Of a stretch of DNA of 49,196 bases, positions 1 through 49,196 are shown in pieces. The notes beneath the pieces are model-generated. The model saw only the letters and a program-made list of their open reading frames with translations. It was not told the origin of the DNA and did no database searches. The position numbers and the translations under genes are program-made. Source of the DNA: Candidatus Hydrogenedentota bacterium. GTDB lineage: Bacteria > Hydrogenedentota > Hydrogenedentia > Hydrogenedentales > JAJRTN01. Numbering within the stretch: position 1 is the first letter of the stretch; the number at the start of each line of letters is the position of its first letter. The DNA lies in the NCBI GenBank assembly GCA_024278275.1, contig JAJRTN010000125.1, positions 1 through 49,196 of the forward strand, written 5' to 3'.

Positions 1-305
1 ACCTGGCACCAACGCTGGCGGATGATACTCACCGAGATTTTCGCCAAAATCCTCGGCGGAGAACCCCTGGCGAACCCCGATCCGCTGCCGGCGCCGACGT
101 AGCACGCGGTGCCGACCGGTTATTTCTTGACAGGTGCGACGCCCAAGAGGCCGCCGCACGGGCCGCTACTGCCTTTTCTAGGTTCAATTTTGCAAATGCC
201 TCTTCCCTATCCGTGCGGTTCCTCCTTCTCCAGCACCATTCCGTAATGGTAAGGCGGCAAGGCCACCAGGGCCGGGGGGAGCAGGCGAAACCCCGCGTTC
301 TCGGC

Positions 306-791
306 CTAGTTTCGGCATTGATCAGGGCGAGGCCGTATCGCCATCGACGGGCCGCGGGGTGTATTGGCATCATAATTCCAGTGCATGATCGCCACTTTTC
401 CTTCCGGTCGAAGCACGCGATACGCTTCCGCCAGAAGCGTGCCGGGCCGTTCGGCATGGAGGATATTGAAGAGCATGGCGTAATCGACACTGCCATCGGG
501 CAAGCCCGTTCCCTCGGCGACGAAGTCCCGCGGACATGTATTCACGTTCGAGAGGGATGCCGCTTTCGCCTTCGCCCGGACCGCGTCAATCATCTTGGGA
601 TCTATGTCCAGTGCATGAACGGAGCCCGCCACGATGCGTGCCGCAGGGATGGTGAATGTACCGTACCCGCAGCCAAAGTCGACCACATCCCTACAATCCG
701 GCGTCAGACCGAGTGCGGAAAGCACGGCCGGCGGATCAAAGAAACGGTTCCATGTGGCTTCGACGGGCATGCCGCTTTCCCGTGTTTTCAT
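306..791 (-). CDS. class I SAM-dependent methyltransferase
   Basis: The ORF contains the glycine-rich SAM-binding motif VVDFGCGYGTFT and a downstream acidic loop (ALDIDP). The start was moved to the internal ATG (MKTRESG) because the upstream part of the ORF is low-complexity. The stop codon is TAG. Confidence 0.6.
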   Translation of the reverse strand: MKTRESGMPVEATWNRFFDPPAVLSALGLTPDCRDVVDFGCGYGTFTIPAARIVAGSVHALDIDPKMIDAVRAKAKAASLSNVNTCPRDFVAEGTGLPDGSVDYAMLFNILHAERPGTLLAEAYRVLRPEGKVAIMHWNYDANTPRGPSMAIRPRPDQCRN

Positions 792-972
792 GGGCCATGT
801 TCCTTCCTCGTTCCGGCACCTTGTTGTATCGAACGTGGCCGAGAGAGATGCCTGATGTCGCCCAAGCCACTGTTCCTGTTTTCGTTCCCACGGAAGCCCC
901 GTGGGAAAGCATGCCGCGGGCGTCCTGTCCCCCGGAGCACCGCCCGTAGTCAGCCTTAGTCCGGCCAAAACC

Positions 973-1386
973 TCACCGCTCCAGGAAAGCCCGTCCTGCC
1001 TCGTTTGGTTCCTCAAGCCGCCCGCGCATCCAGCGGCAGCAATTCTCCGCCCCGCAATGGCAGGGGAATTGAAATTCGATCACGTCCTCCGTGGCCCGGT
1101 AATCGATGGTGAGATAGTCGCCCGGACGAATGTCCCGTGTCGCCATGGCTTCCATGACGGTCACGTCAATGGCGAGATTCGGGTTGCAGCCGTGGAGCAG
1201 GAACCGGCAGAACCACGGGTCGTGGAGGTGCAGTGTCGGTATTATCTGAATCGTGTCGATGGTGGTGTGGTTCGTAAGAACCCCCGAAAGCCGGGCGACA
1301 CGCTCCCCCTTGCGGAAGGGCACTTTACTTCGGAGTCCCCGGCCCCGCGCATCCCCCGTGTCCACAATCTCGAATTGATCGGACAT
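973..1386 (-). CDS. SET-domain protein (putative protein-lysine methyltransferase)
   Basis: The protein carries a SET-domain C-terminal signature (FLLHGCNPN, Y..TIDY) and a Cys-rich post-SET motif (CHCGAENCC). The start was chosen at MSDQFEIVDTGDARGRGL, which resembles the SET N-terminus (GRG motif). The long upstream extension of the ORF is unlikely to be coding. Confidence 0.55.
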   Translation of the reverse strand: MSDQFEIVDTGDARGRGLRSKVPFRKGERVARLSGVLTNHTTIDTIQIIPTLHLHDPWFCRFLLHGCNPNLAIDVTVMEAMATRDIRPGDYLTIDYRATEDVIEFQFPCHCGAENCCRWMRGRLEEPNEAGRAFLER

Positions 1387-1848
1387 GGGGTGGCCTTCTT
1401 CCCGGGGTATGAGGCGATCATACAACGGGACGGCCTCTTCGCTTCCCCGTTGGCACGATTCGCTCTCGGGCATTCTGCTCATCCTGTGATCCTTTCGGGT
1501 TTTTCGTGGGCGTTCGCCGGCTTGTTCACATGGGCCGGCAGCCCGCGCACTGAACAAACGCTGGATCGCGACGAGTACGTTCGAGATGACAATGCAGCGG
1601 CAGGCCACCCCGTTGTTATCATCGAACATACTCGGAGGAATATGTGAAATCAAGGGCGGCATCCCCGAATTGGGGGATTGATTACGTGCCATCCGCAGAA
1701 TGTCGCTTTACGCCGGCGGCAGGTAATGTTGTGCGCTCCGTGAAGGGCTGGGTGGGCAAGCATATATTGGACGATTTGTACAGAACGTCACGGGTAAGGG
1801 ACTTTCCCGGCCAGGCAGGGTTCGGTAAAGCGCTGATCTCCGCTTCAA

Positions 1849-1875
1849 TGAATAGCCACCCCTACCCTTTCGTCT
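1849..1875 (+). promoter_or_regulatory. candidate ECF-type promoter (GAAT-N17-CGTCT) upstream of the ECF sigma gene
   Basis: tGAATa at 1849-1854 is separated by 17 nt from CGTCT at 1871-1875, about 30 nt before the ATG at 1905. This resembles an autoregulated ECF promoter (GGAAC...GTCT class), but the match is only partial. Confidence 0.25.
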
Positions 1876-1904
1876 GGTTTAACATACGGAAGGGACGGAT
1901 AAAC

Positions 1905-2546
1905 ATGAGTCTGGCACTGGAGATAGGCGTGCGGTATGATAGCCTTCTTGTGAGCAGCCCCTATGAGGACCATCCGCCCCAGGTGAGAACGCTTGAAGAC
2001 AGTGAGCTGGTTTCCCGTGCGCAGCAGGGTGATGTACAGGCTTTCGAGGTGCTGGTCAATCGGTACCGGAATGATGTGTTTGCCCTGAGCACGCGCTTTG
2101 TGCGGAACCGGGAAGAGGCGTGGGACATCTCCCAGGAGGTCTTTGTCAAGGCTTATCGTTCGTTGAAACGTTTTCGGGGTGATGCCGGGTTCAAGACCTG
2201 GCTGCTTCGGATTACGGCGAATCACAGTAAGGACTGGCTTAAAAAGCGGCGGCTGGATACCGTCGCCTTCGACGACCGCATTGAATCCGGGGCGACCAGT
2301 TCGCGGCCTGACCCCGGGCAGTCCGCCGTGGCGCGGGAACTGGGCGAGACCATCCAGAAGGCCATCGACCAGTTACCCCACAAACACAAGCTGGCTTTCG
2401 TCCTGCGGGAGTTCGAAGGACTCTCCTACCAGGAAATGGCCGAAGTGATGCAATGCAGCCAGGGCACCGTCATGAGCCGTTTGCATCACGCGCGAAAGAA
2501 ACTGCAAAATGCCCTCACCGAAATGGGTGTAAGAGGGGGCGGATGA
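1905..2546 (+). CDS. RNA polymerase sigma-70 factor, ECF subfamily
   Basis: Region 2 is recognisable (DVFALSTRFVRNREEAWDISQEVFVKAYRSLKRF), as is the region 4 HTH (LSYQEMAEVMQCSQGTVMSRLHHARKKL). The start is set at the ATG of MSLALE at 1905, which gives 213 aa. The 5' part of the ORF upstream of that ATG was judged non-coding. Confidence 0.8.
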   Translation: MSLALEIGVRYDSLLVSSPYEDHPPQVRTLEDSELVSRAQQGDVQAFEVLVNRYRNDVFALSTRFVRNREEAWDISQEVFVKAYRSLKRFRGDAGFKTWLLRITANHSKDWLKKRRLDTVAFDDRIESGATSSRPDPGQSAVARELGETIQKAIDQLPHKHKLAFVLREFEGLSYQEMAEVMQCSQGTVMSRLHHARKKLQNALTEMGVRGGG

Positions 2547-2995
2547 TCATGAAACAGTGCCGCTATACCAGCCAGATTGAAGCCGTTTTTGATGGCGAGC
2601 AAAAGGGAACGCCCGAGTTGGAGCGTCACCTGGAAACCTGCCCCGTCTGCTCCGCTACGCTGGCTTTCCTGAAGCAGTTGCGCGAAGGCGTGAAGCACAT
2701 TCCCCACCCCGAGCCCGTCGCGGATCCCCAGTTCCCGGCTTTCATGGCCGGTGTCCGCGAAGCGCTTGACACCCCGGATCGTCGTCCCCGGGGCTTTCTG
2801 GCCGTGGCCTCCCTGATGACGGCGGCCATGGTGGTGGCTCTCGCCACGTTCGTCATGATCAAGGGAGGTCCCGACCCCGTGCGTGCCACGGAGGTGGAAG
2901 TAAGCACCGATATCGAGGGTGCCGAGGTGGGTTGGTACGACTCCGAGGATGACAGCATCACCATCTGGATCAACATGGCGGAGGACGATCTTTGA
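2543..2995 (+). CDS. anti-sigma factor (zinc-finger, single-pass membrane)
   Basis: The start overlaps the sigma-factor stop by 4 nt (ATGA). An H-x3-C-x2-C motif (HLETCPVCS) typical of ZAS-type anti-sigma N-domains is present. A hydrophobic transmembrane helix follows (FLAVASLMTAAMVVALATFVMI). Confidence 0.6.
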   Translation: MIMKQCRYTSQIEAVFDGEQKGTPELERHLETCPVCSATLAFLKQLREGVKHIPHPEPVADPQFPAFMAGVREALDTPDRRPRGFLAVASLMTAAMVVALATFVMIKGGPDPVRATEVEVSTDIEGAEVGWYDSEDDSITIWINMAEDDL

Positions 2996-3456
2996 GTCTT
3001 GCGGGCATGGTAATCCTGGTGGCTGTATGCACGGCGTCTCCGGGGGAGGAGGTACCCATCTCCCTGTGGGCCATGGACGCCAGCGTGGAAGGCCGGGGAG
3101 ACGTGAAGTACTTCGACCACGACCTGGCGCCTATTCGATCCACGGTGCGGGGCCTTCCATTCGATACCTACCGGAGCGTTAAGGTGGCCCGGATCCGGGC
3201 GATAGAAGGCGCTGAAACCAAGATCGCCATCAACCGGCGCTATATCCTCTATCTCAAGCCTCTCGAAAAGACCCACAAGGATACGCTGCGTCTCTCCATC
3301 CGCGTGGAAAAACTTCCGGAAAAGCCCTACGGCAGAAACACCAAGCCCGTGAACGCCTTCTCCACCCGCGTCGAACTGAAGCCGGGGCAAAAGATCAAGT
3401 TCCAGGGGTTGAAAAACGGGGACAAGGAATTGATTATCATCCTGCAGGTGCGGTGA
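2992..3456 (+). CDS. hypothetical exported protein, third gene of the ECF sigma/anti-sigma operon
   Basis: A TTG start overlaps the anti-sigma stop (TTGA). The N-terminus is hydrophobic (MVILVAVCTASPG). No recognisable domain was found. Confidence 0.4.
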   Translation: MSLAGMVILVAVCTASPGEEVPISLWAMDASVEGRGDVKYFDHDLAPIRSTVRGLPFDTYRSVKVARIRAIEGAETKIAINRRYILYLKPLEKTHKDTLRLSIRVEKLPEKPYGRNTKPVNAFSTRVELKPGQKIKFQGLKNGDKELIIILQVR

Positions 3457-3682
3457 GCAGGTGTCTTGCCCCCGAAGAACGGTCCTTGGTTATGCTTTGA
3501 CTGGCTTACCGTTGGGGCGGTGTCGGTTTGCCCACCTGGCGCAGCTCGCCGTTTGTTGGTGTTTCCCCGCAAATGGGTATGCGACCTGGAATCTGCCGCC
3601 TTGCCGTCCTTTTTTCCGTTTCACCGCGCAGGGCTGCGTTCTTGGGTATTGCTCCCTCCCCTGAGCCACGTAAGCGATGGGG

Positions 3683-4888
3683 CTACTGCTTTCCCGCCTT
3701 CACCCACGCTTCATTGAAGGCCACGTGTTTGATGCTGCTTCCGTCGGTGTCACGTTTACGCCAGGAGTAGGTGCAGTGGACAAGGCCATCCCTCGACTCG
3801 GTCACCGATGGATAGGAAAAGGAGCCACCGTCCCCGGGTTCATCCTCCAGGGGGCGCGACCAGGGCCAGGTGGCGCCTTCGTCGGGCGAGAGGTAGGCCG
3901 ATAACCGATGTCGTCCATCGGCGAGGTCGTTGCAGACCAGCAGCCAGTTGCCGCTCTTCAGGGGTATGCATTCGACACTCGAACCCGGGTTGCGTATTTT
4001 CAGCCGGGCCAGCGGCGACCACGTAATCCCGCCGTCTTTCGAGGTTGCGGTGGGGAGGTAGTTCAACAGGCCATTGTCGCGCATGAAGGCCATGATATCC
4101 CCGTTTTTCTTCACCACGAAACTCGGCTGGATGTTGCCGATGTTTGCCGCGTCCGGGTCGAGAATGGGCTCGCTGAAGGTCCAGGTCTTCCCCCAGTCCC
4201 CGGTGAAAGCCGCGAGGGCACAATTGAAGACATCGGAGTACAGGCCCAGCATCATGCGAGAATCGGAGGTCATGATGGGATGGATACGCGTCATCCATCC
4301 CAGGCGGCGCGACAGTTTATCGTGGCTCGCGGCGCGGGCCGCGTCCACTTCCTTCCGAAGCGTTTCGTTGGTGTCGATGACGGTTTTCAAGTCGCCGGTG
4401 ATGGCGTCAAGCATCTCGTTGTACCGTTGCTCAAGGTTCAGGGGGCGTGTGTGGACAATATCCTGCCAATTCCAGCGGGGAGGCCCTTCGCCCTCGAAAT
4501 CCGTGCTTGTGCGGTATTTAAGCAAGGCTCCGCCCCACTGGTTGTCTTGTATGGCCACCCAGAAGAGCCATAGCGTGCCGCGGGGATCCACGAAGAGCAC
4601 CGGATTGCAGTCGGGCAGGTCCGGCGTGTCCGCCATGGGGAAGGGCTTCGACCATGCCGTATTGCCTTTGGCCCGCTGTTCCGCGGTCAGCCGCGCTCCC
4701 ATGAGCTGTACGTCATCATTCTGGCGTTCGCCCGTGCCGTGGAACCACACCGCCAGGAGCGCGCCGCCGGGCGTTTCGACCAGGCTGGAGCCATGATTGT
4801 GCAGGGGCTGGGGCGGGAAGATGAGTTCCCCCTGGTGGCAGGCCCCGGGTGCGCAGAAAAGCAGGGCAACAAGGCTTGCGGTGAGCAT
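3683..4888 (-). CDS. BNR/Asp-box repeat protein, sialidase-like (GH33-like) exported enzyme
   Basis: Three Asp-box motifs of S-x-D-x-G-x-T-W type are present (TGDWGKTW, SKDGGITW, SPDEGATW). An N-terminal signal peptide is visible (MLTASLVALLFCAPGA). The stop codon is TAG. Confidence 0.6.
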   Translation of the reverse strand: MLTASLVALLFCAPGACHQGELIFPPQPLHNHGSSLVETPGGALLAVWFHGTGERQNDDVQLMGARLTAEQRAKGNTAWSKPFPMADTPDLPDCNPVLFVDPRGTLWLFWVAIQDNQWGGALLKYRTSTDFEGEGPPRWNWQDIVHTRPLNLEQRYNEMLDAITGDLKTVIDTNETLRKEVDAARAASHDKLSRRLGWMTRIHPIMTSDSRMMLGLYSDVFNCALAAFTGDWGKTWTFSEPILDPDAANIGNIQPSFVVKKNGDIMAFMRDNGLLNYLPTATSKDGGITWSPLARLKIRNPGSSVECIPLKSGNWLLVCNDLADGRHRLSAYLSPDEGATWPWSRPLEDEPGDGGSFSYPSVTESRDGLVHCTYSWRKRDTDGSSIKHVAFNEAWVKAGKQ

Positions 4889-4903
4889 TGGGATATTCCT
4901 TTC

Positions 4904-5383
4904 TCAAGGGTTCGACTTGCGCCACCGGCCTTCGGTATCCAGGGGAATCCAGGCCTCGTCATGGGGATAACGCAGTTCGATCCATCCGGGCATGCGCTGC
5001 AGGGCTTCTCCGCGGAGTTGAAAATGGTACCGGCGCAGCCCGTCCACCCGTTCCGCGGTATGGTGGCGGCAGGTTGTTCCAAAGGAATCCCGGAGCAGAA
5101 TAGGCAAGGCCGCGTCATAGCCGGCCCAAGGTGCCTCAAGGGTGAAATCCACCGTGACCTCCCCCGCCTCGAGCACGACGGACACGGGATGCCCCGACCA
5201 GGCCGCCACGGGGCCCGCGCCGATCTGGCCCTTGATGTCTTCCTGGTAGCTCTCCCAGGTGGGTTTGCCGGCAGCGCAACGCCTGGCAATCTCCCCGGGC
5301 CCGACTTCAACATCTCCCTTCGAGGCGAGCCAGATAATTGACGCGGCAAATCCCATGATGAGCATGAAAATGGCGCGTTTCAC
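4904..5383 (-). CDS. hypothetical secreted protein
   Basis: The protein begins with a signal peptide (MKRAIFMLIMGFAASIIWLAS). It lies between the REC-GGDEF regulator and the BNR protein on the same strand, with 15-25 nt gaps. Confidence 0.45.
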   Translation of the reverse strand: MKRAIFMLIMGFAASIIWLASKGDVEVGPGEIARRCAAGKPTWESYQEDIKGQIGAGPVAAWSGHPVSVVLEAGEVTVDFTLEAPWAGYDAALPILLRDSFGTTCRHHTAERVDGLRRYHFQLRGEALQRMPGWIELRYPHDEAWIPLDTEGRWRKSNP

Positions 5384-5407
5384 GGGAGCGGCCTCCCGGT
5401 CGACACG

Positions 5408-6343
5408 TTAGCGATCACTGTGCCGGCGATCCACGAAGATGACACTCTTGGCCTTGGTGGGTTGGGCTTTCTGCCGTACTTGCGCCAGTACCTCGAAGAA
5501 CTTCTTGGCGCTCTTGAATTGACGGTACTGGGTGTGGGCCACGCCAATGGAGAGGGCCATGATGGGGCAGCGTACCTCGCGGCCCCGTTTATCCACGGCG
5601 GTGATGTAGCCCTGGTCGAGTTCTTCGCGTGTATAAAGGTTTCGTACCTCACGGTCGAAGGTCTCCGCGAGCCCTTCGGCGAACCGTTCGTGGTCCTCCA
5701 ATTTGAGGAGGGCGACGAAATGCTCCCCGCCCATGTGGGCGAGAAAGGACTCGTAAATCCCCATGCTTCGCGTAAACTGCACGAGCGTTTTGGACATGAA
5801 CTCCAGCGCCTGTTGCTGCCCCTCGGGGCCGCGGGCCGCGCAGAAGGGTTTGAAGCCCACCATGTCGATATACACGGTGGCGATGGCGTTGTCCCGGGCG
5901 AGCTGATGATTAATCTCCCGCTTGATGGCCTCCGTGCCCGGCAGGCCGGTAACCCGGTTCCGGTTGTTTACGGAGGCCAGGAGGGCGTTCACCGAGGCGA
6001 TTTTGTCCATCAGTCGTTCGAGCTTAAAGGGCTTCACCAGGTAATCATCCGCGCCCTGTTCCAGGCCGTGGAGGATTTCCGGCTCCTCGCCCAGGGCGGT
6101 CAGAATAAGTACGGCAATGCGGTATAACTCGGGGTCGCGGCGAAGCTTGCGGCAAATCTGATATCCGGTGATACCGGGGAGCATGATATCCAAAATGCAG
6201 ATATCGGGCTTTACCTGTTTGGCGTATTCAAAGGCCCCCTCCCCGGTGTTGATGACGAAGGTCTGGTGCCCTTCCGCGGTAAGCTTCGTTTTGATCAGTT
6301 CGGCGAGATCCACATCATCATCAACCAGTAGAATCTTGCTCAT
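5408..6343 (-). CDS. response regulator, REC domain fused to a degenerate GGDEF domain (GGEHF)
   Basis: The start is at MSKILLVDDD with the phospho-acceptor region (ICILDIMLPGITG). The C-terminal part shows GGDEF-fold motifs (RVTGLPGTEAIKREI ... YIDMVGFKPF ... HMGGEHFVALL). The signature reads GGEHF instead of GG(D/E)EF, and no RxxD I-site is present upstream. Confidence 0.7.
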   Translation of the reverse strand: MSKILLVDDDVDLAELIKTKLTAEGHQTFVINTGEGAFEYAKQVKPDICILDIMLPGITGYQICRKLRRDPELYRIAVLILTALGEEPEILHGLEQGADDYLVKPFKLERLMDKIASVNALLASVNNRNRVTGLPGTEAIKREINHQLARDNAIATVYIDMVGFKPFCAARGPEGQQQALEFMSKTLVQFTRSMGIYESFLAHMGGEHFVALLKLEDHERFAEGLAETFDREVRNLYTREELDQGYITAVDKRGREVRCPIMALSIGVAHTQYRQFKSAKKFFEVLAQVRQKAQPTKAKSVIFVDRRHSDR

Positions 6344-6980
6344 GCAACGCCCTCTCCGCCGAACATCCGGGGTGCTCGGCCTTAACCCCCTGCCCGCCCT
6401 GTCATGCAACGCGAACAGCCCGAAACACGGTATATGCCATCCATTGACTAACTCGATTCTACTACACGGACTTCCGAACCGTCAAAAGCGGGCGGAAGGC
6501 GGTTTTCCCCTGGTCCTGCCGGGTCCACGTACCCGTCATGCGGGGGCAGGAACAAGATCCCCCTTTTTCGTTGACCGAAGATGGACTTGCTTCATCATGG
6601 ATCACCCTGTTGGGGCGGGGCATTCGCGCCGCCAACGGTCATGGGGGCGCATGTCCCATGACCGTTTTTTTCGGGGACCCACACATAAAACGATGGCCCG
6701 TTCGGGGGGAGCCGGATTGCCACGACCACCCGGGGTTTCCCGCAATGACGGCCCTTGGGCTCCGGCTACGCCAGGTTGGTGAAATGGTTGCCCGGTTAGC
6801 GGGAAAGCAGGAGCCTGGCCCGACCGGTCCGTTATTGATTTGGTCGCCATGGGGATTCCTTCCGTCTCGCCAATAGTCCTCCGATTATGCGCGGGGGGTA
6901 TGAATAGCGTAAGATAGTGATGTTGTTGTGGATGGTGTTTGGGCCGGTCCAATCCGAAAAAAGGGGCCGGTCGATATATT

Positions 6981-7009
6981 GTTGACAACGCTCCGTGAAA
7001 ATGGCATGA
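6981..7009 (+). promoter_or_regulatory. candidate sigma70-like promoter for the PKD/beta-helix lipoprotein gene
   Basis: TTGACA at 6981-6986 is followed by a 17-nt spacer and CATGAT at 7004-7009. It sits in a locally AT-richer stretch about 80 nt upstream of the ATG at 7089. The -10 element is weak. Confidence 0.25.
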
Positions 7010-7088
7010 TGAAACCATGTAATTTCGTGTCACCGGGAGACAGTCTGCAAGCCCTGTAGCGGGGCCTTTCCAATTGGGGAGTGTTCGA

Positions 7089-10000
7089 ATGTTCCATTAC
7101 AAACGTTGTCTCGCATGGGTCCTGATTCCGGCACTGCTCGTGACTATTCTGTCGGGCTGTCCACGCCTGCGCGATATTGGTGCCGCCATCCTCGCCGAAC
7201 CCCAGTCGCTCACCTTCGGCACGGAGACGAACACGCTGGTACTCAGTTTGGCCAAGAACGCCTCGGCGACAGGTCAAGGCCCCATTGTAATTGTGCCTAC
7301 GGCATCGTGGCTTTTGATTGATGACTGTGCCACGGCGGCCGATAACTGCCTGAGCGCCAGCCCCTTCGACAACGTCACCGTCAATGTCTCGGTGGACCGT
7401 TCGCGCATGGAATTGGGGGAGAATGAAGCGACCCTTATCGTTTATGCCGGCAATTCCCCGGTTGTTGAGATCCCGGTGAAAGCGACGGATATCCTCAAGG
7501 CGAGCTTCACGGCGACGCCCCGTCGTGTCGAGATTGGCGAAGTAATTCACTTTACCAACAACAGCGCGTCCACCGAAGCGTCCGGTCCCATTCTCAGCCA
7601 GGAATGGAACTTCGGCGACGGCTCATCGAGCAGCCAGGCGACGCCGCCCAACAAGATCTACAGTGCCCCGGGGCATTATGATATTGCCCTCACGGTTCGC
7701 ACGGCGACGACGGAAGAAACCTTGACGCAAGTGGCCTATGTTTCCGTTGGCGATGTGCGTCCCCTGGTGGACTTCTCGGCCGACCGGACTGTCATCGCGG
7801 AACGGCAGGCCGTTACGTTCACGGATGAAACCACCTTGTCGGACCGTCCGGACGTGGACCTGGCCGATTTCGTGGATTCCTGGCGTTGGGACTTCGGTGA
7901 CGGGACCACCAGCACGGAGCGTTCCCCCGCGCACCAGTATGCGTCGGTGGGGAATTACACGGTGAAGCTGACGGTGGTAACGCCCTTCGGTGAATACTCG
8001 GGCACCAAGGAAAACTTCATCCACGTGCAGCGGCGTTTGGGTCCGACCGCGGATTTCTTTCTGCCCGAGAGTCCCCTGCCCATCCGCCAACCGGTGCAGT
8101 TCACCGATCTCTCCGATCCGGGTTCTGATCCCATTACCCAATGGCTCTGGGATTTCGGTGACGGCACTTCGGGTAACGTGCAGGATCCGCAGCACACCTA
8201 TACCGAGGCCGGTACGTTCGACGTGAAGCTGACCGTAACCACGGCCTACGGGGTCAGTTCGAAGACCCGGAGCATCACCCTCCAGTTCCAGCCGCCCACG
8301 GCGGACTTCGAGGCTGATGATTTGACCCCGGCCGTGGGACAGGCCGTGCAATTCACCGATTTGGCGGTGCCGGGATCCGACCCCATCGTCTCCTGGACGT
8401 GGGATTTCGGCGATGGCACGACCAGCACGGACCGCGAGCCCCTTCACACCTACACGGCGGCAACGACGGAGCCCCTGACGGTTACGCTAACGGTGCGATC
8501 CACGGCATCGGCACCATTGAACACGGCAACGGCCGTAAAGACGGGCTATATCATGGTCTTCACGCCGCCCGCGCCGGCCTTTGATCTTGCGCTTACGGAG
8601 GAATTCGGTCGCGCAACGGATGACAACGCCAGTGTGATCACGGATGATCCCGTGACTTTCGTGAACCAAACGGTAGCGGGTACGGAAGATCAGATCGGGT
8701 ATTTCTGGGAGTTCGGTGACGAAACCACGAGCACCGAGACTTCGCCCGAACATACTTACACCGAACCCGGCATCTACACGGTGCGCCTGACAGCTTCCAC
8801 GGAAACGCAGCTTCAGCGGACTCAGCGGCTTATCACGGTGGATGCCCCCCCCACGCCGGATTTCAGCGCCACGCCGCGCACGGTTATTTCGGGTGCGGAA
8901 ATCCAGTTCAATGACCTCTCGGTGCCGGGCCGCGTGCCCGTGGCGGGCCAGGCGGAACCGAACACCGGCACCATCTCCGCATGGCTGTGGGACTTTGGCG
9001 ACGGGGAAAGCGCCGACGTTCAGAATCCCACCCATACCTATCCGCTGCCGGAGCAGTATGGCGTAACCCTTAGCATTTTCTTCCAGCATTCGGGCAGTGG
9101 TGCCAATCTGCGCGCCAGCCTTTCGCGGGACAGGTACATTACCATTCTCCAGCCTACGGATCTCGTGGTGAATACCCTTTCCGATATCGTGGACGGTGAT
9201 ACCCGGTCCATCGCCCATCTCATTCTGGATCCGGGCGAGGACGGCCTGTTCTCCCTGCGCGAGGCCATCGAGGCAACCAACAGCCAAACCGGCGCTGAGA
9301 CCATCCGTTTCTCGGTCGAGGGTACCATCTCGCCCAACGGCGATCTGCCCGCCATTACGGATGAAGGCACGACCATACTGGCCGAAGATAAGATTGTCCT
9401 TGATGGTGCCAACGCCACGACGGCGGGACTCACGTTGCAGGGTGTGGGCGCCTACATTTCGGGGTTGACTATCGTGAACTTCCCCGTTGCGGGCGTACTT
9501 CTCCAGGGGCCGTCGTCCATGGAGAACACGATCCGGGGCTGCCGCATTGGTAATGATGGCCTGGTGGCCGTGCCCAACGCCATCGGCGTCTTGATTGCCG
9601 ACGGTGCTTCCGGCAATTTCATCGGCGGTGCCGCGGCGAACGACCGGAATATCATTTCCGGCAACTTCTTCCAGGGGGTGTACATTGATGAAAGCGGTGT
9701 TTCCGAGTCCGCCGGCGGCAATGTCATCGAGGGCAATTACATTGGCGTGGACGACACGGGCTTGGCCGCGTTGCCCAATGACATGGGCATCTATATCGAC
9801 GAGAGCAGCGCCAACCTTATTGGCGGGTCGTCCGAGGGGTCGCGTAACGTGATTTCCGGCAACACCAAGGATGGCATTGTCATCACGGGAACCCGTTCCC
9901 TGTCCAACGCCATATACGGCAACTACATCGGTACCGACGCGAACGGTACCCAGGCGCTGGGTAATGGAGGCAGTGGCGTAGGGTTGCAGGCGGGCGCGAG

Positions 10001-11069
10001 CCTGACCCGCCTGGGTGGCAGCGAAACGGGCCTGGGGAACATCATCGCGGCGAACGGCGGTTCGGGCGTGGCCGTAAGCGGCGCCGAAAGCAACCAGAAC
10101 CGCGTGGCTGGGAACAACATCGGCGTGGACGTCACCAGCAAGACGGCCTTGGGCAACATTGCCGCGGGTGTGATTCTCTACGGAGGCACCACGGGCAATC
10201 TCATCGGCTTCTCCGAGGTCAACGGCGGCAATATCATCGGCGGCAATGGTGACGCGGGGGTCGTGCTGGAGGGCGCGGGGGTTTCCGGCAACCAGGTCGC
10301 GAACAATGCCATCGGCACGGTTCCGGGCGAGGCCGCTGGTGGAGTACCCGGCGCGGTGTCCAACAAGCAGGTCACCTTGCTGGATGTGGGCAACCTGATG
10401 GAGGGCGTTCGTCTGGCCGACGGTGCCGCGGCGAATATCATCGGCGGCGACGGTGAGTCCGAAGGGAACCTCATCAGGTATAACGCCGGGGATGGTGTCC
10501 GAATCGCCAATGTGGATTCCGACGAAAACCTGATCCAGGGCAATGCCATCATCCTGAACGAGGGGAGCGGTGTTGATGTGCGCGATGGGGCCACCCGCGC
10601 CCGGATTGGCCGGGTTTTGGCTTCCTTCTCGGACGCCGCGGCGAACATCATCCGGGCGAATCAGATCTATGGCGTGGCCGTTTGGGGGCCGGACTCGCTG
10701 GCCGTGAGTATTCGCGCCAACCAGGTTACCCGGAACGTGGAAGGTCCCATTTTCCTTGGGGATGGGGCCAATATGGGGGTTGAGGCACCCTATATCCTCG
10801 GCTTCGATCCGCTGAACGGCATGGCGCCCCCCTTCGCGATAGTGGATGTGTTTGTGGACACGGATGATTCCGATTTGACTGTGCTGCCCCACTATCTCTA
10901 TGTGGGATCCACCAATGCCCGGCTGACGGGCGAGTTCCGCGATCCCGCGTTGGGCAACACCCTGACCACCATTCACGGGGGACGGAATGCTTATGTAACC
11001 GCGACAGACGCCTTTGGCAACACATCGCAGTACAGCGATCCCATTCCTATTCCCGTTCCCGCTCCCTAG
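7089..11069 (+). CDS. large surface lipoprotein with multiple PKD domains and right-handed parallel beta-helix repeats
   Basis: A GGGGAG Shine-Dalgarno sequence precedes the ATG. The signal peptide plus lipobox reads LLVTILSGC. At least five PKD-type repeats are present (W.FGDGT/S...P.H.Y). The C-terminal half carries more than 15 beta-helix PbH1-like repeats (N.I.GN.I..N...GV). The stop is TAG, followed by a strong terminator. Confidence 0.75.
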   Translation: MFHYKRCLAWVLIPALLVTILSGCPRLRDIGAAILAEPQSLTFGTETNTLVLSLAKNASATGQGPIVIVPTASWLLIDDCATAADNCLSASPFDNVTVNVSVDRSRMELGENEATLIVYAGNSPVVEIPVKATDILKASFTATPRRVEIGEVIHFTNNSASTEASGPILSQEWNFGDGSSSSQATPPNKIYSAPGHYDIALTVRTATTEETLTQVAYVSVGDVRPLVDFSADRTVIAERQAVTFTDETTLSDRPDVDLADFVDSWRWDFGDGTTSTERSPAHQYASVGNYTVKLTVVTPFGEYSGTKENFIHVQRRLGPTADFFLPESPLPIRQPVQFTDLSDPGSDPITQWLWDFGDGTSGNVQDPQHTYTEAGTFDVKLTVTTAYGVSSKTRSITLQFQPPTADFEADDLTPAVGQAVQFTDLAVPGSDPIVSWTWDFGDGTTSTDREPLHTYTAATTEPLTVTLTVRSTASAPLNTATAVKTGYIMVFTPPAPAFDLALTEEFGRATDDNASVITDDPVTFVNQTVAGTEDQIGYFWEFGDETTSTETSPEHTYTEPGIYTVRLTASTETQLQRTQRLITVDAPPTPDFSATPRTVISGAEIQFNDLSVPGRVPVAGQAEPNTGTISAWLWDFGDGESADVQNPTHTYPLPEQYGVTLSIFFQHSGSGANLRASLSRDRYITILQPTDLVVNTLSDIVDGDTRSIAHLILDPGEDGLFSLREAIEATNSQTGAETIRFSVEGTISPNGDLPAITDEGTTILAEDKIVLDGANATTAGLTLQGVGAYISGLTIVNFPVAGVLLQGPSSMENTIRGCRIGNDGLVAVPNAIGVLIADGASGNFIGGAAANDRNIISGNFFQGVYIDESGVSESAGGNVIEGNYIGVDDTGLAALPNDMGIYIDESSANLIGGSSEGSRNVISGNTKDGIVITGTRSLSNAIYGNYIGTDANGTQALGNGGSGVGLQAGASLTRLGGSETGLGNIIAANGGSGVAVSGAESNQNRVAGNNIGVDVTSKTALGNIAAGVILYGGTTGNLIGFSEVNGGNIIGGNGDAGVVLEGAGVSGNQVANNAIGTVPGEAAGGVPGAVSNKQVTLLDVGNLMEGVRLADGAAANIIGGDGESEGNLIRYNAGDGVRIANVDSDENLIQGNAIILNEGSGVDVRDGATRARIGRVLASFSDAAANIIRANQIYGVAVWGPDSLAVSIRANQVTRNVEGPIFLGDGANMGVEAPYILGFDPLNGMAPPFAIVDVFVDTDDSDLTVLPHYLYVGSTNARLTGEFRDPALGNTLTTIHGGRNAYVTATDAFGNTSQYSDPIPIPVPAP

Positions 11070-11091
11070 CAATCCCATGAGCAGGCGATGT

Positions 11092-11131
11092 GCCGCCACG
11101 AGTCGAGAGACTCGTGGCGGCGTTTGTTTTT
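11092..11131 (+). terminator. rho-independent terminator
   Basis: The left stem GCCGCCACGAGTC, loop gaga and right stem GACTCGTGGCGGC form a 13-bp perfect stem. It is followed by GTTTGTTTTT and lies 23 nt after the lipoprotein stop codon. Confidence 0.7.
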
Positions 11132-11471
11132 CGTCGCGATTTGCTTTCTTTCGTACAAAGGCCAAACACCGTGCGTGATTGGCGACTACCCAAGGTGGTT
11201 ACCCCTCCCCTCCCTCAGTCTCCCACGGGAAAGGCCGAGGTGACACCCTGTATCATGGAGCCTTTCGCGGGGATGACGGCGGGGCGTGGCATGGACGGCT
11301 GTAACGATGCTTGGTTCCGGCTACGCCGGGTTAGGCTGAAAGCAGTGTGAGCTTTCGGGGGGAAATCCTCAAGTTTCCTGGAAAAAGGAACTTCCTGTGG
11401 CGTAACTGCGGGAAATGGGCTGGAAGGGCCGTGAAGGGCCACGGACTTCATGGCACAAGGGCGTTAAGTTT

Positions 11472-13130
11472 TTATCCGAAAAGTGCCTTGCCGATGATAA
11501 TCAGCAACTGGGCAATGAGGATTTTGCCCACCATGGCGACGGGATAGGTGGTGGCATAGGCGACGTAGGTCTCTTCGGAGCGGGACATTTCGTAGGCGCG
11601 GGCGAGGGTGGCGGGCTGGGTTTGCATGCCGCTGGTGGCGCCGATGGCGCTCACGATGGTGGCCTTACCGTAGTGGCGAAGCAACAGGAGCGTCATCCCG
11701 GTGGTGAGGGTGGTGGTCAGGAAGCCCAGGGCGACTAACCGGATGCCATTGTTGGAGAGGGTATCGAAAAAACGTCCCCCCGCCATGACCCCCACACCGG
11801 CCAGGAAAAAGAGCAGGCCCATGTGACGCAGGGCATGGTTGGACTCCAGGGGGATGGACCAGACGAGGGGTCCCGTGCGGGAGAGACGGCCGAGAATGAG
11901 GCCCACGACCAGGGGGCCCCCGGCAAATCCCAATGACACGGACGCGCCGCCGGGAATGGGAATGGGAAACATGCCGACCAGCACGCCTAAAGCAATACCG
12001 AGGGTCAGGGCGGTGTAATCGAGTTCGGAGATGCCACGCTCGGAATCACCGAAGTACTGGCTGACCTCGGCTTGTTTTTCCGATGGCATGACGATGCGCA
12101 GCCGGTCTCCCAACTCCAGGGTCATATCCGGCGTGGCTACCACGTCGATGTCGGCGCGGCGAATCCGGGTAATCTGCGCATTGAAACGCCGGTCCAGGTT
12201 GAGCGATTCAATGGTTCGTCCCACGAGGTGCTTGCGCGAGACCAGGACGCGGCGCATGGTGATGTTTTCCGCGGCGTGCTCGATGTTATCGCTGGTGCGC
12301 TCGCCAAAATAGGTTTCTCCCTTGGCAATGCTGGGCGCGGCGCCGACGGCTACCACGAGGTCTCCCTCGTGAAACCGGGTATATTTGGTGGGAATGATGG
12401 TCTTGCCGTCGTGGTGAACGCGGGAAACAACGAGCCCCGTTTCCGTCTGCACACACAGTTCGCCGATGGCCCGGTCGAAGAGCGCCGGGTTGGTCACCCG
12501 GAAGTTGGCCACGCTCGGTTTGGCGTTTCGACCGGCTTTGGCCTCCGCTTCGGTTCGTTCGGTTTTTGCAGCCTTTCGGTAGAGCCGCGCAAAGAGTTCA
12601 AAGGCGAGCAATCCGCCGATGACGCCGTAGGGGTAGGCCATGGAATAGCCCACCGCCGCGTCGTTGGGATCGCCCAGGCCGGGGGTGTTGTGCATCATTT
12701 CGGTGATAGCCGCCAGGGCGGGCGTGTTGGTGAGCCCGCCACAATAGACGCCGGCGACCTGGCCCACTGGTATGCCCATGAACCGGCCCAGGAAAAGGGT
12801 GAGTACCGCGCCGGTCAAGAGGGATGCCACGAGGGCGATGTTGAAACGGATGCCGCGTTTTTTCAGCGAGGCGAAAAAGCCGGGACCGCTCGTGAGGCCC
12901 ACGGCGTAGACGAAAAGAATGAGCCCTACCTGGGTCACTTCATGGGCGATGGCAAAGGGGACGGTACCTTCGGGACGCCATCCACCGAAGAAGAGTCCCA
13001 CGAAGAGCACGCCTGCCACGCCAAGCTTGAAACCACGAAGGCGGATCTGGCCCACCAGGAAACCCACGCCAATGACCAGGAACAGCAACAGGGGTTCGCT
13101 GCTGGACAACACTTCGCGAAAAGATTGCAC
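11472..13130 (-). CDS. AAE (aspartate:alanine exchanger) / YidE-YbjL family transporter with two RCK_C (TrkA-C) domains
   Basis: The N-terminus (LLLFLVIGVGFLVGQIRLRGFKLGVAGVLFVGL) is typical of this family. Two hydrophobic transmembrane blocks are separated by a central soluble region (RVTNPALFDRAIGEL ... VGRTIESLNL). Confidence 0.8.
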   Translation of the reverse strand: MQSFREVLSSSEPLLLFLVIGVGFLVGQIRLRGFKLGVAGVLFVGLFFGGWRPEGTVPFAIAHEVTQVGLILFVYAVGLTSGPGFFASLKKRGIRFNIALVASLLTGAVLTLFLGRFMGIPVGQVAGVYCGGLTNTPALAAITEMMHNTPGLGDPNDAAVGYSMAYPYGVIGGLLAFELFARLYRKAAKTERTEAEAKAGRNAKPSVANFRVTNPALFDRAIGELCVQTETGLVVSRVHHDGKTIIPTKYTRFHEGDLVVAVGAAPSIAKGETYFGERTSDNIEHAAENITMRRVLVSRKHLVGRTIESLNLDRRFNAQITRIRRADIDVVATPDMTLELGDRLRIVMPSEKQAEVSQYFGDSERGISELDYTALTLGIALGVLVGMFPIPIPGGASVSLGFAGGPLVVGLILGRLSRTGPLVWSIPLESNHALRHMGLLFFLAGVGVMAGGRFFDTLSNNGIRLVALGFLTTTLTTGMTLLLLRHYGKATIVSAIGATSGMQTQPATLARAYEMSRSEETYVAYATTYPVAMVGKILIAQLLIIIGKALFG

Positions 13131-13214
13131 GACTCTGGCCTACTCCGGGGGGAAGAGGGACACCAAGAAAAACGCCCATGGGCGCCGGCTTTGAAGAACG
13201 GCAGTATAGCAAAG

Positions 13215-13239
13215 GGCCGGGGTGTGCCTCACCCCGGCC
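13215..13239 (-). terminator. GC-rich hairpin, possible terminator of the 13254-13925 gene
   Basis: GGCCGGGGTG, loop tgcct and CACCCCGGCC form a 10-bp stem. On the minus strand it is followed by a weak U-rich tract (CUUUGCUAUACUG). Confidence 0.3.
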
Positions 13240-13253
13240 GCAACGTTCACGGT

Positions 13254-13925
13254 TTACTGTAATTCAAGTACGATGTGGTCATCCTCGACGCGAAGGTCGC
13301 GCACCTTGGCGAAGAGTGCCAGGACCTTGGGGTCCTTTATGTTTTGGGCCAGGTTTTGGCCGCCCATTTGCTGCATGACTTCCGCGGGGATTTCCTTGCC
13401 CTTGATGGTTGCGTCGACGAGGAAAACCCGAAGAACCCCGTTCTTGATGGAAACATCGAAGGTGCCCATGCCGTTGAGATACCGCCCTTTTCCGAGGAAA
13501 GCGGCCGGGGTTTCGCTCAGGGGCAGGCTTACCTGGCCCGTTACCTTGCCATTCTCAATGCTGAGGTGTACCCAATCGCCAAAGGGAAGCTCCTTGTTGC
13601 TGTCCAAAAGCCCGTTCAGTTCATCGGCCGTCAGTTCAAAGGTCTTGTTCTCCGACGGACCTTCAAGGGCCGCGTTGAGGGCTGTCAGCTTGGCGTCCAG
13701 GTTCTTCTGCTCGGCGGGCGTCAGTTCGACCACGGGCAAGGCCACGGGCTCGGTGTCGGTCACCGCCTCGACCAGGTCGCCAAGTTTTCCATAGACAAAG
13801 TAACCTCCGATCCCGGCAGCCACGGCCAAAAGCACGCCCACCACCGCCAACCCAAGGCAACCGTATAGACAACAGCTTTTCTTGTGCCTCCCGCCGTCAC
13901 CTTGAGACATTACGTGTTCCGACAT
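13254..13925 (-). CDS. hypothetical membrane-anchored protein
   Basis: A strong Shine-Dalgarno sequence (GGGAGGAG) lies 7 nt before the ATG of MSEHVMSQ. One N-terminal transmembrane helix is present (CLGLAVVGVLLAVAAGIGGYFVY). The rest of the protein is soluble. Confidence 0.5.
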   Translation of the reverse strand: MSEHVMSQGDGGRHKKSCCLYGCLGLAVVGVLLAVAAGIGGYFVYGKLGDLVEAVTDTEPVALPVVELTPAEQKNLDAKLTALNAALEGPSENKTFELTADELNGLLDSNKELPFGDWVHLSIENGKVTGQVSLPLSETPAAFLGKGRYLNGMGTFDVSIKNGVLRVFLVDATIKGKEIPAEVMQQMGGQNLAQNIKDPKVLALFAKVRDLRVEDDHIVLELQ

Positions 13926-14015
13926 GTTCTTACTCCTCCCTTGGCGGCGTAAACCGCCCCCGTGCGGACGCATGATCCGCGTACTCTTCCGGTCGCCGAA
14001 CCCATCGCCCGGCGG

Positions 14016-14315
14016 CTATGACCGTTTTTCTTGAACACTCCGCACCTTATCCGCCATCGTCTGGGAACGGTCCGTCCGGGTCCCCAGCTTGATGGTCGTC
14101 GTGATGCGCGGCGCGCCCAATTCGTGGACACGCTCGTGACATTTTTTCACCGCCGCCATCACGGCGTCCCACTCGCCCTGTATGTTCGTACCGTAGGCGT
14201 GGAGCGCATGATCCAATCCCGCTTCCACGATCACCTCCTGGCAGGCGGCCACGTATTTCGACAGGGAAGTTCCCACGCCAATGGGAACAACGCATAAATC
14301 CACGATAACGTTCAT
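14016..14315 (-). CDS. MTH1187/YkoF family (UPF0045) thiamine-binding-like protein
   Basis: The 99-aa protein matches family-typical motifs: N-terminal DLCVVPIGVGTSLSKYVA and HAYGTNIEGEWD...VKKCHE. Confidence 0.65.
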   Translation of the reverse strand: MNVIVDLCVVPIGVGTSLSKYVAACQEVIVEAGLDHALHAYGTNIQGEWDAVMAAVKKCHERVHELGAPRITTTIKLGTRTDRSQTMADKVRSVQEKRS

Positions 14316-14364
14316 TTACCCGTTTCCTTTGGCGTTTATTCTTCGTGCGGGCTGCAGAAAACCA

Positions 14365-15357
14365 TCATACCATGGGGAAAGCACGCTCCACGGCCTGGCG
14401 AATCCGAGCCACTTCGGCGTCGCTCAGCCGAAGGCGGCCGGCCGCAGCGTTCTCCTTCACTTGGTTTTCGGTGCGGGCGCCGACCAGCGCCGATGTCAGA
14501 CCCGGCTGCGCCACGGTCCACGCGATGAAAAGCTGTCCCAGGGTGGCGTTGTGGCCCTCGGCGATGGGTTGCACCTCGGCCAGCATGTCGAGTACTTTCT
14601 GGCGGTATTCGACGGTGAACATGGGGTGATTCCGGCGCAGATCGCCCTCCTTGAAGGTGCGTTCGACACCGACCTTGCCGGTGAGCAGGCCCTGGGCAAT
14701 GGGGCTGTAGGCCAAGACCCCCACCTCGTGTTCCCGGCAGAAGGGCAGCACATCCTTCTCGATTTCCCGGCTGAGGGCGTTGTACTTGGGTTGATCGCTG
14801 GCGATGACGCCCTTGGCCAGGCATTGTTCCATCATGGCGGGGGTGAAGTTACTTACACCAATGGCGCGCACCTTGCCCGCGTCCTGAAGGGCAAGCAGGG
14901 CTTCCATGGTATCGTCGATGGGGGTGGTGGTGTCGGGCCAGTGACATTGGTAGAGGTCGATCACCTCGACCCCGAGACGCTGAAGGCTCAAATCGCACTC
15001 GTGCCGAATGGAGGCGGGCCGGAGATTGCGAAAGACCTTGCAGGCCACACCTTTGTTGTTTTTTGTGTCGAAATAGGGTTCTCCCTCTTCCAGGTCCCAC
15101 CGCAGACCGCACTTGGTGGCCACGACGACCTGGTCGCGCCGGCCCCGAATGGCCTCACCCACCACGGTCTCGCTGTGTCCCATGCCATACATGGGCGCCG
15201 TGTCGATACAGGTGATACCCTCGTCGATGGCGCACCGGATGGCACGCACGGCGTCGGCATCGTCGGTGCCGCCCCACATCCATCCGCCAATGGCCCAGGC
15301 ACCGAATGAGACCACCGGCACCTCCACGTCGCTCTTGCCCAGCTTCCGCTTTTGCAC
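14365..15357 (-). CDS. aldo/keto reductase
   Basis: AKR motifs are present (GAWAIGG, IDTAPMYG, the active-site region KCGLRW, and IGVSNF). Confidence 0.85.
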   Translation of the reverse strand: MQKRKLGKSDVEVPVVSFGAWAIGGWMWGGTDDADAVRAIRCAIDEGITCIDTAPMYGMGHSETVVGEAIRGRRDQVVVATKCGLRWDLEEGEPYFDTKNNKGVACKVFRNLRPASIRHECDLSLQRLGVEVIDLYQCHWPDTTTPIDDTMEALLALQDAGKVRAIGVSNFTPAMMEQCLAKGVIASDQPKYNALSREIEKDVLPFCREHEVGVLAYSPIAQGLLTGKVGVERTFKEGDLRRNHPMFTVEYRQKVLDMLAEVQPIAEGHNATLGQLFIAWTVAQPGLTSALVGARTENQVKENAAAGRLRLSDAEVARIRQAVERAFPMV

Positions 15358-15361
15358 GTTA

Positions 15362-17821
15362 CTACTCCTCCGCCCCGGCCGCGCCGTCCCCCTTCGGAAG
15401 GGCGGGCCTGGGGATTTTCAGTTTTTGCCCCACCCACACGTGGTTGGGGTCCTTTATTTTGTTCAATTCCATGATCCGTTGCGTGGTGGTGCCGAACTTC
15501 GCCGCAATGAGTTTGAGCCGATCCCCCCCCACCACGCGATAGGTTATGTACGTTTCTTCGGGGAGAACCTTGGGGGCGACCTTCCCGGGTACGGTTTCCG
15601 GCTGAACGGCGGCGGGTGGCGCCGCCCCTGGCAAGGATTCGGATGATTCGGTCACCTCCAACGACGCCGGTTTGGCTTCTTTCGCCGGCTCCCCTGCCAC
15701 GGGCAGGTAAACCTTGAGACGGAATCCGTACTTGATAGTGTCGGTTTCCATCTTGTTCCACCGCTTGAGGTCGCTCACGCGCACGCCGTACTGCCGCGCA
15801 ATGCCCAAGAGCGAGTCCCCCCGGTTGATGCGGTGGTAACGCAACACCGTGCCCGGTGGCGGGCCTTCAGCCTTGACCGGAGCGGGTGCTTCGGTGGAAT
15901 CCCCGGAGGCCTGGCCGCCCATGTTTTCGCCGGATTCCCCGGCCAGGCTTTCCGGCGGCACGACGGGCGTTTCGTTCCCTTTCGTTTCCGTCTCCGCCTC
16001 GGGATTGGGAATCGCCACGGCCGCACCGGCTTCGGATTCGGCGGCGGGCGTTTCGGACGCCTCGGTCAGGGGAGTGGCCTGGACGGTTTCTTCCTCGTCC
16101 GCGGGTTCCCTTACGGTTTTCCCCGGGGCCTCGACCGGCGCCGTGACCGCTGCGGGCGGGGGCTCCTCGACGGGTGCGGGCGTTTCCTCCGCCATGTCCG
16201 CGGAGGGCGTTTCCTCGACGGGGCCGGGCGCTTCCTCCGCCACGTCTGCGGGGGGCGTTTCCTCGACGGGGCCGGGCGCTTCCTCCGCCACGTCCACGGG
16301 GGGTGTCTCCTCGACGGGGCCGGGCGCTTCCTCCGCCACGTCCGCGGGGGGTGTTTCCTCGACGGGTGCGGGCGCTTCCTCCGCCATGTCCACGGGGGGT
16401 GTTTCCTCGACGGGTGCGGGCGCTTCCTCCGCCATGTCCACGAGGGGTGTTTCCTCGACGGGTGCGGGCGCTTCCTCCGCTACGTCCACGGGGGGTGTTT
16501 CCTCGACGGGGCCGGGCGCTTCCTCCGCCACGTCCACAGGGGATTTTTCCTCGGCGGGCACCACCGTTTTCCCGGGTGCTTTGGGCGGAGACGGGGTATC
16601 CACCGGGGATTCGGGAACCGATGGAGCGACGGGTTCCTCTGTCCCGGCTTCCACCGGGGCGAGACGCCATGCCTCAAGCCGTGCGCGGCTGGCGGCACGG
16701 TCGGCCTCGGGCAGGAGCTCCTGGTTCTCGGGACTGACCATGGCTTCACAGATACGATGCAGGATGCGGCGGTCGCTGTCCTCGATGATAACGGCGTCGC
16801 AGCCCGCGGACAGGGCCAATACGACCGCTTCCCCGGGGGCGAGACCGGACGTCATGGGGTGGGTAAGGATGCCATCGACGAGGATAACGCCATCATAATC
16901 CCATTTTCCGCGCACGAGCGTTTCCAGCAACACGTGGGACTGGGAGGCCGGGATGCCCGGGTCCAGTGCGGCCACTTCGGCATGGGTGACCATCATGCCG
17001 GGAATCCCGTCCGACACCGCCCTGTCGAAAGGAGAAATCAGGTCGGCAAGATCGTTTTTATCCGAAACAACAATCACGCTTCGCCGGGCATCATCCACCT
17101 CGACCAGGCCGAGGCCCGGGAAGTGTTTCACCACGGGAATGGCCCCCGCGTCCTTCACGCCTTCCGCGAAGGCCATCCCCAACGCCGTCACGCGGTCGGG
17201 ATCCCCGGAAAAGCATTCGGTGCGAAGTGCCTCCGATGAGAGGCCCGGTACGAAGACATCGAGCGGTGGCGCGAGGAGCACCTCGATCCCGGCGGCGCGG
17301 GCGGCATCGCCTCTCCGCCGGCCCGCCTCGCGAAGCGCGTCGGGACTGTTTAACAAGCCCAACTCCTCGAAGCGCATCACCATGTCCAGGCCCAAACGCC
17401 GGTAACCTTCCGGCGAGGCGTCCAGCGCGATGACGGGACGGTGCGCTTTCCCCGTTGCGAAGCCGATGGTCCGCACGAGGCCACGCACCTGCGCGGGGGA
17501 CGCGATGTTCTCGTCCCTGAGCACCACGCCGCCGGGGCGGAATTCACGCAGGGAGGCGACCGTGCGCTTGTCCAGATCCGTGCCCTGGATATATATGAAC
17601 AATTGACGCGCGGCCAAAGGGGGCGGATTCGTGGGAACAACCACTTTCTCCTCGACGGGCGCCGACGCTTCCACCTCGGGCGGGACCGGGGGCGGAGTGA
17701 CTTCCAGCGGTGTTACGGGGGGTGCCACCGGCCCGGGCGAAGGCGATCCAAAAAACGCGTAGCCCAAGGCGAGACCAATACACACCCCGACCACCAGCGT
17801 CGTTGCCTGGGTTCGTGCCAT
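15362..17821 (-). CDS. GH3 N-domain (NagZ-like beta-N-acetylhexosaminidase) with Pro/Glu-rich repeat linker and two C-terminal LysM domains
   Basis: The start is at MARTQATTLVVGVCIGLALGYAF, a signal anchor. GH3 motifs include KHFPGLG and the catalytic-region VILVDGIL. The linker is VDVAEEAPGPVEETPP in eight copies. Two LysM domains follow (YHRINRGDSLLGIARQYGV... and YRVVGGDRLKLIAAKFGTT...). Confidence 0.75.
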   Translation of the reverse strand: MARTQATTLVVGVCIGLALGYAFFGSPSPGPVAPPVTPLEVTPPPVPPEVEASAPVEEKVVVPTNPPPLAARQLFIYIQGTDLDKRTVASLREFRPGGVVLRDENIASPAQVRGLVRTIGFATGKAHRPVIALDASPEGYRRLGLDMVMRFEELGLLNSPDALREAGRRRGDAARAAGIEVLLAPPLDVFVPGLSSEALRTECFSGDPDRVTALGMAFAEGVKDAGAIPVVKHFPGLGLVEVDDARRSVIVVSDKNDLADLISPFDRAVSDGIPGMMVTHAEVAALDPGIPASQSHVLLETLVRGKWDYDGVILVDGILTHPMTSGLAPGEAVVLALSAGCDAVIIEDSDRRILHRICEAMVSPENQELLPEADRAASRARLEAWRLAPVEAGTEEPVAPSVPESPVDTPSPPKAPGKTVVPAEEKSPVDVAEEAPGPVEETPPVDVAEEAPAPVEETPLVDMAEEAPAPVEETPPVDMAEEAPAPVEETPPADVAEEAPGPVEETPPVDVAEEAPGPVEETPPADVAEEAPGPVEETPSADMAEETPAPVEEPPPAAVTAPVEAPGKTVREPADEEETVQATPLTEASETPAAESEAGAAVAIPNPEAETETKGNETPVVPPESLAGESGENMGGQASGDSTEAPAPVKAEGPPPGTVLRYHRINRGDSLLGIARQYGVRVSDLKRWNKMETDTIKYGFRLKVYLPVAGEPAKEAKPASLEVTESSESLPGAAPPAAVQPETVPGKVAPKVLPEETYITYRVVGGDRLKLIAAKFGTTTQRIMELNKIKDPNHVWVGQKLKIPRPALPKGDGAAGAEE
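16160..16560. repeat. eight near-perfect 48-bp tandem repeats inside the GH3-LysM gene
   Basis: The unit cgggcgcttcctccgccacgtccacggggggtgtttcctcgacgggg(c) is iterated with a few substitutions. On the minus strand it encodes VD(V/M)AEEAPGPVEETPP. The boundaries are approximate. Confidence 0.8.
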
Positions 17822-17850
17822 GCGTTTGTTCTGATGGACGTTCGTGGATG

Positions 17851-19557
17851 TCACCTTCCGCGTTCTCCTCGTGGCCGATGGGCCGGGTCGGGGCTTGTCA
17901 TCGCCGTACCGGGGGTGAATATACCATCCCGAAGGGCGATGCGCGAATCCGTTGCGCGGCGGGCGTACAGGGTTATCACCAGGCCGTCGAACCGTTTTTC
18001 CTTCACGCGCCGCCATTCCGTGTCGAACCAGGCCCGGATGGGCCGTGTTTTTTCCCGGTCCTCAAAAGTCAGTCCTTCCGAACGGATCAACCATACCCGG
18101 TGATACCCATCCGTGGCCTCGCGCATGGGCACGGGCATAAGCCCGTGATTGCGCAGCAATCCTTCGTGTCCAAATCCCTTGAGGAACTCGACGGCATCGT
18201 CGCGGGTTGCTCCCAGCCGCACTTGGGGCGCATCAAGATAGTGATGCAACGGGTAAACCGTGAAGTGGCTGGTCTCCCCCACCAGGTCGCCGGAACGAAT
18301 TTCCTCTTGCAGGTAGGCCGCCGCGGAACGGAAGTCCACCTTTTCCCACACGCCCAGCCGGTGCGTTACGAGGGGATGGAATCGCTGGGTGTAGTGGTCG
18401 CGCAACAGGGGCGCCGTAAACAGCACGAAAAGTCCCAGGGCGGCGGCCCGCGCCTTTCGTCCCGGCAGCACCGCCACCCCCTGTCCCACGGCGATAAGGC
18501 AGAGTGCGCCGGAGAGAATGAAGATGCGATGCTCGTAAAAAGAGAAATGGCTGCGCCCCCACCATGCCGCCAGAAAGGCCATGGGCACGAAGGGCAATAC
18601 CATCAACAGGGCGGTCGTGATCCAGCGCCGGAGGGAAAGCAGCCCCACGACCATGAACCCGGCGGCCAATAGAAAGAGCGGCCGGTAGGCCCAGGTAGTG
18701 GGGCCATAACCGGCGAAGAAGGTTTTGAATGTAATAAGCGGGGTTTTCCAGGTGGGGTTGGGGTACCAGGGATACTCGATCCCGGAGACCTCGTGCTGCA
18801 TGCGGAACATGAGAAAAAGGGCGGGCGCGATGAGGACCATGAGCAGCAGATTGGCGAAAAACCACGGGACAAGACGGCGGCGATGGGGCCATAAAGTAAC
18901 CACGAAGTAGACGTTCATGGCGAAAATGAGGAAGCAGGCTATGAAATGACTGTACATCAGCACGGCAAGACAGGCCACCATGCCCGCCCAATGCCGCAAC
19001 GCCCCCCCGTCGAGGGCGCGCACCATGCACCACACGGCCACCAGGCCCAAGGGGACGTAGAAGGCGTAGATGCGAAACTCCTGGGCGTAGAGAATATGGA
19101 AGGGCGACAAGGCGTAGAGAAAGGCCGCCACGAGCGCGCCCACGTCGTCCTCCAGCACCCACCGGGCAAGAGCGAAGAGGATGGGAATGGTGGCGATACC
19201 CAAGAGGCAGGGCAGCAGACGGATGAGAAAATCGTTACACTCGTCCGTCACCGGGCCGTGATTCACCGTGCGCACCAGCCCATTCCACGTCCGGGCAAGC
19301 ACGGCCATCATGGGCGGCTCGTCGGAGTTTTCGGCCACGAAAAGGGAACCCCGGCTGTCCACGAACCGTGCCCGGTAAAGACTGGCGCACTCGTCATACC
19401 AGAGGCTGTGTGCCGCGAGACCATACAGGCGCAGGGTCGCGCCCAGCACGATCACCACCAGGAGCAACCAAAGGATCCTGCGCCGTTCCGCCGCTATCGC
19501 GGGGATGTCATCTGCATGAGTAAATGCTTCCATGGGTCCAATTGTATGCGTCTCCAT
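17851..19557 (-). CDS. GT39-like membrane glycosyltransferase (PMT / ArnT family, dolichyl-phosphate-mannose-protein mannosyltransferase-like)
   Basis: The N-terminal half is polytopic with a conserved early loop (LWYDECASLYRA, a DE-like motif). The C-terminal domain is soluble. Start assignment (METHTIG) is uncertain; alternatives are the TTG at 19629 or the ATG at 19533. Confidence 0.6.
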   Translation of the reverse strand: METHTIGPMEAFTHADDIPAIAAERRRILWLLLVVIVLGATLRLYGLAAHSLWYDECASLYRARFVDSRGSLFVAENSDEPPMMAVLARTWNGLVRTVNHGPVTDECNDFLIRLLPCLLGIATIPILFALARWVLEDDVGALVAAFLYALSPFHILYAQEFRIYAFYVPLGLVAVWCMVRALDGGALRHWAGMVACLAVLMYSHFIACFLIFAMNVYFVVTLWPHRRRLVPWFFANLLLMVLIAPALFLMFRMQHEVSGIEYPWYPNPTWKTPLITFKTFFAGYGPTTWAYRPLFLLAAGFMVVGLLSLRRWITTALLMVLPFVPMAFLAAWWGRSHFSFYEHRIFILSGALCLIAVGQGVAVLPGRKARAAALGLFVLFTAPLLRDHYTQRFHPLVTHRLGVWEKVDFRSAAAYLQEEIRSGDLVGETSHFTVYPLHHYLDAPQVRLGATRDDAVEFLKGFGHEGLLRNHGLMPVPMREATDGYHRVWLIRSEGLTFEDREKTRPIRAWFDTEWRRVKEKRFDGLVITLYARRATDSRIALRDGIFTPGTAMTSPDPAHRPRGERGR

Positions 19558-19646
19558 GGGTAGTGTTCCATATCCGCGCCGCCATGTCGCGCCAGGCAGC
19601 AATGTGGTAGTATTGCCACCCGTATTCAACCCAGGGAGACATTGTG

Positions 19647-20528
19647 ATGATCAGGATACTCACCACCCTGACGCTGGGGGTCCTTTCGGCTACAAGCCAG
19701 GCGGAACCGGTACGCGACACCTTCACCCTCTGGCAACTTCCCCAGCAAAGCCCGACACAGATGATGTCCTATGTCATCCGCACGGTGCATGACAGGATCA
19801 TCGTGATCGACGGGGGCAATGACGCCGAGGCGCCCTACCTCAAGGGATTTCTGGGCGCGTTGGGCAACCACGTGACGCTCTGGATCATCAGCCACCCCCA
19901 TGTGGACCATATATCGGCGCTCAACCGCATCCTCGAAAAACCGGGCAATCTGCGCATTGACGCCATTGCGGCGGCCCTGCCCGACCCGGACTGGGTCAAG
20001 GAAAGCTGCCCAACCGAGATAAACGTGGTGGGCCACATGGAGCAACTCAAGGCGGGCGCGAAAGCGAACAATATTCCGCTGCGCGAACTCAAGCTGGGCG
20101 AAACCTTTGCGATTGACGGCATTCAAAGCAAGGTGATCGGCGTGTGCAACCCGGAGTTTCACGGCAACGGCATCAACAATTCCAGCCTCGTCTGGCGCAT
20201 GTGGGACGAACACAAGTCGGTACTCTTCACCGGCGACATGGGTGCGCAGGCAAGCGAAAAGGTGTTGAACGGTCCGTACCGCGATACGTTGAAGAGCGAC
20301 TACGTCCAGATGGCGCACCACGGCCAGGCGGGCGCCGTGGAAGCCTTTTACGTCGCCGTCGCCCCGAAGTACTGCCTGTGGCCCACGCCCGACTGGCTTT
20401 GGGACAACAACAACGGGGGCGGTAAAGGATCGGGGCCTTGGGTCACCCTGGAAGTGCGTGCTTGGATCGACAAACTCAACGTGCAACGCCACTACATCAT
20501 GAAGGACTGTTTGCAGCGGGTTGATTGA
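19647..20528 (+). CDS. MBL-fold metallo-hydrolase, secreted
   Basis: A signal peptide is present (LTTLTLGVLSATSQA). The protein has HxHxDH (ISHPHVDHISAL), a later His (MAHHGQ) and D/H ligands. It is divergently arranged from the GT39-like gene, with about 90 bp between them. Confidence 0.7.
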   Translation: MIRILTTLTLGVLSATSQAEPVRDTFTLWQLPQQSPTQMMSYVIRTVHDRIIVIDGGNDAEAPYLKGFLGALGNHVTLWIISHPHVDHISALNRILEKPGNLRIDAIAAALPDPDWVKESCPTEINVVGHMEQLKAGAKANNIPLRELKLGETFAIDGIQSKVIGVCNPEFHGNGINNSSLVWRMWDEHKSVLFTGDMGAQASEKVLNGPYRDTLKSDYVQMAHHGQAGAVEAFYVAVAPKYCLWPTPDWLWDNNNGGGKGSGPWVTLEVRAWIDKLNVQRHYIMKDCLQRVD

Positions 20529-20602
20529 TCGGGGGCAAGTGGTTTCTGATCGTCAAATCCCCGGCGTGTCGGGTCCGCGGAGAGGAAGCTGCCGTGAAGG
20601 CG

Positions 20603-22039
20603 TTATTCGTACAGCCGGACCCTTGCGTAGTGGATGCCTTTTCCTTCCGCATGGGTGCCGAGGAGATCAACCATTCTCGATGGCGGTGACCCGGCACGGA
20701 CCGTGGCCGTGAAGTAGTTGTTCATCGGGAAGCGTAGCGGCACGCGAAGTGGTGGACCGGGTGTTCCCTCCGAATCAAGCTCGAGTATCCGGTTCTCCGA
20801 AACCGGCCGGCCTGCGGTGTCCGTGCCGCCGACGTAATAGAAGACGAAAAGGCGATTGTCCGGCGTGGCTTGAAAACGGGGCCGCGCGGGGATCTCCGCC
20901 GACTTGCCTTCCTCGGCCAGCATCAGGGTGCGACGCGTTACCACGTTGCCTTCGCGGACCACGGCGTATTTCATGGCGTGACGCTGTACGGCATCCGGGA
21001 AGAAACGTTCGCGCAGCCGCTCGTCAATCGCGCGCTCGGTCCAGACGATATGCGCCGCGCCGTCGGGCGCCAGCCAAAGATCTCCCGGAGTAATCCGTCC
21101 GCCGGTCTTGTCGGTGCTGGCAATCTCGAGCCAGTCATTGAACCGTCCCGTCAGGATATCCGGTGACCACGTGTAAAACAGTCTGCGGAAATCGTAATCC
21201 CACTTGCGCCCCGTAAGCTCATGCTTAAACGCGCGCCACGCCTCGTAAGGTTCCATAATATCGCTCACCCCGCAGAAATACACCGCGCGGTTCTTCAACG
21301 CCACATTGGGGTAGCAGACTCGGATCGGCTGGGGCGTGTCGTATTCCGCGCCCCACGGCCACTTCAACTTTCCTTGACTCAGCCATTGGCCATCGCTGCT
21401 TCGAAAGGCCCATTCCGCGTGGGTATAACCGATGTTCTGGAAGAGGATGAGTTCGCGGGCAACGCCGTCGGCGGCGAAGCTGCGGTAGGAGTGTTCGGTG
21501 AATTCCGGCGTACCGTCCCAGACCGGCAGAATGATCGTGGGCGTTTTCCTTGGGTCCGCCGTGACGAATTCCAGGATTGCCGGGCGGGCGGGACCACCGT
21601 ACTGGCTTGGATCGCTCACCAGGGTCGGGTTGACCGACAAGAAGAGGCGTCCATCGGGAAACACGGCGAGTGGAGACGGTTCCCGCGTTCTATCCTTCGG
21701 ATCAGCGCCCACCTGTCGCCATCCGCTCTTGTCACGCTGGAACAGCGTCCAACGGCAGTTGTTAAGCGGTCTGGCGTTCTCGAGGAGCTCTATCCCGCTG
21801 GCGAAGAGATTGTCCCCGATGCGAACCAGGCACGTCGAACCGTGACACCACATGGGCCCGGCGCCGTTGTTGGCCGGCTCATACTGGTAGACCATCTCCT
21901 CCGCTTCCACCACCGGCTGGAGGGGGGAAGGTTCCGCGGCGGAACCCAATGGACTGAAAACGATGGTCAGAAACATGGCGCAGACCGAGCCGCGGCCTAT
22001 TCGAGGAGCCCCGTTCAATTTCGCGCAACTGTCTGACAT
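20603..22039 (-). CDS. hypothetical exported protein
   Basis: The start is at MSDSC..RIGRGSVCAMFLTIVFSPLGSA, a signal peptide. No domain was recognised by eye. It sits at the edge of the glycan-degradation cluster. Confidence 0.4.
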   Translation of the reverse strand: MSDSCAKLNGAPRIGRGSVCAMFLTIVFSPLGSAAEPSPLQPVVEAEEMVYQYEPANNGAGPMWCHGSTCLVRIGDNLFASGIELLENARPLNNCRWTLFQRDKSGWRQVGADPKDRTREPSPLAVFPDGRLFLSVNPTLVSDPSQYGGPARPAILEFVTADPRKTPTIILPVWDGTPEFTEHSYRSFAADGVARELILFQNIGYTHAEWAFRSSDGQWLSQGKLKWPWGAEYDTPQPIRVCYPNVALKNRAVYFCGVSDIMEPYEAWRAFKHELTGRKWDYDFRRLFYTWSPDILTGRFNDWLEIASTDKTGGRITPGDLWLAPDGAAHIVWTERAIDERLRERFFPDAVQRHAMKYAVVREGNVVTRRTLMLAEEGKSAEIPARPRFQATPDNRLFVFYYVGGTDTAGRPVSENRILELDSEGTPGPPLRVPLRFPMNNYFTATVRAGSPPSRMVDLLGTHAEGKGIHYARVRLYE

Positions 22040-22719
22040 GAAAAGAATCCTTTCCTGGATAGTCCTAAAAAAAGCGGGGAAGTTCAGGGCCATGACACAC
22101 GCTTCAGTCCCTTCCCCGTGAAGTCCTGTACAGATGGTCACGAAAACGTGTCGTTGCCTTCGCCATTCCCGCGAACGGGGGAATCACTGAAAAAGAGCGA
22201 AGTCACGCCGTCGCCCCACCGGCTTCTCCCCGATGCGTGGCATGACCCTATTCCCTGCCAGTTTACGGCACGCCCATGGCGTACTACCTTTTGAAGTATC
22301 CAGCCTATCACTGTTCGCCGGAATTTGGAAGGGCCCTTTTCCGGCGTGTTATTTGCGAAAAGGTGATTTTCAGCAGGACCACCGCATGATCCGGTATGTT
22401 GCGGCTCGACGAGCCGAAACATACGAAATACCGGGACCGAACGCGGTCCTACGGATGGCACGTAAAGCGAGCCTCCATTTCGCAAATGCCTCACCAAACC
22501 CAAACCTTGACAACGGGACCATCATGTCGTAAAACAGATCGATGGCGCGCCAAAGCCCACCCCACAAAACTTTCATCCCTCGCCCGCGAACAGGAATACT
22601 ATGAGAGGGGGGCTGTTTCTGGATGGCTTGCATATCAACCGACACGTTCCTTCGCGGGAATGGCGGCAGGGCGGTGCATGGGGCGCGCGGTCAAACACGG
22701 AGGAAAAACGGTGGGCAAG

Positions 22720-24216
22720 ATGGCACGACGCGAGTTCGTGGGCGGGTCGGTTTTCGCGGGGCTGACGGCGTCTTTGGTTATGGGCGGGGCTGACGGCCAA
22801 TCTTCGGTGAAATCCAGAGAAAGCCCCGTCATTTCCGCCGGGAGGCCCCGCCCCAATGTGTTATGGATCCAGACGGATGAGCAGCGGCCTGATTCCCTGG
22901 GGTGCTACGGATCCTCCTGGGCGCGCACGCCCAACCTGGACCGACTCGCCCAGCGAGGGACCACCTTTCATGAGTGCCACGTGCAGAGTCCCGTCTGCGT
23001 GCCCAGCCGCACGTCGATGCTCATGGGCAAGTACCCGATGGAGATGGGGATCCTGTGGAATGAGACGCAGTTCAAGGACGGGGTCTTGGACCCGGAGGAA
23101 AAGAGCTTTGTAAACCTGTTCGCCGACGCGGGGTACCGCACCGCAAGTATTGGAAAATGGCACACCCCCAACCACCCGACCTGGCAGGAGAACGAGGACT
23201 TCATCTTGTTCAACGTATCCGGTACGGGGAAGGGTACGGTGGAGGTGGCCGACTGTTTCTCCCTTATGGCGCCCTACTCGGAGTCCGAGCATCGCGTGAT
23301 CAAAAGAAAGGGTTCATCCCCCGTCATCATGAGCGGCATCTATCCCTACCATGACTGGGGAGCTACGCCCTCCGGCCATGTTACCGACCGGGCCATTGCC
23401 TGGCTGAAAGAAGCGGCCGGTCACGATCAGCCGTTTTTCTTGCGTGTTTCGCATCTGTGGCCTCACTCTCCGGTACTCGTCCCGCGGCCTTGGGACAAAT
23501 TGTACGCCCCCGCCGATATGCCGTACCGGCCTTTCAACCGGCAAGCCTATGAGAGCCGATCCGCCTACGACCGCGGTCTCTACAACACGCAGGAAACTTC
23601 AAAGATCCCGGAAAGTACCTGGCGAAGGATTCTGGCGGATTACTATGGGCTCTGTGCCTATTTGGACCACGAAGTAGGCCGGCTGATGCGAGCGCTGCAA
23701 GCGTTGGGGATCCATGAGAACACGGTGGTGGCCTTCAATGCCGACCATGGGAAAAGTCTGGGGGAAATTGGGTTGAGCGAGAAGGGAAACTTTGACCGCG
23801 AGGTATGGCGGGTTCCCTTCCTCCTGTCGTTTCCCGGGCACGTTCCCGAGAACAGCCACCGCCACGACCTGATGGAACTGATGGATTTCGGGCCTACCCT
23901 GTGTTCCCTGGCCGGGATCGATTTTCCCGCCGGCATGGGAGGACGCGATTTGTTCAATTCATCGGAACCGGAAGCGGTTTTTGGCGTCATTGAACTGATT
24001 GGACGAAGGCGCGCGGCCATTCGAACCCGGCAATTCCGGTATGACTACACGGTGCTTCGCGGGGGCAAGAAGGCCGGTCCCGATGAATATGACGCCAATC
24101 TCATCGATCTCGACAACGATCCCTTTGAAGAACACAACCTGGCGAATGTCCCCGAGTACGCGGCCACGGCGGCCTGTTTGCGGGAAAGAATCGAGCAATG
24201 GCTGGCGTCTTCCTGA
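22720..24216 (+). CDS. sulfatase (formylglycine-dependent, arylsulfatase family) with Tat-type signal
   Basis: The N-terminus reads MARREFVGGSVFAGLTASLV, a twin-arginine-like signal. The C-x-P-x-R formylglycine motif (SPVCVPSRTSMLMGKYP) is present, as are metal-ligand regions (WIQTDEQRPD, ADHGKS). Confidence 0.8.
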   Translation: MARREFVGGSVFAGLTASLVMGGADGQSSVKSRESPVISAGRPRPNVLWIQTDEQRPDSLGCYGSSWARTPNLDRLAQRGTTFHECHVQSPVCVPSRTSMLMGKYPMEMGILWNETQFKDGVLDPEEKSFVNLFADAGYRTASIGKWHTPNHPTWQENEDFILFNVSGTGKGTVEVADCFSLMAPYSESEHRVIKRKGSSPVIMSGIYPYHDWGATPSGHVTDRAIAWLKEAAGHDQPFFLRVSHLWPHSPVLVPRPWDKLYAPADMPYRPFNRQAYESRSAYDRGLYNTQETSKIPESTWRRILADYYGLCAYLDHEVGRLMRALQALGIHENTVVAFNADHGKSLGEIGLSEKGNFDREVWRVPFLLSFPGHVPENSHRHDLMELMDFGPTLCSLAGIDFPAGMGGRDLFNSSEPEAVFGVIELIGRRRAAIRTRQFRYDYTVLRGGKKAGPDEYDANLIDLDNDPFEEHNLANVPEYAATAACLRERIEQWLASS

Positions 24217-24474
24217 GCCCCGGGACATCCGCCGGCGCCCACGGAATCGGGAAGGTTTTCGGAAAGCACGATGATGCACCGGGATGTCTCGTCAGTCCTT
24301 CGCCCGGATACTTCACCAGTCTCCTGTTGCGCACGCGTATTCCGGGCCATCTCAAGAACTTGTCTTTCCCGGCGAACTCGACGTGCAGCTACACGCTGTC
24401 GTCCGTCTTGCTTCGCCAAGCCTTTGACCGGACCCCAATCTACACAGGCTCACGAAATGGGTGAAATGTCCGGG

Positions 24475-26370
24475 TTAGACGCCGTCGGAGAGGTCGTGGA
24501 ACCAGTCCTTGCAGTGAATTCCAAGCTCTTGACGTGGGTTTCGATGCGATTTGAGGCCCAGCGTGAACTTGAAGTCCACGCCTTCGCGAATGAGCTTCAG
24601 AAGAAGCGTGTTGTTCCCTTTTTTTAAGCCAACCTCGAAGAAGCTGTTCCATGGCGCCCACATGAGGTGTTCACGACGCTCGCCGACCAGTTCCCCGTTG
24701 AGGTAGATGCGAAATGGGTTGGTGTGCCCGATGGTCAGTGTGGCCGGCTGGTCCCTGTCACTGATGATGGTGCGTGCGCAGTAGGCGCACCAGGCGCCTT
24801 CCAGGCCGATTAGACGCTCGGGAGCGACTTCATAGGCATAGGAAGGAAGAAGGGCGGGGCGCCCGAGGAGCCGGGAGAACTCGGCGTGCAGGCGGTCTAT
24901 ATCCAGGTTCGGCTCGGGCAGATAATCCCGGTCCAATGAAGCATAGTGGTGGTTGATGCAGCGGAAAAAGCCGCGCTCCTTTGCCTCTTCCGTCCAAGCG
25001 TCAAAAAACACACCAAGCAAGCGGTACATGCCCGCGCCGGCGACGCCAAATTCCTTTTTGCCTTCGGGTCCCATTCCCGCGACGGACAGGGTGAAGCGGT
25101 GAGACATGGGCCACTCGGAGATGCCGTCGGGCGCGCGAAGGGAGAATCGTCTGTCGCGGCACCCCCCGCTTAAAGCGGTCTCACCGGGCGCGATGGCCCA
25201 ACCCGCCGGGCCTTTAAGCGTCAGCACGGCATCATCCGGGACCTTTCCCTTCACGGAGACGTCCACCTCAAGCGTATCGCCTGGCGCGGCACAGGGAGTC
25301 CCCCGGTAGCGTATCTGGTAAATCACTTCCGGTGCTCTCGCGCTTTCCGGCAGCGGATCAACAACGGGCGCCCCGGTGATTTCCACGCCGCTGGCGCACG
25401 CATGACCGAGAAGGATGCCCATCCGGGCGTTATCGCGCGCCAGCGCCGACAGGGTCATCTCCGGACGGTGGTAATCAATCCCCATGATGAGTTCATCGCC
25501 GACAGGTTCCCGCATCGCGGCGGGTATGTTCCTGGCACCGAGAATCTGGCCGAGGAAGGCGCCGGTAGTGGCGAGGGTGGAGTCAACATCGTAGGCGCAT
25601 GCGAGGCCGGCGCGCATGGTCGCTTCGAAATCGTTCTCCCCGTAGAGCAGAGCGAGAAAGATGATGGGGATGTTCGCGTAGGTATCGCAAGCCTCGGGTT
25701 TCGCGCCCAGAAGCAGGTAGCGATCCCGCGCTTCGCGCAGGGACAGACCTTGGTCATGAGCCTCCATGACGGCGTCGATGAGACGCCGAAGCGGGTATTT
25801 CCTTGGCATGAAGTGCAGGCAGATCTCGATCAGGCGTCGAATATCCGAGATCGTGAAAGCCATCGCCGACATGGCCGCGAACATCTGCTCCATCGCAATT
25901 GCTTCCGGCCCATGATCAAGCCCGCCGTCCAGTTCGGCGAAACGCGCGGCCAGGTCGGGGGCGCCGGGAAAACTGTAGCCCCAGATCTCGGAACGGATGA
26001 TGCAGCCCATGCCGGTGTCGTAGAACGCATTGTTGTATTTCCCGGACATGGGCGGCTGGATGCCCAGGCGCCAGTTTCGGCGGAAGTTCCCGTATTCGCA
26101 GAAGGGGTACCAACAGTATTCCAGCCAGGCATCTGCCAGGTCCTCGGGCTGAAGATGGGGGCCCTTCTCCTCCAGCACCTTCAGCCAAAGCACCGGGATA
26201 TCAAGATCATCGTTGGGCGGCACGGTGTCCGGAAAGAGTTCACCGGGGCCGACCTCAATCCAGTGTTTCCGGCCCTCAAAGCGCGCGCCGATGGTGCCGC
26301 CGATACATTTGCCCAGCCAGCCGCCATGGATCTTGTCCAGGTAGGTTTCGTATTCGATTAGCATGGTCAT
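24475..26370 (-). CDS. ADP-ribosylglycohydrolase-fold protein with C-terminal beta-rich extension
   Basis: The N-terminal motif IHGGWLGKCIGGTIGARFEG and the later D..S/T-rich metal-binding region (YDVDSTLATTGAFLGQ) are typical of the ARH/DraG fold. The protein is 631 aa, much longer than canonical ARH enzymes. Confidence 0.6.
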   Translation of the reverse strand: MTMLIEYETYLDKIHGGWLGKCIGGTIGARFEGRKHWIEVGPGELFPDTVPPNDDLDIPVLWLKVLEEKGPHLQPEDLADAWLEYCWYPFCEYGNFRRNWRLGIQPPMSGKYNNAFYDTGMGCIIRSEIWGYSFPGAPDLAARFAELDGGLDHGPEAIAMEQMFAAMSAMAFTISDIRRLIEICLHFMPRKYPLRRLIDAVMEAHDQGLSLREARDRYLLLGAKPEACDTYANIPIIFLALLYGENDFEATMRAGLACAYDVDSTLATTGAFLGQILGARNIPAAMREPVGDELIMGIDYHRPEMTLSALARDNARMGILLGHACASGVEITGAPVVDPLPESARAPEVIYQIRYRGTPCAAPGDTLEVDVSVKGKVPDDAVLTLKGPAGWAIAPGETALSGGCRDRRFSLRAPDGISEWPMSHRFTLSVAGMGPEGKKEFGVAGAGMYRLLGVFFDAWTEEAKERGFFRCINHHYASLDRDYLPEPNLDIDRLHAEFSRLLGRPALLPSYAYEVAPERLIGLEGAWCAYCARTIISDRDQPATLTIGHTNPFRIYLNGELVGERREHLMWAPWNSFFEVGLKKGNNTLLLKLIREGVDFKFTLGLKSHRNPRQELGIHCKDWFHDLSDGV

Positions 26371-26388
26371 CCCTCCGAGCGTGGTTCG

Positions 26389-28725
26389 TCATTCAGTTTT
26401 GTAACGGTAATTGAAGCGGCCAAAGGGGGCGCTGTCGCCGTTCAGGGTAAAGGCATCGATATCGTCCTCAAGCCGGAAGTTGTCGGCCCACTTGAATTCA
26501 ATGTCCAAGGCGTGATTTTCCGAAAGGCCAAGGGACTTCCGCCCAACGGCAAGCATGAGTTCATTAGCCTGTACGGCAAACCGTGCCGTGTCCCTGGGCT
26601 GCCAGTTCCAGCCGTTGGCCGTGTGTTCCACGACACTGGTCGCGCCATCCAACAGTCTGCGGTTGATGGCGATGTCGTAGCCTTCCCAGCCGGTCGCGGG
26701 ATCGCGGTCGGTGTTGATGAAAAGGACCATCCAGTCCGGGTCGCTATAGGGCGACATGGCTTCGCGTGTCTTGACATAAAAGTAGAGCTTCCCTGCGTCG
26801 CGTGCCACCTTCGACAGGATGATGTCGTTGCGCCCGGTGGCGTTTTGATAGCGGGTCACCGTGTTGAAGCCGGGATGGTCGCGGTGTACCGTGTCGCCCA
26901 TGTTGTCGCGGTATTCCGGGCTGACGGCGGACCACTGCGAGAAGGATCCCGTGATGTCGATGGATCTTGGCCGCGATGCAACGGGTAATGCCCTGGCCCC
27001 TTTGAAGCGGCGAATGTAGTTGACCATCTGATAATAGTAGTTGTCACTATATCCACCTTTCATGGGTTCCACGTCGCGGCTGCCGACCTGGTCATAGGCA
27101 TCGCAGAACATGACGGGCACGTTTGTCTCGCCAATGGGTTCCGACAGTCTCCCGGCGAACCACTCGTTCCAACCTGTAACGAAGATGAAAGCCGGGTCGG
27201 CCTGCAAGGCACGGTCCCATTGTTCCGCGAAATTGTAACCGTGGCGCACGGCGCCGGGGGACCTGTCGTTTTGGCCCTCGTGGTAGTTGCGACTGCGGGA
27301 ACGTGGGTCGCTGAAGAGACGCACGCCGTGAACGCCCAGTTTATGGCCCGCCGATGGCGGCAAAAACGTCCATGCGGGCGCGTTCTCATCCGCGCCCGCG
27401 CGACGCCGGTATTCCTCCACTTCCGCTTCGGTGATGGCATTCTGGGCGACGCCAACGGCCATCTCCTCGGGCTGGCCCTTTTCGTCCGGGAAAACGTTCT
27501 GCGGGTACGCCTGAAGCCAACCCCACACGTTGCCGCCCGTTGAGCCGGCGAACATGGAGGGCTGAGGCGTCCTGAAAGTAAAGAAATCGCGCATGGACGG
27601 TTGACCGGGGTTGACGGTGTCAATGCGGATGGTCCGGTCCCCGGCAATGGCGACACCATCGGCAAAGGCTGAGCCCGCCGCATAGACATCACCGGTATGG
27701 CTCCACCAGCCGATTTTCCCCCGTGCCCCGGAGGCCTCCAGGTAGTAGCTTCCGGCCGGCAGGGCTTCCCCGGACTTCAGCGACACCCACGCATTATCCT
27801 GGACGGCTTCAAAGGATTTACTGATAAGCCGTTTGCCCTCGGGACCATCCCTGAAAAGTGTCAGCGTCATGGCGGAATCGGTCTCCGCATAGGTGGGAAA
27901 GCACCCCCCCACGCCGTCAAAGGATTTGCCCACGGTGAAGGATTGCCCAAGCGTGTGGCCGGGCTTCAGCTCGTTGGGCGTGTTGCGTTCCATGTTTCCC
28001 TCGCCATCGGACACCATGTCCGGATTGGCGAGAATAAGCGGTTTTCCTTCCCAACGAAACCACAAGTCTTCATAACGTCCTTTCGAGTAGAGCTTATCGT
28101 AGAGTTCCCTGACCGTGCTCCCCGGGTCCCCGAATGGCGCCAGGAAAGCCACATAGGGCGTGGCGTTTCCTTCGGCGCGTACCGCCTCGAGCGTGTCGAA
28201 AAGGGCGGTGTAGTTCTCTTCGTAGATGAGTCTGTTGCTGACATCAAAGATGAGCGTATCCACGCCCGCATCCGCCAGCATCTGCGCATGCTTGCGCAGG
28301 ACCCACCGGTCATCCCCAAGGTAGTATCCAAAGAGGGGCTCTCCCCAGTGATGAGGCGCGCCTATCGGTCCCCAAAGCGGACTGTCCTTCTTTTGAGCCG
28401 CCTCCGGGTCCATGTTCAGGATGCGGGTAACATCCCAAGGCCCCCCGCGTACATGCGCGCCGTGCCACAGAAAGTAGAAGATGCCCACCCAGCGGTTGCT
28501 TCGGGGAGGGCCAACCTCCTCATGTGTTGCGACGCGCCTTCCCAAGGCGTCCGTCGCCGCCCACGTGTCGCTGTAGTTATCCCATGGTGCATGGAAGCGG
28601 CTGCCAAGCGTCGCCTCCTGCCCCGTGGCGTGGGCCGCCGCAAATGCGGAAATCAGCATGGTCAGCGTGAGAAAACGGGTTCGTCCCGTCAAGCAAAAGA
28701 CGCCGTTACCGGATTTCATCTCCAA
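26389..28725 (-). CDS. putative glycoside hydrolase (TIM-barrel GH-like), paralogue of 31791-33995
   Basis: A signal peptide is present (RFLTLTMLISAFAAAHA). The segment WVGIFYFLWHG...HAQMLADAGVDTLIFDV parallels WGSYFFKEMFYWH...HALWLMDMGVDFISADW in the 31791 gene. The family could not be named from sequence alone. Confidence 0.45.
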   Translation of the reverse strand: MEMKSGNGVFCLTGRTRFLTLTMLISAFAAAHATGQEATLGSRFHAPWDNYSDTWAATDALGRRVATHEEVGPPRSNRWVGIFYFLWHGAHVRGGPWDVTRILNMDPEAAQKKDSPLWGPIGAPHHWGEPLFGYYLGDDRWVLRKHAQMLADAGVDTLIFDVSNRLIYEENYTALFDTLEAVRAEGNATPYVAFLAPFGDPGSTVRELYDKLYSKGRYEDLWFRWEGKPLILANPDMVSDGEGNMERNTPNELKPGHTLGQSFTVGKSFDGVGGCFPTYAETDSAMTLTLFRDGPEGKRLISKSFEAVQDNAWVSLKSGEALPAGSYYLEASGARGKIGWWSHTGDVYAAGSAFADGVAIAGDRTIRIDTVNPGQPSMRDFFTFRTPQPSMFAGSTGGNVWGWLQAYPQNVFPDEKGQPEEMAVGVAQNAITEAEVEEYRRRAGADENAPAWTFLPPSAGHKLGVHGVRLFSDPRSRSRNYHEGQNDRSPGAVRHGYNFAEQWDRALQADPAFIFVTGWNEWFAGRLSEPIGETNVPVMFCDAYDQVGSRDVEPMKGGYSDNYYYQMVNYIRRFKGARALPVASRPRSIDITGSFSQWSAVSPEYRDNMGDTVHRDHPGFNTVTRYQNATGRNDIILSKVARDAGKLYFYVKTREAMSPYSDPDWMVLFINTDRDPATGWEGYDIAINRRLLDGATSVVEHTANGWNWQPRDTARFAVQANELMLAVGRKSLGLSENHALDIEFKWADNFRLEDDIDAFTLNGDSAPFGRFNYRYKTE

Positions 28726-28757
28726 CCTCCTCGTGGGTGCGGCACGACCGTGCTCCT

Positions 28758-31619
28758 TCAGTGTGGGACAAAATAGACCGAGTACTTGAACTGAATGTCC
28801 GATTCAACGCTTGCCGCAATGTCCAGTTCAAAAGACACCGGTCCCGGTGCCGGCGAAATGGTCATACGCCACGCTTGCCAGCAGACCGGATAGGTTTCCT
28901 GTCCAAGCACGGGCCGGGCGCTTAGCGACTGTTCACCCAATCGGCCCCGGACGGTGAAGTGCTCTCCAATGTCGTTCACCATGGATGCCTGCCCGTTCCG
29001 GGACATGGAGGCGGCAATAACCAGGGTTCCGCCGGAGGGCGCTTTGGACAGGCGACCCGAAATGCGTGTCTTGCCCGAAGTGTCTCCGTCGAGGTGCTGG
29101 ACAAGGATTTCTACCGGGCGGCTGGCCTCGGCGAAGCCCTTGGGTATGGGGCCCGCGTCAAACACGCGATCCAACGACGGCGGCTGCCCGGCGGGAACCA
29201 CTTCGAGCAGCACCACTTCAAAGGGTCTCAGGCTGATGGTGGCGCGGCTTCCAAAGTCCCTTTCTTCTCCCTTGAGCCGTGCCGGGGCGGGATACCACCG
29301 GTAGAGATCCCAGCGTTTACCGTCGGGAAGCCCCCATGCCGAATCCAGCTTAAGCGTTATCGCCGTGTCTCCCCAGACACAGTTGTTGATGGCGAGGAAG
29401 GCCCTTTTTCCGTCGGTGCAACGGTATCCATAGGGTTCGTCATTCCAGGGGTTACCCAGGATAAACCGCGGATTCCCGAAGCATTCGGGCCGTGCCTTGA
29501 GCAACCGGATGAAGACCGCGAGCTGTTTCCACTCCGGCTCGGACAACCGGTCGCGGCCGCTCCAGATCTGCGCGAGGAGGCTTCCCCGGCAGAGATCCAT
29601 GACGAAGCCTTCCTGCCATCGCTCCTTGCCGATAGAGCTGTTCCACCACCAGTCCGACAGCCAGATGCCCAGCGAGTCCTTGCCCAGTCTCGGTACCTCA
29701 TCGCAGTACCACTGGGCTTGATCCAGGCCAACGGTGACACTGTCGCGGGCATGGGGCGTGGGATACTCCGCTGGGGTAGAGGCTTCGATCATGACGCCCG
29801 GGTCAAAGAGCGTGTCCGCCCAGATCAGCCACCACGGCGACCGGGAACCCCAGTAAAGCATGATGAATACGTCCGGATTGGCCGCATCCCAGCGCTTGCA
29901 GGCATCCACCATGGCGCTAAACTGGGCTTCCGTCGAATATACTCCCGGAAGGTGTCCATGGCCAGGGCTGTCGCAGTTTCCGTACAGTCCATCCACTTTG
30001 ATCTGCCGGATGCCGTTCTTCCTGATCTGGTATTCGAGGCCCGAGGCAAAGACCGTGCGGTAAGGCTCCGCGGCGAGACAGTGGGCGTTCCCCGACGGCA
30101 TCTTGCAGGCGTTGAGGGCCGCATTCCGGCCCAGGCCCCAGCCGAGATAGGACGTGGAGACCCACAACCCCGGTGCAATGCCCAATTCATCCAGCGCGTT
30201 CTTGATCTTCGTAAAGCCATTGGGGAAGTAGCGCGGCTCGAACTGTCTGAAATTGCCCGCGTGGTCCAGCCAGAAATCGACACTGCACGTATCGAAGAGC
30301 CGCCCCGTTGCTTTCTGGCTTTCGGCCAGGCGAGCAAGGCTGTGCAGCACGTCCTCCTCGCTATTCTGGGAGAACCTTGGATTGTTGAAGTTATTCGGCT
30401 CCAGGGGCCAGGAACCGAAATTCGAGAAGATTGCGTAGGGCCGGTCGTGTCCCCGGACCACGCGTCGCATGTGCCGGCGCAGATAGGCGACAAAACCGGC
30501 CTTCCCCGAACCTGCTTTCGTCACGCCCATGATCACGTCGAAGGCGCGAAAGGGAACGCCCGGCTTCAGCACCGTCCCCGGGTATTGCCGGAGTAATGCA
30601 CGGCCATCGTGGCCCGTGGCCCATCCGGCGGGATGGGCCAGACTCAGGAAGAACTCGTTATCCAGGTACACGGGGAATCCCCGCTCACCGTCGGAAACCC
30701 GTGCGTCTGTGGGATAGTCTCCCAGGCGTGCGTGAAGCAGTCGCCGCGTTTCGGTTCCGGAATGGAGTATCTCCACGGATTTCCGCAACACGGGCGTTTC
30801 ATTGTTCCAGCGGTACGTCACCGTGGCCGAGATGGGCATGCCCCTGGCCGAAAAGCGGAAGACCGCCTCGTAACCATCTTCCTTCTGGTTGAACCTTCCC
30901 CGGGCGGCTTCCCATCGCGGCGTTTCCATGGGGACGCCAATGGTGAGGTACTTCTCGAAGGTTGCCGGCCATTGTATGGGGTCGGGGAGTCCCCGGGTGC
31001 CCCGTGGATCCAGTTCTTCCAGGCGGGGCGAACGGTCCGCAAGCCCTGAGAGTTCCGCAGCGATCTCGTTCTCCTCCCCAAAGCGCACATAGGAATGCAT
31101 GGGCGAGCCGGGCCCCAGGTCGATGACCAGGGGAGCGCGCCACCGTTCCGGCGCATCGCGCACGCCCACCTCGTGGCCGTTAAGCAGCACCCGCATGAAG
31201 CGGTAATCGTAGAGCCCGAATCCGCCCATCGTGAGTGAGAGCGGTTTGCCGCGGGCGTCGGCGGGGATAAGCACCGTGGCCGGGAGTCCGGGTAGCCAAA
31301 TCCGCGATTCGGCGGTGTCCAGATCGATCTCCACTTCACTTCCACCACCGAGGGATATGATCCGTCCCGTCAACCTGTTTTCCCACCGATCGGCGCGCAG
31401 CCCCGCGGACGTATCGAGGGAAAGCGTGAACAGGGGTGATCGTAACTCAACCTTCTGATCGTTTTTCATCACGTGAAATGCCTTCCCAACCGCCTGCGTG
31501 GCGGCGGGTCCCATCATGAGTACAAGGAAGAGCAAGCATATGCCGGGCCTGGAAAACCCGTTGACGCGCGGTCCGTTCTCTTCCCCGAAGATTTTGCCCG
31601 TTACACCCCGGCGCATCAT
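28758..31619 (-). CDS. putative large glycoside hydrolase (clan GH-D / alpha-galactosidase-like, uncertain)
   Basis: The start is at MMRRGVTGK.. with a signal peptide (ICLLFLVLMMGPAATQA). A central region (GIRQIKVDGLYGN) is reminiscent of a GH-D catalytic KxD motif. The family assignment is tentative. Confidence 0.45.
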   Translation of the reverse strand: MMRRGVTGKIFGEENGPRVNGFSRPGICLLFLVLMMGPAATQAVGKAFHVMKNDQKVELRSPLFTLSLDTSAGLRADRWENRLTGRIISLGGGSEVEIDLDTAESRIWLPGLPATVLIPADARGKPLSLTMGGFGLYDYRFMRVLLNGHEVGVRDAPERWRAPLVIDLGPGSPMHSYVRFGEENEIAAELSGLADRSPRLEELDPRGTRGLPDPIQWPATFEKYLTIGVPMETPRWEAARGRFNQKEDGYEAVFRFSARGMPISATVTYRWNNETPVLRKSVEILHSGTETRRLLHARLGDYPTDARVSDGERGFPVYLDNEFFLSLAHPAGWATGHDGRALLRQYPGTVLKPGVPFRAFDVIMGVTKAGSGKAGFVAYLRRHMRRVVRGHDRPYAIFSNFGSWPLEPNNFNNPRFSQNSEEDVLHSLARLAESQKATGRLFDTCSVDFWLDHAGNFRQFEPRYFPNGFTKIKNALDELGIAPGLWVSTSYLGWGLGRNAALNACKMPSGNAHCLAAEPYRTVFASGLEYQIRKNGIRQIKVDGLYGNCDSPGHGHLPGVYSTEAQFSAMVDACKRWDAANPDVFIMLYWGSRSPWWLIWADTLFDPGVMIEASTPAEYPTPHARDSVTVGLDQAQWYCDEVPRLGKDSLGIWLSDWWWNSSIGKERWQEGFVMDLCRGSLLAQIWSGRDRLSEPEWKQLAVFIRLLKARPECFGNPRFILGNPWNDEPYGYRCTDGKRAFLAINNCVWGDTAITLKLDSAWGLPDGKRWDLYRWYPAPARLKGEERDFGSRATISLRPFEVVLLEVVPAGQPPSLDRVFDAGPIPKGFAEASRPVEILVQHLDGDTSGKTRISGRLSKAPSGGTLVIAASMSRNGQASMVNDIGEHFTVRGRLGEQSLSARPVLGQETYPVCWQAWRMTISPAPGPVSFELDIAASVESDIQFKYSVYFVPH

Positions 31620-31790
31620 TTCACCTTGGCGGATCTGGCTTTCCCCGTTCATGCCCGGCCCCAGCGTGGCGGTATTCCAACATACCCATAGGGTTGTCGC
31701 GCCCTTCGATATCCGGTCCCGTCCGCGGAACTCGAAGCATTTCGAGTTCTCGGTGTGCATGCGTATCGGAACGGACATGACGGCAAATCC

Positions 31791-33995
31791 TCAGGGCTTC
31801 CGCAGGGTGAATGGCGTGTCCACGCGCAACGGGACCGGCGTATCCAGGGGTACGTCGGCGTGGTCTCGCGCGAGGGGAAACTTTGTTCGGGCGCCTTCCG
31901 CGATGATCGTCAGGATATGATCGCCCTCAACCACGCGGGAAAGGGCCAGGGAATAGCTGTTTTCTCGAATCCCATGGGCCAACAGGTTATTATCCAGCAG
32001 CAGCGTGAAGGAATCAGGCTTCTTTCCGGCCACTTCCCAACGCACCTCCAGGCTGTTCGCCGTCACTACCTGCCCGGGATTCGGCGGGTAAACAGCCAGT
32101 ACGGTGGTCTCCGGCTCCCGCTCCTTGTACAGGGCGATGAGTGCTTGAGCGACATTGAAGCTTTTATACCCCCATCCCCCGTCATCACCGCGATACCCGT
32201 CCGCGGTTAACGAGACGGGCTCGATGTCGTCGGAGAGTTCCACGCTGTAGGTGTCGCCGTAGAGGTTGCCGGGGTAGGGATAACCCTCAAGCTGGCCGGT
32301 GAACTCGTTCCACTGATGGAGCAGGACGAAGCGCGGTTTGTGCTTCAAAGCCGTTTTGAACGTGTGAATCAGCGTGGTACCGTTTCGGCGGCCCCATGCA
32401 TCATCGGCAAGCCACATACGTGAGCCAAAAAAGCCCGCGGAAGGTGTACAAACCTCCGCCACGCCATCGCGATAGGTGACCACCGGGTCCGGCGTCCCGT
32501 CCATCCAAGACCAGTAGCCGTGGCGGTCTACCTTCGTGAGCTGGAGTTGGGCGCCCATGTAGCGAATGGTGAAATGAGTATCGTCGATGGGGGTGTCGAA
32601 GGCTTCCCAGGCGGGAACGACGGTATTGTGCAGCAATACGATGAGCGGTTTCCCGTCCACCATCACCCACAGTCCTTTGAAGCGGGGATTTCGGATGAAG
32701 TGGTTGTGGAGCCATTCGAGCTCTTCGTTGACGGTCTCCGGGCTGTTAACGGGACCATTTCCGAGGAAGGGCATGATGACCAACTGGGGTGCGGGATAGC
32801 CTTCATCCCGGAGTTGCGCATACACCTCAAGCGTGACTTCGGTCGAATGAATCTGCAAGTTCGCCGCGTCCGAACGGTTCTCCCAATGCTGGCTGCCGTC
32901 TTCCGCGGGAGGGATATAGATGGGCCAGTCGGCGGAAATGAAGTCCACGCCCATGTCCATCAGCCAGAGGGCGTGCTGCCGGATAACGTCGGGGTTGTAG
33001 GATTCGTAGAGGCCCACCATGGGCACGGCCTGCGTGTTGTGCCAGTAGAACATCTCCTTGAAAAAGTAGCTGCCCCACTGCATGCCGACGAGATGGTCCG
33101 GGTCGCGCCGTGATGGGATCATTCGGCGGGTTACCTGCACGGTGATGGGTTCCGATACGGTGGCGTTCCCAGGAAGCGGTCTGCCTGCAAAGAGATCATC
33201 GCGCCGCACGCCCCCCGGCCAATCCTCGAAGTGAGCCGCTTTCCATACGGCATCCTGAAGCCTTCCCGGGACCCGAACGGGCTGTCCTTTTTCCACCGGT
33301 TCGGGCCAGGCGGCGGGTGGCGCCTCCCAGGCTTCCCAGCGGCGGTCGGTCACCAGGAGGCGTCGCCGGCCGTCGGTCATGTATTCCAGTTGGACCGCGA
33401 CACCCGCGATGCCGGTTCCCTTCTTCGCCTCCACGGCCAGCATATTGCCGCCGCGGCGGAAAAGCCCCGGCGCCACGGAAGTCGTCGTTGCCGAGTCGAT
33501 TCCTTTCGCCATGGCCAGAAGCGTTCCGTTCAGGTAAATACGCGCCGTGTGGTTTGCCGAAGCCCGGAGGCGCGCGGCATCGACCGGCGCTGTTTCCTGG
33601 AAGCGCGTGGCCAGGAAGGCATTTTCGCACGCGGCGTTCTTGGTCCAGACGATGCAGGTGTCCCTGAAACCGGGCAGGGCGCGCACCTGTACCGAGGCCG
33701 GGCCAACGTTTGGGAAGGGCAGGATGATTCGCCCGTGGCCCTCTTCGCCGGTAACCTCGTGCGCCCCCCAGCGACGCCCGTTTACATAAGCGAGAAGAAG
33801 ACAGGAGGCCAGCGGGGCGGCGGATCGGGCGTCGGAGACCTGAACGTCCAGCGACACGGAGCCGCCCATGGGCACGGTTGTTTTATCGGCGGCGACGTCA
33901 ATGCACACGGGCAACGTTTCCGAAAACGCCACGATAGTTCCTATCATCGCCAGACCGAGGGCGGCCGTGCATTGACGGACCATGGAGTATTGCAC
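31791..33995 (-). CDS. putative glycoside hydrolase (TIM-barrel GH-like), paralogue of 26389-28725
   Basis: A signal peptide is present (AALGLAMIGTIVAFS). Conserved blocks are shared with the 26389 gene (GLWVMVDGKPLIV vs WFRWEGKPLILA, and the YGDTYS region). Confidence 0.45.
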   Translation of the reverse strand: MQYSMVRQCTAALGLAMIGTIVAFSETLPVCIDVAADKTTVPMGGSVSLDVQVSDARSAAPLASCLLLAYVNGRRWGAHEVTGEEGHGRIILPFPNVGPASVQVRALPGFRDTCIVWTKNAACENAFLATRFQETAPVDAARLRASANHTARIYLNGTLLAMAKGIDSATTTSVAPGLFRRGGNMLAVEAKKGTGIAGVAVQLEYMTDGRRRLLVTDRRWEAWEAPPAAWPEPVEKGQPVRVPGRLQDAVWKAAHFEDWPGGVRRDDLFAGRPLPGNATVSEPITVQVTRRMIPSRRDPDHLVGMQWGSYFFKEMFYWHNTQAVPMVGLYESYNPDVIRQHALWLMDMGVDFISADWPIYIPPAEDGSQHWENRSDAANLQIHSTEVTLEVYAQLRDEGYPAPQLVIMPFLGNGPVNSPETVNEELEWLHNHFIRNPRFKGLWVMVDGKPLIVLLHNTVVPAWEAFDTPIDDTHFTIRYMGAQLQLTKVDRHGYWSWMDGTPDPVVTYRDGVAEVCTPSAGFFGSRMWLADDAWGRRNGTTLIHTFKTALKHKPRFVLLHQWNEFTGQLEGYPYPGNLYGDTYSVELSDDIEPVSLTADGYRGDDGGWGYKSFNVAQALIALYKEREPETTVLAVYPPNPGQVVTANSLEVRWEVAGKKPDSFTLLLDNNLLAHGIRENSYSLALSRVVEGDHILTIIAEGARTKFPLARDHADVPLDTPVPLRVDTPFTLRKP

Positions 33996-34106
33996 AGTGT
34001 TCTCCCGGCGCGTTCAAGGGATACCCATCCCGGGGTGTTTGCCTGACTGGAGCAAAATACACCGTCCCCTTCCCCCTCTCTTCGGGGATACCCGGCCCGT
34101 GACGGC

Positions 34107-34145
34107 AAGAAGACGAAAGGGGACCGGAACCGCGCATGCGGTCCC
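34107..34145 (-). terminator. candidate rho-independent terminator of the DUF1559 gene
   Basis: On the minus strand, GGGACCG, a 12-nt loop and CGGUCCC are followed by a U-rich tract (CUUUCGUCUUCUU). It lies about 30 nt after the gene end. Confidence 0.3.
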
Positions 34146-34176
34146 GGGTCCCATCCGGGAAAGTGACCGGGTCGAA

Positions 34177-35265
34177 TCAGCCGCCTCCGCCAAAGACCGC
34201 GGACCAAAAGCTGAAGGAGTTGCCCACCGTGCCCACGATGCCGCCAATGTCGGAAGCATTGGCAATGGGGAATTTGCTCTTGAACTTGATGAATTCCACA
34301 TGGCCATCCATCCAGAGCACGTTGCATCCGCCGGGGACATGGTTGAAACGCATGATGCCCGTGTCCGCGGCGTGGGTCTGATCAATGCCGGCGGTGGCCA
34401 ACCATTTGTAGATGCCTTCCTCGGAAAAAGCGTCCATCATGATGGGCAAGGTGCTTTGCGCGATGGCCCCGGCCGCCGGGTTGTTGATGTCCGTGATAAA
34501 GAAACGCTCAATGCCGTCTTTCAGGCGGGGAAGGGTTGACGGCCACGGACTGCCATCGTCATCGACCTGCGGGCCGAAGATGGCAAAGATATGGTCCTGC
34601 ACATTGATGTCACTGTTCCAGGGAGCATAATTTCTGAGGTCCACCACGAAGTTGTTGAATTGACTGAAGGCGGTCCCGTCACAGCCTTGGTTGATCATCT
34701 CCTGTCCCGATGTCTGCGGGTTGTCGTAAAAGCCCGGGCGGGCATAGGAGATATTATAGGCCGCGCTGACCCCCCATAAGGTGGCCTCGGTTCGGGCCGC
34801 GTTGGGCACATACCAATACGAAACCGGTTGCGAAAGCATGAAGTTCAAACATGCCCGGTTGTTGTTTTGGCCCTGCGCGATGGTCGCAATGTCCTGAATC
34901 TGCTGGGCGAAATCGTCTTTCACGCCAAAGCGCTCTCCCCAGAGGTCGCCCCGGGGATCCGAAGGACAGACGGCAATGTTTGGATCCGTCCAGTAGTCCG
35001 GGTAGAGCACCTCGCCCGCGTAGGCCAGGTGTGCCGTCGTCCACGATGGGATGTTCACCGTGGAATGACCGGGATAGAGTCCGCCCCGGTCTTCGCCGGA
35101 ATACATCTTGAAGATGATTCCCCACTGCTTGAGGTTGTTGGCGCATGATGCGCGTCGTGCCGCCTCCCGCGCCCGCGCCAGGGCGGGCAGCAAGATGGCG
35201 GCCAGGATGCCAATAATGGCGATGACGACCAAGAGCTCGATGAGTGTAAAGCCTCTCTTGTTCAT
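34177..35265 (-). CDS. DUF1559 / H-X9-DG protein with prepilin-type N-terminal cleavage-methylation domain (type II secretion pseudopilin-like)
   Basis: The N-terminus ([47 protein letters not shown]) is the hallmark of this PVC-superphylum family. A perfect Shine-Dalgarno sequence (AAGGAGA) lies 5 nt before the ATG. Confidence 0.85.
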
Positions 35266-35313
35266 TCTGACGGTCTCCTTTATTTTCCTCTTGTTAAATT
35301 ACTTACAAAAGTC

Positions 35314-35342
35314 TTGACAATATGGGAACTAATTTCTATTAT
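35314..35342 (+). promoter_or_regulatory. near-consensus sigma70 promoter (TTGACA-17-TATTAT) in an AT-rich island
   Basis: TTGACA at 35314-35319 is followed by an exact 17-nt spacer and TATTAT at 35337-35342. It sits in an AT-rich ~90 bp island that contrasts with the surrounding GC-rich sequence. It is oriented toward the AraC gene. Confidence 0.45.
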
Positions 35343-35498
35343 CGATTGTAACCCCGAAGGGATTTGCTGTCCTTAACAGAAGGGCCAAAAACTAGCACCA
35401 CGAGGTCAAGTGCTCCTGCGTCGGGCGGCAATAAACGGATCCGCCTGTTGGGCGAAGACGGAGCTCCCGGCGTGAGGGCGGTGGAGGAATGCGTAGCG

Positions 35499-36422
35499 AT
35501 GCGTGTTGATGCGACCCCCTTGTCCGGAGGGGGGCAGGCTTTTGTCCCGCACTCCGGCTTACGTCTTCATGGGGCGATGCGGTGTGTTGAAGCCGGAGAA
35601 ATCGGGGAACATGAGCACCCGTTTGGTGAACTGGTCCTGGTCCGCCAGGGGCGGGGAGTCCATCGTGTGCGGGGCTGGGAATACCCGCTTGGCCCGGGGG
35701 ATGTTTTCTACGTTCCCGTTGGTCACGCCCATGCGTACCCGGATGTGGACGAATTGCACGTGATGATTTTCGATTTTGATCCGGCCATCTACCTTCACCA
35801 GGTCCAGGAACTCACCCTGATGCCTGGCGCCCTCGGGCTGTTCGGGCCGGACTGGCCCCCCAATCTTTTGTATCATGGGCAAAAGTCTGTTTTTTGCGTC
35901 CATTTACAGGGTGAGGCGTGGGCGCAAGCGGAGAGCCTGGCCGAGTCGCTGTTAAGGTCCTGCGAGCATGATTCGCCGGAAAGACACACGGAGGTTCGTG
36001 CGTGGTTCGCCTTGCTGATCGTTTGTCTTTGCCGTTATTACCCGGAGCACGTATTGCCCACGGGCACCCGGAATGTACCGTTGGCGAAAGCATTGGCCTA
36101 CATCGAGGACCATTACGCCGACGCTCTGACCCTTGACGCGCTGTCCGGCGCGGCCTGTACGTCCCGAAGCTCGCTGCAGCGGGCCTTTCGGAAGCACCTG
36201 GCCTGCACGCCCATGGAATACGTCATGCGCCGCCGAATCGACCGCGCGCGGGAACTGCTTCTCTTTACGGACATGAGCATGACGGCCATTGGGGAAAGCA
36301 CGGGTTTTACCGACAGCAATCATTTTTCCCGGTGTTTTCGACGGTACGCCGGGGAGTCTCCCAGGATGTACCGGAACAAGAACCATGCCTTGGGTCCGGG
36401 TGTCCCCATTAACGATATGTAA
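35499..36422 (+). CDS. AraC-family transcriptional regulator (cupin N-domain plus HTH)
   Basis: Cupin motifs are present (HEHPFGELVLVRQGRG, YVPVGHAHAY). The two C-terminal HTH units read LTLDALSGAACTSRSSLQRAFRK and MTAIGESTGFTDSNHFSRCFRRYAGESP. The start is uncertain; the ORF opens at the TTG at 35364. Confidence 0.7.
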   Translation: MRVDATPLSGGGQAFVPHSGLRLHGAMRCVEAGEIGEHEHPFGELVLVRQGRGVHRVRGWEYPLGPGDVFYVPVGHAHAYPDVDELHVMIFDFDPAIYLHQVQELTLMPGALGLFGPDWPPNLLYHGQKSVFCVHLQGEAWAQAESLAESLLRSCEHDSPERHTEVRAWFALLIVCLCRYYPEHVLPTGTRNVPLAKALAYIEDHYADALTLDALSGAACTSRSSLQRAFRKHLACTPMEYVMRRRIDRARELLLFTDMSMTAIGESTGFTDSNHFSRCFRRYAGESPRMYRNKNHALGPGVPINDM

Positions 36423-36488
36423 AAAAATTCCAGGAGTATATTGCATAATGGTATTTCTTTATGCTACGCTGTCATCCATAAAGGGGCC

Positions 36489-37361
36489 CATATGAACGCT
36501 TCAGCCAACACGAAGGATTTGAACGGAAACTGCCTGGCCCGGCTTCGCGCCTGGACGAAACAGGGCAAGGGTTCCGTGCCGGCGATTGCCGCTTTTGTGC
36601 TGGAAAACCCCGAGCAGGCCCTGAACGTGACCATCAATGAATTCGCCTTGCGATCCAAGGCCGCCGTATCGTCGGTTTCCCGTTTTTGCACCACCATCGG
36701 CTATTCGGGTTACAAGGAGTTTCAACTGGATCTTGCCGCCTCGCTTGCCCAACAGCCGCCGTCCCTGGGGGTTTTCGATGCCCATGCCGCCCCCCATGAC
36801 ATCATGCACTATGTTTTTGAATGCAACCGGCGCAGCATCCGGGAAACGGAGAAGCTGATCAGCCGGGAAGTCTTTGTCGAAGTGGCCCGGTTGATCCATG
36901 AATCGCACCGGGTGTATGTGCTTGGCGTGGGCGCTTCGGGGCTGGTGGCCCGGCAGGCGGCCACGCGCTTCATGAGCCTGGGGCTCACGGCATCGGCGTT
37001 GACGGACCCCTATCTCCAGGTATTCGTGACGGAAAACCTGGGGAAAAGCGATGTCGTCATCGGCGTGAGTCACACCGGCTTGACCCGTTCGGTGGTGGAG
37101 AGCGTCGAGGCGGCGCGTACGTGCGCGGCGAGGGCGGTGGCTATTACGAACTACCCGCAATCATCCCTGGCCAAGGCCTGTGACTTTGTGCTGACGACCT
37201 CGTTCGAGTAGCGACGCGCCAACGCGGCGGTGTCCTCCTCGCATATTGCCCAACTGTGCCTGATCGATGCGCTGTACTTCGTCGTGGGAAGTTGGCGATC
37301 CCGTGGCGCCACCGCGTTGGCGGAGCTTGCCGAGAAGCGGGTGCAACGATTGCTTCGCTGA
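36489..37361 (+). pseudogene. RpiR/MurR-family regulator (HTH_6 + SIS domain) interrupted by an in-frame TAG at 37209-37211
   Basis: N-terminal HTH_6 reads INEFALRSKAAVSSVSRFCTTIGYSGYKEFQ. The SIS domain reads VYVLGVGASGLVARQAA...VVIGVSHTGLTRSVVESVEAARTCAARAVAITN. After TTSFE-TAG the same frame continues for 49 codons, encoding the expected SIS C-terminus (SSHIAQLCLIDALYFVV...). Read-through would give a 290-aa protein. Confidence 0.6.
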
Positions 37362-37396
37362 GCCATTCCGACAAAAACAAGGAAGGAAGAAGTTCC

Positions 37397-38746
37397 ATGT
37401 ACAAACGCTACTATGACCCCAACATTTTCCTCAACATGCTGGACGGAATAGATCTCGACAATCACGTGATCGCGTCCTATTACATGAAGGACCGCCTGGA
37501 GGGAATCAAGTTCCTCGACCACTTCTCGCTTGTTCAGGCCATGGGTCTGGAGGGCTCGACCGGCACCTGGGAAAAGGTGGCGGAGGATACGGATGAGTTG
37601 CGCGCCGCCATGTCCAGCCGCATGGTGGGGTATCACGAGATCCCCGGGGAAGATGAATACACGAAGGCGGCCGTGGTCCAACTGGCCTTCCCCATCCGCG
37701 CCTGGGGCGACAACCTGCCCATGATGCTCCTGGCCGTGGCGGGCAACTGCTTCGCCTACTCCAAGAACCTCATCATGACGGATATATTCATCGGTAAGAA
37801 CCTGCTGAAAAAGTTCCAGGGGCCGAAGTTCGGGGTGCCGGGCGTGCGGGAATTGACGGGGGTCAAGGAACGTCCGCTCTCGCTGCACATCATCAAGCCG
37901 AAGATGGGCATGACCCCCGAGCAGACGGCCAACCAGGTCTACCAGACCGCCCTGGGGGGCGCCGACATGTGCAAGGACGACGAGATGCTCGCCGACGCCT
38001 ACAACAGCACGGCGGAACAGCGCGTGCCCGTCATCATGGACGCCATCAACCGGGCGGCCGACAAGATGGGCAAGAAAATGATCTACCTGTGCAGCATCAC
38101 CGATGAAAGCGACAAGATGGTCGCCAAGGCGAAACGGGCCATCGAACTGGGCGCAAACGGCCTGCTGGTGGCCTATTCGGCCGGTCTGCCCGCGTTGCGG
38201 CGCCTCACGTCGGACCCCGATATCACGGTTCCGGTCATGCTGCACGCTTCCCACATGATCGCCATGATGAAGCAGATGGCCTGGCCCGTGCTGGCCAAGT
38301 TGTGTCGCCTCTGCGGGGCGGACCTGATGCTGACGCCCACCTACTGGTCCTCCATCCCCATGGTGTCCATGGAAGAGGGGTTGCGGACTTCTTTCATGCA
38401 GCTCGCCCCCTGGGGGTATATCAAGCCGACTTTCCCCATGCCCTGTGCGGGCGTCTATCCCGGCCTGGCGCCCATCATCATCGGCGAATACGGCACGGAC
38501 ATTGTCATCCCCGCGGGCGGCGGCATGTTGGGCCACCCCGACGGGTACACGGCGGGCGCGAAATCCTGGCAACAGGCCATTGCCGGCGCGCTGTCGGAAG
38601 ACGACTTCATCGAGTTTGCGAAGAAACCCGAAAATGGCGAGTTGCGCCGCGCCATCGAGCATTGGGGTTACATCGAGCGTCCCAAGGCGCCGTGGCTGCG
38701 GGTGGCTCCCGAGTTCCATCCCAAGCCCATGAAGTTTGATGATTGA
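37397..38746 (+). CDS. RuBisCO large-subunit-like protein (form IV RLP)
   Basis: A strong Shine-Dalgarno sequence (AGGAAGGAAG) precedes the start. RuBisCO large-chain motifs are present: IKPKMGMTPEQ (cf. IKPKLGLS, Lys175) and GGADMCKDDEML (cf. GGLDFTKDDE, the carbamylated Lys201 position). The protein is 449 aa and lies 35 nt downstream of RpiR. Confidence 0.85.
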   Translation: MYKRYYDPNIFLNMLDGIDLDNHVIASYYMKDRLEGIKFLDHFSLVQAMGLEGSTGTWEKVAEDTDELRAAMSSRMVGYHEIPGEDEYTKAAVVQLAFPIRAWGDNLPMMLLAVAGNCFAYSKNLIMTDIFIGKNLLKKFQGPKFGVPGVRELTGVKERPLSLHIIKPKMGMTPEQTANQVYQTALGGADMCKDDEMLADAYNSTAEQRVPVIMDAINRAADKMGKKMIYLCSITDESDKMVAKAKRAIELGANGLLVAYSAGLPALRRLTSDPDITVPVMLHASHMIAMMKQMAWPVLAKLCRLCGADLMLTPTYWSSIPMVSMEEGLRTSFMQLAPWGYIKPTFPMPCAGVYPGLAPIIIGEYGTDIVIPAGGGMLGHPDGYTAGAKSWQQAIAGALSEDDFIEFAKKPENGELRRAIEHWGYIERPKAPWLRVAPEFHPKPMKFDD

Positions 38747-39298
38747 ATCCGGCACGGCCGACCATCGTTTTTTTGACGACCCAAAAGTGCGGCAGGAAAA
38801 GCGGTAACCGTTTACGGCATCCCGCGCCCGCCCTTGGACAATGGGGCCGGTTGGGACCGATAGAGGGAGGATAGAGCTTTGTTTTCTTATGTGACGCTGT
38901 GGAGTCCGTAGGACTTCAATGGAAAAGCGCCGCGGCGCAGACCGCCGTATTATGCTGAAATGACGGTGTTCGCCGTGACATTGGATGGCTTGAGGCCTAC
39001 CGGCCTCACAGCCGAGGGCGGCTGTGCCACATTCAAGTGAAGACTGCGCCGTGAACAGTTACGCTTTCACGGGGATAACGATCCTGGTGATGTTGCCGGT
39101 AACGTTCTTGGCGCACGGCTTCGCGGGTCACGTGACAATTCAGGCGAGACGCCCGCGATAGTCTCTTACCAGTACATTTCTTTACAAATAGGCACGAAAA
39201 GGTGATTGCATCTTTTCCTTGGCCCCAGGGTTCTCCGTGGAGACAAAAACCTGGTTCCGGCTTGGCCGGGTTAGGCGTTCCCGCGGGGGACCGTGGGA

Positions 39299-40801
39299 AT
39301 GAGGAAGAAAAGGGCTGACGCAAAAGTGAAGCGGTATCTCGCATTTGACCTGGGCGCCGAAAGCGGGCGTTGCATGTTGGGCCAACTTGACGGCGGCACG
39401 TTGGAAATCACGGAATTGCTCCGTTTCCCCAACGGTCCGGTCAACGTGAACGGCACCCTCTATTGGGATATCCTCGGCATCTACAAGAATATGCTGGAGG
39501 GGTTGTCCCTCTTCGCGCGGCGGTACGGACCGGAAGCCGATGGCATCGGCGTGGATAGCTGGGCCCTGGACTTCGGCCTCCTGGACAAGCAGGACAACCT
39601 TTTACAGAATCCCGTTTGCTACCGGGACGGGCGCACCGAGGGCATGGTGGAGGCGGTGTCGGCCACGGTGGAGCCCGGGGAAATTTTTCGTCGCACGGGC
39701 CTCAACGTGAACGCCATTCACACGTTGTTCCAACTGAAGGCCGTCGCCGAACGCAGCCCGGAGGTGCTCGAACGGACGGCTTGCCTGCTCAACATCCCCA
39801 GTTTGCTGGCCTGCTTCCTGTGCGGGGCGAAGGTGGCGGAGCACACCCTCGCGGGGACCACGCAACTCTACGATCCCCGCACCCGCGCATGGGACGCCGA
39901 ACTGCTGGGAATGCTCGATCTGCCGGTGGAGATTCTTCCGGAGATCGTGGAACCCGGCACGCTCTTGGGTGAATTGAGCGAGGCGGCGAAGGCCGCCACC
40001 GGCCTGACGCATGCGCCCGTTTTTGCCACCTGCACACACGACACGGCGGCGGCCGTGGCCTCGGTGCCGGGGGAGGGCGAGGATTGGGCGTTTATCAGTT
40101 CTGGCACGTGGTCGGTCTTCGGCACGCTCTCGGCCGAAGTGATCACGTCGGACCGTGCCCGCGCGGCGGGCGTGTGCAACGAGCCGGCATTCGGCGGAAA
40201 CTTCGTCTGCAAGAACCTGATGGGCCTGTGGCTGCTTCAACAGGCGCGGGCCTCATGGCGGCGCCAGGGGAAGGAACTCTCCTACGGGGAACTCGCGGCG
40301 GCGGCGTGGGAAGCACCCAAAGGGGGGCCGCTGGTATCGGTGGCGCACCCCGGTTTCCTCGTCCCGTCCGACATGGTGGAAGAGATTCAGCGCTTCTGCC
40401 GGGCCACCGGACAGACCGCGCCGGATTCCGTGCCCGAGGTAACCCGCTGCATTCTTGAGAGCCTGGCGCTCTGCTATCGGCAAAGCCTGGAGGATTTGAG
40501 GGCTGTCACGGGAAAAAGTATCAACCGGATTCACGTGGTGGGTGGCGGTTCACTCAACCAACCCCTGTGCCGGTTTACCGCGGCGGCTTGTGGCGTACCC
40601 GTGGCCGCGGGCCCGAAGCAGGCCACCGCCGCGGGGAACCTGCTGACCCAGGCCGCCGCCGAACTGGGCGGTCCGGAGGGAATCCGGTCCGTCGTAAAAA
40701 ACTCATTCCCCCTGAAAACATACGGGCCGGTCGATGACGACGGGTACTGGAAGAAGCGTTACGAAACGTATCTGCGAATCGAAGCATCGGGGCTTTCCTG
40801 A
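39299..40801 (+). CDS. rhaB: FGGY-family sugar kinase, best match rhamnulokinase
   Basis: Conserved blocks resemble E. coli RhaB (comparison from memory): AFDLGAESGRCML, GVDSWALDFGLLD, YRDGRTEG, NLMGLWLLQ, CILESLALCY and IHVVGGGSLN. The start is at the internal ATG, not the GTG at 39293. Confidence 0.75.
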   Translation: MRKKRADAKVKRYLAFDLGAESGRCMLGQLDGGTLEITELLRFPNGPVNVNGTLYWDILGIYKNMLEGLSLFARRYGPEADGIGVDSWALDFGLLDKQDNLLQNPVCYRDGRTEGMVEAVSATVEPGEIFRRTGLNVNAIHTLFQLKAVAERSPEVLERTACLLNIPSLLACFLCGAKVAEHTLAGTTQLYDPRTRAWDAELLGMLDLPVEILPEIVEPGTLLGELSEAAKAATGLTHAPVFATCTHDTAAAVASVPGEGEDWAFISSGTWSVFGTLSAEVITSDRARAAGVCNEPAFGGNFVCKNLMGLWLLQQARASWRRQGKELSYGELAAAAWEAPKGGPLVSVAHPGFLVPSDMVEEIQRFCRATGQTAPDSVPEVTRCILESLALCYRQSLEDLRAVTGKSINRIHVVGGGSLNQPLCRFTAAACGVPVAAGPKQATAAGNLLTQAAAELGGPEGIRSVVKNSFPLKTYGPVDDDGYWKKRYETYLRIEASGLS

Positions 40802-40816
40802 ACGGAGGACCAAGCC

Positions 40817-41797
40817 ATGTTGAAGGACTACTACTTTGGCGCCTGTCTGCCGACCTTTGGCAACTGCGCGGACCGCTATTGCCAAGGCGGCTACAAGCGT
40901 GATTTCACGATGGACGAGATGCTGGACCGCTCGCTGGAAGTGGGCAGCATCGACGGGCTGGAGTTGGTGGGCAACTGGCATGTCAACGATGGGAATGTGC
41001 GCGAAGTGGCGCAAAAGTTCAGGGACAGAAACCTGAAGATCCCCATGCTGGTGCCCGATCTCTGGACACAGGCGAAATGGGGCAAGGGCAGCCTCGCGGC
41101 GTCGGACGCCGCGACCCGGCAGGCCGCCATCGACGAAGTGCGGAAGGTCATGGACTGGGCCGCCGAACTCGATTGTCCCTACGTGGATGTCTGGCCGGGG
41201 CAGGATGGCTTCGACTACCCCTTCCAGGCGGACTACGTTTCGGCCTGGTCGTGGCTGCGTGAGGGCATCGCCGCGTGCGCGGGCCACAACGACCAGGTGA
41301 AGGTGCTGGTGGAGTACAAGCTCAAGGAGCCCCGCCGTCACTGCTTTATCGACAGCGCGGCGCGGACGCTGATGCTCCTGGACGGCATCGATAACACGGG
41401 GGTGCTCCTGGACGTGGGTCATGCCATGGCGGCGGGAGAAAACATCGCGGAGGCCGTGGCATTTCTGAACGCCTACGGCAAGCTGGATTACCTGCACCTG
41501 AACGACAACTACCGCGCCTGGGACGACGACATGATTTTCGGTTCGGTGAATCTCATCGAGGATCTGGAATTGCTGTACTGGCTCAAGCGTGTCGGGTACC
41601 AGGGCTGGCTCACCCTCGACATCTTTCCCTTCCGCATCGACGGTGTCGATGCGGCGAAGGCGTGTCAAAGCTGGATAGACGGCCTGCTCAACGCGCTGGA
41701 GAAGGTTGGCCAGGCGTCTTTTGACGTGGCCGTGGCCTCGGGTGATCCCGTGCAGGCGGGCGTCATTATCCGGGAAGCGCTTGGACTGGGCCGGTAG
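40817..41797 (+). CDS. sugar (phosphate) isomerase/epimerase, xylose-isomerase-like TIM barrel
   Basis: The protein is 326 aa with a pattern of acidic and His metal ligands typical of AP-endonuclease-2 / xylose-isomerase-like TIM barrels (VLVEYKLKEP, LLDVGH, LHLNDN). The stop is TAG. Confidence 0.65.
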   Translation: MLKDYYFGACLPTFGNCADRYCQGGYKRDFTMDEMLDRSLEVGSIDGLELVGNWHVNDGNVREVAQKFRDRNLKIPMLVPDLWTQAKWGKGSLAASDAATRQAAIDEVRKVMDWAAELDCPYVDVWPGQDGFDYPFQADYVSAWSWLREGIAACAGHNDQVKVLVEYKLKEPRRHCFIDSAARTLMLLDGIDNTGVLLDVGHAMAAGENIAEAVAFLNAYGKLDYLHLNDNYRAWDDDMIFGSVNLIEDLELLYWLKRVGYQGWLTLDIFPFRIDGVDAAKACQSWIDGLLNALEKVGQASFDVAVASGDPVQAGVIIREALGLGR

Positions 41798-41818
41798 GCG
41801 GAAGGGGATTATCGAATC

Positions 41819-42076
41819 ATGGCGACAGCAATCAAGATCCCGGACATGGGAACCACCGTGGACACCATGGTCCTGGAGACCTGGCTTGTCGAGGAAGGTG
41901 AAACCATCGACCGCGGCGACGTGATCGCCGAGATCCAGACCGACAAGGCCCTCACGGACCTGGAGTCTTTCGCGCGCGGCACGTTACTGAAGAAAATGGT
42001 GACCGAAGGCGCCGAGGTTCAGGTGGGGGACGTGATCGCCTACCTGGGAGAACCCGGCGAGGAAATCCCCGGATGA
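41819..42076 (+). CDS. stand-alone lipoyl-attachment domain protein (E2-type lipoyl carrier, 85 aa)
   Basis: The lipoyl-lysine motif is AEIQTDKALTDLES, within a biotinyl/lipoyl hybrid-barrel pattern (IKIPDMG...GETIDRGDVIAEI). No E2 catalytic domain follows. It is in the same reading frame as the upstream isomerase, separated by TAG plus 7 codons. Confidence 0.75.
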   Translation: MATAIKIPDMGTTVDTMVLETWLVEEGETIDRGDVIAEIQTDKALTDLESFARGTLLKKMVTEGAEVQVGDVIAYLGEPGEEIPG

Positions 42077-42096
42077 CCCCGGGAAAGGAAGAATAC

Positions 42097-43062
42097 ATGC
42101 CGTCGAAGTATGAGCCGACTTTTCTGCTGGACCTGTACCGGAAGATGGTCCTCATCCGGCAGTTCGAGGACCGGGTGAAGTTCCTCTTTCTGGAGGGCAT
42201 CATGCCGGGCACCATCCACCAGTACCAGGGACAGGAGGCGATAGCCGCGGGGGTTTGCGCCGCGCTGAATACTGACGACATCATCACCAGCACCCACCGT
42301 CCCCATGGCCACGCGCTGGCGAAGGGCCTTAGCGCCGAATCGCTGCTGCACGAGCTTTTCGGGAAACCTTCCGGGTGTTGTTGTGGCAAGGGGGGCTCCA
42401 TGCACGTGGGCGACCTGGAAAAGGGGATGCTGCCCGCCATTGCCATCGTGGGCGGAGGCGTGCCCATCGCCACGGGCTGCGCCCTGGCCTTCAAGATGCG
42501 CGGCGAAAAACGGGTGGCGGTCAGCTTTTCGGGCGACGGCGCCGTGAACGAGGGCGCCTTCCACGAGGGCGTCAACATGGGCGCCATCTGGGATCTCCCC
42601 GTCATTTACGTCATCGAGAACAACCTGTATTCGGCCTCCACGCCCATCGCCGACACGGTGAAGCTTGAAAAGGTTTCCGACCGGGCCGCGGGCTACGGCA
42701 TACCGGGGGTCACGGTGGACGGCAACGATGTGGTCGCCATGTATGAAGCGGCGCGGGGCGCGGTGGAACGGGCACGCAACGGGGAGGGGCCCACCTTGAT
42801 CGAGGCTGTCACCTACCGCATCACGGGCCATTCCCGGCGAGACCCCTGCAACTATCAGCCCAAGGAGCAGCGCCGGGAGGCCAGGAAGCGGGAACCCATC
42901 AGGCGATTCGCCAGGTACCTGGTGGAGAAGGGGCTGGTCACCGAGGCCGAGCTGGACATGTTCCGCGAGGAGATTGACGCAGAGATCGAACGCGCCGTGG
43001 AATCCGCCCAGGCCGCGCCGGACCCGGCTCCCGAGTTCGCCCTGGAAGGGCTCTGGGCCTGA
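42097..43062 (+). CDS. TPP-dependent dehydrogenase E1 component, alpha subunit (AcoA/PdhA-like)
   Basis: The TPP-binding motif reads GDGAVNEGAFHEGVNMGAIWDLPVIYVIENN. The phosphorylation-loop-like region reads YRITGHSRRD. The start at 42097 has a strong Shine-Dalgarno sequence (GGAAAGGAAG). An alternative ATG at 42073 overlaps the upstream stop by 4 nt. Confidence 0.8.
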   Translation: MPSKYEPTFLLDLYRKMVLIRQFEDRVKFLFLEGIMPGTIHQYQGQEAIAAGVCAALNTDDIITSTHRPHGHALAKGLSAESLLHELFGKPSGCCCGKGGSMHVGDLEKGMLPAIAIVGGGVPIATGCALAFKMRGEKRVAVSFSGDGAVNEGAFHEGVNMGAIWDLPVIYVIENNLYSASTPIADTVKLEKVSDRAAGYGIPGVTVDGNDVVAMYEAARGAVERARNGEGPTLIEAVTYRITGHSRRDPCNYQPKEQRREARKREPIRRFARYLVEKGLVTEAELDMFREEIDAEIERAVESAQAAPDPAPEFALEGLWA

Positions 43063-43108
43063 GATCACCGGAACATTACGCGGATTACACGGGAAGAGAG
43101 GTACGGAA

Positions 43109-44125
43109 TTGGCACGATTGAGCATTGCCGAAGCGCTCCGACAGACGCTTCGTGAAGAAATGAACCGGGACGAGCGGGTTTTCTGCATCGGGGAAGACAT
43201 CGCCATTCCCGGCGGCTGGGGCGGCGCTTTCACGGTGACACTGGGCCTGGAGGAGGATTTCAAGGACCGCATGATCAACACGCCCATCTCCGAAGCGGGC
43301 TTCACGGGCGTGGCCCTCGGCGCGGCGCTCATGGGGCTGCGTCCCGTGGCGGACGTGCAGTACGGGGACTTTCTCCTGTGCGCCATGGACCAGATGGTGA
43401 ACCAGGTCGCGAAGATGCGCTACATGTCCGGCGGCAAGATCAAGGTGCCCTTCGTCATGCGCGCGCCCACGGGGGCGACGGGCCGCGGCACGCAGCACGC
43501 GCAAAACCTGGAAAGCATGTTCTTGCAGGCGCCCGGATTCAAGATCGCCTGTCCCGCCACGGCCTACGATGCGGTGGGGCTTTTGCGTGCCGCCATCCGC
43601 GACGACAACCCGGTACTCCTTTTCGAGCACAAGCTGCTCTACGGCTCCAAGGGCGCCCGGGCCGAAACGGGCGCCATGGATGCGTCGAGCGAGATTCCCG
43701 AAGAGGATTACGTCGTGCCGCTGGGCAAGGGCATCGTGCGCCGCGAAGGGAGCGACATCACGGTGATCGCCCCGCTGCTCATGATGCACCGGGCCCTGGA
43801 GGCCGCGGAGATCCTGGCGGATGAAGGCGTATCGGTCGAAGTCATCGACCCGCGCAGTCTCGTGCCCTTCGATTGGGAACTGGTGGAAACCTCGGTGCGG
43901 AAGACCGGGCGCCTCGTGGTGGCCCAGGAAGGTCCCTTGCGCGGAGGGCTGTGCGGCGACATTGCCGCCGAGATGGGCGAACGCTGCTTTGATGCGCTCA
44001 AGGCCCCCGTGCTCCGGGTGGCCTCGCCGGACATCCCCGCGCCCTTCGCCCCGGCGATGGAGGCCTTCTACCGCCCTGACGCGGCGCGGATCGTGGATGC
44101 GGTCCGGAAAACCGTAAAGGATTGA
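43109..44125 (+). CDS. TPP-dependent dehydrogenase E1 component, beta subunit (transketolase-like Pyr and C domains)
   Basis: A TTG start is inferred from the conserved N-terminus (ARLSIAEALRQTLREEMNRDERVFCIGEDI). Further motifs are GFTGVALGAALMGLRPV and MRAPTGATGRG. Confidence 0.75.
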   Translation: MARLSIAEALRQTLREEMNRDERVFCIGEDIAIPGGWGGAFTVTLGLEEDFKDRMINTPISEAGFTGVALGAALMGLRPVADVQYGDFLLCAMDQMVNQVAKMRYMSGGKIKVPFVMRAPTGATGRGTQHAQNLESMFLQAPGFKIACPATAYDAVGLLRAAIRDDNPVLLFEHKLLYGSKGARAETGAMDASSEIPEEDYVVPLGKGIVRREGSDITVIAPLLMMHRALEAAEILADEGVSVEVIDPRSLVPFDWELVETSVRKTGRLVVAQEGPLRGGLCGDIAAEMGERCFDALKAPVLRVASPDIPAPFAPAMEAFYRPDAARIVDAVRKTVKD

Positions 44126-44135
44126 GGGGACAAGC

Positions 44136-44741
44136 ATGGCGGAACTGCGCAGCTATATCGTGATCGACAGTTTGCAGGAGCAGTTGGCGGCGTTCATGGC
44201 CTCCACGGTGGTAGGCTACATGCCCGTGGCGGGCATGGCGGCCCTTTTCGTGGAGGTGGCGCCCGGCATGGAGATCGTGCGCCTCCTCGACGTGGCCGTG
44301 AAGGCCACCAACACGCGGCCCGCCATCCAGGTGGTCGAGCGCAGCTTCGGCACCCTCGAAGTTCACTCCGAAAACCAGGGCGACGTTCGGCAGGCGGGCC
44401 GGGCCGTGCTCGACGCCATGGGGCTTACCGAGGCCGACCGGGACGAACCCCGGGTGGCCTCGTCCACGGTCATTCGGCACATCGATCCCTACCAGGCCGC
44501 GCTGATCAACAAGAGCCGGCAGGGGAGCATGTTGCTTGCGGGGCAGACGGTGTTCATACTGGAGACCCAGCCGGCGTTGTACGCCGTGCTGGCGGCCAAC
44601 TAGGCGGAAAAGGCAAGCCGCGTCACGTTGGTGGATATCCGCCCCTTCGGCAATTTCGGCCGGCTATACCTGGCCGGGGAAGAAGCGGACGTGGTCGTGG
44701 GAAGCGAGGCCGCCATCGCGGCCCTGGAAACATGCCGCTAG
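44136..44741 (+). pseudogene. tandem BMC-domain shell protein (BMC-T-like), reading frame interrupted by in-frame TAG at 44601-44603
   Basis: A GAGGGGA Shine-Dalgarno sequence precedes the start. The first, divergent BMC-like domain reads AALFVEVAPGMEIVRLLDVAVKATNTRPAIQVVERSFGTLEVHSENQGDVRQAGRAVLDAMG. After ...ILETQPALYAVLAAN-TAG the same frame continues AEKASRVTLVDIRPFGNFGRLYLAGEEADVVVGSEAAIAALE. This completes a canonical BMC fold (cf. [27 protein letters not shown]...[13 protein letters not shown]). As annotated to the first TAG the product is 155 aa; read-through would give 201 aa. Confidence 0.5.
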
Positions 44742-44777
44742 CGGTTCATTACGGATGGAAAACCGGGAGATCAGGTC

Positions 44778-45071
44778 ATGGCTGATGCGTTGGGTATGAT
44801 TGAATGCAAGGGATTCGCGGCGATGGTTGAGGCATCGGACGCGATGGTGAAGGCCGCCAAGGTGGAACTGGTGGGCTACGAGAAGATCGGCGGCGGCTAC
44901 GTGACGGCCATCGTGCGCGGCGACGTGGCCGCGGTCAAGGCGGCCTGCGAGGCGGGCGAACGGGGCGCTCGTGCCGTGGGCGAGGTCGTTTCGGTGCATA
45001 TCATCCCGCGGCCCCACGACAACGTGGATTCCGCACTCCCCCTGGGCCGCCCCCAGGCCGTCAAGAAATAG
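44778..45071 (+). CDS. BMC-H hexameric shell protein (PduA/EutM-like)
   Basis: The sequence [64 protein letters not shown]...VHIIPRPH is a textbook Pfam00936 match. The stop is TAG. Confidence 0.9.
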
Positions 45072-45114
45072 CGCCCCGGGCGACACACGCACGATCCCAT
45101 GGAGATAAAGCCCC

Positions 45115-45426
45115 ATGCAAATTGGACGCGTTATCGGGACGGTCGTCTCGACCGCGAAGGAACCGGCGCTGGAAGGCCGTAGATTCCTGCTGGTCCAGTT
45201 CCTCGACCTCGACGCACGAACAACTTCCTCCTACGTGGTGGCGGTGGATGCCGTCGGCGCGGGCACGGGCGAGGTGGTTCTCGTCGCCACGGGCAGTTCC
45301 GCGCGCCAGACGGAGACCACGAGCAATCGGCCTTGCGACGCGGTTGTCATGGCCATTATCGACTCGTGGGACGTCCATGACGAGGTGAAGTGGCGCAAGG
45401 CCGATGATACGCCGGGAGACGGGTGA
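45115..45426 (+). CDS. BMC-P vertex protein (EutN/CcmL/PduN family), copy 1
   Basis: The N-terminus is MQIGRVIGTVVSTAK. Further motifs are FLLVQ and VAVDAVGAGTGEVVLVATGSSAR. Confidence 0.85.
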   Translation: MQIGRVIGTVVSTAKEPALEGRRFLLVQFLDLDARTTSSYVVAVDAVGAGTGEVVLVATGSSARQTETTSNRPCDAVVMAIIDSWDVHDEVKWRKADDTPGDG

Positions 45427-46823
45427 TGCCTGTTTCTCCCAACGACATAGAGCAGGCCGTTCGTGAAGTCCTCAAGCGAATCGAGGGCGAAGGTGAAACC
45501 CCCGGCCCGGTGTCGTCTCCGGCGGTGGATGACGCGGTGGAACGCGCGCGCCGCGCCTACGACGCCTACTGCGGCATGGGCCTCAACAAGCGCCATGAGA
45601 TGGTCGCCGCCATGCGGGAAGCGGCCAAGGCCCATGTGAAGACCTTCGCTGCGGATGCCGTGCGCGAAACCGGGCTCGGGCGGGTCGAGGACAAGATCCG
45701 CAAGAACCTGCTGGTCATCGTGAAAACGCCCGGCCCGGAAATACTCACCCCCGCCGCGCAAACAGGCGACCATGGCTTGATGCTGACGGAGCGCGCCCCA
45801 CACGGGGTTATCGGATCCATCACCCCGTGTACCAATCCCACCGAAACGGTGATCAACAACGCCATCAGCATGGTGAGCGGCGGAAACGGCGTGGTCTTCA
45901 ACGCCCATCCCGCCGCGGCCAAGTGCTCACAGGAGTGCATCCGGGTGCTGTCGGAGGCCATCGTCGCCGCGGGCGGACCGCCCGACCTGGTCGTGGGCGT
46001 GGAACAGCCCACCATAGAGACCGCCAGGGCCCTCATGGGGAGTCCCGGCGTGGCCCTCCTGTGTGTTACCGGCGGCGCGGCCGTGGTGAAGGCCGCCATG
46101 CTGTCCGGCAAGAAAGTGGTCGCGGCCGGCCCCGGCAATCCGCCGGTCGTCGTCGATGAGACGGCGGACCTGGCGAAGGCCGCGCGCGCCACGGTCCAGG
46201 GCGCGTCCCTGGACAACAACATCATCTGCGTTTCCGAGAAGGAGGCGGTCGTGGTCGATGCCGTGGCCGATGCCTTCAAACGGCATATGATGGAGGAGGG
46301 CTGTGTCGAGGTCTCCGGTCGCGACCGCGACCGGCTCTGCGACCTGATCTTCGCGTCCCGCGACGGCAACCGGGGCGTAATGAACAAGGATCTGATCGGC
46401 AAGGACGCCAGTGTCATACTGGACCGGATAGGCATCCGCGCCGCGCCGGAAACGCGCCTTGTCATTATGGACGTTCCGGCGGATCATCCGCTCCCCTGGA
46501 CCGAGCAACTCATGCCGGTCTTCCCCATCGTTCGCGTTTCCGACGTGGACGCGGCCATTGGCCTGGCCCTTCGCTACGAGGGCGGCCGACGGCATACCGC
46601 CGTCATGCACTCGCGCAATATCGACAAACTCAGCAAGATGGCCCGCCTGGCCAACTGTTCCATTTACGTGAAGAACGGTTCGTCCCTGGCGGGGCTCGGC
46701 ATGGGGGGCGAAGGCTACACCTCTTTCACGATTGCCAGCCCCACCGGCGAGGGGCTCACCACCGCGGTGAGTTTCACCCGCCTGCGGCGATGCACCCTCG
46801 TGGACGCCTTCAGGATCATATGA
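45426..46823 (+). CDS. CoA-acylating aldehyde dehydrogenase (PduP/EutE family) with N-terminal encapsulation-peptide-like helix
   Basis: The start overlaps the BMC-P stop (GTGATG). The N-terminal amphipathic segment DIEQAVREVLKRIEG is followed by a Gly/Pro-rich linker. The catalytic Cys region reads DNNIICVSEKE, and EGYTSFTIASPTGEG is also present. Confidence 0.85.
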   Translation: MPVSPNDIEQAVREVLKRIEGEGETPGPVSSPAVDDAVERARRAYDAYCGMGLNKRHEMVAAMREAAKAHVKTFAADAVRETGLGRVEDKIRKNLLVIVKTPGPEILTPAAQTGDHGLMLTERAPHGVIGSITPCTNPTETVINNAISMVSGGNGVVFNAHPAAAKCSQECIRVLSEAIVAAGGPPDLVVGVEQPTIETARALMGSPGVALLCVTGGAAVVKAAMLSGKKVVAAGPGNPPVVVDETADLAKAARATVQGASLDNNIICVSEKEAVVVDAVADAFKRHMMEEGCVEVSGRDRDRLCDLIFASRDGNRGVMNKDLIGKDASVILDRIGIRAAPETRLVIMDVPADHPLPWTEQLMPVFPIVRVSDVDAAIGLALRYEGGRRHTAVMHSRNIDKLSKMARLANCSIYVKNGSSLAGLGMGGEGYTSFTIASPTGEGLTTAVSFTRLRRCTLVDAFRII

Positions 46824-47386
46824 TGAGCATTCTCGGCCTCATGGAATTCGACGGCATCACGCCGGGCATGATCGCCACTGACGCCATGGTCAAGCGGGCG
46901 CCGGTGACCGTGTTGGAAACCGGCCCCATCGACCCGGGAAAGTACCTTACGGTCCTCACCGGCGACCTGGCCTGTGTCGAGGAGGCCGTCGCCGCGGGCG
47001 ATGAAAGCGGCGGCGCGCACGTGGTGCGTGGCGTCGTTCTCGCGAACCTGCACGACGGCGTGATCCCCGCGCTGAAGGGCGAGGCCCCCGACCCGGAACC
47101 GGGCGCCGTGGGCATCGTGGAGACCTCGGACACCGTGGCCGCCGTCCATGCCGCCGACGCCGCCTGCAAAGCCGCCCCGGTGGCGTTGATTACGTTGCAC
47201 CTCGCCCGTCACATCGGCGGCAAGGGCTACCTGGTGATGGTGGGCGTTCTCGCCGATGTCGAAGCGTCGGAACAGGCCGCGCGGGAGGCGGCCGCACGGT
47301 CCCTCGTGGATTCCACCGTCATCCCGCAGCCCGACGAAGCGTTCTTCGCGCGCTTGTTGCGGCCGGCGCCGTTCCGGAGGCTGTGA
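46820..47386 (+). CDS. BMC-T tandem-domain shell protein, PduT-like
   Basis: An ATGA overlap links it to the aldehyde dehydrogenase. Domain 1 reads ILGLMEFDGITPGMIATDAMVKRAPVTVLETGPIDPGKYLTVLTGDLACVEEAV. Domain 2 reads AVGIVETSDTVAAVHAADAACKAAPVALITLHLARHIGGKGYLVMVGVLADVEASEQAA. Confidence 0.75.
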   Translation: MMSILGLMEFDGITPGMIATDAMVKRAPVTVLETGPIDPGKYLTVLTGDLACVEEAVAAGDESGGAHVVRGVVLANLHDGVIPALKGEAPDPEPGAVGIVETSDTVAAVHAADAACKAAPVALITLHLARHIGGKGYLVMVGVLADVEASEQAAREAAARSLVDSTVIPQPDEAFFARLLRPAPFRRL

Positions 47387-47670
47387 AACCGGTGATTCCC
47401 GCGCGCGTCATAGGCAGACTCGTTCCGGCCGCCACGCTGGCGGCCTTCAAGGGCGTTCCCTTTCTCATCGTGCAACCGGTGGACGAACACCTCCAGGACC
47501 GCGGCGCTCCGAAAGTGGCCTGCGACGCCATCGGGGCCAACGTGGGCGAAGTGGTGTTCATGGCACAGGGCGGCGAGGCGACCTTTCCGCTTCCGGAGCC
47601 CTTCAACCCCTCGGACACCACCATCGTGGCCATCGTGGACGAAGTCACCCCGGCCGGAGAAACGTCATGA
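47383..47670 (+). CDS. BMC-P vertex protein (EutN/CcmL family), copy 2
   Basis: A GTG start overlaps the BMC-T stop (GTGA). Motifs are IPARVIGRLVPAAT, FLIVQPV and VACDAIGANVGEVVFMAQGGEA. Confidence 0.75.
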   Translation: MKPVIPARVIGRLVPAATLAAFKGVPFLIVQPVDEHLQDRGAPKVACDAIGANVGEVVFMAQGGEATFPLPEPFNPSDTTIVAIVDEVTPAGETS

Positions 47671-47939
47671 AACTGGCGCGCGTTCTCGCACAAGTTGTGG
47701 CCACCCGGAAGCACCCCTTCTATCACGGACGCAAGACCTTCATGGTGCGGACACTCGACCTGGAGGGAAAGGAGACCGGGCCCGCCTTTGTCGCCGTGGA
47801 CCGCGTCCAGGCGGGCGTGGGCGACCGCGTGTTGCTCATGCAGGACGGCGGGTCCGCACGTATCATGTTCGACGCGCCCGAGGGGCCGGTGCGGAGCACC
47901 ATCGTGGGCATCGTGGATGCCGTGGAGATGACAGAATGA
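47667..47939 (+). CDS. BMC-P vertex protein (EutN/CcmL family), copy 3
   Basis: An ATGA overlap links it to copy 2. Motifs are MKLARVLAQVVATRK, FMVRTLD and VAVDRVQAGVGDRVLLMQDGGSAR. Confidence 0.8.
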   Translation: MKLARVLAQVVATRKHPFYHGRKTFMVRTLDLEGKETGPAFVAVDRVQAGVGDRVLLMQDGGSARIMFDAPEGPVRSTIVGIVDAVEMTE

Positions 47940-48688
47940 CGGAACTGGAACAGCGAAAAGCGGTCTGCGATGTAGGCCGCCGACTCTATGAGAAAAACCT
48001 CGCCCTCGCGACGGACGGAAACATCAGCATCCGCCTCGGACCCGACCGCTATCTCTGCACGCCCAGCGGCGTGCCCAAGGGATTCATGAAACCGAATGAC
48101 CTGCTCGTCGCGGACGGCGCGGGCCGCAAATTGTCGGGCGCGGGCAAGGTCACGAGCGAGTTCAACACCCACCTCGTGTGTTACCGCGAACGGCCCGACA
48201 TTCATGCCGTGGTCCATGCCCATCCTCCCAAGGCCATCGGGCTCAGCATCGCGGAAATCGATCTGACCGAACTCGTCCTCCCCGAGGTGGTTTACACCAT
48301 CGGCGGAATCCCCACCTCCGGCTACGCCACGCCGGGCACCACGGAAGGGGGCGAAGCCATCGTGGACCTCATCCGGCAGTGCGACGCGGTCATGCTCGAC
48401 CGGCATGGCGCGGTCACCGTGGGACAGGATGTGTACGATGCCCTCTTCAAGATGGAGAAAGTGGAAACGGCGGCCGAGTCTCTGCTCATCGCACACCTCC
48501 TGGGCAATGTGCGAAGCCTGGACCGGCAACAGGTGGAAAAGCTCGAAGCCGTTCGCGAGGCCTACAACCCCCATGGCAGGGCCTACACCGAGGCCGGCGC
48601 CGAGGACGCCCTCGCTCCGGGCGCGGCGAACACCCCCGAGCTGGACCGCATCATCGCGGAAACATTGCAGACCCTGGGCTTGGCCTGA
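47936..48688 (+). CDS. class II aldolase/adducin-family protein (rhamnulose-1-P / fuculose-1-P aldolase-like)
   Basis: An ATGA overlap links it to BMC-P copy 3. The metal-binding His cluster reads HAVVHAHPP...HG. The phosphate-binding N-terminal region reads GNISIRL...TPSG. Confidence 0.8.
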   Translation: MTELEQRKAVCDVGRRLYEKNLALATDGNISIRLGPDRYLCTPSGVPKGFMKPNDLLVADGAGRKLSGAGKVTSEFNTHLVCYRERPDIHAVVHAHPPKAIGLSIAEIDLTELVLPEVVYTIGGIPTSGYATPGTTEGGEAIVDLIRQCDAVMLDRHGAVTVGQDVYDALFKMEKVETAAESLLIAHLLGNVRSLDRQQVEKLEAVREAYNPHGRAYTEAGAEDALAPGAANTPELDRIIAETLQTLGLA

Positions 48689-48758
48689 TGGCGTTACGAA
48701 ACCCTCGGGATGTCGATCCCCAAGGCAATCTTCAGCGAGGGGGCCGCACCGTCTCTTT

Positions 48759-48781
48759 GTTGCGGCCATCTCAGCCGCAAC
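48759..48781 (+). other. perfect 8-bp stem-loop downstream of the microcompartment operon
   Basis: GTTGCGGC, loop catctca and GCCGCAAC form the stem-loop about 70 nt after the aldolase stop. No U-tract follows on the plus strand, so its function (terminator or RNA element) is unclear. Confidence 0.25.
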
Positions 48782-48883
48782 ATGCGAAACAGCAGGGCCA
48801 AGCGCGGTCCTATGGATGGGACGCCCCAAGCCCCAATTAGCGCAAATGTCCCGGGGAACGCCATGGAGAAGGAGAGGACCAAC

Positions 48884-49196
48884 ATGAGCTTTCGGTTTTG
48901 GCGAAGGGTCAAACTCGCGCCCGGGGTGACCCTGAACCTCGGCAAATCGGGCGGGTCTTTTTCGTTTGGACCACGAGGAGCGAAGATCACCCTCGGGACC
49001 CGAGGTAAACGCGCCACGGTGGGACTCCCCGGAGCCTGACCTGACGTCTAGCCGCCTTAGACAACATGGACCCGAGGTAAACGCGCCACGGTGGGACTCC
49101 CCGGAACAGGCATCTTCTACACCACGACTTTTCCGGGCGGAAGCGGGGCGGGCCGGGGAAGCCGATCTTCCGCCGTCGCGCCGCCCCCTTCCATTC
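48884..49196 (+). pseudogene. DUF4236-family protein gene disrupted by a 72-bp repeat-flanked insertion (3' end beyond window)
   Basis: A strong Shine-Dalgarno sequence (GGAGAAGGAGAGG) precedes the start. The N-terminus MSFRFWRRVKLAPGVTLNLGKSGGSFSFGPRGAKITLGTRGKRATVGLPG is a DUF4236 hallmark. The ORF hits TGA at 49037-49039 inside the first repeat copy. The family-typical continuation (TGIFYTTTFPGG...) resumes in frame only after the second repeat copy. Confidence 0.5.
48996..49105. repeat. pair of perfect 38-bp direct repeats separated by a 34-bp unique spacer
   Basis: ggacccgaggtaaacgcgccacggtgggactccccgga occurs at 48996-49033 and again at 49068-49105. The intervening sequence gcctgacctgacgtctagccgccttagacaacat contains stops in all relevant frames. 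Confidence 0.85.

Follow-up and report, generated by a model that had tools for sequence, protein, structure and literature searches.

Four minus-strand genes in the 49,196-nt stretch of Candidatus Hydrogenedentota DNA analyzed here (contig JAJRTN010000125.1, referred to as the window) encode an ADP-ribosylglycohydrolase (ADPRH)-like protein and three large, predicted secreted proteins, P3, P4 and P5. They are divergent from an AraC/RhaS-like regulator gene that opens a plus-strand L-rhamnose-type catabolic and microcompartment (BMC) locus. We propose, with a probability of roughly one half, that these genes are a cluster under AraC control that draws on unclassified enzyme families to degrade a rhamnose-bearing glycan.

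Table 1. Genes of the locus, with coordinates in the window and basis of assignment.
Feature	Position	Strand	Assignment
U512, predicted secreted	20603-22141	-	no Pfam match; divergent from sulfatase
S1 formylglycine sulfatase	22720-24216 (ATG at 22720)	+	PF00884 (E 2e-49); twin-arginine leader; CVPSR
ADPRH-like protein, 631 aa, last gene of operon	24475-26370	-	PF03747; no signal peptide
P3, predicted secreted, 776/778 aa	26389-28725	-	GH99/GH71-type (β/α)8 barrel
P4, predicted secreted, ~953 aa (from MMRRG)	28758-31619	-	GH36-like three-domain architecture, clan GH-D fold
P5, predicted secreted, 734 aa	31791-33995	-	CBM67-like module and GH99/GH71-type barrel
DUF1559/prepilin-type N-methylation protein	34177-35265	-	PF07596, PF07963; HX9DG C-terminal motif
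AraC/RhaS-like regulator	35364-36422	+	HTH_18, AraC_binding
RpiR/SIS regulator	36441-37211	+	Pfam, NCBIfam
RuBisCO-like protein (RLP)	37256-38746	+	Pfam, NCBIfam
Rhamnulokinase-like FGGY kinase	39293-40801	+	Pfam, NCBIfam
Xylose-isomerase-like TIM isomerase	40817-41797	+	Pfam, NCBIfam
E1 alpha	42073-43062	+	Pfam, NCBIfam
E1 beta	42974-44125	+	Pfam, NCBIfam
BMC shell genes, acylating aldehyde dehydrogenase, class II aldolase	44136-48688	+	CcmP-like BMC-T, EutN, Aldedh (PRK15398, 617 bits), BMC, EutN, Aldolase_II

Organization of the locus

The genes for P5, P4, P3 and the ADPRH-like protein follow one another in this order (33995-24475, minus strand) as an apparent, tightly spaced four-gene operon, with gaps of 13 to ~170 nt between P5 and P4, 32 nt between P4 and P3 and 18 nt between P3 and the ADPRH-like gene; an alternative P4 start, an ATG at 31778, would give 1006 aa. 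Because the four genes share one orientation and are spaced by 13-32 nt, they are probably co-transcribed. P3, P4 and P5 each have hundreds to thousands of homologues and are therefore taken to be real genes. In agreement with the preliminary description of three large secreted open reading frames, P3 (778 aa), P4 (953 aa) and P5 (734 aa) each begin with a hydrophobic, signal-like N-terminal segment, as judged by eye. A DUF1559 pseudopilin-like gene separates P5 from the divergently transcribed AraC gene; it probably heads the minus-strand series, and its functional membership in the set is uncertain; the closest P3 homologue (L001) is also preceded by a DUF1559 gene. A 99-bp intergenic region separates the AraC gene from the minus-strand series, and a promoter-like site (11 of 12 positions matching) is found at 35314-35342. 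At the other end, the sulfatase gene is convergent with the operon, 260 bp from its end. U512, which matches neither Pfam nor NCBIfam, is possibly a further member of the set: its homologues (65% identity) are translationally coupled to and located upstream of short P3-like genes in two loci (L155, L166). Genes for a PMT_2 glycosyltransferase-like protein and a GH3+LysM protein are located 5-9 kb upstream in the window.

The AraC regulator, rhamnulokinase-like kinase, class II aldolase and BMC shell genes originally described downstream are all present, but their order is more complex than reported, with RpiR, RLP, isomerase and E1 alpha/beta genes encoded between the AraC and shell genes. The best NCBIfam match of the AraC regulator is RhaS (105.9 bits, below cut-off), and the kinase scores 387 bits as a rhamnulokinase versus 111 bits as a fuculokinase. 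Similar to the PVM-type L-fucose/L-rhamnose microcompartment, the class II aldolase, acylating aldehyde dehydrogenase and shell proteins adjoin a rhamnulokinase-like kinase, an isomerase and a sugar regulator (PMC11685898). Adjacent glycosidase genes are a further likeness to PVM-type BMC loci and to fucoidan or rhamnose clusters of Planctomycetota and Verrucomicrobiota; here, however, they are unclassified and do not belong to GH29, GH95, GH78, GH106 or GH107, and the catabolic module additionally includes RLP and E1 alpha/beta genes. The window ends shortly beyond the metabolosome genes.

Architecture of P3, P4, P5 and the ADPRH-like protein

The earlier label of GH-like proteins holds for the folds of P3, P4 and P5, all of which are glycosidase folds, but no Pfam or NCBIfam threshold was reached and no PDB match was found by sequence; as had been stated, the three fit no named family. 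P3 and P5, previously called clear paralogues, are instead remote homologues: BLASTP yields 25% identity over 131 aa (E 4e-6), and only the comparison of profiles makes the relationship firm (hhalign 99.3%, E 1.6e-20, 24% identity). P4 is unrelated to both. In P3, a β-sandwich of ~150 aa (~240-390) is inserted into the barrel, and a CBM9/DOMON-like domain forms the C-terminus. P5 consists of an Ig-like N-terminus, a CBM67-like jelly roll (~110-250), the barrel (~300-620) and a C-terminal Ig-like domain. The inserted β-sandwich and CBM9-like tail of P3 and the CBM67-like module of P5 set these proteins apart from GH99 endo-α-1,2-mannosidases/mannanases and GH71 α-1,3-glucanases. P3 and P5 are below the PF16317 threshold, with weak matches in 8 of 55 P5 relatives, and the NEW motif is where the P5 family profile aligns with GH99 (4acz; E 1e-3). 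The D/E-x-x-E catalytic dyad of GH99 and GH71 is replaced by E-x-x-A in P3 and E-x-x-G in P5 (with little or no variation among 70 and 55 sequences, respectively), the P5 motif being Q561-W-N-E564-F-T-G567 with an invariant Gly as the second dyad position. Hydrolase activity of P3 and P5 is thus not assured, as this dyad defines GH99/GH71. Conserved candidate catalytic residues are N518-E519 with D549/E551 in P3 and E564 with D590/E592 in P5; compared with GH99 and GH71, both proteins also share an S-x-D-I-E-P motif ~25 residues downstream of NEW.

The N-terminal module of P5 is homologous to the CBM67 of the Streptomyces avermitilis rhamnosidase SaRha78A (PDB ID: 3w5m), the P5 family profile aligning with its residues 133-287 at E 1.9e-14 and with fungal lectins (both jelly rolls) at E 4e-24. 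A family-conserved 'DD' aligns with a 'DN' in SaRha78A, presumably its Ca/rhamnose site. In the P5 of the window this pair is 'NH', and binding may therefore be altered.

P4 displays the full GH36 architecture, namely an N-terminal β-supersandwich, a TIM barrel and a C-terminal β-sandwich, and an invariant KxD motif (K541-x-D543) with the spacing expected for the nucleophile. In contrast to GH36/GH27 α-galactosidases (clan GH-D), to which identity is only 10-14%, P4 lacks a Melibiase Pfam match, contains an extra GH2_N-like jelly roll in the N-terminal domain as well as additional C-terminal domains, and carries an invariant C549/H554/H556 cluster after the KxD motif. A fusion of a GH29 fucosidase with P4 is found in one protein (P0129).

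In the ADPRH-like protein, PF03747 matches residues 16-284 (125.9 bits versus a cut-off of 26.2), leaving ~340 residues that form Ig-like and jelly-roll C-terminal domains, with weak matches to NPCBM_assoc and GH2_N in some family members. The match covers the whole catalytic domain of ADP-ribosylhydrolases such as DraG, ARH3 and MJ1187, and their binuclear metal motifs keep the acidic and Thr residues (D54, D55, D261, D263 and T265 are conserved in the family). The protein differs from them in having twice the usual length and sugar-binding-like C-terminal domains, in being remote to every solved structure (E 2e-6) and in being set in a glycosidase operon; elsewhere, a related domain and a P4-type glycosidase are joined in one protein (P0147). 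The 631-aa length, initially regarded as atypical, is shared by a large family of 431 representative clusters (E<=1e-30), mostly full length and 610-670 aa.

Gene neighborhoods of related loci

Neighborhoods were surveyed within 10 kb of 80 P4 and 80 P3 homologues (160 loci; ~170 related loci overall). The four-gene set is conserved in none of the ~170 loci. A P3, P5 or ADPRH-like gene was found in 0 of the 80 P4 loci, while among the 80 P3 loci a true P5-like neighbor occurs in two and a distant P4-like neighbor in one. The closest P4 (65%) and P5 (70%) homologues come from one sample, on different contigs and with different neighbors. P3 and P4 homologues are mostly lone genes.

The RLP/kinase/isomerase/RpiR/E1 module of the window does recur: an acidobacterial (L016), a metagenomic (L124) and a planctomycete (L087) locus each carry it no more than 10 kb from a P4 or P3 homologue, and L025 has E1 alpha/beta genes at such a distance. 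Three of 170 loci (~1.9 Mb of flank) compare with a rough Poisson expectation of <=0.3 (P ~0.004). The gene order in L087 is isomerase, GH106, RLP, GH78, AraC, P4, GH78, placing the P4 homologue among three rhamnosidases, and in L169 (41% identity) and L015, too, a related AraC gene adjoins the P4 homologue. Rhamnosidases occur in 10/160 loci compared with 2/160 for GH29, a modest enrichment resting on an assumed copy number. The suggested link to 6-deoxyhexose catabolism receives a measure of support from the recurrent module, the L087 rhamnosidases and the CBM67-like module of P5. BMC shell, aldolase and aldehyde dehydrogenase genes were found near no homologue.

Alternative explanations and proposed function

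Given the lack of conserved synteny, the adjacency could be coincidental, reflecting scattered planctomycete CAZyme-like genes with different substrates and no functional coupling to the rhamnose/BMC locus. Neighbor clustering yielded no partner shared by over 10 of 80 loci, and homologue contexts vary widely, including GH38, GH127, GH2, PBP1 and proteases. We nevertheless consider coincidence unlikely in light of the four genes' tight spacing in a single orientation, the presence of the rare RLP module on three unrelated contigs, the rhamnosidases and AraC relatives adjoining P4 homologues, and the ADPRH+P4 fusion. It is very improbable that the secreted proteins remodel the organism's own envelope or exopolysaccharide together with the PMT_2 and GH3+LysM proteins, rather than serving nutrition. 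P3 is unusually conserved (~50% identity across phyla) and mostly lone, as are housekeeping enzymes, a GT2 gene adjoins its closest homologue and a P3-like gene lies beside PBP1 in L155; however, the CBM-like modules, the GH29 fusion, rhamnosidase and TonB-receptor neighbors and the divergent sugar regulator point to catabolism, and the sulfatase and U512 genes stand between the operon and the PMT_2 and GH3+LysM genes.

A sulfated ulvan-, fucoidan- or rhamnan sulfate-like substrate had also been proposed, with the sulfatase desulfating, the three glycosidases depolymerizing and the deoxyhexose entering the microcompartment. The sulfatase indeed carries a Tat-type leader (MARREFVGG...) and the C-x-P-x-R formylglycine motif (CVPSR), and is encoded close to the operon. 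Its best PDB relative is 6hhm (E 2e-35), which we take to be an ulvan sulfatase, but many S1 subfamilies are equally distant (2e-35 to 1e-30), so that no substrate or subfamily can be read from the match. Fucose use through BMCs and the breakdown of sulfated algal glycans are known from planctomycetes (PMC11685898), and the GH29+P4 fusion would also fit. This proposal now appears distinctly improbable: being convergent, the sulfatase gene is transcribed as a unit of its own; S1 sulfatases (22-30% identity to that of the window) occur in 12/160 P3/P4 loci, about the chance level in genomes with tens of sulfatases and thus no enrichment; relatives of P3, P4 and P5 stem mainly from assemblies of groundwater, bog, fen, peat, lake and digester origin rather than from marine algae; and the window holds no known fucoidanase, ulvan lyase, GH29, GH95, GH78 or GH106 gene. 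The sulfatase is probably an unrelated neighbor, at most accessory. Quite unlikely, too, is that P3 and P5 are carbohydrate-binding proteins or catalyze other chemistry (transglycosylation, lyase-type cleavage). The invariant or almost invariant dyad replacements favor this, as does the 200- to 15,000-fold loss of activity when either dyad residue is replaced in GH71 (PMC12394665), but many barrel residues are very strongly conserved, acids included (D540, D549 and E551 in P3; D581, D590 and E592 in P5), as is typical of active enzymes.

We hypothesize that the cluster serves the use of a rhamnose-bearing heteropolysaccharide, which would be held by the CBM67-like (P5), CBM9-like (P3) and jelly-roll (P4) modules. 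P5 and P3, predicted to be exported, may act as endo- or exo-glycosidases that keep the first catalytic Glu (E564 and E519, respectively) and recruit a second carboxylate from elsewhere, most likely from the S-x-D-I-E-P motif, while P4 would be an exported GH36-like retaining α-glycosidase with D543 as its nucleophile. The ADPRH-fold protein, a putative cytoplasmic metallohydrolase, may finish imported oligosaccharides. The released L-rhamnose or related 6-deoxy sugar would then be processed by the isomerase and the rhamnulokinase-like kinase and handed on to the microcompartment aldolase and aldehyde dehydrogenase.

Organization of the operon and its surroundings

Based on an ORF listing together with Pfam and NCBIfam scans of the window, four minus-strand genes encoding P5, P4, P3 and an ADP-ribosylglycohydrolase (ADPRH)-like protein were mapped next to the rhamnose/bacterial microcompartment (BMC) locus. 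By its DUF1559 content and Pirellulaceae-like best hits, the DNA would come from a planctomycete. The gaps between these genes are 13 to about 170 nt (P5/P4), 32 nt (P4/P3) and 18 nt (P3/ADPRH-like) long, and the four genes look like a single operon. The neighboring sulfatase gene runs convergently toward the 3' end of this operon. On the other side, the DUF1559 and AraC genes are divergent, separated by 99 bp, and the AraC gene is preceded by a promoter-like site with 11 of 12 positions matched. Promoter and terminator scans did not yield more sites than shuffled sequence, the site in front of AraC alone being notable.

Positions of genes and motifs in the window and of related genes at other loci.
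Feature	Position	Strand	Remark
1331-aa protein, six PKD domains	7074-11069	+	outside the finding
GH3 (NagZ-like) with two LysM domains	15362-18016	-	
PMT_2 (ArnT-like) membrane glycosyltransferase-like	17851-19629	-	
U512, secreted protein, no family	20603-22141	-	no Pfam or NCBIfam match
S1 sulfatase	22720-24216	+	
ADPRH-like protein	24475-26370	-	631 aa
P3	26389-28725	-	
P4	28758-31619 (or 31778)	-	
P4 candidate nucleophile and Cys/His/His cluster	about 29990-29950	-	residues 541-556
P5	31791-33995	-	
P5 'NH' site in CBM67-like module	33580-33540	-	residues about 139-152
DUF1559/prepilin-type	34177-35265	-	
AraC/RhaS-like regulator	35364-36422	+	
RpiR/SIS	36441-37211	+	
RuBisCO-like protein (RLP)	37256-38746	+	
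FGGY kinase	39293-40801	+	
Xylose-isomerase-like TIM protein	40817-41797	+	
E1 alpha and beta	42073-44125	+	
BMC shell genes, acylating aldehyde dehydrogenase, class II aldolase	44136-48688	+	
RLP orthologues	L016 2186-3448; L124 4599-5951; L087 4567-5754		
Gfo/Idh/MocA-type oxidoreductases (examples)	L019 3782-5086; L016 15312-16721; L004 2691-4040; L002 3794-5875		
P0147, ADPRH and P4 domain fusion	L004 4040-8434		1464 aa
P0253 and P0246, P5-family tandem	L171 7794-12190		731 and 729 aa; 1.1-Mb contig
U512 homologues	L155 8622-10025; L166 8511-9929		metagenome contigs

Among the upstream genes, those for the PKD, GH3/LysM and PMT_2 proteins are envelope-related and not part of the finding. 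A minus-strand ORF at 19626-20492 (288 aa) was dismissed as a gene due to its Arg/Val/His-rich translation, an apparent antisense shadow; an overlapping plus-strand ORF (19644-20528, 294 aa) may be the true gene. U512 homologues with 65% identity are found on two metagenome contigs, where in both cases their stop codon and the start of a short P3-like gene overlap. U512 may be functionally grouped with P3. GC content is 0.65-0.67 at 15000-18000 and 42000-49000 and about 0.60 over the operon; no mobile-element genes were seen, and no conclusion is drawn from GC.

Folds and candidate catalytic features of the operon proteins

The preliminary description listed three large, secreted-looking glycosidase-like genes of families that could not be named, and both points hold. 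P3, P4 and P5 each carry a hydrophobic signal-like N-terminus, all three are real genes with many homologues, and none reaches a Pfam or NCBIfam threshold or has a PDB sequence match. Direct sequence searches of the PDB with all four operon proteins gave nothing meaningful, NCBIfam named none of them, and a literature search on ADPRH-fold CAZymes and GH99-like and GH36-like families found nothing relevant.

P3 and P5 adopt a (β/α)8 barrel of GH99 type followed by C-terminal β domains; in GH71, the barrel is tightly packed on a conserved C-terminal β-sandwich. P3 scores 15.9 bits against PF16317, below the gathering score of 33, while P5 does not match this model and 8 of 55 P5 relatives do so weakly (best E 1.2e-5). 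GH99 and GH71 are defined by a D/E-x-x-E catalytic dyad, and mutation of either residue lowers activity 200- to 15,000-fold (GH71 structure paper, PMC12394665). In profile alignments, the segments W-N-E519-W-F-A522 of P3 and W-N-E564-F-T-G567 of P5 fall onto GH99 'FNEWHEG', so that the first dyad Glu is retained (E519 and E564) and the second position is occupied by A522 in P3, where Ala is nearly invariant, and by G567 in P5, where Gly is invariant. The P3 and P5 families are therefore related to GH99 and GH71 by fold, but since the D/E-x-x-E dyad is absent from both, they should not be classed as members. An S-x-D-I-E-P motif is conserved in both families and is proposed to provide the second carboxylate.

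P3 and P5 were previously called clear paralogues, which overstates their kinship: BLASTP gives 25% identity over 131 aa, and only the comparison of profiles makes the link secure (hhalign 99.3%, E 1.6e-20; 276 columns at 24% identity). About 150 residues inserted in P3 have no counterpart in P5. At least 3979 P3 relatives with about 50-68% identity were found in Planctomycetota, Armatimonadota, Chloroherpetonaceae, Omnitrophota and other groups; all those with any name are 'hypothetical' and none has a Pfam match. A search with the P5 family profile further retrieved two-domain fungal lectins (E 4e-24) and, as homology at the family level, residues 133-287 of 3w5m, the rhamnose-binding CBM67 region of the rhamnosidase SaRha78A (E 1.9e-14). 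In the P5 of the window, this module has 'NH' in place of the 'DD' that the family conserves ahead of the 'LNG' strand. The position aligns with 'DN' of SaRha78A, so that binding of sugar or calcium may be changed in this copy. P5-family paralogues also occur in tandem (P0253 and P0246), with SusC/SusD-like fragments and the gene for a DUF4838 protein nearby.

P4 shows no relation to P3 or P5 by BLASTP. Its structure model (pLDDT 90.4) has the architecture of clan GH-D (GH27/GH36/GH31), consisting of an N-terminal β-sandwich, a (β/α)8 barrel and a C-terminal β-sandwich. No Pfam or NCBIfam match was obtained at E<=0.01, including the Melibiase models (GH36/GH27), and a P4 profile retrieved alpha-galactosidases from the PDB at E 0.025-2 and nothing stronger. 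K541-x-D543 is invariant in 60 sequences and lies about 55 residues past a segment aligning to GH36 'FPNGL...GLW', a spacing as in GH36. By this spacing, it sits where the clan GH-D nucleophile is expected and represents a candidate nucleophile, with D626, D633 and E612 as acid/base candidates. Directly after it follows an invariant C549-x4-H554-x-H556 cluster, and C514 and C713 are likewise invariant; C549, H554 and H556 may form a metal site beside the candidate nucleophile. A site of this kind next to the nucleophile is not known as a feature of GH27 or GH36.

P4 domains are also found fused to a GH29 alpha-L-fucosidase (P0129, 1433 aa) and, behind a signal peptide, to an ADPRH domain (P0147). 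The commonest neighbor of P4-family genes is a Tat-signal Gfo/Idh/MocA-type oxidoreductase (10/80 loci, L009-L088). One such gene is located directly 5' of the ADPRH and P4 fusion, and near a P3 homologue the oxidoreductase pairs with a xylose-isomerase-like TIM protein, which is reminiscent of oxidative glycoside-cleavage systems.

The ADPRH-like protein matches PF03747 with 125.9 bits (cut-off 26.2), placing the original fold assignment on solid ground. Although its length was described as atypical, it is no one-off: 431 representative clusters (50% identity) were found at E<=1e-30, mostly 610-670 aa, full length and without a leader. An alignment of 52 sequences shows no variation at D54 or D261 and at least 90% conservation of D55, D263 and T265, the segment 'GyDtDctA' aligns to 'GGDTDS' of MJ1187, and the ligands of the binuclear metal center are thus conserved. 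Solved ADP-ribosylhydrolases are only remote relatives, and the C-terminal half shows weak likeness to NPCBM-associated Ig and GH2 sugar-binding domains. The glycosidase operon, the CBM-like tail and the fusion with a P4 domain suggest a glycan as substrate.

Genomic context and the rhamnose-type locus

Contexts surveyed comprised seven individual ones, 80 GTDB species-representative P4 loci and 80 metagenome P3 loci, with up to 10 kb on each side. The four-gene set P5-P4-P3-ADPRH was absent from all of them. None of the 80 P4 loci contains P3, P5 or an ADPRH-like gene within 10 kb, and among the 80 P3 loci two have a true P5-like neighbor and one a distant P4-like gene. The closest P4 (65%) and P5 (70%) homologues stem from one sample, on separate contigs and with other neighbors. 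Clustering of neighbors around P3 and P4 homologues gave no dominant partner, and the member genes do not form a conserved polysaccharide-utilisation-type cluster. A 1267-aa neighbor of a P3 homologue (L002) was dismissed as a P4 relative due to the lack of a tblastn match.

Against rhamnulokinase, the kinase of the window reaches 387 bits, compared with 111 against fuculokinase. In the RLP encoded between RpiR and this kinase, the active-site motifs K-P-K and K-D-D-E are retained; its best match in NCBIfam falls below threshold. A module of RLP, kinase and isomerase adjoins P3 or P4 homologues in 3/170 loci. In a Terriglobia locus (L016), RpiR (46%), RLP (61%), kinase (50%) and isomerase (65%) precede a receptor of the TonB type, which is followed by a P4 homologue; in L124, the order is E1 beta, E1 alpha, isomerase, RLP (64%), kinase and a P3-like gene; and in a Planctomycetaceae locus (L087) it is isomerase (72%), GH106 rhamnosidase, RLP (78%), GH78, AraC-like, P4 homologue and GH78. 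Acidobacteriota and Planctomycetota both have RLP orthologues (61-78% identity) alongside this kinase and isomerase, in one case flanked by GH106 and GH78 rhamnosidases. No paper tying an RLP to rhamnose or microcompartments was found in the literature. AraC genes related to that of the window adjoin P4 homologues in three loci (L169, 41% identity; L087; L015). Rhamnosidases occur within 10 kb in 10/160 loci and GH29 in 2/160, which is no more than suggestive of a link to rhamnose, as it depends on the rhamnosidase copy numbers of these genomes.

The E1 pair of the window is of the pyruvate-dehydrogenase type and is flanked on one side by the sugar isomerase gene and on the other by the BMC shell genes, with no accompanying E2 or E3 genes seen. 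The same pair is found with the RLP module in L124 and beside a P4 homologue in L025.

Interpretation and significance

We consider it about an even bet (probability about 0.5) that the operon is controlled by the AraC/RhaS-type regulator and acts on a rhamnose-bearing heteroglycan, the deoxy-sugar of which is catabolised by the adjacent locus. Its products would be three exported glycosidase-fold proteins of families unclassified by Pfam and NCBIfam and a cytoplasmic ADPRH-fold hydrolase. Alternatively, operon and rhamnose/BMC locus may be adjacent by coincidence, which is possible but doubtful. Assuming at most one RLP per ~6-Mb genome and flanks of about 1.9 Mb, at most 0.3 RLP loci would be expected compared with the three observed (Poisson P about 0.004, our own rough estimate). 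BMC shell, aldolase and aldehyde dehydrogenase genes were found near homologues in 0/170 loci. The recurrent partner is therefore the kinase/isomerase/RLP part and not the microcompartment, and of the deoxyhexose/BMC coupling proposed in the preliminary description the former part gains a measure of support from other genomes and the latter does not recur. It is unlikely that P3 and P5 are not hydrolases, a reading that cuts across all others.

The original proposal of an island degrading a sulfated algal glycan includes the sulfatase, which scores 168.8 bits against PF00884 (cut-off 25) and, because of its MARREFVGG... N-terminus and the formylglycine maturation motif CVPSR (C/S-x-P-x-R), is fairly read as a Tat-exported formylglycine sulfatase. 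The substrate of S1 sulfatases is indicated by their SulfAtlas subfamily. Here, the best PDB relatives are arylsulfatase and Gal-6-, GlcNAc-6-, GalNAc-6- and carrageenan sulfatases with similar E values, singling out no subfamily. S1 sulfatases occur near P3 or P4 homologues in 12/160 loci, with 22-30% identity to that of the window, which is about chance level for sulfatase-rich genomes. In addition, relatives come from groundwater, peat, fen, lakes and digesters, where a glycan of plant or microbial origin is more fitting than ulvan or fucoidan. Together with the convergent orientation of the sulfatase gene, this argues against the sulfated part of the proposal, and we regard an algal-glycan island as unlikely. 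A role of the operon in envelope or EPS processing is very unlikely.

Taking the rhamnose-bearing heteroglycan reading further, we tentatively propose a joint, and as a whole rather doubtful, scheme. P3 and P5 would found two new GH families of GH99/GH71 lineage in which a Glu and a carboxylate of the D-I-E-P motif replace ExxE. P4 would be the founder of a further family in clan GH-D that carries a Cys/His/His site by its nucleophile, and the 640-aa ADPRH-fold family would be a glycan-active (furanosidase-like) metallohydrolase and not a protein de-ADP-ribosylase. Together they would feed a variant 6-deoxyhexose pathway whose steps from the rhamnulokinase-like kinase to the microcompartment involve an RLP and a TPP-dependent E1.

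The cluster type itself, a regulator-adjacent CAZyme operon beside sugar catabolism, is familiar. Its parts are not: there are four large families nameless in Pfam and NCBIfam, among them two that deviate from the catalytic motif seen in their closest structural relatives, and the rhamnose-type locus contains an RLP. These families are widespread and functionally unnamed, with at least about 4000 P3 relatives, more than 430 ADPRH-like clusters at 50% identity and hundreds of relatives each for P4 and P5. Their hosts include Planctomycetota, Acidobacteriota, Armatimonadota and Verrucomicrobiota, major glycan degraders in soils, peat and fresh water. Assigning substrates would annotate thousands of 'hypothetical proteins' and could extend the classification of glycosidases, for instance by a GH99/GH71-like lineage whose catalytic apparatus differs, while the RLP pairing offers a concrete, testable context for one among many RuBisCO-like proteins of unknown function.

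Follow-up and report, generated by a model that had tools for sequence, protein, structure and literature searches.

Two in-frame amber codons at ancestral glutamate sites in an RLP and microcompartment operon of a Candidatus Hydrogenedentota bacterium

RpiR/MurR regulators with solved structures, among them Escherichia coli MurR (7en5), Vibrio vulnificus NanR (4ivn) and the Pseudomonas entries 8ju9 and 8k3b, combine an HTH_6 with a SIS domain. Double-stacking shell proteins of the CsoS1D-like BMC-T^dp type carry a CsoS1D_N and a BMC domain and are known from PVM-like, HO and SPU microcompartment loci (Sutter et al. 2021, PMC8217296). Both architectures are found together in the stretch of DNA analyzed here, a contig of 49,196 nucleotides from a Candidatus Hydrogenedentota bacterium, hereafter referred to as the window. 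Its rpiR gene lies, like its orthologues, directly upstream of a sugar-catabolic operon, and its BMC-T gene is accompanied, as in known BMC loci, by BMC-H, three EutN, aldehyde dehydrogenase and class II aldolase genes; the locus is of the PVM-like or HO type, an aldolase plus aldehyde-dehydrogenase microcompartment. Each of the two genes nevertheless departs from its relatives by an in-frame TAG. Unlike the solved regulators, rpiR is broken at codon 240, with a product predicted to lack the AAVSSS loop and the last two helices that are retained by all solved relatives and, except for one fragment (P0086), by all homologues examined. Unlike its intact 201-aa orthologues, the BMC-T gene has its stop at codon 156, within the second BMC domain. 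Young nonsense pseudogenes in accessory catabolic operons have a comparable appearance, namely a single-base stop absent from relatives and undecayed flanks, here with two hits in one functional unit.

Translation of the rpiR frame (36492-37361) runs from an ATG at 36492 through 239 codons ending in ...DFVLTTSFE to TAG at 37209-37211, and continues in the same frame for 49 sense codons (RRANAAVSSSHIAQLCLIDALYFVVGSWRSRGATALAELAEKRVQRLLR) to a closing TGA at 37359-37361, which leaves 35 nt before the RLP start codon (ATG 37397). The first-pass annotation had described this same layout and had taken the frame past the TAG for the missing end of the SIS domain, and profile searches bear it out: attaching the tail extends the Pfam SIS match from positions 2-104 to positions 2-129 of 131 and lowers its E-value from 2.3e-15 to 6.3e-18. 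The N-terminal rpiR-type HTH_6 domain is present (PF01418, E = 8e-12, residues 31-88), and rpiR encodes no complete SIS domain in one open frame, as profile positions 105-129 fall 3' of the TAG. The interrupted gene is made up of three parts:

36492-37208, + strand: 5' part of rpiR, 239 codons, with HTH_6 and SIS profile positions 2-104 (Pfam); orthologues P0002, P0003 and P0004 have the same start
37209-37211, + strand: in-frame TAG in place of an ancestral Glu codon, GAG>TAG by one G>T, from the DNA alignment with loci L001, L002 and L003
37212-37361, + strand: rpiR tail beyond the stop, 49 codons and TGA, with the AAVSSS loop and the last two SIS helices

We compared this frame with its orthologues and found the same extent throughout. 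The nearest RpiR homologues (P0002, P0003 and P0004; 77%, 74% and 66% identity, 289-293 aa) start and end where the interrupted frame does, are each followed by an RLP gene starting MYKRYYDP, and carry Glu at the TAG site, encoded by GAG, GAA and GAG, respectively. The orthologues in loci L001-L004, 66-92% identical to the window gene, also lie directly upstream of the RLP gene, and the closest of them, in L004, shares 92% amino acid identity over 149 alignable codons, tail included. Orthologues are about 289 aa long with a shared end, LLR*, which is also where the interrupted frame closes. The window gene belongs to the RpiR/MurR family on the grounds of domain content, homology and synteny, and its tail is true coding sequence rather than a chance open frame. 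A 43-aa ORF starts at GTG 37230 inside the tail and could in principle yield the tail as a split protein, for which we found no evidence.

At the position of the TAG, the orthologous loci encode Glu in 12 of 12 cases (8 GAG, 4 GAA) and an internal stop in none. No RpiR homologue ends there; the shorter ones lack the N-terminus or are fragments (one of them, P0086, is cut at about residue 199), which rules out a natural short RpiR isoform. The orthologues do not end naturally at this site, as the first-pass annotation had allowed for, and run to full length with Glu in its place. The uniform Glu and the absence of any homologue ending at the TAG mark it as a lineage-specific, single G>T change, GAG>TAG, in rpiR.

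In an AlphaFold2 model of RpiR derived from the alignment (mean pLDDT 86.8), the last beta-strand spans 232-235 and residue 240 lies in the loop that follows it; the helices at 251-268 and 271-288, both confident in the model, come after the TAG. The tail carries a nearly invariant AAVSSS motif with an invariant S250, and the truncation point falls just before this loop. Four PDB relatives (4ivn, 8ju9, 8k3b and 7en5; family matches with E = 1e-22 to 4e-14) align through the truncated region. A product ending at residue 239 would therefore retain the HTH together with the greater part of the SIS sheet, and would be left without the AAVSSS loop, the two C-terminal helices and part of the phosphosugar site. 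Given that every solved relative keeps this loop and both helices, the SIS fold suggests that RpiR 1-239 is most likely misfolded or unstable, or else unresponsive to its phosphosugar effector. The truncated regulator may accordingly act as a null repressor, with the derepression of the locus that the first-pass annotation had supposed, or as a non-inducible one, with locked repression. A fresh nonsense mutation removing the last SIS helix had been among the first-pass suggestions; a fresh nonsense mutation fits best with the unanimous Glu, the single G>T and the undecayed tail, and the model indicates a loss of two helices rather than one. Directly upstream of rpiR, on the same strand, lies a gene for an AraC-family regulator (AraC_binding/cupin and HTH_18; 35364-36422), a second potential regulator of the locus that could matter if RpiR is inactive.

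The operon as a whole is syntenic with that of L004 (ENA k141_1559022, the same as JGI Ga0272444_10006339) at about 80% DNA identity, with a common gene order of rpiR, RLP, FGGY kinase, isomerase, lipoyl, E1 alpha, E1 beta, BMC-T, BMC-H, EutN, aldehyde dehydrogenase, BMC-T, EutN, EutN and class II aldolase. Searching the window with the L004 proteins (tblastn) recovered each gene in a single frame at 73-96% amino acid identity, with two TAGs as the only internal stops and no frameshifts or indels in the 12-kb operon. A codon-usage log-odds scan of all window stops in six frames likewise detected coding on both sides without a new gene start at these two TAGs only. The genes following rpiR are:

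37397-38746, + strand: RLP gene, intact, 449 aa, 94% identity to L004 in tblastn with no stops; the L004 protein matches Pfam RuBisCO_large
39326-44125, + strand: FGGY kinase, AP_endonuc_2-type sugar-phosphate isomerase, lipoyl-domain protein, E1 alpha and E1 beta, intact
44136-44600, + strand: 5' part of BMC-T (CsoS1D-like, tandem BMC domain), 155 codons
44601-44603, + strand: second in-frame TAG, GAG>TAG at the nearly invariant Glu of an AANEAEKA motif
44604-44741, + strand: 3' part of BMC-T, 45 codons and the natural TAG, with the rest of the second BMC domain and the same end as P0121 and L004
44778-48688, + strand: BMC-H, EutN, aldehyde dehydrogenase, second BMC-T, two more EutN and class II aldolase, intact

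The BMC-T interruption, overlooked in the first-pass annotation and obtained by checking all TAG-terminated frames for downstream coding, reads ...ALYAVLAAN-TAG(44601-44603)-AEKASRVTLVDIRPFGNFGRLYLAGEEADVVVGSEAAIAALETCR-TAG. Homologues of this protein are 200-215 aa long with the CsoS1D_N and BMC architecture, the best match being 95% identical and 201 aa in length, and nearly all of those with a named source belong to Candidatus Hydrogenedentes. The TAG site is occupied by Glu in every aligned homologue, and the codon is GAG in L004 and in two other Hydrogenedentes loci (L167 and L168). Translation of the interrupted gene would end within the first helix of the second BMC domain, and its product would be unable to form a pseudohexameric shell tile. 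Thus, the operon is damaged at two points about 7 kb apart, and at both of them a TAG replaces the orthologues' sense codon, at a Glu and by GAG>TAG.

Other apparent read-through frames turned up by the same check (isomerase into lipoyl, BMC-T into BMC-H, and 14016-14315 into 13254-13973) were rejected as adjacent genes that share a frame and have their own starts. The natural TAGs of the isomerase and BMC-T genes (41795-41821 and 44739-44780) are in frame with the lipoyl and BMC-H genes, so read-through there would give isomerase-lipoyl and BMC-T-BMC-H fusions; this frame sharing looks coincidental, and the same pairs are out of frame in L004. The gap between the RLP and FGGY kinase genes spans about 580 nt (38747-39325) without a convincing ORF or an Rfam match, compared with about 200 nt in L004.

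Among the loci compared, the RLP and BMC modules are joined only in the window and in L004. More distant relatives (L106, L110, L126 and L128) have the cluster from RLP to E1 beta without BMC genes within 10-kb flanks, and L167 and L168 have the cluster from BMC-T to aldolase alone, behind an aminotransferase gene. The operon (37397-48688 in the window, 1-11559 in L004) therefore appears to have arisen by the fusion of two modules in this lineage. In L168 ('contig_68358', 13869-14427) the gene calls split the second BMC-T into two ORFs, 65 and 130 aa long, that overlap, which suggests a frameshift, possibly from an assembly indel error. Elsewhere in the window, on the minus strand at 34177-35265, lies a gene for a 362-aa protein with a prepilin-type cleavage/methylation N-terminus, of a kind abundant in the PVC group and related phyla. 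It adjoins large genes without a Pfam match (26389-33995) and sulfatase, GH3 and BNR genes, a neighborhood that suggests polysaccharide degradation.

Internal stops are rare in these gene families, with 1 in 255 gene copies on other contigs and 2 in 15 in the window (Fisher's exact test, P = 0.008). The single other case is an in-frame TAG in E1 beta on a peatland metagenome contig (L094, about 3568-3570), at a position where the window has Leu. Relaxed or reversed selection on a single operon would be expected to cluster stops in this way. We then asked how far the genes had decayed relative to L004, and detected no relaxed selection after the stops, either as raised dN/dS or as further lesions: dN/dS was 0.031 before and 0.032 after the TAG in rpiR, and 0.031 before and 0.042 after the TAG in BMC-T. 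At 1719 outgroup-conserved residues the window carries 43 unique changes and L004, its sister lineage, 46. Those of the window are mostly conservative and transition-dominated, with one C>A and with the BMC-T stop as the sole G>T; the two stops therefore stand outside any visible G>T mutational bias, and no general G>T error or mutator signature is seen at these residues. Synonymous sites are saturated between the window and L004 (dS about 0.9-1.5). Since dN/dS is the same on both sides of the stops over so long a divergence, the stops must be very recent, unless the tails are still translated; from these counts we estimate that they arose within less than about the last 5-7% of the branch. 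If rpiR and BMC-T are pseudogenes, they are very young.

Taken together, the two TAGs are probably real, lineage-specific and very recent nonsense substitutions that mark an early loss of function, a reading that we hold with moderate confidence. The operon would then have been caught at the start of functional loss, with the regulator and a shell tile struck and the enzymes intact, and the loss-of-function alleles would either have drifted in after the pathway became dispensable or have been selected; recent nonsense hits of either origin explain why both stops fall in one operon. On this basis the window rpiR would be best filed as a young nonsense pseudogene or loss-of-function allele. What counts against recent nonsense mutation is the repetition of an identical path. 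Across the 3782 codons of the operon genes there are 993 nonsense paths, so that a stop results from about 3% of single-base changes made at random, and the chance of the exact GAG>TAG path occurring twice is 0.7-1.8% under simple mutation models, or about 8% for any one nonsense path twice (sum of squares over the nonsense-path table). Pure neutral decay would also be expected to leave tens of missense changes, and as there is no such excess, either extreme recency or selection for loss is required, and prolonged neutral decay is disfavored. Compared with other young nonsense pseudogenes, the window case is thus unusually 'clean', with the same GAG>TAG path twice and no missense or indel load, and this cleanness leaves room for selected loss, for an artefact or for suppression.

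An error in the metagenome-assembled contig, whether from sequencing, assembly or polishing, would mean that the true bases are GAG at both sites, and we consider this unlikely while still assigning it an appreciable share. The species is known from this contig alone: each of the three protein clusters consulted has one member only, and a collection of 5.8 billion proteins contained no same-species sequence, the best matches being 77% identical for RpiR and 95% for BMC-T (on L004), so that nothing corroborates the two T bases. Both changes are G>T, as arises from oxidised guanine; that the same change occurs twice with no other explanation hints at a systematic cause, and the remaining sequence looks fully functional, as if the genes were intact. 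Set against this, the small fraction of random changes that create stops means that two nonsense errors would imply dozens of other errors in the operon, where we found neither indels or frameshifts nor an excess of window-unique changes at conserved residues. The sequence contexts of the two sites, GAG-[G>T]AG-CGA and AAC-[G>T]AG-GCG, share only the codon. Artefacts of 8-oxoG induced by shearing have been reported in the context CGG>CTG, which neither site matches. The contig quality also looks high, and genes in the other 36 kb of the window mostly give near-complete Pfam domain matches. The sequencing error proposed by the first-pass annotation is therefore improbable as a general process acting on the contig, and survives as the limited share given above.

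Programmed recoding, in which regulated stop read-through or pyrrolysine insertion would set a ratio of short to long RpiR, draws its sole support from the intact downstream frame and is in our view extremely improbable. It is largely refuted by the lack of conservation, given that none of the 12 orthologous loci has the stop and no homologue ends at it, and the orthologous residue is an ordinary Glu rather than a specialised position. No stable RNA structure lies 3' of either TAG (folding z = +1.17 and -0.66, no better than at the orthologous sites bearing GAG), an Rfam scan of the window gave no match, and a promoter and terminator scan with an inverted-repeat search around rpiR and RLP revealed nothing above chance. 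Programmed read-through, the remaining first-pass suggestion, finds no support in these results, in the lack of a tRNA gene in the window or in the normal termination of neighboring genes at TAG.

The same features bear on amber suppression, in which UAG would be partly read as Glu (e.g., by a tRNA-Glu with a CUC-to-CUA anticodon change) while still serving as a terminator, so that full-length RpiR and BMC-T are made. To our knowledge, no TAG-to-Glu decoding has been described in bacteria. A literature search on amber suppression yielded eukaryotic and engineered cases only, including the trypanosomatid Blastocrithidia nonstop, which reads UAR as Glu (PMC12153298). The window recalls that organism and the anticodon-mutant suppressors of laboratory E. 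coli sup strains in that its in-frame TAGs sit where relatives have one particular amino acid, here Glu, with selection intact downstream. Two stops at Glu sites derived from GAG are the pattern predicted by a Glu-inserting suppressor and are unlikely by chance, but two sites are too few to establish a consistent pattern, given the roughly 8% any-path chance noted above. Purifying selection is undiminished after both TAGs, and no relaxation of constraint is seen in the window lineage. Three operon genes (RLP, FGGY kinase and lipoyl) end in TGA in the window and in TAG in L004, a weak and non-significant hint of TAG avoidance, and the corresponding counts of TAG terminators among the operon genes (3 of 15 in the window, 6 of 15 in L004) are too small to interpret. 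In contrast to the amber-suppression systems, TAG terminates genes in the same operon (isomerase, BMC-T and BMC-H), each at the residue where its L004 counterpart stops, and the pattern comprises two sites in a single operon. Beyond the operon, TAG ends a complete 99-aa gene at 14016-14315, and one window gene ends in TAGTAA. About 8 of about 36 window genes end in TAG, so TAG terminators are not depleted, and termination at conserved ends rules out wholesale TAG reassignment. No tRNA gene, and hence no suppressor, is encoded within the 49,196-nt window, and a genome-wide property explains less well than operon-specific decay why both TAGs lie in one operon and the other 37 kb has none. We therefore regard suppression as very unlikely; if it were true, functional genes could accept GAG>TAG changes, and the two 'interrupted' genes would both yield complete proteins.

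Recent nonsense mutation thus remains the preferred reading, and the most likely meaning of the two stops is an ordinary one, with the paired GAG>TAG in one operon as a genuine oddity. For annotation, real stops would mean that neither a functional BMC nor a functional RLP pathway should be credited to this genome on the strength of this locus. What the locus would offer instead is a view of an RLP and microcompartment sugar-catabolic operon at the first step of its inactivation, and with it a modest case, taken from nature, of the way in which accessory operons are lost.

What the first reader, a model, noticed from the sequence alone, without database searches (positions are those of the whole stretch)
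36489..44741. Two amber-interrupted genes in one locus although TAG is a normal terminator nearby
TAG is a genuine stop for at least five neighbouring genes: the methyltransferase at 306, the BNR protein at 3683, the lipoprotein at 11069 (followed by a terminator), the isomerase at 41797 and BMC-H at 45071. Global amber reassignment is therefore unlikely. Two regulatory/structural genes of the same operon system nonetheless carry internal TAGs, and in both the downstream in-frame sequence continues the conserved domain. In addition the isomerase stop TAG at 41795-41797 is in the same frame as the lipoyl-carrier ORF, 7 codons downstream. This is either incipient decay of the locus, low-quality sequence, or context-dependent read-through, which would yield fusion or extended products.
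Basis: partly seen in the sequence, partly recalled or inferred. Interest (0 to 1): 0.5.

Follow-up and report, generated by a model that had tools for sequence, protein, structure and literature searches.

The report
Three premature amber codons, not recoding
Three genes on this metagenome contig each carry one premature TAG made by a single base change from the sense codon kept in relatives; they look like young nonsense mutations or consensus errors, not an altered genetic code or programmed read-through.

Summary
Both reported in-frame TAGs are real: rpiR at 37209-37211 and a BMC-T(dp) shell gene at 44601-44603. Conserved domain sequence continues behind each. A third exists. About 190-200-aa homologues run 32 residues further.

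Each TAG is one G:C>A:T or G:C>T:A change from the codon in the nearest relatives: GAG, GAG and TGG. The sites are conserved Glu, Glu and Trp, so no single amino acid fits a recoding.

TAG ends eight genes. Three of them stop at the same protein length as their orthologues, two have complete Pfam domains, one is followed by a hairpin terminator, and one by TAA. The premature TAGs share their flanking bases with genuine terminators. No RNA structure follows the two TAGs that were folded, and no tRNA gene lies in the window.

The contig has no frameshifts and no internal TGA or TAA. It shows no excess of lineage-specific or radical amino-acid changes, and dS far exceeds dN downstream of the stops.

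Best reading: very recent nonsense alleles, or damage-type consensus errors, in one MAG. About 8% of genes are hit, against about 1% in comparable MAG loci. Read data are needed to separate the two. Interest is low.

The parts
36492..37361 (+). RpiR/MurR-family regulator gene (HTH_6 + SIS), 289 codons, interrupted at codon 240
   Evidence: All full-length homologues are 286-300 aa. The window's own gene call is a 256-aa truncation (P0027).
37209..37211 (+). Premature TAG no. 1. The ancestral codon was GAG (Glu), changed by G>T at codon position 1.
   Evidence: L051 has GAG and L001 has GAA. Glu is present in all 25 aligned RpiR loci. It is one of only 16 of 288 columns that are invariant.
44136..44741 (+). 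BMC-T(dp), a CsoS1D-like tandem-domain shell protein gene of 201 codons, interrupted at codon 156
   Evidence: The L051 orthologue is an intact 201-aa protein (CsoS1D_N + BMC) and ends at the same TAG.
44601..44603 (+). Premature TAG no. 2. The ancestral codon was GAG (Glu), changed by G>T at codon position 1. The change creates CTAG.
   Evidence: L051 has GAG and L001 has GAA. The motif is 'ANEAEK', with Glu in about 85% of intact distant homologues.
207..791 (-). Class I SAM-dependent methyltransferase gene of 194 codons, interrupted at codon 162
   Evidence: There are 4746 homologues, the best of them 190-200 aa, covering 97% of the read-through product. The window's own gene call is 161 aa (P0113).
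306..308 (-). The ancestral codon was TGG (Trp), changed by G>A at codon position 2. The change creates CTAG.
   Evidence: Trp is invariant in 17 of 17 homologues. The nearest relative, L054, has TGG.
41795..41797 (+). Genuine TAG terminator of the xylose-isomerase-like TIM-barrel gene. It has the same 3' context (GCGGAA) as premature TAG no. 2.
   Evidence: The protein is 326 aa in both the window and L051. The spacer to the lipoyl gene is 21 nt here but 182 nt and out of frame in L051.
44739..44741 (+). Genuine TAG terminator of BMC-T(dp)
   Evidence: L051 has TAG at the same position. BMC-H is in frame downstream here but not in L051.
45069..45071 (+). Genuine TAG terminator of BMC-H
   Evidence: The protein is 97 aa in both the window and L051. 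The coding signal stops here.
35496..48688 (+). Operon-like locus: AraC, RpiR, RuBisCO-like protein, FGGY kinase, TIM-barrel isomerase, lipoyl carrier, E1 alpha/beta, BMC-T(dp), BMC-H, BMC-P, aldehyde dehydrogenase, BMC-T, 2x BMC-P, class II aldolase
   Evidence: Pfam scans and synteny with L051.

Best explanation
The three TAGs are ordinary, evolutionarily very young nonsense alleles carried by the strain or population behind this single MAG contig, probably a member of Hydrogenedentiales.

Each arose by one G:C>T:A or G:C>A:T point mutation: GAG>TAG in rpiR, GAG>TAG in the BMC-T(dp) shell gene, and TGG>TAG in a SAM-methyltransferase.

Inferred consequences:
- The ribosome terminates at these TAGs as it does at the eight genuine TAG stops.
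- RpiR then lacks the last 49 residues of its SIS domain.
- BMC-T keeps only about 15 residues of its C-terminal BMC domain.
- The methyltransferase lacks its last 32 residues. All three are probably loss-of-function products.
- Loss of RpiR would deregulate the RLP/kinase/BMC locus. Loss of BMC-T(dp) would remove the shell protein thought to form a gated pore.

Shown here: the codons, their ancestry, their recency, and the normal use of TAG as a stop. Inferred: termination at the internal TAGs, and the loss of function.
For: - Each TAG differs by a single nucleotide from the sense codon in the nearest relatives.
- The TAG is absent from every relative, so it arose on the terminal branch.
- Downstream segments show 23 synonymous against 4 non-synonymous codon differences in rpiR, and 16 against 3 in BMC-T. 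These ratios match the upstream parts. There are no window-derived amino-acid changes downstream, so the stops are very recent.
- TAG is a working terminator: stop usage is TGA 23, TAG 8, TAA 6, and the TAG stops were checked.
- All three events run in the GC>AT direction, which (from general knowledge, not tested here) is the usual bias of new bacterial mutations.
- All three genes are accessory genes.
- Comparable single nonsense codons occur in other MAG loci. One example is GGA>TGA at a conserved Gly in the E1-beta gene of L008.
- PMC7918605 reports that in-frame stops are widespread and short-lived polymorphisms in bacteria.
Against: - Three nonsense hits in about 39 genes is roughly 7-fold above the background measured in comparable loci (p about 0.01).
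- There are no accompanying frameshifts and no radical missense changes. All three stops are TAG, which has a chance of about 0.1-0.13.
- All three stops sit at strongly conserved residues.
- Two of them create the same 8-mer, AACTAGGC, in a contig where CTAG is 4-fold depleted.
- No read data and no second genome of the species were available, so real alleles cannot be told from consensus errors.
Confidence: 0.5

Rival explanations
1. The three TAGs are isolated consensus or sequencing errors of the DNA-damage type (8-oxoG G>T twice, deamination C>T once) in a low-coverage MAG. The organism really has GAG, GAG and TGG.
For: - G>T and C>T are the two classical damage-artefact classes (general knowledge, not tested here).
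- The downstream sequence is perfectly preserved.
- The stops hit conserved, functionally important residues, as random errors would without selection.
- One stop lies 306 nt from a contig end.
- The species is seen only once in all collections, so nothing corroborates the alleles.
- A load of about 30 young GC>AT changes per 43 kb is not excluded. My rough joint likelihood for it is about 0.05.
Against: - Only about 2-6% of random substitutions make a stop. Three stops therefore imply tens of other errors.
- The window lineage shows no excess of derived changes: 699 against 709 nucleotide changes and 103 against 114 amino-acid changes. G:C>T:A changes are fewer than in L051, 46 against 84.
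- The 16 other single-step GC>AT replacements are almost all conservative.
- There is no excess of private changes at 336 invariant columns.
- There are no indels or frameshifts in about 43 kb of coding sequence.
Confidence: 0.33
2. TAG termination is leaky genome-wide in this organism, through an acquired amber-suppressor tRNA or weak RF1. Amber mutations are then partly tolerated, accumulate preferentially over other disruptions, and full-length proteins are still made.
For: - Only TAG is found internally, never TGA or TAA, and there are no frameshifts.
- The rate is about 7-fold above the MAG background.
- Downstream parts remain under apparent purifying selection.
- Two of the three sites are conserved Glu.
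Against: - The sites are Glu, Glu and Trp, so no single inserted amino acid restores them.
- Tolerated suppression should favour variable positions, not conserved ones.
- TAG is not depleted as a terminator: it ends 8 of 37 genes, and most have no backup stop close behind (distances of 28 to 253 codons; only one has an immediate TAA).
- Read-through would fuse isomerase with lipoyl carrier and BMC-T with BMC-H.
- Relatives show no TAGs in the same genes.
- No tRNA gene lies in the window.
Confidence: 0.08
3. The TAGs are gene-specific, programmed read-through signals. They would act as a regulatory device, giving a truncated and a full-length RpiR or BMC-T, or an isomerase-lipoyl fusion.
For: - In-frame conserved sequence lies downstream of each TAG.
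- Two of the three are in one operon.
- PMC7918605 argues that in-frame stops may lower expression.
Against: - The TAG is not conserved in any orthologue: L051, L001, L025, L054, 25 RpiR loci and the aligned methyltransferase homologues all carry a sense codon.
- The contexts are the same as at genuine terminators: AAC TAG GC and TAG GCG GAA.
- Folding energies downstream of the two locus TAGs are not unusual, with z-scores of +1.08 and -0.21.
- The isomerase/lipoyl and BMC-T/BMC-H frames and spacers differ in L051.
Confidence: 0.03
4. TAG is reassigned to a sense codon (to Glu, Gln or pyrrolysine, for example) in this lineage.
For: Two of the three TAGs align with conserved Glu.
Against: - The third TAG aligns with an invariant Trp.
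- Eight genes end in TAG at verified ends.
- Only 3 of 14,374 in-frame codons are TAG.
- None of the three genes is a methylamine methyltransferase, and no pyl genes were seen among the domains identified in the window.
Confidence: 0.01

Closest known systems
Nonsense-mutation pseudogenes and transient in-frame stop polymorphisms in bacterial genomes (surveyed in Belinky et al. 2021, PMC7918605)
   Same: Each is a single-nucleotide derived stop inside an otherwise intact, conserved accessory gene. Each is restricted to one genome. The flanking sequence still carries the signature of purifying selection.
   Different: The density is unusually high for one contig: 3 of about 39 genes. All three stops are TAG, there are no frameshifts, and the hits fall on strongly conserved residues.
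Amber-codon reassignment: code-15-type TAG-recoded phages, pyrrolysine decoding, and TAG>Glu in some protists
   Same: In-frame TAGs are followed by conserved coding sequence. Two of them sit at Glu positions.
   Different: TAG remains a frequent and verified terminator. The in-frame TAGs are very rare and align with two different amino acids. No suppressor tRNA lies in the window, and none of the relatives carries them.
Programmed stop-codon read-through (MuLV gag-pol or TMV type; bacterial leaky-stop cases)
   Same: A stop codon is followed by an in-frame functional domain.
   Different: The stop is not conserved in orthologues. There is no special 3' context or downstream structure. The same contexts serve genuine terminators in the same operon.
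Damage-type sequencing artefacts (8-oxoG G>T, cytosine deamination C>T)
   Same: The substitution classes match exactly: G>T, G>T, and C>T on the + strand.
   Different: Such artefacts are normally sub-consensus. They would come with many missense errors, which were not detected here.

Membership tests
Stop-codon (TAG) reassignment | TAG is no longer used, or only rarely used, as a terminator | tested here: not met
   Eight of 37 censused genes end in TAG. Three of them have the same protein length as their L051 orthologues. Two have complete Pfam profiles. One is followed by a 15-bp hairpin and a T-run. One is followed directly by TAA.
Stop-codon (TAG) reassignment | In-frame TAGs align consistently with one amino acid in orthologues | tested here: not met
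   The three sites are Glu in rpiR (25 of 25 loci), Glu in BMC-T (about 85%) and Trp in the methyltransferase (17 of 17).
Stop-codon (TAG) reassignment | A cognate tRNA(CUA) is present and RF1 is lost or altered | not testable with these tools
   No tRNA gene lies in the 49-kb window. The rest of the genome is not available.
Programmed read-through | The stop codon is conserved at the orthologous position in related genomes | tested here: not met
   L051 has GAG at both locus sites, L001 has GAA at both, and L054 has TGG. No homologue carries a stop there.
Programmed read-through | A distinct 3' context or a stimulatory RNA structure | tested here: not met
   The +4 bases C, G and G are the same as at genuine TAG stops. 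TAG GCG GAA is shared with the isomerase terminator. Folding z-scores downstream of the two locus TAGs are +1.08 and -0.21; the methyltransferase TAG was not folded.
Programmed read-through | The downstream in-frame segment is under purifying selection | tested here: inconclusive
   dS far exceeds dN downstream (23:4 and 16:3). This is equally expected if the stops are very recent.
Recent nonsense pseudogene | The stop is derived by a single substitution from the sense codon of close relatives and is limited to one lineage | tested here: met
   GAG>TAG twice and TGG>TAG once.
Recent nonsense pseudogene | The truncated product lacks part of an essential domain | tested here: met
   The SIS profile runs to residue 262 but the stop is at 240. 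The BMC profile covers 141-197 but the stop is at 156. The methyltransferase loses its conserved 'WAE..GF...PPYHYG' tail.
Recent nonsense pseudogene | The allele really exists in the organism's DNA and is not a consensus error | not testable with these tools
   No reads are available. No second sequence of the species was found among 15 billion proteins; the nearest are 77-78% identical for RpiR and the methyltransferase.
Pyrrolysine decoding | TAG lies in methylamine methyltransferase genes and pylTSBCD is present | tested here: not met
   The interrupted genes are rpiR, a BMC shell gene and a class I SAM-methyltransferase. No pyl genes appeared among the Pfam hits in the window.

The most novel reading that the evidence does not exclude
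The genome tolerates amber codons because TAG is partly decoded. A recently acquired suppressor tRNA could do this, for instance a Glu-inserting tRNA(CUA), which would restore two of the three sites. Inefficient RF1 termination could do it too. In that case in-frame TAGs would be scattered through several percent of its genes while TAG still ends other genes. This would be a free-living bacterium caught at an early, ambiguous stage of stop-codon capture.
Probability: 0.05. Interest if true: 0.75.

Novelty: already known. Interest (0 to 1): 0.15.

Why it matters
As it stands this is mainly a data-quality and annotation point. Three genes of this MAG should be annotated as interrupted or pseudogenes, including the presumed regulator and one shell protein of a microcompartment locus. 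Their truncated gene calls already sit in protein databases as cluster representatives (P0025, P0027, P0113).

It would matter more if reads confirmed the alleles and a genome-wide census showed TAG-only interruptions at this density. That would point to ambiguous amber decoding in a free-living bacterium, a proposed but rarely observed intermediate in codon reassignment.

Tried and rejected
- Exact-protein look-ups to find the source contig or same-species copies. The window is a whole 49,196-bp NCBI contig, and its proteins are singletons. The only close relative, L051, is about 80% identical in DNA.
- Homology searches with the read-through RpiR and methyltransferase to find the same species. 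The best hits are only 77-78% identical, so no independent check of the alleles was possible.
- TAG = Glu. This was suggested by the first two sites and rejected when the third site proved to be an invariant Trp.
- A general error or mutator burst. I tested it with private changes at invariant columns, a three-taxon relative-rate test with spectrum, and the BLOSUM class of single-step GC>AT changes. No excess appeared, but a small load of about 30 changes per 43 kb cannot be excluded.
- A methylation-motif or shared-context explanation. Sites 2 and 3 share AACTAGGC and both create CTAG, but site 1 (GAGTAGCG) does not. The mutated base sits at different positions of any common motif.
- TadA-type A-to-I mRNA editing. 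From my own knowledge it needs a UACG context, which none of the three sites has.
- RNA structure downstream, Rfam families and tRNA genes: nothing found.
- Other candidate interruptions: in-frame neighbouring ORFs such as 14016/13254, 26389/24475, 31791/28758, 4904/3683, and sigma/anti-sigma/2992. All are separate genes with their own starts or signal peptides.
- Literature on amber decoding in Hydrogenedentota. The only lead is a 4-bp anticodon-stem tRNA-Trp(CCA) reported for the phylum. It concerns UGA, not UAG.

Full report
**The observation**

The window is one complete 49,196-bp NCBI contig. It has about 61% G+C and no N. It most likely comes from a Hydrogenedentiales MAG. Its BMC-H protein clusters with Hydrogenedentota proteins. 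The nearest relative of its methyltransferase/SET gene pair sits on a contig labelled Hydrogenedentiales JAEUWI01.

Both reported in-frame TAGs exist.
- The first is in an RpiR/MurR regulator gene (ATG 36492, TAG 37209-37211, final TGA 37359-37361).
- The second is in a 201-codon BMC-T(dp) shell gene (44136-44741, TAG 44601-44603, final TAG 44739-44741).

In the read-through products the Pfam SIS match (residues 135-262) and the BMC match (141-197) both span the stops. tblastn alignments to 25 RpiR loci and to the BMC-T genes of L001 and L025 run through the stops without a break.

**A third case**

I translated past every TAG 'terminator'. The next 32 in-frame codons read AENAGFRLLPPALVALPPYHYGMVLEK.
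- The search returned 4746 homologues. The best of them are 190-200 aa and cover 97% of the read-through product.
- The TAG aligns with a Trp that is invariant in 17 of 17 aligned homologues.
- The nearest relative has TGG at that position.

A six-frame scan with TAG read as sense found no further interruption. A check of every in-frame continuation after TGA, TAA and TAG stops found none either. The other in-frame ORF neighbours are separate genes. No gene has an internal TGA or TAA. Pfam coverage of the genes that were scanned is full-length, so no frameshifts were seen.

**Ancestry of the stops**

The closest relative of the locus is L051, an ENA/JGI metagenome contig of about 80% DNA identity with the same gene order. 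It has GAG at both locus sites, and L001 has GAA. The three events are therefore GAG>TAG, GAG>TAG and TGG>TAG. Each is a single change in the G:C>A:T or G:C>T:A direction, and all three lie on the terminal branch.

The sites are strongly conserved.
- The RpiR Glu is one of only 16 of 288 columns that are invariant.
- The BMC-T Glu is kept in about 85% of distant intact homologues.
- The methyltransferase Trp is invariant.

**TAG is a normal stop**

Stop usage in 37 censused genes is TGA 23, TAG 8 and TAA 6. The TAG ends were checked as follows.
- Isomerase, BMC-T and BMC-H give the same protein lengths as their L051 orthologues.
- The BNR_2 and Thiamine_BP proteins have complete Pfam profiles.
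- The PKD protein is followed by a 15-bp hairpin and a T-run.
- The GH3/LysM gene ends in TAG TAA.

The premature TAGs have the same neighbours as genuine terminators. Their +4 bases are C, G and G, against C, C, C, C, G, G and T for the seven genuine TAG stops I tabulated. 'TAG GCG GAA' follows both the internal BMC-T TAG and the genuine isomerase stop. Folding energies downstream of the two locus TAGs are unremarkable (z = +1.08 and -0.21). The window holds no tRNA gene and no Rfam element.

The in-frame arrangements isomerase/lipoyl carrier and BMC-T/BMC-H are not preserved in L051. There the spacers differ in length and phase. They are the coincidences expected one time in three.

**Recoding and programmed read-through**

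Glu, Glu and Trp cannot be served by one inserted amino acid. TAG is not avoided as a terminator, and no orthologue carries a stop at any of the three sites. Reassignment and programmed read-through therefore each fail their defining tests.

A generic suppressor would favour TAGs at variable positions, not conserved ones. It would also extend or fuse eight normally terminated proteins. The 4-bp anticodon-stem tRNA-Trp(CCA) reported as universal in Hydrogenedentota concerns UGA, not UAG (PMC13092985).

**Decay or poor sequence**

- In alignments of six locus genes (336 invariant columns), the window has about one private change per gene, like the other sequences. These changes are conservative.
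- In a three-taxon test with L001 as outgroup, the window and L051 lineages have 699 and 709 derived nucleotide changes and 103 and 114 derived amino-acid changes. G:C>T:A changes number 46 and 84.
- Single-step GC>AT replacements number 18 in the window and 23 in L051. Apart from the two stops, the window's are conservative.
- Downstream of the stops, synonymous changes far outnumber non-synonymous ones (23:4 and 16:3), as they do upstream (47:7 and 58:7). There are no window-derived replacements downstream.

The locus is therefore not decaying, the contig is not generally error-ridden, and the stops are very young.

Only 2-6% of substitutions create a stop. Three stops thus hint at a few tens of young, unfiltered GC>AT changes in the contig. 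By my rough calculation that load is compatible with the tests (joint likelihood about 0.05), but a much larger load is not.

**How unusual**

In 231 homologous gene instances (68,402 codons) from the other fetched MAG loci, I found about two true in-frame stops. One is GGA>TGA at a conserved Gly in the E1-beta gene of L008. That is about 1% of genes, against 3 of about 39 here (Poisson p about 0.01).

Such lesions are a known feature of bacterial and MAG data (PMC7918605). This contig is enriched for them but not qualitatively different.

One oddity remains unexplained. Two of the three stops create CTAG within the same 8-mer, AACTAGGC, in a contig where CTAG is 4-fold depleted (7 observed against 29 expected).

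**Verdict**

The TAGs are non-programmed point substitutions. Either they are real, very recent nonsense alleles in accessory genes, which I slightly favour, or they are damage-type consensus errors. Without reads or a second genome of the species the two cannot be separated. No closer relative than 77-78% protein identity (for RpiR and the methyltransferase) exists in the searched collections.

If the alleles are real, the inferred consequences are:
- loss of the RpiR regulator;
- loss of the BMC-T(dp) shell protein of a microcompartment locus that is joined to a RuBisCO-like-protein/E1/lipoyl sugar pathway;
- loss of a small methyltransferase.

A residual few-percent possibility is genome-wide leaky amber decoding. 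A whole-genome TAG census and a tRNA(CUA) search would settle it.

Noticed in passing
window 207-791 (-), TAG at 306-308: A third premature TAG (TGG>TAG at an invariant Trp) lies in a class I SAM-methyltransferase.
   Followed up: yes
window 37397-44125; loci L001-L050: A RuBisCO-like protein (form IV type, 60-86% identical across phyla) sits next to a xylose-isomerase-like TIM barrel, a free 85-aa lipoyl carrier and E1 alpha/beta. This arrangement holds in about 30-39 of the 50 MAG loci, which are labelled with many different phyla. No E2 catalytic domain was seen among the Pfam hits in the window locus. One literature search found no paper describing this cluster.
   Followed up: partly
window 44136-48688; L051, L001, L025: Only in the window and three relatives is that RLP cluster joined to a microcompartment locus. 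The locus has BMC-T(dp), BMC-H, a BMC-P triplet, a tandem BMC-T, an aldehyde dehydrogenase and a class II aldolase. It resembles the HO or PVM-like types of PMC8217296.
   Followed up: partly
whole window: The tetranucleotide CTAG is 4-fold under-represented: 7 observed against 29 expected from a second-order Markov model. Two of the seven copies are premature stops, both within AACTAGGC, and two are genuine stops.
   Followed up: partly
window 38747-39292: The gap between the RLP and kinase genes is 547 nt, against 199 nt in L051. It has no Rfam match and no convincing ORF.
   Followed up: no
window 26392-33983 (-): Three large consecutive genes of 776, 1006 and 730 aa have no Pfam match. Two of them show signal-peptide-like N-termini. 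They lie next to an ADP-ribosylglycohydrolase gene and a DUF1559 pseudopilin-like gene.
   Followed up: no
L008 (E1-beta gene), L019 (isomerase paralogue), L050 and L032: Other MAG loci also carry single in-frame stops, such as GGA>TGA at a conserved Gly in L008. The two MFD-labelled MAG loci show what look like frameshifted stretches. These served as a background rate.
   Followed up: partly
alignment (P0234, P0238, P0240, P0242, P0248 and others): Many database 'representative' BMC-T(dp) proteins have scrambled C-termini after about residue 150, which suggests frameshifted metagenome gene calls. The truncated products of this window (P0025, P0027, P0113) are themselves cluster representatives.
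   Followed up: no

Follow-up and report, generated by a model that had tools for sequence, protein, structure and literature searches.

Within the window (the whole stretch of DNA analysed, 49,196 nt of contig JAJRTN010000125.1 from a Candidatus Hydrogenedentota bacterium), a gene module containing a RuBisCO-like protein (RLP) and a PVM-type bacterial microcompartment (BMC) cassette lie head-to-tail on the same strand. Pfam and NCBIfam searches recovered on the + strand every feature named in a preliminary description of this DNA and confirmed the gene order of the module: an RpiR/MurR-family phosphosugar regulator with HTH_6 and SIS domains (36441-37361; SIS 2.6e-15, HTH_6 1.5e-11), a form IV RLP of 449 aa (37397-38746; RuBisCO_large 3.8e-39, RuBisCO_large_N 3.7e-8), an FGGY kinase of the rhamnulokinase/fuculokinase subfamily (39293-40801; NCBIfam rhamnulo_kin 387 bits, cut-off 528), a xylose-isomerase-like TIM-barrel protein (40817-41797; AP_endonuc_2 6.1e-25), a stand-alone lipoyl domain of 85 aa (41819-42076; Biotin_lipoyl 2.6e-17) and the E1 alpha (42073-43062; E1_dh 7.6e-91) and E1 beta (43109-44125; Transket_pyr 1.2e-41, Transketolase_C 2.9e-36) subunits of a TPP-dependent dehydrogenase. 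The E1 beta gene likely starts at the TTG at 43109, before which a GAGAGG-like ribosome-binding site can be read. An AraC-family regulator gene upstream (35364-36422, +; HTH_18 4.3e-24, AraC_binding 1.5e-10), which also flanks the RLP gene in two of the loci compared below (L002 and L003), is taken as context, its membership of the module being uncertain.

The E1 beta gene ends at 44125 and the first shell gene begins at 44136, leaving a gap of 10 nt. The cassette, also on the + strand, comprises a CcmP/CsoS1D-like BMC-T shell protein (44136-44741; NCBIfam CcmP 2.2e-60 over profile positions 4-156 of 213), a BMC-H shell protein (44778-45071; BMC 1.5e-29), a BMC-P (EutN/CcmL) vertex protein (45115-45426; EutN_CcmL 1.8e-31), a PduP/EutE-like acylating aldehyde dehydrogenase (AldDH; 45423-46823; NCBIfam PRK15398 617 bits against 403), a tandem-domain BMC shell protein (46820-47386; two BMC stretches, 3.3e-34), two further BMC-P proteins (47383-47670, EutN_CcmL 4.4e-19; and 47667-47939, EutN_CcmL 3.1e-23 at residues 138-221 of the ORF 47256-47939) and a class II aldolase, the enzyme that marks PVM loci (47936-48688; Aldolase_II 2.9e-46, with a domain that reaches residue 182 of 250). 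A class II aldolase with a C-terminal encapsulation peptide, an acylating AldDH, BMC-H, several BMC-P and BMC-T are together the components by which PVM-type loci are defined (PMC4207490; PMC4594438), and the gene order is that of PVM-type BMCs (Erbilgin et al. 2014; PMC4207490, PMC8217296) and of many of 80 metagenome loci anchored on a homologous BMC-T gene; it differs from them in the RLP/E1 operon joined upstream, in this lineage only, and in an in-frame TAG within the BMC-T gene. Neither a phosphotransacylase nor a cofactor-recycling dehydrogenase is encoded within 44136-48688, and no phosphotransacylase gene occurs in the 0.5 kb between the cassette and the end of the contig at 49196, which follows a DUF4236 ORF. 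The RLP, E1 and lipoyl genes, which the preliminary description had placed in or immediately upstream of the shell block, lie directly upstream of it and are not embedded.

The RLP family was compared across 86 non-redundant loci from more than ten phyla, every one of them taken from a MAG or metagenome; 36 of these loci reach at least 8 kb to either side of the RLP gene (hereafter full loci). Among these 36, the RLP is accompanied by the TIM-barrel protein in 32, E1 in 29, a lipoyl domain in 27, RpiR in 23 and the FGGY kinase in 22, usually in the same-strand order RpiR-(FGGY)-RLP-(FGGY/TIM)-E2/lipoyl-E1 alpha-E1 beta, and RpiR directly adjoins the RLP in 46 of all 86. The combination of RLP, E1 alpha/beta, lipoyl domain, kinase and isomerase is a genuine and strongly recurrent gene set. 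Shell genes occur in two of the full loci; across the whole set, BMC genes stand beside the RLP in four loci (the window, L088, L007 and the spirochaete locus L055), the other 82 having no shell gene within 10 kb of the RLP, and none of the 80 BMC-T-anchored loci contains an RLP, E1, lipoyl, FGGY or TIM-barrel gene of this kind. A recurrent association of RLP, E1, lipoyl domain and BMC, as raised in the preliminary description, is thus borne out for the first three and confined to these four loci for the last.

The adjacency of module and shell genes is nevertheless not unique to the window. L088 and L007 are syntenic relatives with an identical arrangement, their BMC synteny being kept although protein identities fall to 44-51% (range 44-85%), with a gap of 10-44 nt between the E1 beta and BMC-T genes across the three loci; no terminator is predicted at this junction. 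L055 represents an independent adjacency with a different arrangement, in which a PfkB kinase, a response regulator, an ORF without a Pfam match and an MscS channel lie between the cassette and RpiR-RLP. The RLP module is an independent operon that has been joined to a PVM cassette in one lineage.

Two in-frame TAG codons interrupt genes of the window. The conserved C-terminal SIS sequence of RpiR resumes in frame past a TAG at 37209-37211, where L088 has GAG (Glu), and the previously noted distance of 35 nt between RpiR and RLP holds only if this codon is read through, whereas the uninterrupted RpiR ORF stops 185 nt upstream of the RLP. Likewise, the conserved C-terminal part of BMC-T follows in frame after a TAG at 44601-44603, a position occupied by Glu in the intact BMC-T genes of L088 and L007. 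It is possible that this copy of the locus is decaying or mis-assembled.

The RLP combines the PF00016 and PF02788 domains with an incomplete set of carboxylase residues, as is characteristic of form IV. Both catalytic lysine motifs are intact, as first described (IKPKMGM at residues 165-171 and GGADMCKDDE at 187-196), and the protein keeps E60, T65, W66, N123, K175, K177, K201, D203, E204, H294 and G403/404, with R295 replaced by Ala, H298 by Met, H327 by Leu, K334 by Ser and S379 by Cys. A carboxylating RuBisCO of forms I-III is rejected on the replacement of R295, H327, K334 and S379 and on its rubisco_III score (204 bits against 497), and an apiose RLP of the OiaX/OiaC type on 137.7 bits against the NF042437 cut-off of 700. 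That the RLP is MtnW, the 2,3-diketo-5-methylthiopentyl-1-phosphate enolase, as annotated by JGI for this and many other family members, has next to no probability even though MtnW is its top-scoring named family and MtnW/YkrW its best-scoring solved structure (190 bits), since both the defining residues and the score thresholds refute it: the RLP falls under both equivalog cut-offs (255.4 bits against 409 for NF007095, 207.2 against 513.6 for TIGR03332), shares just 30-32% identity with MtnW (32% with 2oek), branches in a separate clade of its own, carries Asn117 at the RuBisCO Asn123 position (Asn in all eight family members aligned) where MtnW 2oek, 2zvi and two relatives have the catalytic Lys (Lys98 in Geobacillus), retains Lys177 where MtnW has Met, Val or Ile, and has the kinase, isomerase, E1 and E2 as conserved neighbours, with no mtn-type gene among the annotated recurrent neighbour clusters of the 86 loci (TIM, FGGY, E1 alpha, E1 beta, RpiR, E2, URO-D, LsrF-like, SDR and RPE, as read from annotation rather than from MtnA, MtnK, MtnX or MtnD profiles).

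Judged from its phylogeny and active-site residues, the RLP is not a methionine-salvage MtnW and represents a new form IV clade, predicted to enolise a ketose monophosphate. Like MtnW/YkrW (2oek, 2zvi), it has the form IV fold, a metal site of carbamyl-Lys, Asp and Glu, an equivalent of K175 and a GGG-x-GHP phosphate site, and it has lost K334. For its chemistry, and in that respect only, we take as a model the Rhodospirillum rubrum RLP (5-methylthioribulose-1-phosphate 1,3-isomerase, of the 'DeepYkr' type), which, in work attributed to Erb et al. in 2012, reportedly forms a 1-substituted xylulose-5-phosphate by enolising a ketose-1-phosphate and shifting its carbonyl. In R. rubrum, desulfurylation of that product leads to DXP, whereas the partner of the RLP in the window would be the TPP/lipoyl E1 system.

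The kinase encoded alongside the RLP is closest in the PDB to FucK (4c23, 280 bits) and RhaB (2cgj, 265 bits); it matches LsrK weakly (57 bits against a cut-off of 528) and the E. coli apulose kinase AplK at 24% identity over a local match of only 164 residues. It is predicted to be a ketose 1-kinase of the FucK/RhaB type. The TIM-barrel protein, which matches PDB 3ktc (deposited as 'xylose isomerase') at 205 bits and XylA and L-rhamnose isomerase weakly, is predicted to be an aldose-ketose isomerase. These two are the sole ketose-1-kinase and isomerase candidates in the window for the BMC aldolase.

The lipoyl protein carries its putative lipoyl-lysine (K43) in an (E/Q)TDK motif, and its gene shares 4 nt with the beginning of E1 alpha; it is, as previously described, a domain without an E2 core, and Pfam finds no 2-oxoacid_dh domain anywhere in the window. 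Every one of the 53 orthologous domains, of which 13 stand alone and 40 are fused to E2, has this lysine in (E/Q)TDK/NDK, and lipoyl-E1 alpha fusions are present in relatives. An E2 core is encoded in 21 of the 36 full loci (~58%), about a quarter of lipoyl-carrying loci (the window among them) have none, it is absent from the BMC-linked RLP loci, and no E3-like family was found among the annotated recurrent neighbour clusters. E1 alpha reaches 342 bits against PDH_E1_alph_y (cut-off 394) and 197 bits against human pyruvate dehydrogenase E1 alpha in the PDB, E1 beta reaches 325 bits against the subfamily-level model PRK09212 (cut-off 321), and close E1 homologues bear mixed database names, mostly 'pyruvate dehydrogenase E1 alpha'; the earlier label 'AcoAB-like' is hence not upheld, as the sequence does not separate acetoin-type from pyruvate-type enzymes.

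The system resembles the acetoin and pyruvate dehydrogenase complexes (AcoABCL, PdhABCD) in having E1 alpha and beta subunits of the heterotetramer type, a TPP site and a lipoyl domain with a conserved Lys; it differs in that the window locus encodes neither an E2 catalytic core nor an E3, that the lipoyl domain is split off (and fused to E1 alpha in relatives), and that the genes lie within a phosphosugar operon beside the RLP. It is conceivable, though very improbable, that E1 alpha/beta and the lipoyl domain form an ordinary dehydrogenase downstream, oxidising pyruvate or acetoin made by the pathway rather than the product of the RLP: pyruvate dehydrogenase E1 subunits are indeed the best family matches and the prevailing name among homologues, but alpha scores under the curated cut-off and beta barely over it, the E1 genes directly adjoin the RLP in most loci, which come from more than ten phyla, and the architecture is unlike a housekeeping complex because E3 is absent from the operon, the E2 core is often missing and fusion of the lipoyl domain to E1 alpha is common.

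A further reading, that of the preliminary description, holds that the RLP, E1 alpha/beta and lipoyl carrier are non-canonical BMC cargo, with E1 freeing an aldehyde inside the shell that AldDH captures. Acetoin dehydrogenase E1 chemistry yields an aldehyde, so a cleavage of the acetoin type would supply one; the module lies on the same strand as the shell genes and 10 nt from them, an adjacency kept in L088 and L007 and found independently in L055; and the BMC-linked loci have no E2 core. We consider this reading improbable, however, in view of the 82 RLP loci free of shell genes and the 80 BMC-T-anchored cassettes free of the module. The proteins also lack the terminal amphipathic extensions that might have been expected: at their termini the RLP, TIM-barrel protein, lipoyl protein and E1 beta leave 0-3 residues unaligned against 57-87 orthologues and carry no extension over the non-BMC ones, and E1 alpha and the FGGY kinase, whose starts are uncertain, have ~11 extra N-terminal residues each that are not amphipathic. 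Encapsulation-peptide-like sequences are instead found on AldDH, in an N-terminal helix (strongest amphipathic window NDIEQAVREVLKRI) within the first ~22-32 residues that do not align between BMC-linked orthologues (22 against L055, 32 against L007), and on the class II aldolase, whose C-terminal tail (ELDRIIAETLQTLGLA) matches the published C-terminal encapsulation peptide of BMC aldolases (PMC4594438). Such a tail is limited to BMC-linked aldolase orthologues. Absent extensions do not exclude encapsulation, because BMCs can also take up cargo that has no canonical encapsulation peptide; nevertheless, stand-alone lipoyl domains and lipoyl-E1 alpha fusions occur in BMC-free loci as well, and a lipoyl arm inside a shell would need E3-dependent reoxidation, for which we know of no precedent.

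Better placed, if still unlikely, is the explanation that two unrelated carbohydrate operons simply abut in one lineage, the RLP module having no connection with the BMC substrate. The link between module and BMC is rare in both directions, the arrangement of L088 and L007 could be shared by descent, and in L055 the cassette is parted from RpiR-RLP by four unrelated genes. Several observations argue against chance, however: the same-strand junction of 10-44 nt was held even as protein identities dropped to 44-85%; another phylum has an adjacency of its own with a different arrangement; two independent events in ~80 loci are, by a rough estimate, far above the ~0.1 expected at random; and the window offers the BMC aldolase no ketose-1-kinase or isomerase candidate other than those of the RLP module, with no FGGY or TIM-barrel homologue near the canonical cassettes of the 80 loci.

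We hypothesize, with roughly even confidence, that the region from 36.4 to 44.1 kb is a self-contained, widely conserved and uncharacterised sugar-phosphate operon fused to a PVM cassette, with cytosolic enzymes whose chemistry we infer. Most likely, the enzymes of the RLP module act in the cytosol and are not cargo, and the pathway turns a (deoxy)ketose-1-phosphate into an acyl thioester and a sugar phosphate. The isomerase would convert an aldose to the 2-ketose, which the kinase would phosphorylate to the ketose-1-phosphate; the most plausible aldose is a deoxy-sugar of the 6-deoxy or 5-deoxy kind, for example L-rhamnose or L-fucose. The RLP, in which the carbamyl-Lys/Mg and P1 phosphate sites appear to be kept and the second phosphate site and Lys334 lost, would enolise this compound at C3 and move the carbonyl along the chain, as is reported for the Rhodospirillum RLP with methylthioribulose-1-phosphate. 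E1 alpha/beta would then split the resulting alpha-hydroxy-ketone phosphate, so that acetyl or lactyl stays on lipoyl-Lys43 as the acyl group while a triose or tetrose phosphate is released, and the acyl group would pass to CoA via an E2 core that is encoded in the operon in ~58% of loci and would have to be provided in trans in the window.

This scheme resembles the end of the Lsr pathway (LsrK, LsrG, LsrF), in which an FGGY kinase, a carbonyl migration within a deoxy-keto sugar phosphate and a thioester-forming C-C cleavage lead to acetyl-CoA and a triose phosphate; here the RLP and E1/lipoyl system would stand in place of LsrG and LsrF, and the window contains no LsrF homologue. The idea of an acyl thioester is supported by 11 related loci in which an LsrF-type thiolase flanks the module (490 bits to the NCBIfam equivalog, cut-off 297), since LsrF converts a deoxy-diketose phosphate to acetyl-CoA and DHAP; the thiolase is accompanied there by an RPE-like epimerase and by an SDR similar to the dehydrogenase half of RhaD-ADH. 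Genes for rhamnosidase and related glycosidases, which lie nearby in some loci, also count in its favour. Apiosidase-like and apionate-lactonase genes lie close to some RLP loci, and the neighbouring glycosidases are so mixed (apiosidase-like, rhamnosidase, sialidase-like and NAGLU) that no single sugar is indicated. The D-apiose systems (OiaC/OiaX, and ApsI-AplK with the AptAB transketolase; Carter et al. 2018; PMC13001218) are likewise sugar-catabolic operons: the former pair an RLP with a kinase, and ApsI-AplK-AptAB joins a TIM-barrel isomerase to an FGGY kinase and a TPP enzyme of two subunits that cleaves a ketose phosphate. In the window, however, the TPP enzyme is no transketolase but an E1 alpha/beta paired with a lipoyl acceptor.

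Other points count against the proposed pathway. The exit of the acyl group from the lipoyl arm is a difficulty because about a quarter of lipoyl loci have no E2 core; the E1/E2 and LsrF/SDR routes look redundant, yet they usually occur together; and E1 is indistinguishable by sequence from a pyruvate dehydrogenase E1.

The BMC aldolase and AldDH would, on the hypothesis of a cytosolic operon, provide a parallel, aldehyde-containing route for the same ketose-1-phosphate pool. The RLP operon appears to be co-regulated with the BMC, as might be expected because both routes would draw on that pool. If correct, the operon would represent an aldolase-free, thioester-forming cleavage of a deoxyketose phosphate.

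The finding of note is the operon itself, in which a new clade of form IV RuBisCO-like proteins (RLPs) is combined with a lipoyl/TPP enzyme, and which is widespread in uncultured bacteria and misannotated publicly; the literature that could be searched yielded no account of it. In the window, the RLP module lies on the plus strand and comprises an RpiR-type regulator (36441–37361), the RLP (449 aa, 37397–38746), an FGGY kinase (FucK/RhaB-like, 39293–40801), a xylose-isomerase-like TIM-barrel protein (40817–41797), an 85-aa lipoyl domain (41819–42076), E1 alpha (42073–43062), and E1 beta (43109–44125). An AraC-type regulator (35364–36422, plus strand) precedes it, and a bacterial microcompartment (BMC) cassette on the same strand starts ten nt past E1 beta and ends at 48688, in the order BMC-T, BMC-H, BMC-P, acylating aldehyde dehydrogenase, tandem BMC, two BMC-P, and class II aldolase. 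A DUF4236 ORF (48710–49039) follows the aldolase, and no phosphotransacylase gene was seen before the contig ends at 49196; the window takes in this NCBI contig whole.

As a whole, the preliminary description of this locus is confirmed, with two small corrections, and both lysine motifs that it named in the RLP are present in the window sequence. The first correction is that its spacing of 35 nt between RpiR and RLP holds only with read-through of an in-frame TAG (37209–37211), the open RpiR frame stopping 185 nt before the RLP; the second is that the module lies directly upstream of the shell block and not within it. A second in-frame TAG (44601–44603) interrupts the otherwise well-conserved BMC-T gene, as the first does RpiR, and both positions are GAG (Glu) in the 94%-related syntenic locus L088, where the two genes are intact. 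Reassignment of TAG was rejected because these codons are GAG in L088 and because the window isomerase gene itself terminates in TAG (41795–41797) at the length of its L088 orthologue (326 aa); since that TAG is a real stop, those in RpiR and BMC-T represent nonsense mutations or G-to-T sequence errors and not recoding. The gap between RLP and kinase (38747–39292) is unusually long in the window, at 546 nt, beside the 199 nt of L088 and the roughly 90 nt of L007, the second syntenic relative; it contains no repeats or Rfam match and is not conserved in L088, and a minus-strand ORF of 103 aa that overlaps it (39033–39344) is probably spurious. An Rfam scan of the full window at gathering thresholds gave no match, and the upstream window genes (sulfatase, GH3, PKD-repeat protein, permease) offered no clue to a sugar. 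Two very large minus-strand ORFs without a Pfam match (1006 and 734 aa, 28758–33995) adjoin a type IV pilin-like protein of the DUF1559/N-methyl kind (34177–35265), which points to a planctomycete.

Public pipelines name members of the RLP family either "2,3-diketo-5-methylthiopentyl-1-phosphate enolase" (MtnW) or "RuBisCO large subunit C-terminal-like," and placement within the MtnW methionine-salvage clade had been put forward as a check on the original reading. The RLP falls outside that clade. The named families that it matches best are MtnW (255 and 207 bits against the NCBIfam models; cut-offs 409 and 513.6) and form III RuBisCO (204 bits; cut-off 497), far below threshold in each case; it scores 138 bits against the model for the apiose-pathway enzyme OiaX (cut-off 700); its identity is 30–32% to two solved MtnW enzymes and 30–33% to two solved form III enzymes. 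The family search covered 1.84 billion cluster representatives, and in a neighbor-joining tree of 93 sequences, built on BLOSUM distances with just four named references rebuilt from printed alignments, the family forms a tight clade apart from the MtnW and form III branches; its unnamed sister lineages are 51%, 44%, and 40% identical. On these distances, the tree supports the separation of the RLP from MtnW and form III and gives no placement relative to the remaining form IV clades that have names. In the alignment, the family retains RuBisCO residues E60, T65, W66, N123, K175, K177, K201, D203, E204, H294, G381, and G403/G404, which in RuBisCO serve one phosphate (the P1 site) and C3 enolization of a 2-ketose; it substitutes R295 with Ala, H298 with Met, H327 with Leu, K334 with Ser, and S379 with Cys, residues that in RuBisCO serve second-phosphate binding and the stabilization of carboxylation. 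MtnW has Lys, the catalytic base, at position 123 and Met/Val/Ile at 177, and the RLP family shows neither change. Residues and thresholds hence do not support the MtnW enolase name that JGI has put on many family members, and, as judged from sequence, the RLP represents a form IV lineage of its own and not MtnW.

Scanning a single genome for each species yielded 80 RLP loci (orthologues 50–86% identical), all in metagenome-assembled genomes, and contigs added by exact protein look-up brought the set to 86 nonredundant loci including the window. Their carriers are labeled Planctomycetota, Verrucomicrobiota, Armatimonadota, Acidobacteriota, Omnitrophota, Spirochaetota, Chloroflexota, Sumerlaeota, Latescibacterota, Atribacteria, Aerophobetes, and others, and identity within the clade is 58–94% across more than 10 phyla. 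All family members (659 proteins at E ≤ 1e-20 and the 80 species-level genomes) come from metagenomes or metagenome-assembled genomes, and no cultured isolate was seen among them. Neighbors were counted by tblastn with the window proteins and the neighbors of two other loci, over all 86 loci and over the 36 full loci flanked by 8 kb or more on each side. E1 stands beside the RLP in 62 loci (29 of the full loci), the TIM barrel in 57 (32), a lipoyl domain in 56 (27), RpiR in 46 (23), the FGGY kinase in 44 (22), and an E2 catalytic core in 40 (21), so that the pairing of E1 and lipoyl domain with an RLP that first drew attention in the window recurs elsewhere. The operon genes are same-strand, frequently in the order RLP, E2 or lipoyl, E1 alpha, E1 beta, and the lipoyl-lysine motif shows no variation among the 53 lipoyl domains compared. 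The lipoyl domain stands alone in 13 loci, the window among them; in others it is fused to the E1 alpha N-terminus, with or without an E3-binding domain and without an E2 catalytic core (L089 9510–10985; L090 12492–14003; many proteins, e.g., P0315, P0345, and P0431). Because these E2-less stand-alone and E1-fused domains are spread over the RLP loci, they are a recurrent trait of the system and not peculiar to BMC-linked loci. Fusion of lipoyl domain and E1 alpha without an E2 core is an unusual architecture among 2-oxoacid-dehydrogenase-type systems. The commonest accessory gene encodes a URO-D-fold protein (22 loci at 50% match coverage), with no solved relative found; the URO-D-like genes of locus L001 (11361–12482 and 19407–20387) have a weak match to MtaA (methylcobalamin:CoM methyltransferase).

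The kinase is nearest to L-fuculokinase (280 bits) and L-rhamnulokinase (265 bits), which phosphorylate a 6-deoxy-2-ketose at C1, and it scores 387 bits, under the cut-off, against the NCBIfam rhamnulokinase model; RpiR regulators are phosphosugar sensors. The TIM-barrel protein scores 205 bits against 3ktc (deposited as "xylose isomerase"), with XylA and L-rhamnose isomerase weaker. D-apiose was not adopted as the substrate: the kinase has only a 164-residue local match, at 24% identity, to the apulose kinase of that pathway (AplK) and is not AplK-like, which leaves the apiose lead with just the 3ktc match and a few neighboring glycosidases. Glycosidases near RLP loci include rhamnosidase, apiosidase-like, sialidase-like, NAGLU, and GH20 members, and in different phyla the operon lies near apiosidase-like (L010 15701–17431, also L011, L042, L053, and L059), apionate lactonase (L004 5749–7116), and alpha-L-rhamnosidase (L001 2551–5433) genes; these neighbors hint at sugars of complex plant or algal glycans, with no single sugar indicated.

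In about 11 loci, the RLP operon is flanked by an LsrF-type thiolase, a ribulose-phosphate-3-epimerase homologue, and an SDR-type dehydrogenase (L001 13840–16571; L002 17116–18009; L010, L012, L013, L022, L037, L041, L046, L058, and L077). The thiolase passes the LsrF NCBIfam equivalog (3-hydroxy-5-phosphonooxypentane-2,4-dione thiolase; 490 bits vs. a cut-off of 297) and scores 383 bits against Escherichia coli LsrF structures, and the SDR-type enzyme resembles RhaD-ADH in its C-terminal (dehydrogenase) half. All of this lies well away from any lsr quorum-sensing context. Marques et al. reportedly found in 2014 that LsrF splits a 1-deoxy-diketo-pentose phosphate to acetyl-CoA and DHAP, and the presence of LsrF suggests that the pathway proceeds through deoxy-keto sugar phosphates, which are finally turned into acyl thioesters. 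The E1/E2 and LsrF/SDR genes mostly co-occur, although they appear chemically parallel. The majority of RLP loci are without any aldolase, so RLP and E1 appear to stand in for the aldolase step.

Our tentative hypothesis, about which we are somewhat doubtful, is that the RLP clade and the lipoyl-bearing E1 alpha/beta carry out an undescribed oxidative TPP/lipoyl cleavage of (deoxy)ketose-1-phosphates (e.g., of rhamnose, fucose, or 5-deoxypentoses) to an acyl thioester and a sugar phosphate, free of aldolase and aldehyde, and that in one planctomycete lineage this route is transcriptionally wired to a BMC of the class II aldolase (PVM) type. What we observe is gene content, the residue pattern, and neighborhood statistics, and from these we infer every chemical step. 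In the scheme that we prefer, the isomerase would convert an aldose to a ketose and the kinase would yield the ketose-1-phosphate; the RLP would then catalyze enolization and carbonyl migration, modeled on the Rhodospirillum RLP precedent, after which TPP-dependent cleavage by E1 would place the acyl group on the lipoyl arm, free a triose or tetrose phosphate, and allow transfer of the acyl group to CoA. A 5-deoxypentulose would give acetyl-CoA and glyceraldehyde-3-phosphate, which formally amounts to DXP synthase run in reverse with a subsequent oxidation, and a 6-deoxyhexulose would give lactyl-CoA and glyceraldehyde-3-phosphate.

Four loci have shell genes no more than 10 kb from the RLP, namely the window, L088 and L007 (RLP 94% and 86% identical to that of the window), and the spirochaete locus L055. 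The window, L088 (whose contig starts inside RpiR), and L007 share the order RpiR-RLP-FGGY-TIM-lipoyl-E1 alpha-E1 beta-T-H-P-AldDH-T2-P-P-aldolase, with gaps of 10, 10, and 44 nt, respectively, at the module–cassette junction; no terminator-like site was found at the junction in the window, and several proteins are just 44–51% identical between the window and L007. The same cassette lies upstream of RpiR-RLP in L055, with four other genes between (PfkB-family kinase, response regulator, an ORF without a Pfam match, and an MscS-type channel; 5881–9070); a DeoR regulator lies upstream of this cassette. In the reverse direction, none of 80 metagenome loci anchored on BMC-T relatives (49–83% identical, with the same cassette order) contains RLP, E1, lipoyl, FGGY, or TIM homologues, including about twenty with 5–10 kb upstream, and published PVM-locus catalogues do not mention such genes. 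The proximity of RLP and shell genes in the window thus recurs in L088, L007, and L055 but is absent from the BMC-T side; the link is real but rare, and the two counts together indicate that module and cassette are separate units that came together in one lineage and, independently, a second time.

In the PVM organelle, the aldolase cleaves fuculose- or rhamnulose-1-phosphate and toxic lactaldehyde is converted to lactyl-CoA within the shell (PMC4207490, PMC4594438). The sole candidate isomerase and ketose 1-kinase of the window belong to the RLP module, and canonical cassettes show none nearby. The simplest reading, to which we give roughly even credence, is that module and cassette share one ketose-1-phosphate pool and are co-regulated. 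Adjacency without shared function, weighed with the rarity of the link on one side and the conserved order and the module's isomerase and kinase on the other, is unlikely.

True encapsulation of the module enzymes, as envisaged when RLP, lipoyl carrier, and E1 alpha/beta were proposed as BMC cargo, is more improbable still. The cargo interpretation finds partial support at most: the genes do form a real and unusual set, yet the operon is independent and its proteins lack encapsulation-type ends. Encapsulation peptides are short amphipathic helices on linkers, absent from non-BMC homologues; BMC class II aldolases carry them C-terminally, and the aldehyde dehydrogenases at one end or the other (PMC4594438). 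A hydrophobic-moment scan did not separate cargo from noncargo, since helices within conserved domains matched encapsulation peptides in score, and terminal extension relative to non-BMC orthologues was used as the criterion instead. The window aldolase domain stops at residue 182 of 250, and its C-terminal end is ELDRIIAETLQTLGLA; the tails in L007 and L055 are alike, and homologues in non-BMC loci are 22–43 residues shorter (with the exception of L047, 4 shorter). At the N-terminus of the aldehyde dehydrogenase, about 22–32 residues (unaligned vs. L055 and L007, respectively) are poorly conserved and include an amphipathic stretch. RLP, TIM barrel, lipoyl protein, and E1 beta end within 0–3 residues of their non-BMC orthologues at both termini, and E1 alpha and the kinase each have roughly 11 extra N-terminal residues, nonamphipathic and with uncertain start codons; the terminal amphipathic extensions sought on RLP and E1 were not found. 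By this criterion, which covers encapsulation peptides and not other entry routes, the proposed candidates are not predicted to be cargo.

For BMC biology, the locus is a caution that the neighbors of a shell cassette are not necessarily cargo. To our knowledge, several RLP clades lack a known function, and each clade solved so far has given new sugar or sulfur chemistry. The present clade is routinely mislabeled as a methionine-salvage enzyme and is nearly always accompanied by a TPP/lipoyl enzyme, a kinase, and an isomerase, an association that yields a concrete, testable four-enzyme pathway. If the cleavage is true, it would give form IV RLPs a new catalytic function; if deoxy-sugar phosphates are split to a thioester and a sugar phosphate, this would constitute a new rhamnose- or fucose-type route among the uncultured organisms that degrade polysaccharides in soils, sediments, and waters, and a compartment-free alternative to the PVM organelle.

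Follow-up and report, generated by a model that had tools for sequence, protein, structure and literature searches.

Which type of bacterial microcompartment (BMC) is encoded at the end of this Candidatus Hydrogenedentota contig, and what chemistry does it enclose? The window, meaning the whole stretch of 49,196 nucleotides analysed here, is that contig only, and the last gene of interest, an aldolase, ends approximately 500 bp before its end. The initial annotation described the locus as a PVM-like metabolosome operon, with Planctomycetes-Verrucomicrobia-type organelles as the model. The locus is a genuine operon for a protein-shelled organelle devoted to the splitting of a phosphorylated sugar and to aldehyde detoxification, but the PVM-like label does not fit it.

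Genome organization

A run of co-directional genes on the plus strand extends from the ATG of a kinase gene at 39299 to the aldolase stop codon at 48688, and the genes of the annotated operon were all found there, in one direction (Table 1). The annotated count was 14; the shared direction stands, whereas there are 13 genes, 14 ORFs having been counted because an in-frame TAG splits the BMC-Tdp gene. Stop/start overlaps are present at only 6 of the 12 junctions (five of 4 nt and one of 1 nt) and are confined to the shell half, and thus do not join most of the genes, as had been described. The earlier inventory also omitted the lipoyl protein, E1 alpha and E1 beta in the middle of the operon (41819-44125). 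Its limits were drawn too tightly, the unit reaching further upstream through an RpiR regulator and a RuBisCO-like protein (RLP; 36441-38746), and it was silent on the RLP and on both nonsense codons described below. RpiR and RLP are conserved together with the operon in related loci, and the full order is RpiR, RLP, kinase, isomerase, lipoyl protein and E1ab, followed by the shell genes, aldehyde dehydrogenase (AldDH) and aldolase. The spacer between RLP and kinase matches no Rfam family, has no repeat or similarity elsewhere, and contains no convincing promoter or terminator. The gene context is of the PVC-superphylum type (Planctomycetes, Verrucomicrobia, Chlamydiae and relatives), with a DUF1559/N_methyl protein and a sulfatase.

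Table 1. Features of the locus, with coordinates in the window and the matches on which each assignment is based.
Feature	Coordinates	Strand	Basis
RpiR-family regulator (HTH_6 + SIS), in-frame TAG 37209-37211	36441..37361	+	Pfam HTH_6, SIS
RuBisCO-like protein, form IV, 449 aa	37394..38746	+	PF00016 + PF02788
Unique RLP-kinase spacer, 552 bp	38747..39298	.	72-199 bp or overlapping in relatives
FGGY kinase, RhaB/FcsK-like, candidate 6-deoxy-ketohexose 1-kinase	39299..40801	+	Pfam FGGY_N/C
Xylose-isomerase-like TIM-barrel sugar isomerase	40817..41797	+	PF01261
Free-standing lipoyl domain, 85 aa	41819..42076	+	PF00364 63 bits
E1 alpha, ThDP-dependent	42073..43062	+	PF00676 305 bits; TIGR03182 342 bits (cut-off 394)
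E1 beta, 338 aa, TTG start	43109..44125	+	PF02779 + PF02780; NF006667 325 bits
CcmP-like BMC-Tdp, 201 codons, in-frame TAG 44601-44603	44136..44741	+	NCBIfam NF053796, CcmP/HO-5816 structures
BMC-H	44778..45071	+	PF00936 102 bits; standard KAAK/PRPH edge motifs
BMC-P 1	45115..45426	+	PF03319 109 bits
CoA-acylating AldDH, EutE/PduP class	45426..46823	+	PF00171; NCBIfam NF011927 617 bits
PduT-like BMC-Ts	46820..47386	+	two PF00936 stretches (117 bits); TIGR02526 110 bits; PduT 121 bits
BMC-P 2	47383..47670	+	PF03319 69 bits
BMC-P 3	47667..47939	+	PF03319 86 bits
Class II (Zn) aldolase	47936..48688	+	PF00596 158 bits

Shell proteins and probable cargo enzymes

The shell set consists of one BMC-H, a BMC-P triplet, a CcmP-like BMC-Tdp and a PduT-like BMC-Ts lacking the pore cysteine. 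All of the shell genes match BMC models, the split BMC-Tdp once it is read through, and the single BMC-H, the three BMC-P paralogues and the PduT-like BMC-T were correctly annotated; the BMC-P proteins are true paralogues with pairwise identities of 34-39%. The nearest solved structure to the BMC-H is HO-5815 (152 bits, versus 113 for PduA). The BMC-Ts has Asp where the pore cysteine would be (PIDPGKY, a motif read from the sequence), and the operon encodes no PduS partner for it. A Pfam search with the two separate Tdp pieces gives no match, but the read-through product is a full-length CcmP-like BMC-Tdp (NF053796, 261 bits; PDB CcmP, 238 bits; HO-5816, 217 bits). The second tandem-BMC gene reported earlier is thus correctly identified on read-through, but it is not intact; its homologues in L081, L085 and L171 are unbroken, at 201-206 aa.

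The AldDH has its catalytic Cys within NNIICVSEKE and, as the N-terminal alignment shows, begins with an encapsulation helix, NDIEQAVREVLKRI, and a linker, so that its earlier description as a PduP/EutE-type enzyme with these two elements holds, as does that of the class II aldolase. The aldolase, in which the Zn-ligand His residues and Glu base can be read from the sequence, ends in a linker and amphipathic helix, PELDRIIAETLQTLGLA, a putative encapsulation peptide (EP) whose helix is kept across four loci although its linker is variable; the encapsulation helices are in general conserved whereas their linkers vary. The aldolase resembles FucA rather than RhaD, with FucA-type structures closest (69 bits), but it falls under every curated cut-off, the top match being OtnC (120 bits versus a cut-off of 250), and it matches the MtnB model only in part (71 bits). 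Together with the BMC-P triplet, the RhaB-like FGGY kinase and the TIM-barrel isomerase, these two enzymes complete the parts of an aldehyde-oxidising metabolosome that had been listed.

The sugar substrate

The kinase had been called a rhamnulokinase rather than a fuculokinase. It scores 387 bits with the rhamnulokinase model TIGR02627, below the RhaB equivalog cut-off of 528 bits, and 111, 95 and 55 bits with the E. coli-type FucK, XylB and GlpK models; its matches to Streptococcus pneumoniae FucK (4C23, 280 bits) and E. coli RhaB (2CGJ, 265 bits) do not uphold the distinction. The kinase is equally near to RhaB and pneumococcal FucK, and the substrate is therefore probably a 6-deoxy-ketohexose, judging by these similarities; the 6-deoxyhexose originally suggested is plausible. 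Further hints of 6-deoxyhexoses come from shell-less relatives, with RhaT and a RhaW-like SDR in L125 and a FucI_C protein in L084. The isomerase matches the XylA (90 bits) and RhaI (68 bits) models weakly, and its nearest structure is 3KTC (205 bits), deposited as 'xylose isomerase'. Compared with homologues from shell-less loci, neither the kinase, the isomerase nor E1 alpha and E1 beta have terminal extensions.

The RuBisCO-like protein, E1 and lipoyl carrier

Alignment shows that the RLP keeps N123, K175, K177, K201, D203, E204, H298, G381, G403 and G404, and that H294, R295, H327, K334 and S379 are missing; the enolisation residues and the C1-phosphate site are retained and the carboxylation and C5-phosphate residues are gone. 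By this residue pattern the RLP is not a carboxylase, and it probably acts by enolisation of a ketose-1-phosphate-like substrate. The closest solved structure is DK-MTP-1-P enolase (2OEK, 190 bits), which is also the best curated model (255 bits versus a cut-off of 409). The RLP is 94% identical in L081 with the lowest dN/dS of the locus (0.026), and belongs to its own tight clade (67-94% identity) from metagenome-assembled genomes of Phycisphaerae, Thermoguttaceae, Opitutaceae, Bryobacteraceae and Armatimonadetes.

E1 alpha and E1 beta are of the 2-oxoacid/acetoin-dehydrogenase type. The GDG...NN ThDP motif of E1 alpha is intact and the protein matches human PDH E1a with 197 bits; the E1 beta start was read from the sequence and fixed by homologue length. 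The 85-aa lipoyl protein retains the lipoyl-lysine motif TDKA, aligns with the N-terminal lipoyl domain of full E2s from non-BMC loci, and has a dN/dS of 0.14 (versus L081); it is an E2 shrunk to its carrier domain. Neither an E2 catalytic core nor an E3 is encoded within the window.

Relationships to other loci

An identical 15-gene order is present in L081/L082/L089, L085 and L171, with proteins 47-86% identical between lineages; the three other assemblies with the whole RpiR-to-aldolase order represent one further lineage. Between the window and L081, the dN/dS values of the 14 genes compared (RpiR left out) all lie in the range 0.03-0.17, and the entire gene order is conserved under purifying selection. 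The shell module, Tdp-H-P-AldDH-Ts-P-P(-aldolase), keeps its synteny in most of a set of 80 genome loci spread over many phyla, and the RLP/kinase/isomerase/E1 module is widespread without any shell. Of 19 metagenome loci that were centred on E1a and long enough, 7 have linked RLP, isomerase and E1ab genes, as do L172 and L173. The RLP and E1ab/lipoyl carrier are members of an uncharacterised, widespread module that functions elsewhere with no shell.

Proposed pathway and its alternatives

A plausible scenario, to which we assign a probability of roughly 0.55, is that a metabolosome operon whose shell belongs to the SPU/HO lineage has been joined onto a pre-existing sugar-catabolic module and uses an encapsulated aldolase and AldDH route. 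In the cytosol the isomerase would convert an aldose, most likely L-rhamnose or L-fucose, to a ketose, from which the kinase would yield the ketose-1-phosphate. This would enter the shell, perhaps via the gated Tdp pore, and be cleaved by the aldolase to DHAP and an aldehyde (L-lactaldehyde if the sugar is a 6-deoxyhexulose), which the AldDH would convert with NAD+ to acyl-CoA. As in SPU2/3/5 and HO loci, there is no phosphotransacylase (PTAC) or alcohol dehydrogenase encoded for internal cofactor recycling. More speculatively, the RLP could relocate the carbonyl within the chain of the ketose-1-phosphate and the ThDP enzyme could cut beside it, with the acyl group passing to the lipoyl arm and an aldehyde fragment being freed; this would provide a second C-C cleavage route beside the aldolase. 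The favoured scenario assigns no necessary role to the RLP and E1/lipoyl genes, although they are under constraint equal to that on the shell genes.

Several observations count against the encapsulated aldolase route. None of the operon enzymes scores high enough to reach the curated equivalog cut-off of any defined substrate, the window offers no E2 core or E3 to take up an acyl-lipoyl group, and the AldDHs of L085 and L171 lack the N-terminal helix. Moreover, a class II aldolase is missing from the shell-less relatives; RLP/E1 must therefore suffice to consume what the kinase makes, and the aldolase route looks redundant as a result. A rather unlikely alternative is that E1ab is the true aldehyde-generating signature enzyme: the RLP would isomerise the ketose-1-phosphate, an acetoin dehydrogenase-like E1 would release acetaldehyde or lactaldehyde and place the other fragment onto the lipoyl carrier, and the shell and AldDH would have been recruited for the aldehyde, the AldDH functionally replacing the lost E2 core and E3, with the aldolase an accessory. 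The shell genes directly follow E1 beta in all four BMC-coupled assemblies, lipoyl, E1 alpha and E1 beta genes are under purifying selection, and the RLP retains one phosphate site along with its residues for enolisation. In L125, L099, L100, L102 and L119, E1ab occurs together with a thiolase of the LsrF type, an enzyme that splits a 1-deoxy-diketo-sugar phosphate; its presence points to methyl-ketone or diketo sugar-phosphate chemistry. The BMC-coupled loci also all lack the E2 catalytic domain present in many shell-less relatives, but shell-less L169, L170, L172 and L173 carry lipoyl-PSBD-E1a fusions with no E2 core, so the missing core is not a feature linked to the shell. In addition, E1 alpha and E1 beta have no encapsulation peptide or extension relative to shell-less homologues, the conventional SPU5/HO signature enzyme is the EP-bearing aldolase, and the literature searched holds no biochemical precedent.

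The other readings are weaker. Two conserved GAG codons read TAG, in RpiR and BMC-Tdp (GAG in L081 and in the closest related locus, respectively), and these are the sole interrupted genes detected in the window, both within the locus. This copy may be impaired, but it is improbable that the codons reflect early pseudogenisation of a decaying or silenced locus with no functional organelle in the host. The other 12 genes of the operon are uninterrupted and of full length, as is the RLP, and in-frame conservation persists downstream of both stops; tblastn with the RpiR homologues of L085, L087 and L110 gives a match crossing the stop in the same frame to ~37358-37376. Losing a repressor and a non-essential Tdp need not abolish function, and errors of base calling or consensus in an environmental assembly could account for both stops. 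We regard as quite improbable the PVM or PVM-like fucose/rhamnose metabolosome first proposed, with PTAC, acetate kinase and lactaldehyde reductase encoded elsewhere. The class II aldolase, AldDH and BMC-P triplet, the RhaB-like kinase and the PVC-typical DUF1559/N_methyl protein and sulfatase are in keeping with it, and Verrucomicrobia and Planctomycetes grown on rhamnose are reported to contain PVM organelles. However, PVM shells are defined by two BMC-H and three BMC-P without BMC-T (2021 BMC catalog, PMC8217296, Supp. Data 2), and the operon has one BMC-H, closest to HO-5815, and two BMC-T types, the CcmP-like Tdp and the Cys-less Ts. HO and CcmP are the nearest shell relatives, the 80 loci with related shell modules include Chloroflexota, Myxococcota and other non-PVM phyla, and the BMC-P triplet, taken as a PVM hallmark, is also found in SPU, HO, FRAG, MIC, ACI and MUF loci. 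Among the enzymes of PVM loci are PTAC, acetate kinase and an LDH-like protein (PMC8217296), none of which is in the operon, nor is a DeoR regulator, and 'PVMlike' in the catalog denotes Firmicute loci related to GRM5 (PMC8217296). The absence of phosphotransacylase, AckA and FucO from the operon was correctly noted but is no anomaly, since all three are normally missing from SPU2/3/5 and HO loci. Very improbable is a 5-deoxypentose/methylthioribose 'DHAP-shunt-like' system, in which kinase, isomerase and an MtnB/Ald2-like aldolase would supply acetaldehyde to the AldDH and the RLP would be an MtnW-type enolase. The RLP and aldolase matches to DK-MTP-1-P enolase and MtnB fit this, and acetaldehyde is thought to be the substrate of SPU-family AldDHs, but the RLP has Asn in place of the enolase catalytic Lys and scores far under the cut-off, the FGGY kinase and TIM-barrel isomerase are not homologous to MtnK/MtnA, and the RhaT, RhaW-like and FucI-like neighbours in relatives indicate 6-deoxyhexoses.

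Comparison with known systems

The PVM BMC of Planctopirus limnophila (Erbilgin 2014, as summarised in PMC4207490 and PMC8217296) likewise has a class II aldolase as its signature enzyme, together with an acylating AldDH and a BMC-P triplet, and shares with the operon a probable 6-deoxyhexose chemistry and a PVC-type host; two BMC-H without BMC-T, PTAC (PvmB), an acetate/lactate kinase (PvmG), an LDH-like protein (PvmO) and a DeoR regulator are PVM features that the operon lacks.

The shell set is the SPU3/HO pattern, and the core of aldolase with C-terminal EP and AldDH with N-terminal EP is the SPU5/HO-type-II pattern. SPU3 (Sutter 2021, PMC8217296; Dwyer 2024, PMC11585597), found in Verrucomicrobia, Planctomycetes and Lentisphaerae, has a matching shell inventory of standard BMC-H, BMC-P triplet, CcmP-clade Tdp (CcmP-like Tdp occurs in SPU2/3) and Ts without pore Cys or PduS. 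As in the operon, SPU3 and SPU5 have an AldDH with N-terminal EP and no PTAC or ADH, and SPU5 has a pfam00596 aldolase with C-terminal EP. Unlike SPU loci, the operon lacks RpiB (pfam02502) and DERA (pfam01791), the enzyme currently put forward as the signature of all SPU loci (PMC8217296; PMC11585597), and has the FGGY kinase, TIM isomerase, RLP, and E1ab with lipoyl carrier, whose Pfam families are absent from the type descriptions and HMM list of the BMC catalog. Neither an RLP nor a pyruvate-dehydrogenase-like enzyme is known to have been described with such organelles before.

The type II HO BMC of Haliangium ochraceum, whose function is described as enigmatic, has the BMC-H closest to that of the operon (HO-5815), a close Tdp (HO-5816) and a BMC-P triplet, and its main locus contains only shell proteins, EP-bearing AldDH and pfam00596 aldolase. 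HO loci differ in being mainly deltaproteobacterial, in having two Tdp (CsoS1D and CcmP clades), and in lacking linked sugar kinase, isomerase, RLP and E1 genes.

The RLP shares with form IV RLPs (MtnW/YkrW enolase and the R. rubrum 5-methylthioribulose-1-P isomerase) the fold, KPK motif, carbamate/metal KDDE motif and C1-phosphate GG site, but MtnW-type enolases have a catalytic Lys where it has Asn (RuBisCO N123 position), and its clade neighbours FGGY/PfkB kinases, TIM isomerases and E1ab rather than methionine-salvage genes. E1 alpha and E1 beta are closest to mitochondrial-type PDH E1, and the tying of a lipoyl domain to E1 rather than to an E2 core is also seen in alphaproteobacterial PdhB, which has its own lipoyl domain (NF008854). 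Unlike PDH and acetoin dehydrogenase complexes, the locus has no E2 catalytic domain or E3, relatives carry lipoyl(-PSBD)-E1a fusions, and the genes sit not in central metabolism operons but in sugar-catabolic clusters with RLP, URO-D/MtaA-like and LsrF-like genes.

Organization of the microcompartment operon

The operon comprises 13 tightly packed genes on the + strand (39299-48688), each assignment being backed by Pfam and NCBIfam, and directly upstream of it are genes for an AraC regulator, an RpiR/SIS regulator and a 449-aa RuBisCO-like protein (RLP; Pfam). Stop and start codons overlap at six of the 12 junctions, all of them within the shell half, and the other gaps are 10-46 bp. The initial annotation described this locus largely correctly, although it was wrong to label it PVM-like and overlooked its most unusual components, E1ab/lipoyl and the RLP. 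The co-directional genes lie where it placed them and all of the shell ORFs match BMC models; its count of fourteen genes becomes 13, with one gene, coding for the CcmP-like tandem shell protein (Tdp), split by an in-frame TAG. The genes in the middle of the operon that it left undescribed, for a lipoyl carrier, E1 alpha and E1 beta, are not microcompartment genes. The spacer between the RLP and kinase genes is 552 bp of unique sequence, whereas in related loci it is 72-199 bp or the genes overlap; it has no Rfam match, repeat, or clear promoter or terminator, and there is no sign of a riboswitch or mobile element within it.

Features of the operon, of the rest of the window and of related loci (L numbers)
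Feature	Coordinates	Strand	Basis or remark
FGGY kinase	39299-40801	+	Pfam/NCBIfam
Xylose-isomerase-like TIM barrel	40817-41797	+	Pfam/NCBIfam
85-aa lipoyl domain	41819-42076	+	Pfam/NCBIfam
E1 alpha	42073-43062	+	Pfam/NCBIfam
E1 beta	43109-44125	+	Pfam/NCBIfam; TTG start
Two-domain BMC gene (Tdp)	44136-44741	+	NCBIfam CcmP model when read through
BMC-H	44778-45071	+	Pfam/NCBIfam
BMC-P	45115-45426	+	Pfam/NCBIfam
Aldehyde dehydrogenase	45426-46823	+	Pfam/NCBIfam
BMC-T (Ts)	46820-47386	+	Pfam/NCBIfam
BMC-P	47383-47670	+	Pfam/NCBIfam
BMC-P	47667-47939	+	Pfam/NCBIfam
Class II aldolase	47936-48688	+	Pfam/NCBIfam
RLP-kinase spacer	38747-39298
In-frame TAG, RpiR/SIS regulator gene	37209-37211
In-frame TAG, Tdp gene	44601-44603
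GC-maximum region	15000-19000
GH3-LysM protein gene	15362-18016	-
511-aa ORF	20603-22141		no Pfam or NCBIfam match
777-, 1005- and 733-aa ORFs	26389-33995	-	no Pfam or NCBIfam match
DUF1559/N-methyl prepilin-like gene	34177-35265
AldDH, L085	13319-14695		without 16-residue helix
AldDH, L171	7343-8719		without 16-residue helix
DeoC/LacD-fold protein, L125	3655-4542
URO-D/MtaA-like, corrinoid protein and activator genes, L136	6336-8615, 11976-14820
Lipoyl(-E3-binding)-E1 alpha fusion, L169	9097-10479
Lipoyl(-E3-binding)-E1 alpha fusion, L170	10001-11233
Lipoyl(-E3-binding)-E1 alpha fusion, L171	3506-5026
Lipoyl(-E3-binding)-E1 alpha fusion, L172	9510-10985
Lipoyl(-E3-binding)-E1 alpha fusion, L173	12492-14003

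The two pieces of the Tdp gene either side of the TAG have no Pfam match, but read through they give 201 residues that match the entire CcmP model (NCBIfam, 261 bits), with scores against solved structures of 238 bits for CcmP and 217 bits for HO-5816. A second in-frame TAG lies in the RpiR/SIS regulator gene, and both lesions are GAG to TAG changes relative to L081, a close shell-coupled relative. In a heuristic scan of the 49-kb window these are the only interrupted genes, and both are in the operon locus. TAG is a normal terminator in this stretch of the genome: it ends the isomerase, Tdp and BMC-H genes where their homologues stop, and the window has no tRNA gene, so that neither reassignment nor read-through accounts for the two codons. 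They may be real mutations, population variants or base-call errors.

Shell proteins and cargo enzymes

The shell set consists of one BMC-H, three BMC-P, one Tdp and one PduT-like tandem protein (Ts). The closest structure to the BMC-H is HO-5815 (152 bits, with PduA at 113 bits). Ts has an aspartate at the position of the PduT pore cysteine, and there is no PduS.

At the N-terminus of the acylating aldehyde dehydrogenase (AldDH) an amphipathic helix, NDIEQAVREVLKRI, leads into a linker rich in Pro and Gly. [quoted passage not shown] The 16-residue AldDH helix is present in the window and L081 and is missing from the second shell-coupled lineage, represented by L085 and L171. The kinase, isomerase, E1 alpha, E1 beta and RLP carry no extensions when compared with homologues from shell-less loci, and by the usual encapsulation peptide (EP) rule only the aldolase and AldDH are predicted to be encapsulated. 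The aldolase keeps the zinc-ligand histidines and glutamate base of FucA in its sequence and is nearest to FucA-type structures; it is not RhaD-like (53 bits).

Kinase, isomerase and the likely substrate class

The kinase had been read as looking like a rhamnulokinase rather than a fuculokinase, and the scores are divided on this. Among the family models it scores 387 bits with rhamnulokinase, 111 with E. coli-type fuculokinase, 95 with xylulokinase and 55 with glycerol kinase, so that it is clearly neither of the last two. With the shell ORFs matching BMC models as well, the outcomes that the initial annotation had named as refuting it are not seen. However, the scores with TIGR02627 and NF007925 (387 and 350 bits) are below the cut-offs of 528 and 639, and among solved structures S. 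pneumoniae FucK (280 bits) has a slight lead over E. coli RhaB (265 bits). With the models favoring RhaB at sub-cut-off scores and the structures marginally favoring FucK, the substrate may be rhamnulose or fuculose. The isomerase appears from its sequence matches to belong to a distinct family; its best match, at 205 bits over the full length, is PDB 3KTC, a 333-aa protein whose deposited name is 'xylose isomerase', whereas it scores 75 bits or less with xylose and rhamnose isomerases of known activity.

The neighbors of the shell-less relatives point to 6-deoxyhexoses. Shell-less locus L125 carries a transporter, RhaT, and an SDR similar to the lactaldehyde-dehydrogenase part of RhaEW, a further related locus, L084, has a FucI_C protein, and glycoside hydrolases are also found among the neighbors of the shell-less sugar module.

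An E1 with a lipoyl carrier and no E2 core

The E1 is of the heterotetrameric, ThDP-dependent type and is closest to mitochondrial-type pyruvate dehydrogenase E1. Its cofactor motif GDG...NN is intact, and the lipoyl carrier keeps the lipoyl-lysine motif TDKA. No E2 acyltransferase core (PF00198) or E3 is present among the operon genes and scanned ORFs of the window; a 2-oxoacid or acetoin dehydrogenase complex requires E1, an E2 core and E3, and only E1 alpha, E1 beta and the lipoyl domain are found here. Some shell-less relatives encode a complete E2 with lipoyl, E3-binding and catalytic core domains, whereas others have lipoyl-E3-binding-E1 alpha fusions without the catalytic core. Five loci (L169-L173) have such lipoyl(-E3-binding)-E1 alpha fusions and no E2 core nearby, in carbohydrate loci with GH9, 3-keto-disaccharide-hydrolase-like, CoA-transferase and PfkB genes; the fusion is an E1 with a swinging arm of its own. 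Loss of the E2 core is not specific to shell-coupled loci, as core-less lipoyl-PSBD-E1 alpha fusions occur without shells. E1 enzymes of this kind, with a lipoyl arm only, recur in carbohydrate loci.

The RuBisCO-like protein

Aligned with form III RuBisCO and MtnW enolases, the RLP keeps N123, K175, K177, the K201-D203-E204 carbamate/metal motif, H298, G381 and the C1-phosphate glycines G403/G404. An alignment gap covers H294 and R295, and H327, K334 and S379 are replaced by Leu, Ser and Cys, so that the catalytic set of a bona fide RuBisCO (K175, K177, K201, D203, E204, H294, R295, H327, K334, S379) is incomplete and the RLP is not a carboxylase. A carboxysome-like organelle with the RLP as its cargo can be set aside on the same grounds; the RLP also lacks an extension and has the same length in shell-less loci, and there is no RuBisCO small subunit, carbonic anhydrase or carboxysome scaffold gene. 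Nor is it an MtnW/YkrW DK-MTP-1-P enolase. The catalytic lysine of those enzymes, which we take to be at the position of RuBisCO N123, is absent, the RLP having Asn (AGNC) where they have GK, and its score with NF007095 is 255 bits against a cut-off of 409. The residue pattern fits a candidate role in enolization of a mono-phosphorylated ketose. Most RLP clades are without an assigned function; the one represented here is very well conserved and is found across several phyla of polysaccharide degraders from the environment, in consistent linkage with a kinase, an isomerase and an E1ab.

Conservation and separate histories of the two modules

A search with E1 alpha finds relatives with the full gene order RpiR, RLP, kinase, TIM barrel, lipoyl, E1 alpha, E1 beta, Tdp, BMC-H, BMC-P, AldDH, Ts, BMC-P, BMC-P, aldolase. 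These are L081, L082 and L089, with 72-95% protein identity to the window, L085 (GCA_964481775.1; 47-86%), and L171, in which the lipoyl and E3-binding domains are fused to E1 alpha. For the window against L081, dS is 0.7-1.8, with synonymous sites near saturation, and dN/dS is 0.03-0.17 for every gene compared, including lipoyl, E1 and RLP. On the strength of the shared order and low dN/dS, the coupling of the shell and sugar modules is conserved in two or more lineages and under selection there.

The two modules nonetheless have separate histories. A genome scan with Tdp returns 80 loci from many phyla, most with the order Tdp-H-P-AldDH-Ts-P-P and a few with the aldolase as well, and the kinase, TIM barrel, lipoyl, E1 and RLP genes are found in none of them. 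Conversely, a metagenome scan with E1 alpha gives 80 loci. Among the 19 that reach 64% identity and extend 5 kb or more upstream, the RLP and TIM isomerase are present in seven, the kinase in four and a URO-D/MtaA-like gene in 11, and shell genes in none. URO-D/MtaA-like methyltransferase genes lie directly upstream of E2-E1ab in at least 11 loci; examples upstream of E2 are L094, L095, L110, L113, L091, L099, L100, L102 and L119. L136 further encodes a corrinoid protein that binds B12 and an activator of the RACo type. Together these genes suggest that corrinoid-dependent O-demethylation of a methylated sugar may feed the same pathway. The DeoC/LacD-fold protein that accompanies E1ab in L125 scores 509 bits with LsrF (3-hydroxy-5-phosphonooxypentane-2,4-dione thiolase), above the cut-off, and an LsrF-type gene lies just downstream of E1 beta in the shell-less loci L099, L100, L102 and L119. 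This hints that the LsrF-bearing clusters handle 1-deoxy-diketo sugar phosphates.

Other features of the window

Among the remaining genes, we note three consecutive large ORFs and a separate 511-aa ORF, all with coding-type GC3 and without Pfam or NCBIfam matches, whose neighbors include the prepilin-like gene, an ADP-ribosylglycohydrolase-domain protein and a sulfatase. These ORFs may code for novel proteins of polysaccharide degradation. There is a local GC maximum of 0.67, where the AT skew swings from -0.23 to +0.20, and it spans the GH3-LysM protein gene and a PMT_2 glycosyltransferase-like gene.

A possible pathway

In the best-supported scheme the isomerase and kinase would yield a 6-deoxy-ketohexose-1-phosphate, from which the encapsulated aldolase would release DHAP and lactaldehyde, and the encapsulated AldDH would convert the lactaldehyde to lactyl-CoA. 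This leaves the RLP and E1/lipoyl unexplained, though they are equally constrained. There is no aldolase in the shell-less relatives, so the RLP and E1/lipoyl must handle the kinase product alone there. A parallel and speculative route, drawn from the RLP residues and known RLP/ThDP chemistry, is that the RLP would relocate the carbonyl within the chain and the E1 would cleave next to it, so that an acyl group stays on the lipoyl arm and an aldehyde is set free. If small and free, that aldehyde would make sense of an AldDH organelle placed right after E1 beta. We give somewhat more than one chance in four to the locus encoding a new 6-deoxy-sugar pathway, in which the RLP isomerizes the kinase product, a lipoyl-armed E1 without an E2 core cleaves it and an SPU/HO-type microcompartment has been recruited to oxidize the aldehyde fragment.

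No precedent came up in literature searches that paired an RLP with rhamnose, with FGGY or with acetoin dehydrogenase, or a microcompartment with lipoyl or transketolase. If the new-pathway reading is correct, the organelle would be the first whose function is linked to an RLP and to a lipoyl-dependent ThDP enzyme, and the reading would provide a function for a widespread RLP clade and for the enigmatic aldolase-type HO/SPU5 organelles. The operon brings together a microcompartment family regarded as enigmatic, an RLP clade that is an orphan, and a lipoyl/E1 system that lacks E2. With the shell/AldDH/aldolase module in one predicted transcript with an isomerase and a RhaB/FcsK-like kinase, it defines a testable substrate class, and its proteins are judged to be small, soluble and expressible, so that these hypotheses are open to direct in vitro testing.

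Relationship to known microcompartment types

The locus resembles PVM in having a class II aldolase (PF00596, 158 bits) and an acylating AldDH (NF011927, 617 bits), but the PVM-like label does not hold. The PVM shell has two BMC-H and three BMC-P (PMC8217296), whereas the window has one BMC-H plus Tdp and Ts. PVM also lists a DeoR regulator, acetate kinase and an LDH-like enzyme (Axen 2014); neither these (acetate kinase, pfam00871; LDH-like PvmO; DeoR) nor PTAC (pfam06130) are among the Pfam matches of the 13 operon genes and 28 other window proteins, and the regulators at the locus are RpiR and AraC. The PVMlike loci of the 2021 catalog are Firmicute and GRM5-related (PMC8217296), and differ from the window, which lacks PTAC, has one BMC-H against three BMC-P and has a PVC-superphylum-type gene context. 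The initial annotation correctly reported PTAC, acetate kinase and lactaldehyde reductase as absent from the operon, but their lack is normal rather than unexpected in the nearest types, since PTAC, acetate kinase and alcohol dehydrogenase are as a rule lacking in SPU2/3/5 and HO.

SPU types differ in turn by their universal signature enzyme, DERA (Dwyer 2024, PMC11585597); neither DERA (pfam01791) nor its usual companion RpiB (pfam02502) is found among the operon genes or scanned window ORFs. With DERA absent and the PVM shell definition at odds with this locus, no catalogued BMC type includes it, and the Pfam families of the upstream module are not in the type descriptions or HMM list of the 2021 catalog. 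Compared by catalog description, SPU3 shares the single standard BMC-H, the P triplet, the CcmP-clade Tdp and a Ts without the pore cysteine or PduS. SPU5 and HO type II, the HO organelle being the structural model shell, share the enzyme core of the main locus, in which the EP is N-terminal on the AldDH and C-terminal on the pfam00596 aldolase.
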